This document shows positions 1-21,054 of a stretch of 21,054 bases of DNA, piece after piece. The stretch comes from Fibrobacteria bacterium. Lineage in GTDB: Bacteria; Fibrobacterota; Fibrobacteria; UBA11236. A program made the translations under genes and the position numbers. Within the stretch, counting starts at the first letter, position 1. Each line of letters opens with the position of its first letter. The notes under the pieces were generated by a model. That model ran no database searches and was not told the origin of the DNA. It saw only the letters and a list, made by a program, of their open reading frames with translations. The stretch covers positions 1 to 21,054 of the forward strand of contig JAYTHY010000123.1 of NCBI GenBank assembly GCA_043732185.1, given 5' to 3'.

Positions 1-81
1 TCCCAGGATTGGGGATACCGCTCCCAATAGGTATCCTTACCCCTTTCCCGTCAAGAAGAATAATGTTATTCTGCTCCTACC

Positions 82-2136
82 TTGACCACTGTGAATACAG
101 CATTGTTTTTCGAAACCCTGGAAAACTTCCATGAGGCCCTTATCTGGGTTGATGCCAAGGGCGTTATCTCCGCTATAAACAAGGCGGCCTGCCGGTTATT
201 GGAAATGTCTACGACGGAGATCACGGGATTATCCGCTTTTCAAATCCGTACGGATATTTCCGCTGACCTTTGGCCCAGCTGGTGGGAAAAAATCAAAACC
301 GCAGGCAGTTTGACCGAATTGGCCACTCTGCAGGGCCAGGGCAAAAAAACCCTGAATCAATATGTGCACTCTAGCTTCATAAGGCTTTCCGATGGCGGGG
401 AATTCGTTTGCTGGAACTGCATTTCGTGGAGTCCCTTGTTGGGTCATTCCACAGTAGGTGGTGAAGCGGGCGACGTCTATCAAAAAATTTTCGAATTGAT
501 TGGTGATGCGATTTTCATTAAGGATCGACAACATCGTTTGGTAATGATGAATGCTGCGAATAGCATTGCTTTGGGCAAGCCTAAAGCCCTTTTATTTGGA
601 AAATCGGATCATGATTTATTCCCCAAGGGTGAAGCGGATGCTTTCCATGAACGGGATGAAACGGTTTTTCTAACGGGTCGGGAACTAATCAGCGAGGAAA
701 CGCTCACTGTTCCTGGCCAGGAAAAGAAATCCATTTTGACGCGCAAGCAATTGTACGTAGACCCAGGTGGAAATTCGTTTATCGTTGGAATTTTCAAGGA
801 TATTTCGGCGATTAAAAATGCTGAAGCGCAGTTGCAGCGCGCCAATGAAAGTTTGGAAGAAAAGGTGCGGGAACGCACTGCGGAGCTGGAGCTGGCCAAT
901 CAGGAAATGCAGGTGCATATCGAGCAGCTGGATTACCTAAACGAAAAGGGCCGGAATTTCGCGCGTTTACAACGCCGGGAAGATGTCTTAACCGAGATTT
1001 TCAATACGTTCGCAGGGCGATTTCCAGGATGCCCAATCCAATTGATCGAACCAGAGGGCGAAGCTTTTAAAAGCACCCAGCACTCTCGCAACATCCTCAT
1101 GCATTTGCGTCAATGCCTGGGCTTGTTGGATAGCACTCGAATACGCATGGAAAAAGAAATCGTTTTTAAATTGTTGAATTCCAACGAATCCGCAATGTTG
1201 CCGCAATATCCTGCCCACTTATGGATTCCTTTTTTTAGCGGACCCAGTTTTTTAGGGGGCATCCAAGTATTTGTGCCAGAAAATTTTGAATCCCGGCTGG
1301 CTGGCGATCTTTCCTTATTAGGCACCTTGTCCACGCAAGCTTCCGTAGCCTTGGTCAATGCCAACCATTTTCTGGAACTGGGAGAAAAGACCAGAATGGA
1401 AAGTGAATTGCAAGTGGCCAGGCAAATTCAAATGCATTACGTTCCGGAAAACCCGTCCATACCCAATTTTTCCATATCCGGCGTTTGTTTGCCTGCCTTG
1501 GAAATAGGCGGGGATTATTTGGATTATTTTCAGAATACGGATGGAGATTGGGTAATCGTCATTGCCGATGTTTGTGGTAAGGGAATCCCCGCAGCTCTGG
1601 TGATGACCAGTTTGCGTAGTTGTATGCGCTCGGAAGGTCGGCGAGTGTCTTCCTCCAAAGAACTATTAACTCTGGTAAATCGTCTTTTAACGGATGAATT
1701 GCAAAGAGAAAAATCATTCATCACGTGTCTATGCATTATCCTTTCAAAAACCGGGGATAAACTGAATTTCAGCCGGGCAGGTCATCAACCCCTGGTGACG
1801 TATGGCCGATCCGGTCAAATCCCCAAGTCTATTCCTTCCAAAGGAGTGGCTATGGGAATGTCCACGGGGGAGTATTTCAGCTCCAGGCTGGAAGAGGTGA
1901 GCCTAGCTTTACGCCCTGGCGATAGATTTTTCGCCTTCACGGACGGAGTGGATGAGGCGATGAATTCTGAGCAGCAGTCTTACGGCAAAGAAAGACTTTT
2001 TAAGGTTTTGGAAAATAACCAGGCAAAATCACCCGTCAAGTTGATACAAGACGTTTTGGCCGATATCAGTCAGCATGTGCGCGGATATAAGCAATACGAT
2101 GATATGACCTTGATAGCGCTAGAAAAAATCAGATAG
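82..2136 (+). CDS. PAS-PAS-coiled-coil-(GAF-like)-PP2C/SpoIIE serine phosphatase (RsbU/RsbP-like sensor phosphatase)
   Basis: 684-aa ORF. Two PAS-like segments (EALIWVDAKGVISAINKAACRLL; DAIFIKDRQHRLVMMNAA...GKSDHDLFP), signalling helix LEEKVRERTAELE, and the full PP2C motif set GGDYLD, IADVCGKGIPAA, RAGH, FTDGVDEA, DDMT. TTG start without clear SD, so start uncertain (GTG at 91 is an alternative). Confidence 0.92.
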   Translation: MTTVNTALFFETLENFHEALIWVDAKGVISAINKAACRLLEMSTTEITGLSAFQIRTDISADLWPSWWEKIKTAGSLTELATLQGQGKKTLNQYVHSSFIRLSDGGEFVCWNCISWSPLLGHSTVGGEAGDVYQKIFELIGDAIFIKDRQHRLVMMNAANSIALGKPKALLFGKSDHDLFPKGEADAFHERDETVFLTGRELISEETLTVPGQEKKSILTRKQLYVDPGGNSFIVGIFKDISAIKNAEAQLQRANESLEEKVRERTAELELANQEMQVHIEQLDYLNEKGRNFARLQRREDVLTEIFNTFAGRFPGCPIQLIEPEGEAFKSTQHSRNILMHLRQCLGLLDSTRIRMEKEIVFKLLNSNESAMLPQYPAHLWIPFFSGPSFLGGIQVFVPENFESRLAGDLSLLGTLSTQASVALVNANHFLELGEKTRMESELQVARQIQMHYVPENPSIPNFSISGVCLPALEIGGDYLDYFQNTDGDWVIVIADVCGKGIPAALVMTSLRSCMRSEGRRVSSSKELLTLVNRLLTDELQREKSFITCLCIILSKTGDKLNFSRAGHQPLVTYGRSGQIPKSIPSKGVAMGMSTGEYFSSRLEEVSLALRPGDRFFAFTDGVDEAMNSEQQSYGKERLFKVLENNQAKSPVKLIQDVLADISQHVRGYKQYDDMTLIALEKIR

Positions 2137-2150
2137 ACGTATAGCCCTTA

Positions 2151-2843
2151 TTATCCGGCGCTATGGGCAAGAAGACTCTCAATCCAATGCCTCAATTCGG
2201 TTTGTTCCTTAAGGGGTTCGGGCAGACGGGTTAAATCATCTAAGAGTATGGGCAAATCCTCCATAACATCTACATCATTGAGGGTTCGATGGATTTGCAA
2301 ATGGCCGAGTGGCGTTAATTTGGATCGGAACTCCGTGCCTGTAGTGGGCTGACTGTATTTTACATCGGTCCAAAGTGATAGTGGAAGGGGCCCGTTGCCT
2401 CCAAAAAGCCAAAAGCCTCCGTCTTCAGCCGGACCAAAAGAAAAACGAGTTTCATCTGACCCTGAAATCCATTCTGCCGCTGAAATAAGGTCCGTGATTT
2501 CCAATTGAGGAGTATCAGCACCAAGTAAGATGGTATGGCCGTGGGACTTTTGCAGGTCAGTATAAATTTTATGCATGCGTTGGCCTAAGCCTCCTTCTCC
2601 CTGGAAAAGGTTGGGCATGCTTTTCCAAAGGGGCGAGTGCACGCCGTCTGGTTCAGCTATTGCGAAAAAGGGTTGCATGCCCAAAATCTGCGCTGCGCGT
2701 TGCATAATTGCTGCCACGGAATAGGCGGATTCCATGTGAAAAGTGTGTGCCGCACTTTCACCTATCCCCACTGCCAATCGCGTTTTGACCGGGGAAAGGC
2801 CCGGTGTTTTTACCATGAGGGCCAAGGCCCCGTTTTTTTTCAT
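2151..2843 (-). CDS. TIGR04282/DUF2064-family transferase (CofC-like fold; 'arsenosugar biosynthesis glycosyltransferase' family)
   Basis: 230 aa with family-typical motifs MVKTPGLSPVKTRLA, QGEGGLGQRM, LGADTPQL, GPAEDGGFWL, LNDVDVMEDL. Confidence 0.88.
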   Translation of the reverse strand: MKKNGALALMVKTPGLSPVKTRLAVGIGESAAHTFHMESAYSVAAIMQRAAQILGMQPFFAIAEPDGVHSPLWKSMPNLFQGEGGLGQRMHKIYTDLQKSHGHTILLGADTPQLEITDLISAAEWISGSDETRFSFGPAEDGGFWLFGGNGPLPLSLWTDVKYSQPTTGTEFRSKLTPLGHLQIHRTLNDVDVMEDLPILLDDLTRLPEPLKEQTELRHWIESLLAHSAG

Positions 2844-2879
2844 TTAATGCAATTCCATCACGTTACGGATTTCATCGGC

Positions 2880-5066
2880 TCAAATTGAAAGAATGGAAAA
2901 AAAAGTACTCCCGAATTTTGACTGAGCGAGATAAATTCCATGCGGGATTCCGGCAATATTCCAATCGATGCTGTGAGACTCTTCTGAAATTGGAAATTCC
3001 TTCACCAGCCAGCCCTTAAGAGTACAAATACGCAATACGGAATGTCCGGCTTCAACTGGAGTCCATCCAGCAATCTGGATATGGAGAGTATGGTTGAAGG
3101 GGTTAGTTGAAAAAATTAACCGTTTGGCGCCCATAGGGCGGTCTCCGTTTAGAACACCATTGCCTTTGCCGGTCTCAATAAATCCGATATCCGGTGCCGC
3201 ACCTGCAAAGCCATCGTTTATTCCTGGTATGCGTATTCCTTTGTCGATGAGCTTGCTGCTATCGTCGAGACTGAAGTCCATATTTGTTGGGTTCACAAAC
3301 CCAGGGTCAATATTCATCCCATGCTTTTCTTGGCTGGTTGCCGTGGTGAAGGCATTGAGGGTTGTGTAATTCGCGCCGGCCCAGTTGATGAACCGGCCGG
3401 GACGGGAAGTATACAGATCATCGTAATCAAAATCCACGGGATTCTGACTGGAGGAGGATTCCAGTGCGTAATTGGTTCCCGAAAAAATATTATTCCTGGA
3501 AATGATGTTGTTCCAATTGCTGTACTGCTTGAACAGGAAGCCATCCTGGTTGGCTACGCTCGTGTAGCAGGTATTGTGATACATATACACCCAGTCGATG
3601 GTGAGGGCGGAACTCACATTGAACTTGAAGGGATAGCCGTCATACCCGCTATGGTTTTCCCAGCCGGTGAAGAGGTTTCGAAAGATATAAGTGGGGCCGA
3701 TGGCCGCCGGTGCAATGGAGACACCCGTCAGGAATTTTGAGAAGCGGTTGTTGTAAATTCGATTGTTGATTCCGGCCCCATCTGTTTCAATGCAGTCATC
3801 GTTGACGGCGTTCATGGTATTGTCGTGAAAATCTAAATTGGTGGTAGGAGCATCTTCGGAATAAAGGTGCGAGCCGTCGAACATATGATTGAAGGCGTTG
3901 AATCGGATAACATTTCCCGAATTGGAAATATTGCTGGAATAGATGACCACGCCTCCAGCTTCATAATATCCCGTGGCACTTTTCACGCCTTCCCATGGCC
4001 AGGCGTCAATGGGTCCTTCAAAGAAGCGGCAATTCTGGATGGTGTTGAAATCGGAAGCGCGTTTCAAGCCCACACCTATCACACTATGGTGCAGGTAGCA
4101 GGAGTCCACGCGGTTATAAGAGGCATTGTCCAGATAGATACCGGCGGAATAATCGCTCTGTCCGTAGTAGCAAATCTCCAGGCCCAGAAAGGTGATATAA
4201 CTTTGGCTACTGGAAATGCCGAGGGTTTTCGCGGGCACGGAAACCGTATCCGAGTTTGTCGGTGCGCTTTTCGATGGGAAGAGTACATACAGGTAGGCGC
4301 CATCAGTGAAAAAAGCGCCAGGCATATTAAATGTGTTGGCCACAAGGTCGGCGAGGGTTTGGCTGCAATAAAGATGGAGGCCATTGTAGTACGCCAAATT
4401 CAGTTTTGTGGCATAGGGTGTGCGGTAAATATGACCGGCTGCATTATACAGGGACCAAATGGGGTGGAACGAAGTGTCCCGACCATCAAGGACGGGGCGT
4501 TCGCCGGGAGCATTGCGAATGAGGATGGGGTTGTTAGCATTCCCGGAGCGGGGGAGAACAACGCTTTCATAATATCTGCCTTCATGCAATAGGATGGTAC
4601 TGCCAGGCAGCACCACTGAAACCGCATGGCCCAGGGTTTTGAAGGCTTTTTGCAAAGTGGAACCGTCATTGGTGTCCAATCCTTGCGGCGAAACGTGGAA
4701 GACCGTGGCTGTCATATTGATAAAGTTTTCCGGTCGTGTGGAAACGGAAAGAATCTGGTCAGCGGGAAATAGGGAAGAGGTTAGTTTTAAGGTATAGGAT
4801 GTGCCGGACTTGAGTGTAAAGACGCTGCCGGCAAAGCGGTCGACGCCTATCTTAGCAAGCGGGTGGGCGAGGACAAAGCTGCCGGAACCGGCGCTCTCTT
4901 TAATGGAGACGGAAATGGCACCGACGGCTACTGGAGCGCTGAAATGAACCTGTATACCAATGTTGTTATAGGTGGCCACGATTGGGGTGGAGGTAATCGT
5001 TTGGGTGTGGATCAGGCTGAACGACAGAATCACGATAATGGGAAGGACAGGTATCCGCTGGTACAT
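2880..5066 (-). CDS. Secreted right-handed parallel beta-helix protein (pectin lyase-like fold, DUF1565-type start) with N-terminal Fn3-like domain and C-terminal T9SS-like sorting domain
   Basis: Start re-picked to ATG at 5066 (GGAGG 4 nt upstream; signal peptide MYQRIPVLPIIVILSFSLIHTQ), 728 aa. Motifs FAGSVFTLKSGTSY, FHVSPQGLDTNDGS...AFKTLGHAV...GSTILLHEGRYYE, Asn-rich repeats (RIYNNRF, IFRNLF, MYHNT, SRNNIF), DDCIETDG, APDIGFIE, tail NPFN...GWLVKEF...W...GIY. Confidence 0.85.
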   Translation of the reverse strand: MYQRIPVLPIIVILSFSLIHTQTITSTPIVATYNNIGIQVHFSAPVAVGAISVSIKESAGSGSFVLAHPLAKIGVDRFAGSVFTLKSGTSYTLKLTSSLFPADQILSVSTRPENFINMTATVFHVSPQGLDTNDGSTLQKAFKTLGHAVSVVLPGSTILLHEGRYYESVVLPRSGNANNPILIRNAPGERPVLDGRDTSFHPIWSLYNAAGHIYRTPYATKLNLAYYNGLHLYCSQTLADLVANTFNMPGAFFTDGAYLYVLFPSKSAPTNSDTVSVPAKTLGISSSQSYITFLGLEICYYGQSDYSAGIYLDNASYNRVDSCYLHHSVIGVGLKRASDFNTIQNCRFFEGPIDAWPWEGVKSATGYYEAGGVVIYSSNISNSGNVIRFNAFNHMFDGSHLYSEDAPTTNLDFHDNTMNAVNDDCIETDGAGINNRIYNNRFSKFLTGVSIAPAAIGPTYIFRNLFTGWENHSGYDGYPFKFNVSSALTIDWVYMYHNTCYTSVANQDGFLFKQYSNWNNIISRNNIFSGTNYALESSSSQNPVDFDYDDLYTSRPGRFINWAGANYTTLNAFTTATSQEKHGMNIDPGFVNPTNMDFSLDDSSKLIDKGIRIPGINDGFAGAAPDIGFIETGKGNGVLNGDRPMGAKRLIFSTNPFNHTLHIQIAGWTPVEAGHSVLRICTLKGWLVKEFPISEESHSIDWNIAGIPHGIYLAQSKFGSTFFSILSI

Positions 5067-5162
5067 AACGCCTCCGATACAGGTGCTGGTAAACAAGATA
5101 TATCGGAAGTGGTATTTCCAGAGTACGTTTATCATTCAAACATCATTCATATTGGAGGCCGT

Positions 5163-6392
5163 ATGCAATTTCCGATTTTCGTCGGCATGCTTATTTGCTT
5201 AGTTTCCGCTACACAACTTCCCGCTGCCGATCCCGTACTCATTGTCGCCCAGCACAATGTACAATCACGCACGCAAAACATTGTCCCGCATATTGCCTAT
5301 CTGGAGTCCCTACCTTTCGATGGCATGACCATCAATACCCCGGAATCCTGGTCGGCGATGTCACCCAATTATTCCGTGGATTCCATCACATTTTGGAATA
5401 GTTGGCTCAAACCACTCAATGGCATTTTCAAAAAATTTAATCAAAATTATTTCGTGGTGTTTGTCGATAAGCCTGCCGATTTTTTTGACGACTGGTCCAA
5501 CGTCATTCGAAATTGGGAGTTGATAGCCGAAGGTGCGGCCAGCATCGGTTGCGTTGGCTTAAGCTTTGACAATGAAGAATACACTGGAAAATTATGGACG
5601 TACCCGGACGATGTCTCCCAAAAAACCAAAACACTGGATCAGTATCGTGCCCAGGCCGCCTTGCGTGGCAAACAAATCATGCAAGCGGTTTGCGCCAGGT
5701 TTCCCAGGGTTAAAATGCACGTCTACCATGGACCTTACGTATCCGAAGTCAAAACTCCGTTGTGGGTAACCATGGATCAGGCTGGGAGAAATTACGAGGA
5801 TTTACGCGGTGCCTTTTTTGCGGGAATGCTGGAAGGGCTTGGCGCACAGGCTAGTTTAACCGATGGGGGTGAAGTGTACTCTTACAGGACGGCAATGGAT
5901 TTTGAACGCTCTTATCAATGGAGAAAATATGGTATGGCATCGGACTCCACCAATTGTCCTTTCATTCCGCCCGCACTGCGTCCGGTATGGAAACAGAAGG
6001 TGAATATTTCCTTCGGCCTTTACAATCTAGGTTGGCCGGATACCGTAAAGAATCGTATGAATCCCTCCATCATGCGAACCACCGTGGAGCGGGCGCTTAG
6101 ACGCAGCGACGGCATGGCCTGGCTGTTTCTAGAAGGCGGTGAAACCTGGCTGCAGCCCGGGGGCATGCCGCGAGTATGGCAAGACTCCATACGCGCAGGA
6201 GTGATGGCCACTCGAGTAGTTACGGGAACTTCGCGGCGCAAGCAAATGAATCCGTATCGGTACTCTCGTTCCGCCCTGGTTTGGAATCGCTTCGGTTTTC
6301 CAAGTCTAATGGACCAGTATGGGAGATTTGTGGATTTAAATGGAAAAGTGGACATGAAAGTAAAAGCGGGAGTTCCACAATCCGATCGATAG
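5163..6392 (+). CDS. Secreted hypothetical protein, possible TIM-barrel glycoside hydrolase
   Basis: Start re-picked to ATG at 5163 (GGAGG at 5154-5158; signal peptide MQFPIFVGMLICLVSATQLPA), 409 aa. Alternating alpha/beta pattern, aromatic-rich, GLSFDNEEY resembles the D-x-E catalytic strand of GH18/GH56-like barrels; basic tail with FVDLNGK. CDS is secure, function is a guess. Confidence 0.65.
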   Translation: MQFPIFVGMLICLVSATQLPAADPVLIVAQHNVQSRTQNIVPHIAYLESLPFDGMTINTPESWSAMSPNYSVDSITFWNSWLKPLNGIFKKFNQNYFVVFVDKPADFFDDWSNVIRNWELIAEGAASIGCVGLSFDNEEYTGKLWTYPDDVSQKTKTLDQYRAQAALRGKQIMQAVCARFPRVKMHVYHGPYVSEVKTPLWVTMDQAGRNYEDLRGAFFAGMLEGLGAQASLTDGGEVYSYRTAMDFERSYQWRKYGMASDSTNCPFIPPALRPVWKQKVNISFGLYNLGWPDTVKNRMNPSIMRTTVERALRRSDGMAWLFLEGGETWLQPGGMPRVWQDSIRAGVMATRVVTGTSRRKQMNPYRYSRSALVWNRFGFPSLMDQYGRFVDLNGKVDMKVKAGVPQSDR

Positions 6393-6396
6393 TGCG

Positions 6397-6418
6397 TTTG
6401 ATGGGTGTTCCATTCAAA
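6397..6418. terminator. Weak hairpin between convergent genes (possible terminator)
   Basis: TTTGATGG-GTGTT-CCATTCAAA (one bulge) fills the 28-bp gap between stops at 6392 and 6421; AT-rich stem and no good U-tract. Confidence 0.25.
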
Positions 6419-6420
6419 AA

Positions 6421-7377
6421 TTATGGACGCGAAGTCTCTCCACCGCAACTGGAGCCCGCTCCAGCCGTGCATCCGAAACAATGGTTTGCTACTCGTATAG
6501 ATCGGGAAAGAAATCCTGTCTGGGAAAACTCTGAGATATGCGATACCGGTTCCGATTTCATTTCGAGCATTTGATTGAAATCGCAGTCGTATATTGAACC
6601 GTCATATCCTACGGAAATTTGTTGGCGGCACATTAATCCATTCAATGTGGCTGGATTGAATGCATCAACCAGTAGATCCATATACTCCTGAAATTTTCCG
6701 CGTCGAATTAATGTTTCCAGAAAGCGGTTTATGGGCATGTTATTGATGCAATAAAGATTATGGAATTCAATTCCATAAAGGCCCTTGAGTTTAATTTTAA
6801 ACTCGGATTCCAATTGGGATTGCGAGGCACTTAAATAAAATCCGTTGGGATTATAGACTAGATTGAGCGGCAATCTTTTTCCATACCCCAAGGCATTCAG
6901 CTTTTGCAAGGCTTTGATGGACGCTGAAAAAACACCATTTCCACGTTGCTTGTTGGTCGTAGCTTCGGAAAAATGAGGAAGCGAAGCAGTAATTTCCACT
7001 TTATGTTCGCTCAGAAACGAATAAAGAAAGGCGAATTCCGGTTCCTCAAGTATGGTCAAGTTGCAACGGTCGATGACATGCTTGCCGAGGGCACGGCATT
7101 CCTGAACGAGATATTTAAAAAGCGGATGCATTTCCGGAGCCCCGCCGGTAATGTCTACAACCTCAATACCAGCTGTTTCCCGGATAACCTTCAAACAAGC
7201 GTTCATGGTTTCTAGGGACATGCTTTCCGTTCTTGCGGGAGAGGCGTCAACGTGACAGTGCACGCAAGCTTGGTTGCATTTTTTGCCGATATTTATCTGG
7301 AAAGTGCGCAAAGCAATGGGGGAAAGAGCACCCAAATCCAAAACTTTGGTACGAAAAGCCTGGGCTTCCATTTCCAT
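6421..7377 (-). CDS. arsS: Radical SAM/Cys-rich protein of the ArsS family (TIGR04167, DUF3641 C-terminus)
   Basis: 318 aa. QINIGKKCNQACVHCHVDASP (CxxxCxxC), VDITGGAPEM, IDRCNLTIL, LNLVYNP, NNMPINRF, LMCRQQISVGYDGSIYDCDFNQML and terminal HCFGCTAGAGSSCGG. Confidence 0.92.
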   Translation of the reverse strand: MEMEAQAFRTKVLDLGALSPIALRTFQINIGKKCNQACVHCHVDASPARTESMSLETMNACLKVIRETAGIEVVDITGGAPEMHPLFKYLVQECRALGKHVIDRCNLTILEEPEFAFLYSFLSEHKVEITASLPHFSEATTNKQRGNGVFSASIKALQKLNALGYGKRLPLNLVYNPNGFYLSASQSQLESEFKIKLKGLYGIEFHNLYCINNMPINRFLETLIRRGKFQEYMDLLVDAFNPATLNGLMCRQQISVGYDGSIYDCDFNQMLEMKSEPVSHISEFSQTGFLSRSIRVANHCFGCTAGAGSSCGGETSRP

Positions 7378-7618
7378 CCGTGTCTTTCTTGGAAAAAATT
7401 TGCCTCAGCAGTGAGAACATGAACCTGCTATGAGTCGTTTCTCACTTGGTAGGCGTTTTGGATTTTTGAGACAATTCCAGGGTCTTAAAGGTTAAAAGTA
7501 ACAATTCGTGCACCGCCGAAAAAGGTGGCCTTTCTTTGGTGATATTATTTCTTTATAGGTATGGAGGAATCTCATCGCTGGTTCTTGGACTTGAGTCCTT
7601 TTATCGTGGGTATGCATA

Positions 7619-9886
7619 ATGTGGCATAATTGGATTCCGTGGAAGTACATATTGCGGTCCGTAGCCCAAAAAAAAGGCTTCATAGACCCGATTTCCGTTC
7701 TGGCTCGATTCAACGCCGTGTCTCAGCCCACTCAAACTGTGGCACCGATGGAGCTTCTGAGGGCAGGAATGGTTCTGCACGCCCGCGGATTCATCAATAA
7801 TAATTTTATCCAACATAATTTGGATTGGGTTTGGCCCTTCTGGGTACACAAGCAGTTTAACCCACGCGATCCCGCCTTTATTCCACGAGCCTTTGCCTTA
7901 ACGCATATAAATCTCACGCAGAGGAATTGGACCGCAGTTGGCTACCCGGAAAGCCCGGAAACGCCAATAGTGGATGGGCGTGGATTGTTGATGCCTTTTT
8001 TCGACAGTTGGTCTTTAGACGCCTGGTTCATGGCGGACAACGGCGAGGCGCTGATCCCGAGTAGAATGGAAAAGGCGTCACAAAAGTTAGAGATGGACGG
8101 CAATCTTCGCGTTACCACGGAATTTGAGAAAACGGGAATGCATTTGAAAATGTGCGCGGAAGTGGTCGTGGAGGACGGTGTTCCTACGTGCCTCTTACGC
8201 CTCAGAGCCGCTTCGGACATTTCCGGCTGGCTGGTAGGATCAATACGTCCTTACAATCCAGAAGGCGTCAGTTTTGTGAATAGGATTGCCATGTTGGAAG
8301 AGGTCCGCGGATGGAGTATCAACGGAGTGCATCAGGTGCATTTTTCCCGACCTCCGGATAAACACACATTATCTGATTATCGTGACGGTGATGTTTTCCT
8401 GTCGCTGAAGTCCGGTGGGTTTATGGGCAGGGACAAAGTGGAATGTCAGGTGGGTATGGCTACCGGCGCCGCATTATACCGCGTACAGGCAGGGGGAGAG
8501 TCCGAGGTAACATTAAAGGTACCTTTGATAAACTCCCATAAATTAGAGAAGTTTACTTTTAAAGCCGAGGAAAAATGGAGCGAAGCGAATGGCGCCGGTG
8601 TCGATTTTTCCGGAGGCTCGGGTAGTTTTCAATTTCTTTTTGCCGCGGCGAAATCTACGGTTTTGCTGTTGTCCCCCGGCGAGGTATACGCGGGACCCTA
8701 TACCTACAAACGGTTCTGGTATCGTGATGCAGCTATTATTCTGCATGCTCTCATGTGCGCCGGACACCGCCAACTGTCGGAAAAAATCCTCGATTACTTT
8801 ATCGACCATCAATCGGCGAACGGTTATTTCCGTTCTCAAGAAGGCGAATGGGATTCCAATGGGCAAGTGCTTTGGGCCTTGGGCCGGTATTGCCGACTGT
8901 TCCATGTCATTCCAAAACCAGAATGGGTGGCGGCCATTCGCAAGGCCGTGCAATGGATCATTCATAAACGGTTGAAGCCGGATTCCGGAAAACGACATTC
9001 GGAACTTTTACCAGCTGGTTTTAGCGCCGAACATTTGGGTCCGAATGACTATTACTATTGGGATGATTTTTGGACCATCAGCGGTTTGCGTTTGGCTGAG
9101 GAAATGCTTTCCCAAACCGGAAATTCGGAAACGGCCGTTCAAGCGGGCCAAGAAGCGGAATTGCTGAGCAAGGCTGTGGATAAAAGTCTGGAAATGGTTT
9201 GCACTGCCATAAATTCCGTGGCCATGCCCGCTTCTCCCTATCGACGGCTGGACAGTGGAGCTGTAGGTTCTGTGGTTGTTGGCTTTCCCCTCCAGTTATG
9301 GCCGTCCCGTGACCCAAGGTTGCTCGCCACTTTGGAATTTCTTTATGGGCATTGCTTTGTTAAAGACGCGTTCTATCACGACATCAGTCATTCGGGCATC
9401 AACCCCTATCTCAGCTTGCATATCGCTCAGTGCCTGCTCAGAGCGGGAGATCCTCGCTTCCAGAAAATAATGGAGTCTATCGCAAGTTTGGCAACGCCAA
9501 CGGGACAATGGCCCGAAGCCATCCATCCCCAATTGGGAACCGGTTGCATGGGCGATGGCCAACATGCTTGGGCTGCAGCGGAATGGATTATGATGGTGCG
9601 CAATTGTTTTCTGTTCGAAGAAGAATTTTCGGACAAACTTATTTTAGGCGCTGGACTCAACCCGGACTGGTGTGAAGGAGGTAAGCCCGCATCGTTTGGC
9701 CCTGCCCCCACCCGTTTTGGCCTGGTAACTGTAACCTTGCAAGTTACCGGTGATGAGGTAGAATTGCGTTGGTCCGGAAATTGGTTTGCTAAACCACCGG
9801 AAATCGAGGTGCGGTTTCCCGGACACGGATGGGTGGCAATTAGCAAAGAGCCGCATCGCCACGTGTATCAAAAGGTAAGAATGTGA
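7619..9886 (+). CDS. Six-hairpin glycosidase-like protein (GH15/GDE-like (alpha/alpha)6 domain with N-terminal beta domain)
   Basis: 755 aa, no signal peptide. YKRFWYRDAA (WxRD motif of six-hairpin glycosidases), EWDSNGQVLWAL, SAEHLGPNDYYYWDDFW, GQWPEAIHP...GDGQHAWAAAE. Confidence 0.72.
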   Translation: MWHNWIPWKYILRSVAQKKGFIDPISVLARFNAVSQPTQTVAPMELLRAGMVLHARGFINNNFIQHNLDWVWPFWVHKQFNPRDPAFIPRAFALTHINLTQRNWTAVGYPESPETPIVDGRGLLMPFFDSWSLDAWFMADNGEALIPSRMEKASQKLEMDGNLRVTTEFEKTGMHLKMCAEVVVEDGVPTCLLRLRAASDISGWLVGSIRPYNPEGVSFVNRIAMLEEVRGWSINGVHQVHFSRPPDKHTLSDYRDGDVFLSLKSGGFMGRDKVECQVGMATGAALYRVQAGGESEVTLKVPLINSHKLEKFTFKAEEKWSEANGAGVDFSGGSGSFQFLFAAAKSTVLLLSPGEVYAGPYTYKRFWYRDAAIILHALMCAGHRQLSEKILDYFIDHQSANGYFRSQEGEWDSNGQVLWALGRYCRLFHVIPKPEWVAAIRKAVQWIIHKRLKPDSGKRHSELLPAGFSAEHLGPNDYYYWDDFWTISGLRLAEEMLSQTGNSETAVQAGQEAELLSKAVDKSLEMVCTAINSVAMPASPYRRLDSGAVGSVVVGFPLQLWPSRDPRLLATLEFLYGHCFVKDAFYHDISHSGINPYLSLHIAQCLLRAGDPRFQKIMESIASLATPTGQWPEAIHPQLGTGCMGDGQHAWAAAEWIMMVRNCFLFEEEFSDKLILGAGLNPDWCEGGKPASFGPAPTRFGLVTVTLQVTGDEVELRWSGNWFAKPPEIEVRFPGHGWVAISKEPHRHVYQKVRM

Positions 9887-11175
9887 AGATTTTGATCATG
9901 ACCAACACCTACCGTCCTTTTACCGGGGGCGTACCGCGTTCCATTGACACCTTTGCCGGCCAATACCGTAAGCTAGGGCATAAGGTCAAAATCGTAGCGC
10001 CGGAATTTGATGGACAAGAAGAGGAAGTAGACGTAATTCGTGTCCCTGCTTTAAAACATTTTAATGGCACAGAATTCAGCGTGCAGTTGCCGGTTCCGTT
10101 TTACCTGTCGGAATTTCTAGCTGATTTCAAACCGGATGTGATCCATTCTCAGCATCCATTTTTGTTGGGCAATACGGCATTGCGATTGGCCGTAAATTTG
10201 GAAATCCCCCTAATCTATACCTTTCACACCTTCTACGAGCATTATCTCCATTACGTCCCTGGAGGGGAAAACGAAGCCATGAAGCGCTTTGTCACGACCA
10301 TGGTGGCCGGCTATGCAAATCTTTGCGACCATGTCATTGCTCCCAGTCATTTCGTCGCAGAGGAGTTGCGCAGACGTCAAGTGGTGAAACCCATCGATAT
10401 CATTCCAACCGGTGTGGATGTAGTGGGCATTGCTAAGGGGAATGGACCTGCCTTTAGGAAGAAATACGGCATTCCGTTAGACGCCTTTACTGTTGGCTTT
10501 GTTAGCCGCCTGGCACCGGAAAAAAACCTGACCTTTTTGAGTGATGCCGTGTTGGCGTTTCTGGAAGAAAACCCTAAAGCTTGGTTTCTGGTGGCGGGAA
10601 CCGGCCCCCTGGAAGTTGAATTGAAAAACCGTTACCTGGCATCCGATGTGGGGAATCGTATTATTGTCTTGGGCAACTTAAATGGAAGTGTTCTGCATGG
10701 GCTTTACCATGCCATGGATGTTTTTGCCTTTGCGTCCCAGTCTGAAACCCAAGGACTGGTGATTGCAGAAGCCATGGCTGCCGGAGTTCCTGTGGTTGCA
10801 GTCCGGGCACCGGGCGTAGAAGACGTGGTTCGGGATGAATTTAACGGAAGACTTTTATCTAGGGAAAATCAAATTGAGTTCACGCATGCGCTAGCGTGGG
10901 TGGCTGCGCTGACTAAGGAGAAAGGTGCGTTATTAAAATCCAACGCACTTAAAACCGTAGAGGAATTTTCAGATACGGCATGCGCCCGTAAAGTCTTGGC
11001 GCTCTTTCAGACTGCCCGTCGGGAATCCAAAGCTTTGCACGAACATGAAAACGCATGGGACGAATTTAAGAACATTGTATCTGCGGAGTGGAACCTGATT
11101 GCGAATCTTGGTCGAGCGGCTGGAAGTGCATGGGCTGAATCCGCCGCGGAAAATTCAAAAGAACAAATACTCTGA
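9883..11175 (+). CDS. GT4 glycosyltransferase (diacylglycerol glucosyltransferase-like subfamily)
   Basis: 430 aa, GTG start overlapping upstream stop (GTGA). MKILIMTNTYRPFTGGV, DVIHSQHPFLLG, YTFHTFYEHYLHY, FVSRLAPEKN, ASQSETQGLVIAEAMAAGVPVV. Confidence 0.92.
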   Translation: MKILIMTNTYRPFTGGVPRSIDTFAGQYRKLGHKVKIVAPEFDGQEEEVDVIRVPALKHFNGTEFSVQLPVPFYLSEFLADFKPDVIHSQHPFLLGNTALRLAVNLEIPLIYTFHTFYEHYLHYVPGGENEAMKRFVTTMVAGYANLCDHVIAPSHFVAEELRRRQVVKPIDIIPTGVDVVGIAKGNGPAFRKKYGIPLDAFTVGFVSRLAPEKNLTFLSDAVLAFLEENPKAWFLVAGTGPLEVELKNRYLASDVGNRIIVLGNLNGSVLHGLYHAMDVFAFASQSETQGLVIAEAMAAGVPVVAVRAPGVEDVVRDEFNGRLLSRENQIEFTHALAWVAALTKEKGALLKSNALKTVEEFSDTACARKVLALFQTARRESKALHEHENAWDEFKNIVSAEWNLIANLGRAAGSAWAESAAENSKEQIL

Positions 11176-11183
11176 AGGTTTCC

Positions 11184-11810
11184 CTAGCCGGATTTTTCCG
11201 ATGCTCTCACCAATGCAAGATAATTTCGAGTTGCTCTTTTAGAAATCAGGGCCATACCGATCAGGGCCACAACTCCTGCCGCGAGCGCAACTCCCCGGAC
11301 TAATGGATCCCGGAGAGTATTTTGATTCGCCAGCCCACTGAAGTCCTGGATCAGGGAACCAAGATATACCAGTGTAATGGAAAGGGGAAGGATCCCTAAA
11401 AACGTGCCCCTTAAAAAGGCCGAGAATGGGTATCCGATGGCGCCGAATATATAATTTGAAATTTTAAAGGGGAATAAGGGAGTCATGCGTGTTATGGCAA
11501 TGAATTTCCAGCCTTCCTCCGCCAGGGTGGTATTGAGTATTCCGAGTTTTGGATGTTTCAATAAGTAGCGGATAACCCAGGATTTTAAAAACCATCTTCC
11601 CAGGAAGAATGCCAAGCAAGCACCCAGCGTTTGGCCGACAACAAACAAAACAGATCCCTTAACCACCCCGAACAGGAATCCTCCCCCAACGGTTAGAAAA
11701 AGCCCAGGAAGCAGCAGGACTCCACCAAGTGCTACGCAAGCACAATATACCGCATAACCCAAGAGGCCTAGGTGTTCGATTGCAAGTATAAGATGTTCTA
11801 GCTGACCCAT
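11184..11810 (-). CDS. TVP38/TMEM64 (DedA/VTT superfamily) membrane protein
   Basis: Hydrophobic 208 aa from ATG 11810 (TTG 11822 alternative). LPGLFLTVGGGFLFG...GQTLGACLAFFLGR, GWKFIAITRMTPLFPFKISNYIFG, GTFLGILP. Confidence 0.9.
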   Translation of the reverse strand: MGQLEHLILAIEHLGLLGYAVYCACVALGGVLLLPGLFLTVGGGFLFGVVKGSVLFVVGQTLGACLAFFLGRWFLKSWVIRYLLKHPKLGILNTTLAEEGWKFIAITRMTPLFPFKISNYIFGAIGYPFSAFLRGTFLGILPLSITLVYLGSLIQDFSGLANQNTLRDPLVRGVALAAGVVALIGMALISKRATRNYLALVRASEKSG

Positions 11811-11995
11811 GTTTCCAGTCAATATAATCGTTGGCAGAAGCAGGTTCCACCCCTGAGTTTGATCCTGGAAAAACCGAGCCGTTTTGACAATAAAAAATGG
11901 AGCTTTTTAGACGCTTCCTGGTATTTAACTATGGACACAGACTTCTATTAATTTGTTTTTATAGAGAGAATTCCAGCCTTTATAAAGGAGAAAAA

Positions 11996-13216
11996 ATGAG
12001 CCAGGTCAAGCCGATAAGCCAAGTCCCCATGCAGTTTGAAACACGTCTCAATAAGAAGTTGATAGAGAGCCTAATCGAGACCAAAGCGGAATGGCGCGTT
12101 TCAGAATTCCGGCTTTCCCTTTATATTCCATTGGAAAAATCGTCGAATAATTTGCGGGAGGTGCACATTCAACTTGGCAATCTTAAGCGGAAAGCCCTGT
12201 TGGAATTGGAGCGACGGGAAGTCTCACCAGAAGACCAAGAAGAACTATTGGCCCCTGTGGAAAGGGTCATGCTAGAAACCGAGGCGTCGCGTTTTCGGGG
12301 AAAAGGTTTGGCCATTTTTTCTGGTAAAGGGTTTTCATCAATCCTGCTTTTATCCAAATCGCCTCCGGTTTTAATGGAAATCGACACGCATTTCAAACTC
12401 GATTATATTCTTCCCTTGTCCGTTGATCGGGAGCGATATTATCTGCTTGGTCTCAGTCTTCACTCAGTACGATTATGGGATTGTGATGGAGTATCCATGC
12501 ACGAGATACCTCTCACAGGAACTGAAACCAATATTCAAAAAACACCGCATTTCCAAGAATCCAATGGGCAAGTCTCTTTTCACACCAACTCCAATCCTGG
12601 TTCTGGAGGACATGGGTCCGCTTATTTTGGATATGGAAGCGGCCAAGGAGATGGAAAATTGATGAAGCAGGAAATCCAGCATTTCTTCCAAGCTATCGAT
12701 CATGGCGTCCATTCAATGCTGTCCAAAAAGAACCTGCCGCTCGTCCTGGCCGGAGTGGGCTATTTATTGCCCATATATCGTGAAGTCAGTAAATATCCAC
12801 AGTTAATAGCAGAAGAAATTATCGGTAACCCGGATTCTCAGGATAAAATTGAAGACTTACATGGCCGCGCAAACTCCCTTTTCCAACACCTGGAAAAAGA
12901 GGAGTGCAATCGGGCTACGCATATTTTTAAGGAAAACCTTGCTACGGGACGTGGTGCGTCCGGTGTAACTGATGTAGTTCCTTCGGCATTCTATGGACGT
13001 CTCACCCACTTATTCCTGGAAGCGGGAAAAGTGCAGTGGGGAATATTTGATAAGGCCAGTGGAAAAATAAACCTCCAGAATTCCTATGTTCCCGGAGCCG
13101 TAGATTTGGCTAATTTGGCTTGCGTGCATGCCCTTCTCCATGGGGGAAAGGTTTATGCCCTGACTCGGGAAGAAATGCCCAATAACGGCGACTTCGCCGC
13201 GCTATGTCGCAATTGA
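11996..13216 (+). CDS. Bacterial archaeo-eukaryotic release factor-like protein (baeRF7/baeRF3-like)
   Basis: Start re-picked to ATG 11996 (AAGGAG at 11985-11990), 406 aa. LSLYIP, GKGLAIF, YYLLGLSLHSVRLW, Gly-rich loop AYFGYG, FFQAIDHGV, PLVLAGVGYLLPIYREVSKYP, IIGNPD, SAFYGRLTHLF, DLANLA...ALLHGGKVY...MP...AALCR. Confidence 0.8.
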   Translation: MSQVKPISQVPMQFETRLNKKLIESLIETKAEWRVSEFRLSLYIPLEKSSNNLREVHIQLGNLKRKALLELERREVSPEDQEELLAPVERVMLETEASRFRGKGLAIFSGKGFSSILLLSKSPPVLMEIDTHFKLDYILPLSVDRERYYLLGLSLHSVRLWDCDGVSMHEIPLTGTETNIQKTPHFQESNGQVSFHTNSNPGSGGHGSAYFGYGSGQGDGKLMKQEIQHFFQAIDHGVHSMLSKKNLPLVLAGVGYLLPIYREVSKYPQLIAEEIIGNPDSQDKIEDLHGRANSLFQHLEKEECNRATHIFKENLATGRGASGVTDVVPSAFYGRLTHLFLEAGKVQWGIFDKASGKINLQNSYVPGAVDLANLACVHALLHGGKVYALTREEMPNNGDFAALCRN

Positions 13217-13229
13217 TTCAACTCCCATT

Positions 13230-14600
13230 TCAAAAGAAGACCTCCGCTGTGATTTGAATTTGCGTTGCTTGTTTTGACAGGGTGTATTCCCTGTCAATGG
13301 GACCGGCAAATCCATTCACTGACAGCGTCATGCCAAAATTGTTCAGATTGCGGTAGCCGAGGGTGGTGGAGAGCATCGCACAATTTTGATTTAAATTTCC
13401 GATCGCGTTGAAGGAAAGCGTCATATCGGAAAGGATGAAACGGCTTAAGCTGGTGAAAAAAGCCACGTAATGCCGGGAGTATGAATTCGGTTCATAAGCG
13501 CCATTCTTTGATGCCAAGGCAAGCGCTTCCACTGGGGAAAATCCTGCGAGCTCCGCTTGTCGCATCAGGTCCGCAAACGGCATCTTCCTGTTTTCGGAGC
13601 CTGGTTCATTGAAGTAGTATTCCACGACAGAAGTAACCCGGTTCGGAATCCCGGACATGGAAAAGCTTCGACCCAGGCCAACCGCCATCCGTGACTGCCA
13701 CTTCTCCTCCTTGCGACCAGGACTGGGAATGCCATTATTAAAAAGCAAAGTCTGGGTCTGAAACACTTGATATAACGCGGCCTCCAAAGTGACATCAAGT
13801 CCTAGAACTCGGGAAGAAAGATCCGCTCCATATACAGGATCGCGATGGCCGCCGTCCCATGCCATTAGTGCCAACTCGGTTCGTTTTATGAGAAACTCCG
13901 CCTTCACGGCTCCGGAAACACTGTCGAGGCGAGATACACCATCCACGTCTAGAAATCCATATAAATTGACGGCAGTGCCAAATGGCACTTGAACCTTGGC
14001 GCCATAAACACCTTCTCGGCCACCGATGCGACGGAAAAAAGATTTATGCTCTACATTGATCAAATCGGTTGGATTGAAGAACCAGCCTCGACCCCATTGA
14101 AGCACCTGTTTTCCCATTCTTAGCCATATTTTGTGATGGATATTGGCATCCAAAAAAGTTTCTGGTACGTGGAATTTCGTACTGGAATCGTCCGTCTTTC
14201 CGGCGTTTAAGGACCATTCGAGATCTGCAAATGCTCTGAACCCTTCCCGCATTCTTATATCCAACAAGGCAGTTCCAACTGCGCCAGAATTGAGGAAAGA
14301 TTGTTCCACATCCCAATCAGAAAAATATGCGCGATTTTGTGTAGGCTGCGTATAGGTGAGAATACTTCCTGAAAGCCCTACGGATTTAGGGTTTGGATTG
14401 GCGGCATTTTGATCATGGAAATGGATAGAGGAGTCTACCACGGTATTGGAATCCGAAAACAACTCGTTTTCTTCCGGGGAGTTTTCCGGGGATTTTTTCT
14501 GAGAGGTTACGGGGAGACCCACATTTTCCGAAATTGCCAAGGTAAAGGCCAGCAGTATCAAAATCAAAAACCTGAATCGAATTCCAACCTCGCTTTTCAT
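13230..14600 (-). CDS. Putative outer-membrane beta-barrel protein, last gene of Lol-like export operon
   Basis: 456 aa; N-terminal signal peptide, ETFLD...LRMGKQVLQWGRGWFFNPTDLIN, amphipathic beta strands, C-terminal QIQITAEVFF ending in Phe; ATGA overlap with upstream gene. Confidence 0.75.
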   Translation of the reverse strand: MKSEVGIRFRFLILILLAFTLAISENVGLPVTSQKKSPENSPEENELFSDSNTVVDSSIHFHDQNAANPNPKSVGLSGSILTYTQPTQNRAYFSDWDVEQSFLNSGAVGTALLDIRMREGFRAFADLEWSLNAGKTDDSSTKFHVPETFLDANIHHKIWLRMGKQVLQWGRGWFFNPTDLINVEHKSFFRRIGGREGVYGAKVQVPFGTAVNLYGFLDVDGVSRLDSVSGAVKAEFLIKRTELALMAWDGGHRDPVYGADLSSRVLGLDVTLEAALYQVFQTQTLLFNNGIPSPGRKEEKWQSRMAVGLGRSFSMSGIPNRVTSVVEYYFNEPGSENRKMPFADLMRQAELAGFSPVEALALASKNGAYEPNSYSRHYVAFFTSLSRFILSDMTLSFNAIGNLNQNCAMLSTTLGYRNLNNFGMTLSVNGFAGPIDREYTLSKQATQIQITAEVFF

Positions 14601-15424
14601 TTGCTCAAGTTTTCCAGATACGCCTTAGTGAAAATATCGTTGCTGATGGGATTGGTAGCAATGCCAGAAATGTTCAATTTTGTTTTATTGCCCTTTTCAA
14701 ATTCGTCTATAAATACCTGTTCCACCGGAATATAATGTTCCTTGATAGCCGTATACTTCAAGGAATAGGCCGTTTGCATGAGCGTTCCCGATAGTGAAAA
14801 GCTTTGTTCTTTGAGCACCAGAAAATTATCGCGGCGCACCCAATAGGTTTTGTTTGGATAATCCACATCACGCGCTTTTGCTTTCACTTGCATGCGATAC
14901 ACTGGAATTTTTCCAAGGATTGCTTCTGTAATCATTTCTTTTCCTGTGGAATCGGTTAAGGGAGCATAAAGCTCGGTCAATTTCCGATCCTCGAAATCAT
15001 CCCCTTGGGCATCCGTTCCACCGATATTTTCATCTCGGTTGATATGCTGAAAAGCGCGCGTATTGCGGCGATAAAGCCAAAAATTTTCGCCAACCCTTAA
15101 ATACCCATTGCCCTTGTCTGATTCCGGCCCTGTCATGATGATCAAAAATGATTTGTCGCTATCTCTTCGGTAAAAAAGCATATCGATGTTTTTGATACCC
15201 TGTCCAGTTTTTTGCTGCGTCAGCGATACTGTCGCGGTAATATCCGAACGCATACGAGTATTGGATTCCATTTTAGTTAAAAGGTCAGATCCTTTTGGTT
15301 GAGCCAAGCTAGGGATGATTTGGGCCATGACAAGAAACCATATTAGGGATGTAGAACCAGTCGAAAAGCAGGGTCGAATTTCACACATTATTTTTTTTCC
15401 CCTAAAGGCATTGATTATTCGCAT
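14597..15424 (-). CDS. Outer membrane lipoprotein-sorting protein (LolA-like fold)
   Basis: 275 aa (start uncertain); FLIIMTGPESDKGNGYLRVGENFWLY, IGGTDAQGDDF, DYPNKTYWV, FSLSGTLMQT, IFTKAYLENLSK; operon position after two FtsX permeases. Confidence 0.85.
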   Translation of the reverse strand: MRIINAFRGKKIMCEIRPCFSTGSTSLIWFLVMAQIIPSLAQPKGSDLLTKMESNTRMRSDITATVSLTQQKTGQGIKNIDMLFYRRDSDKSFLIIMTGPESDKGNGYLRVGENFWLYRRNTRAFQHINRDENIGGTDAQGDDFEDRKLTELYAPLTDSTGKEMITEAILGKIPVYRMQVKAKARDVDYPNKTYWVRRDNFLVLKEQSFSLSGTLMQTAYSLKYTAIKEHYIPVEQVFIDEFEKGNKTKLNISGIATNPISNDIFTKAYLENLSK

Positions 15425-15427
15425 CGT

Positions 15428-17212
15428 CTACCCAAAATGCCTCAGCGCATCGGATGGAGAAAGGCTCGCAGCCCGCCGCGCCGGGAACCAAGCCGTAACC
15501 GCCGCAATGAATAGTATAAGCACCAAGTAAAAAAGGGTACCGACCCAGCTGGGCACAAAATGCAACCGATGATTTACGATTAGCATCCCCAATGGATTGT
15601 CCGTACTTGAAAATCGAATGAGTTTCAGAAGCGCCATGGCAAGAAAAGCGAGGGCCGATCCCACTAAGCAGGAGAAAAGGGTGAGAAAAAAGGTTTCCAT
15701 CAAAAATATATTCCGCACATCTGATTTTTGCATGCCAATGGATCGCATGGTGCCTATTTCCCGAGTCCGTTCCCGAATAGTCATGCGGAGGGTATTGACG
15801 ACACCTACTTGGATTATGAAAAAAAGAATCAGTACTGCGGATAGAGTAATGATGTTGAGAGCGTATTCCAGATTGATGATCATGCTGGCGCTTTCATACA
15901 TGGTCTGCACGTCTACGGTAGTCGCCTTGGTCTTGAGCCGCGCGATATCGACGTATTTTTTCCTTAGGTCCGAGGTGCTGCGCGTACGGTCCAGCAATAC
16001 CCATTCCCTGTTAAGATAAGGGAAGATTGGGCTCAAGGTGTCCAGAAACTGTGAGAGGGCTTGAGCAGAGGGTTTGGGCCAATTGCCATAAAAGAAGCCA
16101 TAGAAATCTTTGTCGTTTACAAGGATACTGTGGCCTGTAAATGGGGAAGGATTTGGAAGAAATCCTGTGATAGTAAGGGTTACGAAAGCCGAAGCTGGTG
16201 TAGGACCATTCGAATTCTGAAATTTTGTCGGATACGAGAACTCGATTTTATCGCCTATGCCCAACTGTAAGCTATCCCCCAGTGTGCGGCTTATGAGCAC
16301 ATCATCACGGCTTAATGCATTTCGATTGGGAGCAAAGGCCGATAGTATTCCCGTCAAATTTTTCAAGGAAGCCGAGTCTACTTTATAGCCAAATACCGTT
16401 ACTGAAATGGTTTTAATTTTGCCCGCCACCGTGCCATGCACACATGCAATAGGGGGAACCAATCGCGCGTGCACGGAATCTGCAGTAGGCACAGCATTCT
16501 TTTTTGGATTGGAAACCGTGATATGCAATCCTCCAATATCATCAGGACTATATCCGGCAATGCGCTTAATGTCCTCCATCTTGAAAAATGCCGGCGTTGC
16601 CATAAAAATATTGGCGGGGTTGAAAATACCCGCCACCGTCAAGCGGGCCGCCTGGTTTTGGCCGTGGACGTCTTGGAAGCGAATGCGGAGCATGTCATTC
16701 ACCTTAACGTTTAAGTTTTTGGCTTTAACATTGGATAGAAGAACCGGGTTTTCCAAATCCGTTCTTAATAAGCTTTCAAAATCACCCTCAACCATACGAA
16801 AATCCGGGCGCATTTCTTCCATAACCTTACTGCTATTCGTAGCATCCACATTAAGGCCAACCAGTATCATATTGTCGGTTCTGGCATTGCCTATTACGCG
16901 CGCTAAAATACCAATGGCTTCTTCGGTGGAGAATCCAACAGGAAGCGTCTTGGTAATGAGTCCCAGCATGCGTTGGCCATCCGGGAAAAACGGGCGAGTC
17001 ATATTCCCATTTTGGGTAAATACTACACTGACCTGCCCCGACATATACGTTAATAAACGGTTGAAAAGGACATCGGATATTCCGTGCGAAAATGCATTTG
17101 CGACTCCAAGAATTGCCATACCCAAGGCGATGGCGGCACCCAGAAAAAGATTTCGACGCTTTTGGCGGAAAAGATTGCGTAGGCTGATGCGGAATAGGAT
17201 TTCCATATTCAT
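15428..17212 (-). CDS. ABC transporter permease, FtsX/MacB/LolCE family
   Basis: 594 aa; ISLRNLFRQKRRNLF + TM1, large periplasmic region, NTLRMTIRERTREIGTMRSIGM, PARRAASLSPSDALR. Confidence 0.93.
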   Translation of the reverse strand: MNMEILFRISLRNLFRQKRRNLFLGAAIALGMAILGVANAFSHGISDVLFNRLLTYMSGQVSVVFTQNGNMTRPFFPDGQRMLGLITKTLPVGFSTEEAIGILARVIGNARTDNMILVGLNVDATNSSKVMEEMRPDFRMVEGDFESLLRTDLENPVLLSNVKAKNLNVKVNDMLRIRFQDVHGQNQAARLTVAGIFNPANIFMATPAFFKMEDIKRIAGYSPDDIGGLHITVSNPKKNAVPTADSVHARLVPPIACVHGTVAGKIKTISVTVFGYKVDSASLKNLTGILSAFAPNRNALSRDDVLISRTLGDSLQLGIGDKIEFSYPTKFQNSNGPTPASAFVTLTITGFLPNPSPFTGHSILVNDKDFYGFFYGNWPKPSAQALSQFLDTLSPIFPYLNREWVLLDRTRSTSDLRKKYVDIARLKTKATTVDVQTMYESASMIINLEYALNIITLSAVLILFFIIQVGVVNTLRMTIRERTREIGTMRSIGMQKSDVRNIFLMETFFLTLFSCLVGSALAFLAMALLKLIRFSSTDNPLGMLIVNHRLHFVPSWVGTLFYLVLILFIAAVTAWFPARRAASLSPSDALRHFG

Positions 17213-18738
17213 TCCTTATTCACCGCGTCCAAAGGCGTTACTTTCCTGACCAAAATAAGTGGATACACAACTGCGGTCAGGGTCACAAAAAGCAATTGTA
17301 AAACGGCCAAGATCAGATCCCCACCTGTAAGTAAGGGATGAAAGGTATCTCCCCCAAAAAACAACTGTAACATGTCGTTGTCTGATGATATTTTGAAATA
17401 GGGAAGAACCATAACCATGAGCATCCCTGTGAGTATGCCGAGTCCTCCAAAAAGCAGAGCCAAATATGCAGTTTCAATCAGGAACATTAGACTGATAAAA
17501 CCCTTTCGTGCCCCTATTGCCCGCATCATACCAAGTTCCGAAGTCCTTTCCAGTGCCGCCATGCTTAAGGTGTTGACAATTATGATGACTGCCACGAAAA
17601 AAAGGAAACCCACAAATAAGAAAAGCGCTCCTTTAATCAGAGTGGCAATGCTACCCACTGGACCCAAGGCTGATTTCCAATCCACGGCGCGGACACCAGA
17701 TTTTGCTGCCTTAAGAGTGGCGTTCAAATTGGTAAGAGCTTCGTGATGGTTTATACCGGGTTTCAAAAAGATGAGAACGAGATTATAATCACCCGCTTCC
17801 ACGTTTGCTCCGGTGCTTTTGGATTGGATTTTGCGACTCCAATCTATGGGAGTTTTGACGCCAGCATGGGTTTCAGCGATGGAAGTATTCTCAGAAAACA
17901 TGTCATCTAGGCTTATTTCAGTTTTATAAAATAGGGCACTGTCTCGATTGGAAATCTGACTTTGGGATTTTTCTCCTGCCATAAAATATCCAAGACATTG
18001 ACGAAAGGATTCGATATCAATTAATGCGAAATTTCCGAAAATGGTGTTCAATGCGTGGTATCTGAAAATTCCATCTACATCCAGACGAAGATCCGTCGCG
18101 GAATTTTCCGCGTTGAACCCCATCATCACCATGCTGGATTTTAAACTGAGATCGTGGTAATTGGTACCGATGTCCTTTTCCAAATGGGCAGTATCGAGGA
18201 TTTTGCCCTTTGGTAGAAACCAGATATTCGTCTGGCGCTGAATTTCTTTTCTAGCCCCAGTGGGCAGCATCAAGGCCGGTTGCCCTTTTTTCGGAAGCTG
18301 TCCTTCGACCAAGTCCAGATTTCCTGGAAAGATTTTTTGGTAGCTTTCGAAATCTACGCCTAAGAGGTAGAGAAAGGTTGACGCGCCTCCGTCTTCATTC
18401 AGCACCATAGCCATGTTTTTCCCTACGGGGAGAAAATTTTCAACATCAGGATTTGCGCTCAAAACCTTTCGAATTGCCGTAAATCCGTGAATAGGTTCGA
18501 TGGCTTTTCCCATCATCTCCATAAAGACATTGTCGCTTTCCTGTTTGTTTGAGATAAGTACCACATCGCCTGTAAAACCGTGTACGACGGTTTTATTTAA
18601 GCCCGTTTCCATACCTGATATCACGCCGTTTCCCAGAGTCATGATGAGCGCGCCAAGAAAGAGTATGGCGCCCACCACCAGACTTTGTCCACGATGACGC
18701 CACAAATTGCGCGCGGCAATTTTCAGAATCAGATGCAT
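17209..18738 (-). CDS. ABC transporter permease, FtsX/MacB/LolCE family
   Basis: 509 aa; IAARNLWRHRGQS + TM1, NTLSMAALERTSELGMMRAIGA, YPLILVRKVTPLDAV; ATGA overlap with next permease. Confidence 0.93.
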   Translation of the reverse strand: MHLILKIAARNLWRHRGQSLVVGAILFLGALIMTLGNGVISGMETGLNKTVVHGFTGDVVLISNKQESDNVFMEMMGKAIEPIHGFTAIRKVLSANPDVENFLPVGKNMAMVLNEDGGASTFLYLLGVDFESYQKIFPGNLDLVEGQLPKKGQPALMLPTGARKEIQRQTNIWFLPKGKILDTAHLEKDIGTNYHDLSLKSSMVMMGFNAENSATDLRLDVDGIFRYHALNTIFGNFALIDIESFRQCLGYFMAGEKSQSQISNRDSALFYKTEISLDDMFSENTSIAETHAGVKTPIDWSRKIQSKSTGANVEAGDYNLVLIFLKPGINHHEALTNLNATLKAAKSGVRAVDWKSALGPVGSIATLIKGALFLFVGFLFFVAVIIIVNTLSMAALERTSELGMMRAIGARKGFISLMFLIETAYLALLFGGLGILTGMLMVMVLPYFKISSDNDMLQLFFGGDTFHPLLTGGDLILAVLQLLFVTLTAVVYPLILVRKVTPLDAVNKE

Positions 18739-18741
18739 AAC

Positions 18742-19419
18742 CTACCCGGCATCTATTCTTCCATCCTTGATTTGTATAACGGTTTTAGCGTACTTGAGTA
18801 CGTTTTTATCATGGGTGGAGAATACAAATGTGGTTTGCTCACTTTGATTTAGAGATTTCATCAGTTCCAAAATGGACTCACCGGTAACCGAATCGAGATT
18901 GGCAGTAGGTTCATCGGCCAAAACTATGTCTGGATGGGTAACCAGTGCTCTAGCGATGGCCACTCTTTGCCTCTGACCGCCGGATAGTTCGGCTGGTCGA
19001 TGATGGCGGAATTCCGTCAAGCCCACTTCATCAAGCAGCTTTTCCGCTCGGGTTCGGATTTCCCTATGCGACAACTTCTTTTGTAACAGCAAAGGAAATT
19101 CCACGTTTTCCGTGGCAGTTAATACTGGAATCAAATTAAAGGTTTGAAAAATAAAGCCCAGGTGATTAAGACGCAAATCCGTGATTTGCCGATCGGTAAG
19201 CGTGCCTAAATCCATTCCGCTTACCTTGACAGTTCCGGAAGTCGCTAAATCAATACACCCAATTACATTGAGAAGAGTGGTTTTCCCACTTCCGGATGGT
19301 CCCATGATGCTTACCAAATCCCCTTTGGAAATAGATAGGTCGATGCCTCGCAAAGCATGCACGGTAGTTTTTCCTAGGGCATAATCCTTGGTCAACCCAT
19401 GGATTTCAATAATGCTCAT
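18742..19419 (-). CDS. ABC transporter ATP-binding protein, LolD/MacB family
   Basis: Start re-picked to ATG 19419 (MSIIEIHGLTKDY), 225 aa. Walker A GPSGSGKT, GFIFQTFNLIP, LSGGQRQR, Walker B IVLADEPTANLD, STHD. Confidence 0.95.
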   Translation of the reverse strand: MSIIEIHGLTKDYALGKTTVHALRGIDLSISKGDLVSIMGPSGSGKTTLLNVIGCIDLATSGTVKVSGMDLGTLTDRQITDLRLNHLGFIFQTFNLIPVLTATENVEFPLLLQKKLSHREIRTRAEKLLDEVGLTEFRHHRPAELSGGQRQRVAIARALVTHPDIVLADEPTANLDSVTGESILELMKSLNQSEQTTFVFSTHDKNVLKYAKTVIQIKDGRIDAG

Positions 19420-19518
19420 TGCACAATCCCTTCCAGTTTCCGTATTTATATCGAGACACGGTTTCAAAATCGATCATTTCAAACGCAGGTGCAAGAAAAT
19501 TTTGCTGCCAAGGATAAA

Positions 19519-19564
19519 AATTGTCAAGCTGGCTCAATGCTCCGTTCAGAATTGTCAAATTGAC
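19519..19564 (+). promoter_or_regulatory. Candidate upstream activator sequence (enhancer-binding protein sites)
   Basis: AATTGTCAA at 19519-19527 and 19550-19558 (31 bp apart); second copy runs into dyad GTCAA-A-TTGAC (19554-19564); about 80-120 bp upstream of the -24 element. Confidence 0.5.
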
Positions 19565-19590
19565 GCAGTGGACTGCGGCATTATTTTATC

Positions 19591-19603
19591 AATCAAGTGA
19601 TTA
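19591..19603 (+). promoter_or_regulatory. Candidate IHF binding site
   Basis: AATCAA-GTGA-TTA matches WATCAA-N4-TTR exactly, preceded by AT-rich TTATTTTATC, and lies between the repeats and the -24/-12 element. Confidence 0.55.
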
Positions 19604-19640
19604 TTTGAGGTATGGGCTTCTACTTGGTTTTTCCAAATCG

Positions 19641-19656
19641 TGGTATGTAATTCGCT
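19641..19656 (+). promoter_or_regulatory. Candidate sigma54 (-24/-12) promoter of the sigma factor gene
   Basis: TGGTATG-TAAT-TCGCT versus consensus TGGCACG-N4-TTGCW; GG (19642-3) and GC (19654-5) are separated by exactly 10 nt; 59 bp upstream of the ATG. Confidence 0.65.
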
Positions 19657-19715
19657 TGTCAATCAAGGTAGGGTTATGGAACCACTTGTAACAATACCAG
19701 AAGGAGGGTAACCGC

Positions 19716-20597
19716 ATGATTTCGACAACCAAGTATTCCTTGAGGAAGTCAAAATTTGAAACGGAGGCTGTTTCAGCTTACATGAAGGATATTAAGCATT
19801 CCGTTAAACTGACGACCGAGGAAGAAAACGCTCTTGCATTGAGAATCCATGCGGGTGACAAACATGCTCTCAAGATTTTAGTTGAAGCGAACCTAAAATT
19901 TGTGGTGGCGGTATGCCGCAATTATAGAAACCAAGGTCTCCCCCTAGGAGATTTGATCAATGAAGGAAATTTGGGTTTAATAAAGGCTGCTTTGCGGTTT
20001 GAAGGTTCCAAGGAGACCCGTTTTATTTCTTATGCAGTTTGGTGGATCCGTCAAGGAATACTTGAGGCCTTGGCAAGCCAATCCAGATTCATGCGCATCC
20101 CCGCATCTTTTACGATGGGCATCCACAAAATAAACAATGCCACGCGTGCCTTGTTCCAAAAGTTAAGCCGCGAACCTACCGTTGAGGAGTTGGAATTGGA
20201 AACAGGGCTGGATGCGAATCGTATCCGCGATTGCAGGCTATTGTCTCAACCCACCGTATCCTTAAATTACTCAGCCGAAGGTGAAGGCGGTTCTGAATTC
20301 CAGGATTCCTTGGCAGATCGTTCTCAACCCGATGTGGAAATGCAAATGGATATTAAGCAGACCCGAAATGTTTTAGCGGGCTTATTATCGAGATTGAATC
20401 TTAGAGAGAGGGAAGTGCTTCGTTTATACTTTGGTATGGACTCGGGCGTTTCCAATAGCTTGGGGGAAATCGCCAATCGCTATGGCCTCTGCCGTGAGCG
20501 AGTCCGGCAAATAAAGAAAAGAGGACTGACCAATCTGAGAAGATTCATAAAATCAAGCGAAGTAAAAGCATCTTTAGTCAATGGAGCACAGTTATGA
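19716..20597 (+). CDS. RNA polymerase sigma70-family factor, RpoD/SigA-like paralog lacking region 1.1
   Basis: 293 aa, SD AAGGAGG at 19701-19707. Region 1.2 YMKDI...LTTEEE, region 2 ANLKFVVAVCRNYRNQGLPLGDLINEGNLGLIKAA and FISYAVWWIRQGI, region 3 LSREPTVEEL, region 4 REREVLRLYFG...SLGEIA...RERVRQIK. Confidence 0.93.
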   Translation: MISTTKYSLRKSKFETEAVSAYMKDIKHSVKLTTEEENALALRIHAGDKHALKILVEANLKFVVAVCRNYRNQGLPLGDLINEGNLGLIKAALRFEGSKETRFISYAVWWIRQGILEALASQSRFMRIPASFTMGIHKINNATRALFQKLSREPTVEELELETGLDANRIRDCRLLSQPTVSLNYSAEGEGGSEFQDSLADRSQPDVEMQMDIKQTRNVLAGLLSRLNLREREVLRLYFGMDSGVSNSLGEIANRYGLCRERVRQIKKRGLTNLRRFIKSSEVKASLVNGAQL

Positions 20598-21052
20598 AGA
20601 TCCGAAAAGTATGGTTTGTTTTGATTTTGCTAACCAGCATCGCATGGGTCCATGGGCAGTCGCCGTCAGCTAAAACCCAGAAAATCGATAGCTTGAAGGC
20701 CTTTCAGATTGTCATTGGTGCAGAAATGAAACAAAACAATCGGGTTATGGTTTTGAAAAATAGGCATCTTTCGGATTCTTTAATGGACCAGGCCAGTCAC
20801 GTCCAAAAAAATAAATTTGAAGGATTCCTATCCGACACCAACATTGCTCACGAAGTCAAGTCCCAGGAGGAATTTGTCCGATATTGGAAAAAACTCGAAG
20901 CTGAAAATGGGATTAAGGCGCTTAAAGATCAATATTCCCGGGCCGATATTGATAAATCTCTGATTCCTAAAAAGTATCTTTTCGACTCTTCCGTGGTCGT
21001 GTATCCTGGCGTCATTATTCTCAGAAATAGAATACTCCTTCATCCACATTAA
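20594..21052 (+). CDS. Hypothetical secreted protein
   Basis: 152 aa, ATGA overlap with sigma gene, signal peptide MKIRKVWFVLILLTSIAWVHG; no recognised domain. Confidence 0.7.
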   Translation: MKIRKVWFVLILLTSIAWVHGQSPSAKTQKIDSLKAFQIVIGAEMKQNNRVMVLKNRHLSDSLMDQASHVQKNKFEGFLSDTNIAHEVKSQEEFVRYWKKLEAENGIKALKDQYSRADIDKSLIPKKYLFDSSVVVYPGVIILRNRILLHPH

Positions 21053-21054
21053 AG

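What the first reader, a model, noticed from the sequence alone, without database searches (positions are those of the whole stretch)
19519..20597. Complete sigma54 promoter architecture driving an RpoD-like sigma factor: candidate RpoN-to-sigma70 cascade
Seen: in the 296-bp divergent intergenic region, in canonical order, are paired AATTGTCAA repeats with a GTCAA-A-TTGAC dyad (19519-19564), an exact IHF consensus (19591-19603), a GG-N10-GC element TGGTATGTAATTCGCT (19641-19656), a strong SD and the sigma gene. Established: sigma54 promoters need an upstream-bound enhancer-binding ATPase, often with IHF looping; a sigma54-driven sigma70-family factor is known from the Borrelia Rrp2-RpoN-RpoS pathway. 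Inference: this organism has an analogous sigma cascade using a paralog of the FCB-type housekeeping sigma. I do not know of such a cascade described in this lineage, but cannot check the literature.
Basis: partly seen in the sequence, partly recalled or inferred. Interest (0 to 1): 0.72.

Follow-up and report, generated by a model that had tools for sequence, protein, structure and literature searches.

The report
Low-oxygen sigma-54 relay to sigma-70 duplicate
In an uncultured Fibrobacteria bacterium, the gene for a spare RNA-polymerase sigma factor sits behind a weak but lineage-conserved sigma-54 promoter motif and a paired DNA motif shared with respiration and stress genes, so a predicted low-oxygen two-component switch likely turns on a second sigma factor, a known kind of relay in a new setting.

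Summary
The -24/-12 box is weak alone (7.8 bits; 129 of 2,356 upstream regions match as well). Six of the seven more distant orthologues, however, carry canonical boxes 44-58 nt before the ATG, and the seventh follows a USP gene that has one; 0 of 80 other paralogues reach 12 bits. They are left halves of two 15-bp dyads (TTGYCA-N3-TGRCAA). The same pair precedes sigma-54 boxes of hemN, cytochrome oxidase, a NarG-like enzyme, moaA, hemerythrin and USP genes, and lies between a PAS kinase and an NtrC-type activator of the same island, the likely regulator. The IHF site is not conserved. Best reading: a low-oxygen/redox two-component system, sigma-54, then a genus-specific sigma-70 duplicate. 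Closest known systems: Myxococcus NmpR (regulon) and Borrelia RpoN-RpoS or Pseudomonas HrpL (relay). Nothing is shown experimentally, and the sigma's targets are unknown. The scan noted the same relay before, on other DNA and a different paralogue, in Fibrobacter (e1-2650284). That paralogue is probably the primary sigma and has the box in 34 of 39 genomes.

The parts
19716..20597 (+). Sigma-70-family factor, 293 aa, regions 1.2-4 without 1.1; member of a nine-gene genus-specific clade (clade A)
   Evidence: Pfam and NCBIfam (below all RpoD/RpoS equivalog cut-offs); trees; region 2.3-2.4 and 4.2 motifs intact; dN/dS 0.23 against G002
19641..19656 (+). Sigma-54 -24/-12 box, weak variant (TGGTATG-N4-TCGCT); predicted start near 19667
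   Evidence: Sequence; 7.8 bits; identical in G002; canonical boxes in 6 of 7 distant orthologues; TCGC variant seen 10 times at the canonical spacing against 1-4 at other spacings
19552..19566 (.). Proximal enhancer dyad TTGTCAA-A-TTGACGC, centre about -108
   Evidence: Top site (13.2 bits) in the intergenic region under a matrix trained on six relatives only
19521..19535 (.). Distal enhancer dyad TTGTCAA-G-CTGGCTC, centre about -139, 31 bp from the proximal one
   Evidence: Second site (10.4 bits) under the same matrix; unchanged in G002
19591..19603 (+). Exact match to the E. coli IHF consensus (consensus recalled); function not supported
   Evidence: not conserved and not enriched at this genome's sigma-54 promoters
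19701..19707 (+). Shine-Dalgarno AAGGAGG
   Evidence: Sequence
20594..21052 (+). Unannotated ~152-aa ORF overlapping the sigma stop (ATGA), probably co-transcribed; runs to the contig end
   Evidence: no Pfam or NCBIfam match; 99% identical in G002, 40% homologue near the sigma gene in G003
13230..19419 (-). Divergent LolCDE/MacAB-like ABC operon: ATPase, two FtsX-type permeases, LolA-like protein and an unannotated ORF. It shares the enhancer region
   Evidence: divergent from the sigma gene also in G003, G004, G006 and G007, where it has its own 18.5-19.9-bit sigma-54 box; best box in the window 1.9 bits
19499..19527 (-). Sigma-70-like TTGACA-17-CAAAAT facing the ABC operon; its -35 overlaps the distal dyad
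   Evidence: 3 found against 1.2 expected; TTGACA-17-TAnnnT is the enriched spacing in this genome; function untested
11897..13216 (+). baeRF-family putative ribosome hibernation factor, part of the same island in several relatives
   Evidence: in G012 and G001 preceded by a dyad pair and a sigma-54 box

Best explanation
The gene encodes a genus-specific duplicate of the short Bacteroidota-type sigma-70 factor and is likely transcribed by sigma-54 RNA polymerase from the box at 19641-19656 when an NtrC-type activator, predicted to be phosphorylated by a redox-sensing PAS kinase under low oxygen, binds the two dyads at about -108 and -139. Shown: the motifs, their conservation, the gene content and the linkage. 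Inferred: (1) sigma-54 dependence, about 0.85; (2) the dyads are the enhancer, about 0.85; (3) the activator is G000:C108:21873-23258 and the kinase G000:C65:118-1254, about 0.7; (4) the signal is low oxygen or cell redox state, about 0.65; (5) the sigma then redirects core polymerase to a second tier of sigma-70-type promoters, as RpoS does, about 0.6, with no target identified. DNA bending is probably by spacing and HU/IHF-family proteins without a conserved site.
For: rpoN present (40 of 41 genomes). Clade A is one side of a branch (98 in FastTree; SH-aLRT 89). Boxes of 16.8-19.4 bits lie 44-58 nt before the ATG in 6 of 7 distant members; the seventh follows a USP gene whose promoter has a 17.9-bit box and a dyad pair. 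0 of 80 other Fibrobacteria paralogues reach 12 bits and 6 of 80 reach 7.8; 2 of 64 outside homologues reach 12. De novo search on six relatives finds a 15-bp dyad pair 20 bp apart, score 70.6 against at most 48.1 in 20 shuffles. 20 of 28 non-training pairs in 15 island loci lie 40-150 nt upstream of a box of 12 bits or more, where 3.2% of the sequence is so placed. In G000, 5 of 14 entries with a pair of 16 bits or more have such a box, against 49 of 2,060. Targets: hemN, cytochrome c oxidase I/II, a NarG/DMSO-reductase-type molybdoenzyme, moaA, hemerythrin/RIC-like, USP, cytochrome c. The kinase-activator pair has the dyad pair and a sigma-54 box between its genes in G006, G009, G012, G013 and G014, and lies about 12 kb from the sigma gene in G006 and G012. 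All nine clade-A genomes have the activator. hemN has a pair of 17 bits or more in 13 of 20 activator-positive and 0 of 6 activator-negative genomes. The kinase PAS region matches PDB 3ewk, 2gj3 and 8dik (MmoS, NifL and Aer, FAD-binding, from recall).
Against: The window's own box is weak, and about half of such scores are chance (129 against 69). The divergent ABC operon has lost its sigma-54 box here, so this promoter region has been remodelled in the G000/G002 lineage. The 31-bp spacing differs from the 20 bp of the training set, and I added 30-32 to the scan after seeing it; 29-31 bp does recur at cox2, the NarG-like operon and hemN in G000. The null is too lenient, because both features favour intergenic DNA and orthologous promoters are not independent. 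Five of the six hemN negatives come from other orders, and 7 of 20 positives lack the pair. Kinase and activator are on separate contigs in G000 and are not joined there; adjacency is read from G002. The activator has GSFTGA, not GAFTGA. Flavin binding is untested. There is no expression or start-site data and no identified target of the sigma.
Confidence: 0.62

Rival explanations
1. The relay is real, but another regulator reads the dyads (one of the other 17 sigma-54 activators, such as C80:13113 beside the PFOR/pyrophosphatase genes), or the signal is nitric oxide or nitrate rather than oxygen or redox.
For: The proximal dyad fits the NorR core GT-N7-AC (PMC1274295, passages). The one perfect dyad among the genome's upstream regions precedes norCBQ-like genes. 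Neighbours include RIC-like and NnrS-like genes. A weaker pair lies between HPPase and the C80 kinase-activator genes.
Against: Neither activator scanned (C108, GAF-type C46) reaches the NorR cut-off. The pair sits between the C108 activator and its kinase in five genomes. hemN, cytochrome oxidase and USP targets match the oxygen-limitation regulon of NmpR (PMC11841059).
Confidence: 0.2
2. In this lineage the sigma-54 box is a decaying relic. The sigma gene is silent or read from another promoter, and the TTGTCAA repeats now serve as the -35 element or an operator of the divergent ABC operon.
For: Weak box. TTGACA-17-CAAAAT on the minus strand and TTGACG-16-TATTTT on the plus strand. The ABC operon's sigma-54 box is gone. 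In G002 the similar box before the USP gene is missing.
Against: None of 12 substitutions against G002 falls in the dyads or the box (chance about 0.13, so weak). The same TGGTATG...TCGCTT variant precedes the USP gene in G000, and the TCGC variant is enriched at the right spacing. The 16-nt-spacer arrangement of the plus-strand candidate is not enriched (8 against 7). The gene is under purifying selection.
Confidence: 0.11
3. The promoter is sigma-54-driven, but the product is not a redirecting sigma. It acts as a decoy that competes for core polymerase during dormancy, or is a near-neutral passenger of a shuffling stress island.
For: Found in only 9 of 15 genomes of the genus. Long branches, 44-53% identity among members, dN/dS 0.23 against 0.007 for the conserved paralogue. 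Gene order around it differs between genomes.
Against: Regions 2.3-2.4 and 4.2 are intact in all seven members aligned. Promoter and enhancer are kept through rearrangements.
Confidence: 0.07

Closest known systems
Myxococcus xanthus NmpRSTU oxygen-utilisation regulon (PMC11841059; read: abstract, introduction, methods, first results, section 16, passages)
   Same: NtrC-like regulator, two 15-bp dyads upstream of a sigma-54 box, gaps of 5 or 14-15 nt between sites (20 or 29-30 bp centre to centre, as here 19-21 or 29-31), targets including hemN, hemerythrin, USP and a cytochrome oxidase, and control of its own locus.
   Different: Site GCGCA-N5-TGCGC against TTGYCA-N3-TGRCAA here. Protoglobin sensor and phosphorelay against a single PAS kinase (no protoglobin match in G000). 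No sigma factor is named as a target in the parts read ('sigma factor' occurs once in the main text).
Borrelia burgdorferi Rrp2-RpoN-RpoS (PMC11109971; passages)
   Same: An NtrC-type activator and sigma-54 transcribe the gene of a group-2-like sigma-70 factor.
   Different: rpoS is reported as the gene with a sigma-54-type promoter and Rrp2 as the only activator; a cited paper's title says activation is enhancer-independent. Here the sigma is one of many targets of one of 18 activators, has a conserved enhancer pair, and is not an RpoS (217 bits, cut-off 379).
Pseudomonas syringae HrpRS-RpoN-HrpL (PMC3105312; passages)
   Different: HrpL is an ECF sigma, the activators are a heteromeric pair controlled by HrpV/HrpG, and IHF dependence is shown; here the IHF site is not conserved.
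NorR regulon (PMC1274295; passages)
   Same: Tandem dyads with a GT-N7-AC core upstream of sigma-54 promoters of nitrogen-oxide genes.
   Different: NorR uses three sites and senses NO through a GAF domain (PMC2941729, search listing). The candidate here is receiver-AAA-HTH and scores 319 against a cut-off of 476.
Bacteroidota primary sigma factor (Vingadassalom 2005; title only, seen in a reference list; properties recalled)
   Same: Short RpoD-like protein without region 1.1, with the FISYAVWWIRQ signature shared with a Flavobacteriaceae homologue.
   Different: This is a patchy, fast-evolving duplicate inside a Fibrobacteria expansion of up to 18 matches per genome, not the primary factor.

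Membership tests
Sigma-54-dependent promoter | GG at -24 and GC at -12 with 10 nt between | tested here: met
   weak variant, 7.8 bits
Sigma-54-dependent promoter | rpoN and activators in the genome | tested here: met
Sigma-54-dependent promoter | Box conserved in orthologous promoters | tested here: met
   6 of 7 distant orthologues directly, the seventh at its operon head
Sigma-54-dependent promoter | Paired upstream activator sites about 80-180 nt upstream | tested here: met
Sigma-54-dependent promoter | Functional IHF site between enhancer and promoter (optional feature) | tested here: inconclusive
   Exact match in G000 only; not conserved, not enriched. Two of four HU/IHF proteins score best to IHF-alpha models, below the cut-offs
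Sigma-54-dependent promoter | Start 12 nt downstream of GC, dependent on RpoN | not testable with these tools
   Needs transcript mapping
Group 1 (primary) sigma-70 | Region 1.1, RpoD equivalog score, universal presence | tested here: not met
   No 1.1; 192-205 bits against cut-offs 354-572; 9 of 15 genomes of the genus
Group-2-like alternative sigma-70 | Regions 1.2, 2, 3 and 4 intact, dispensable distribution | tested here: met
RpoS (Borrelia-type relay output) | RpoS equivalog score | tested here: not met
   217 and 200 bits against 379 and 394 (proteobacterial models)
NmpRSTU system | Protoglobin sensor kinase | tested here: not met
   No PF11563 match in G000, 100% complete
NmpRSTU system | Site GCGCA-N5-TGCGC | tested here: not met
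   Matrix consensus TTGYCA-N3-TGRCAA
NmpRSTU system | Orthology of the activator to NmpR | not tested
   No NmpR sequence was available from a tool; those of the best 120 homologues that name an organism are Fibrobacterota
NorR regulon | GAF-AAA-HTH activator above the NorR cut-off | tested here: not met
   C108 319 bits, C46 357 bits, cut-off 476; the other 16 activators were not scanned
NtrC-type activator (C108:21873) | Receiver, AAA+ with sigma-54-contact loop, Fis-type HTH | tested here: met
   Pfam; receiver Asp, Walker A/B and a GSFTGA loop variant
FAD-PAS redox sensor kinase (C65:118) | Flavin bound in the PAS domain | not testable with these tools
   Sequence likeness to 3ewk, 2gj3 and 8dik only

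The most novel reading that the evidence does not exclude
Fibrobacteria have inverted the usual hierarchy. Sigma-54 and its activators sit above the sigma-70 layer, having been recruited independently to at least two and perhaps three sigma-70 paralogues: this low-oxygen duplicate, the ultra-conserved paralogue that is the only RpoD-like factor of a complete 1.6-Mb relative and so probably the primary sigma (box in 34 of 39 genomes, with its own GTCA-N7-TGAC dyads), and a third clade with a variant box at -29. Supply of the housekeeping sigma itself would then be gated by an ATP-driven activator.
Probability: 0.3. Interest if true: 0.82.

Novelty: new variant of a known kind. Interest (0 to 1): 0.5.

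Why it matters
No paper on sigma-54 regulation in this phylum turned up in the library searches. The finding gives a candidate oxygen-limitation regulon with sensor, activator, binding motif and targets, and puts a sigma-70 duplicate inside it. That would add a second tier to an NmpR-like response and give one of the many Fibrobacteria sigma paralogues a first role. With the conserved paralogue, it suggests that sigma-54-to-sigma-70 relays arose repeatedly here. Each step can be tested in E. coli reporters or in vitro, and the conserved-paralogue case in a culturable Fibrobacter. The relay principle itself is not new.

Tried and rejected
Metagenome scan with the clade alignment: 80 loci, none in clade A (best 305 bits against 453 or more for members), so the clade sample stays at nine genes. 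Genome-contig scan: gave the lineage and outgroups, no further members. Sequencing runs: no RNA holder listed. IHF as a conserved element: rejected. A plus-strand sigma-70 promoter, TTGACG-16-TATTTT: spacing not enriched. A minus-strand GG-N10-GC at 19421-19434 for the ABC operon: rejected, its start would fall inside the ORF. NorR and NmpR membership: rejected as above. CRP/FNR-family reader of the dyad: two such proteins pass the cut-off in G000, but pairs 60-115 nt upstream of sigma-54 boxes do not fit them; not tested further. cox2 as a second cross-genome test: a close orthologue only in G008, loci not analysed. norCBQ as a regulon member: uncertain, since its dyads are 96 nt apart and its box is atypical. 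No search for the sigma's target promoters was run. PMC2831329 (passages) and PMC12641261 (passages) added nothing on this lineage. PMC12316311 has no mention of Fibrobacter in its main text; its supplements were not opened and may list predicted Fibrobacter sigma-54 targets.

Full report
Setting. The window is contig C123 of a 4.46-Mb, 100%-complete genome. The closest titled relatives of the gene are Fibrobacteria. Relatives are cited by handle. G011 is unpublished: it is left out of all trees and motif counts, but the tool's tallies out of 41 or 15 genomes include it.

Observation. All elements are at the stated coordinates. The gene at 19716-20597 encodes a 293-aa sigma-70 protein with regions 1.2, 2, 3 and 4 and no region 1.1, below every RpoD and RpoS equivalog cut-off. 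The genome has eight matches to it: six short paralogues including itself, one 499-aa RpoD-type protein and one distant FliA-like one (label from recall). It has rpoN, 18 full sigma-54 activator domains among 24 matches and four HU/IHF-family genes. Strict sigma-54 boxes occur 37 times in upstream regions at the canonical spacing, against 6-17 at other spacings (genes called by my own script).

The box alone is weak. On a matrix from those 37 sites it scores 7.8 bits; 129 of 2,356 upstream regions reach that and 69 do on the reverse strand. Its TCGC variant does occur 10 times at the canonical spacing against 1-4 at others.

Orthologues rescue it. I searched 40 relatives (346 matches, 150 listed), took its 30 loci and fetched 60 more of the best-scoring listed matches. 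With outgroups these gave a tree of 184 proteins and a 53-row check. The gene falls in a nine-member clade (support 98 and 89), one copy in each of 9 of 15 genomes of the genus (the profile was built from eight of them). G002 is a near copy. Of the other seven, six have boxes of 16.8-19.4 bits 44-58 nt before the ATG. The seventh lies directly behind a USP gene whose promoter has a 17.9-bit box. Among 80 other Fibrobacteria paralogues (five more dropped for short upstream sequence; start codons chosen by heuristic), none reaches 12 bits and six reach 7.8. Five of those six form one clade with a variant box at -29.

The repeats are an enhancer pair. A sampler run on the six distant promoters, without the window, found a 15-bp palindromic pair 20 bp apart, scoring 70.6 against 37.5-48.1 in 20 shuffles. 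I had noticed the pattern by eye first. The resulting matrix, consensus TTGYCA-N3-TGRCAA, ranks 19552-19566 and 19521-19535 first and second in the 296-nt gap, and the pair among the top five of 2,074 upstream entries. The 31-bp spacing is one helical turn more than 20; I added it to the scan after seeing it, but 29-31 recurs at three other promoters of this genome. In 15 island loci of relatives, 20 of 28 non-training pairs lie 40-150 nt upstream of a box of 12 bits or more (3.2% of sequence; a lenient null). In G000, 49 of 54 entries with a strong box lack a pair of 16 bits, so the motif marks one subset of sigma-54 promoters.

The regulon points to low oxygen. In G000 the pair or its sites precede cytochrome c oxidase II/I, a NarG/DMSO-reductase-type molybdoenzyme operon, hemN, moaA, a hemerythrin/RIC-like gene, a cytochrome c, more weakly pyrophosphatase with PFOR, and uncertainly norCBQ-like genes. 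Some top-ranked pairs precede genes with no such link (for example C24:3372, C59:45932 and C59:51547). The window's right end overlaps contig C65 by 97 nt, which carries USP, a response regulator, a deacetylase, a CoA hydrolase, a P-type ATPase, a beta-CASP hydrolase, the hemerythrin gene and two PAS kinases. Relatives hold the same set in shuffled order, plus LOG-family, NnrS-like, baeRF and PEPCK genes.

Candidate activator. In G002 the kinase C65:118 is the divergent neighbour of the NtrC-type activator C108:21873; in G000 the two contigs do not join. The pair lies about 12 kb from the sigma gene in G006 and G012, and has a dyad pair with a sigma-54 box between its genes in five genomes. 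Orthologues were found in 29 of 41 genomes, including all nine with the clade. G010 (98% complete) has neither (best match 45%). Upstream of hemN a pair of 17 bits or more occurs in 13 of 20 activator-positive and 0 of 6 activator-negative genomes; 3 of 29 rows were dropped for short sequence, and the negatives are mostly other orders. The kinase PAS resembles solved PAS domains 3ewk, 2gj3 and 8dik, which I recall as FAD redox sensors.

IHF. The match is exact and in the usual position, but G002 has one mismatch, the six distant promoters have nothing within one mismatch, and 0 of 41 strong boxes in G000 have an exact site within 80 nt upstream. I do not count it.

Local remodelling. In G003, G004, G006 and G007 the divergent ABC operon has its own strong sigma-54 box sharing the enhancer region. 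Here it has none, and a TTGACA-17-CAAAAT overlaps the distal dyad. This supports the relic rival a little. Against it, none of 12 intergenic changes to G002 touches the dyads or the box (not significant), and the gene has dN/dS 0.23.

Mechanism. Most likely: low oxygen changes the PAS kinase's redox state, the activator is phosphorylated, binds the dyad pairs and opens sigma-54 promoters of respiratory, heme, molybdenum-cofactor and dormancy genes, of its own locus and of this sigma gene. The sigma, with intact promoter-recognition regions, would then drive a second tier. All of these steps are inferred; overall confidence 0.62.

Known systems. The regulon works like Myxococcus NmpR (PMC11841059) but fails two membership tests, sensor type and site. 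The relay works like Borrelia Rrp2-RpoN-RpoS (PMC11109971) and P. syringae HrpRS-RpoN-HrpL (PMC3105312). Library searches for this phylum gave nothing relevant: Fibrobacter + sigma factor + RpoN, five papers, none on the topic by title and abstract start; Fibrobacterota + sigma factor + paralog, none; F. succinogenes + sigma + promoter + transcription, 20 of 45 listed, none on the topic; Fibrobacteres + sigma54 + enhancer binding, none of the 15 listed holds the phylum name. The library lacks most subscription journals.

A wider pattern. A second paralogue (G000:C82:18832) is present in 41 of 41 genomes, 94-100% identical within the family apart from one split copy. It is the only match in the single-contig 1.6-Mb G025, while the long RpoD-type gene was not found with this query at 1e-60 in 13 of 41, so it is probably the primary sigma. 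It has a box of 9 bits or more in 26 of 29 genomes and of 13 or more in 8 of 10 further ones, but not in G025, G016, G036, G034 or one G029 copy.

Verdict. A real sigma-54 promoter with a real enhancer pair, probably driving a sigma-70 duplicate inside an undescribed low-oxygen regulon: a new variant of a known kind. Interest 0.5.

Noticed in passing
G000:C82:18832-19644 (L167) and L173-L202, L363-L377: Ultra-conserved short sigma-70, probably the primary factor of Fibrobacteria, with a sigma-54 box in 34 of 39 genomes and two or three GTCA-N7-TGAC dyads upstream in many. Its activator is unidentified.
   Followed up: partly
L141, L144-L147: A third sigma-70 clade has a conserved TGGCCCG-N4-TTGATT element 29 nt before the ATG (9.7-11.7 bits), possibly another sigma-54 recruitment; the same variant precedes several G000 genes.
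   Followed up: no
L027-L030, L032 upstream regions: The C129-like paralogues share TGACA, 20 nt, then a TA-rich hexamer, often with a second TGAC 11 nt upstream; possibly an OmpR/PhoB-type tandem site (seen by eye).
   Followed up: no
G000:C65:11938-12251 against L033:4250-4620: About 50 nt holding the sigma-54-like box before the USP gene is present in G000 and absent in G002, between near-identical 12-nt repeats.
   Followed up: no
G000:C114:41279-45856 (L316): norCBQ-like operon with the only perfect TTGYCAA-N-TTGRCAA dyad among upstream regions, a second dyad 96 nt away and an atypical box.
   Followed up: partly
G000:C131:2021-9238 (L314): Molybdoenzyme of the DMSO-reductase type II group with its Fe-S subunit, next to hemN; contig C131 joins C16, which carries moaA.
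   Followed up: partly
G001-G014: The genus carries 8-18 matches to the short sigma-70 per genome, against 1-5 in small-genome relatives: a large lineage-specific expansion.
   Followed up: partly
window 2151-7377: DUF2064 gene, a beta-helix secreted protein, an unannotated 509-aa ORF and a radical SAM/DUF3641 gene; not obviously part of the island.
   Followed up: no
window 7619-11822: Unannotated 755-aa ORF, GT4 glycosyltransferase and VTT-domain gene just before the baeRF gene; no sigma-54 box above 6.5 bits upstream.
   Followed up: no
G026:C490 and G024, G003, G004, G007, G009, G013: Several genomes have two copies of the candidate activator; in G020 and G022 it lies beside hemN.
   Followed up: no
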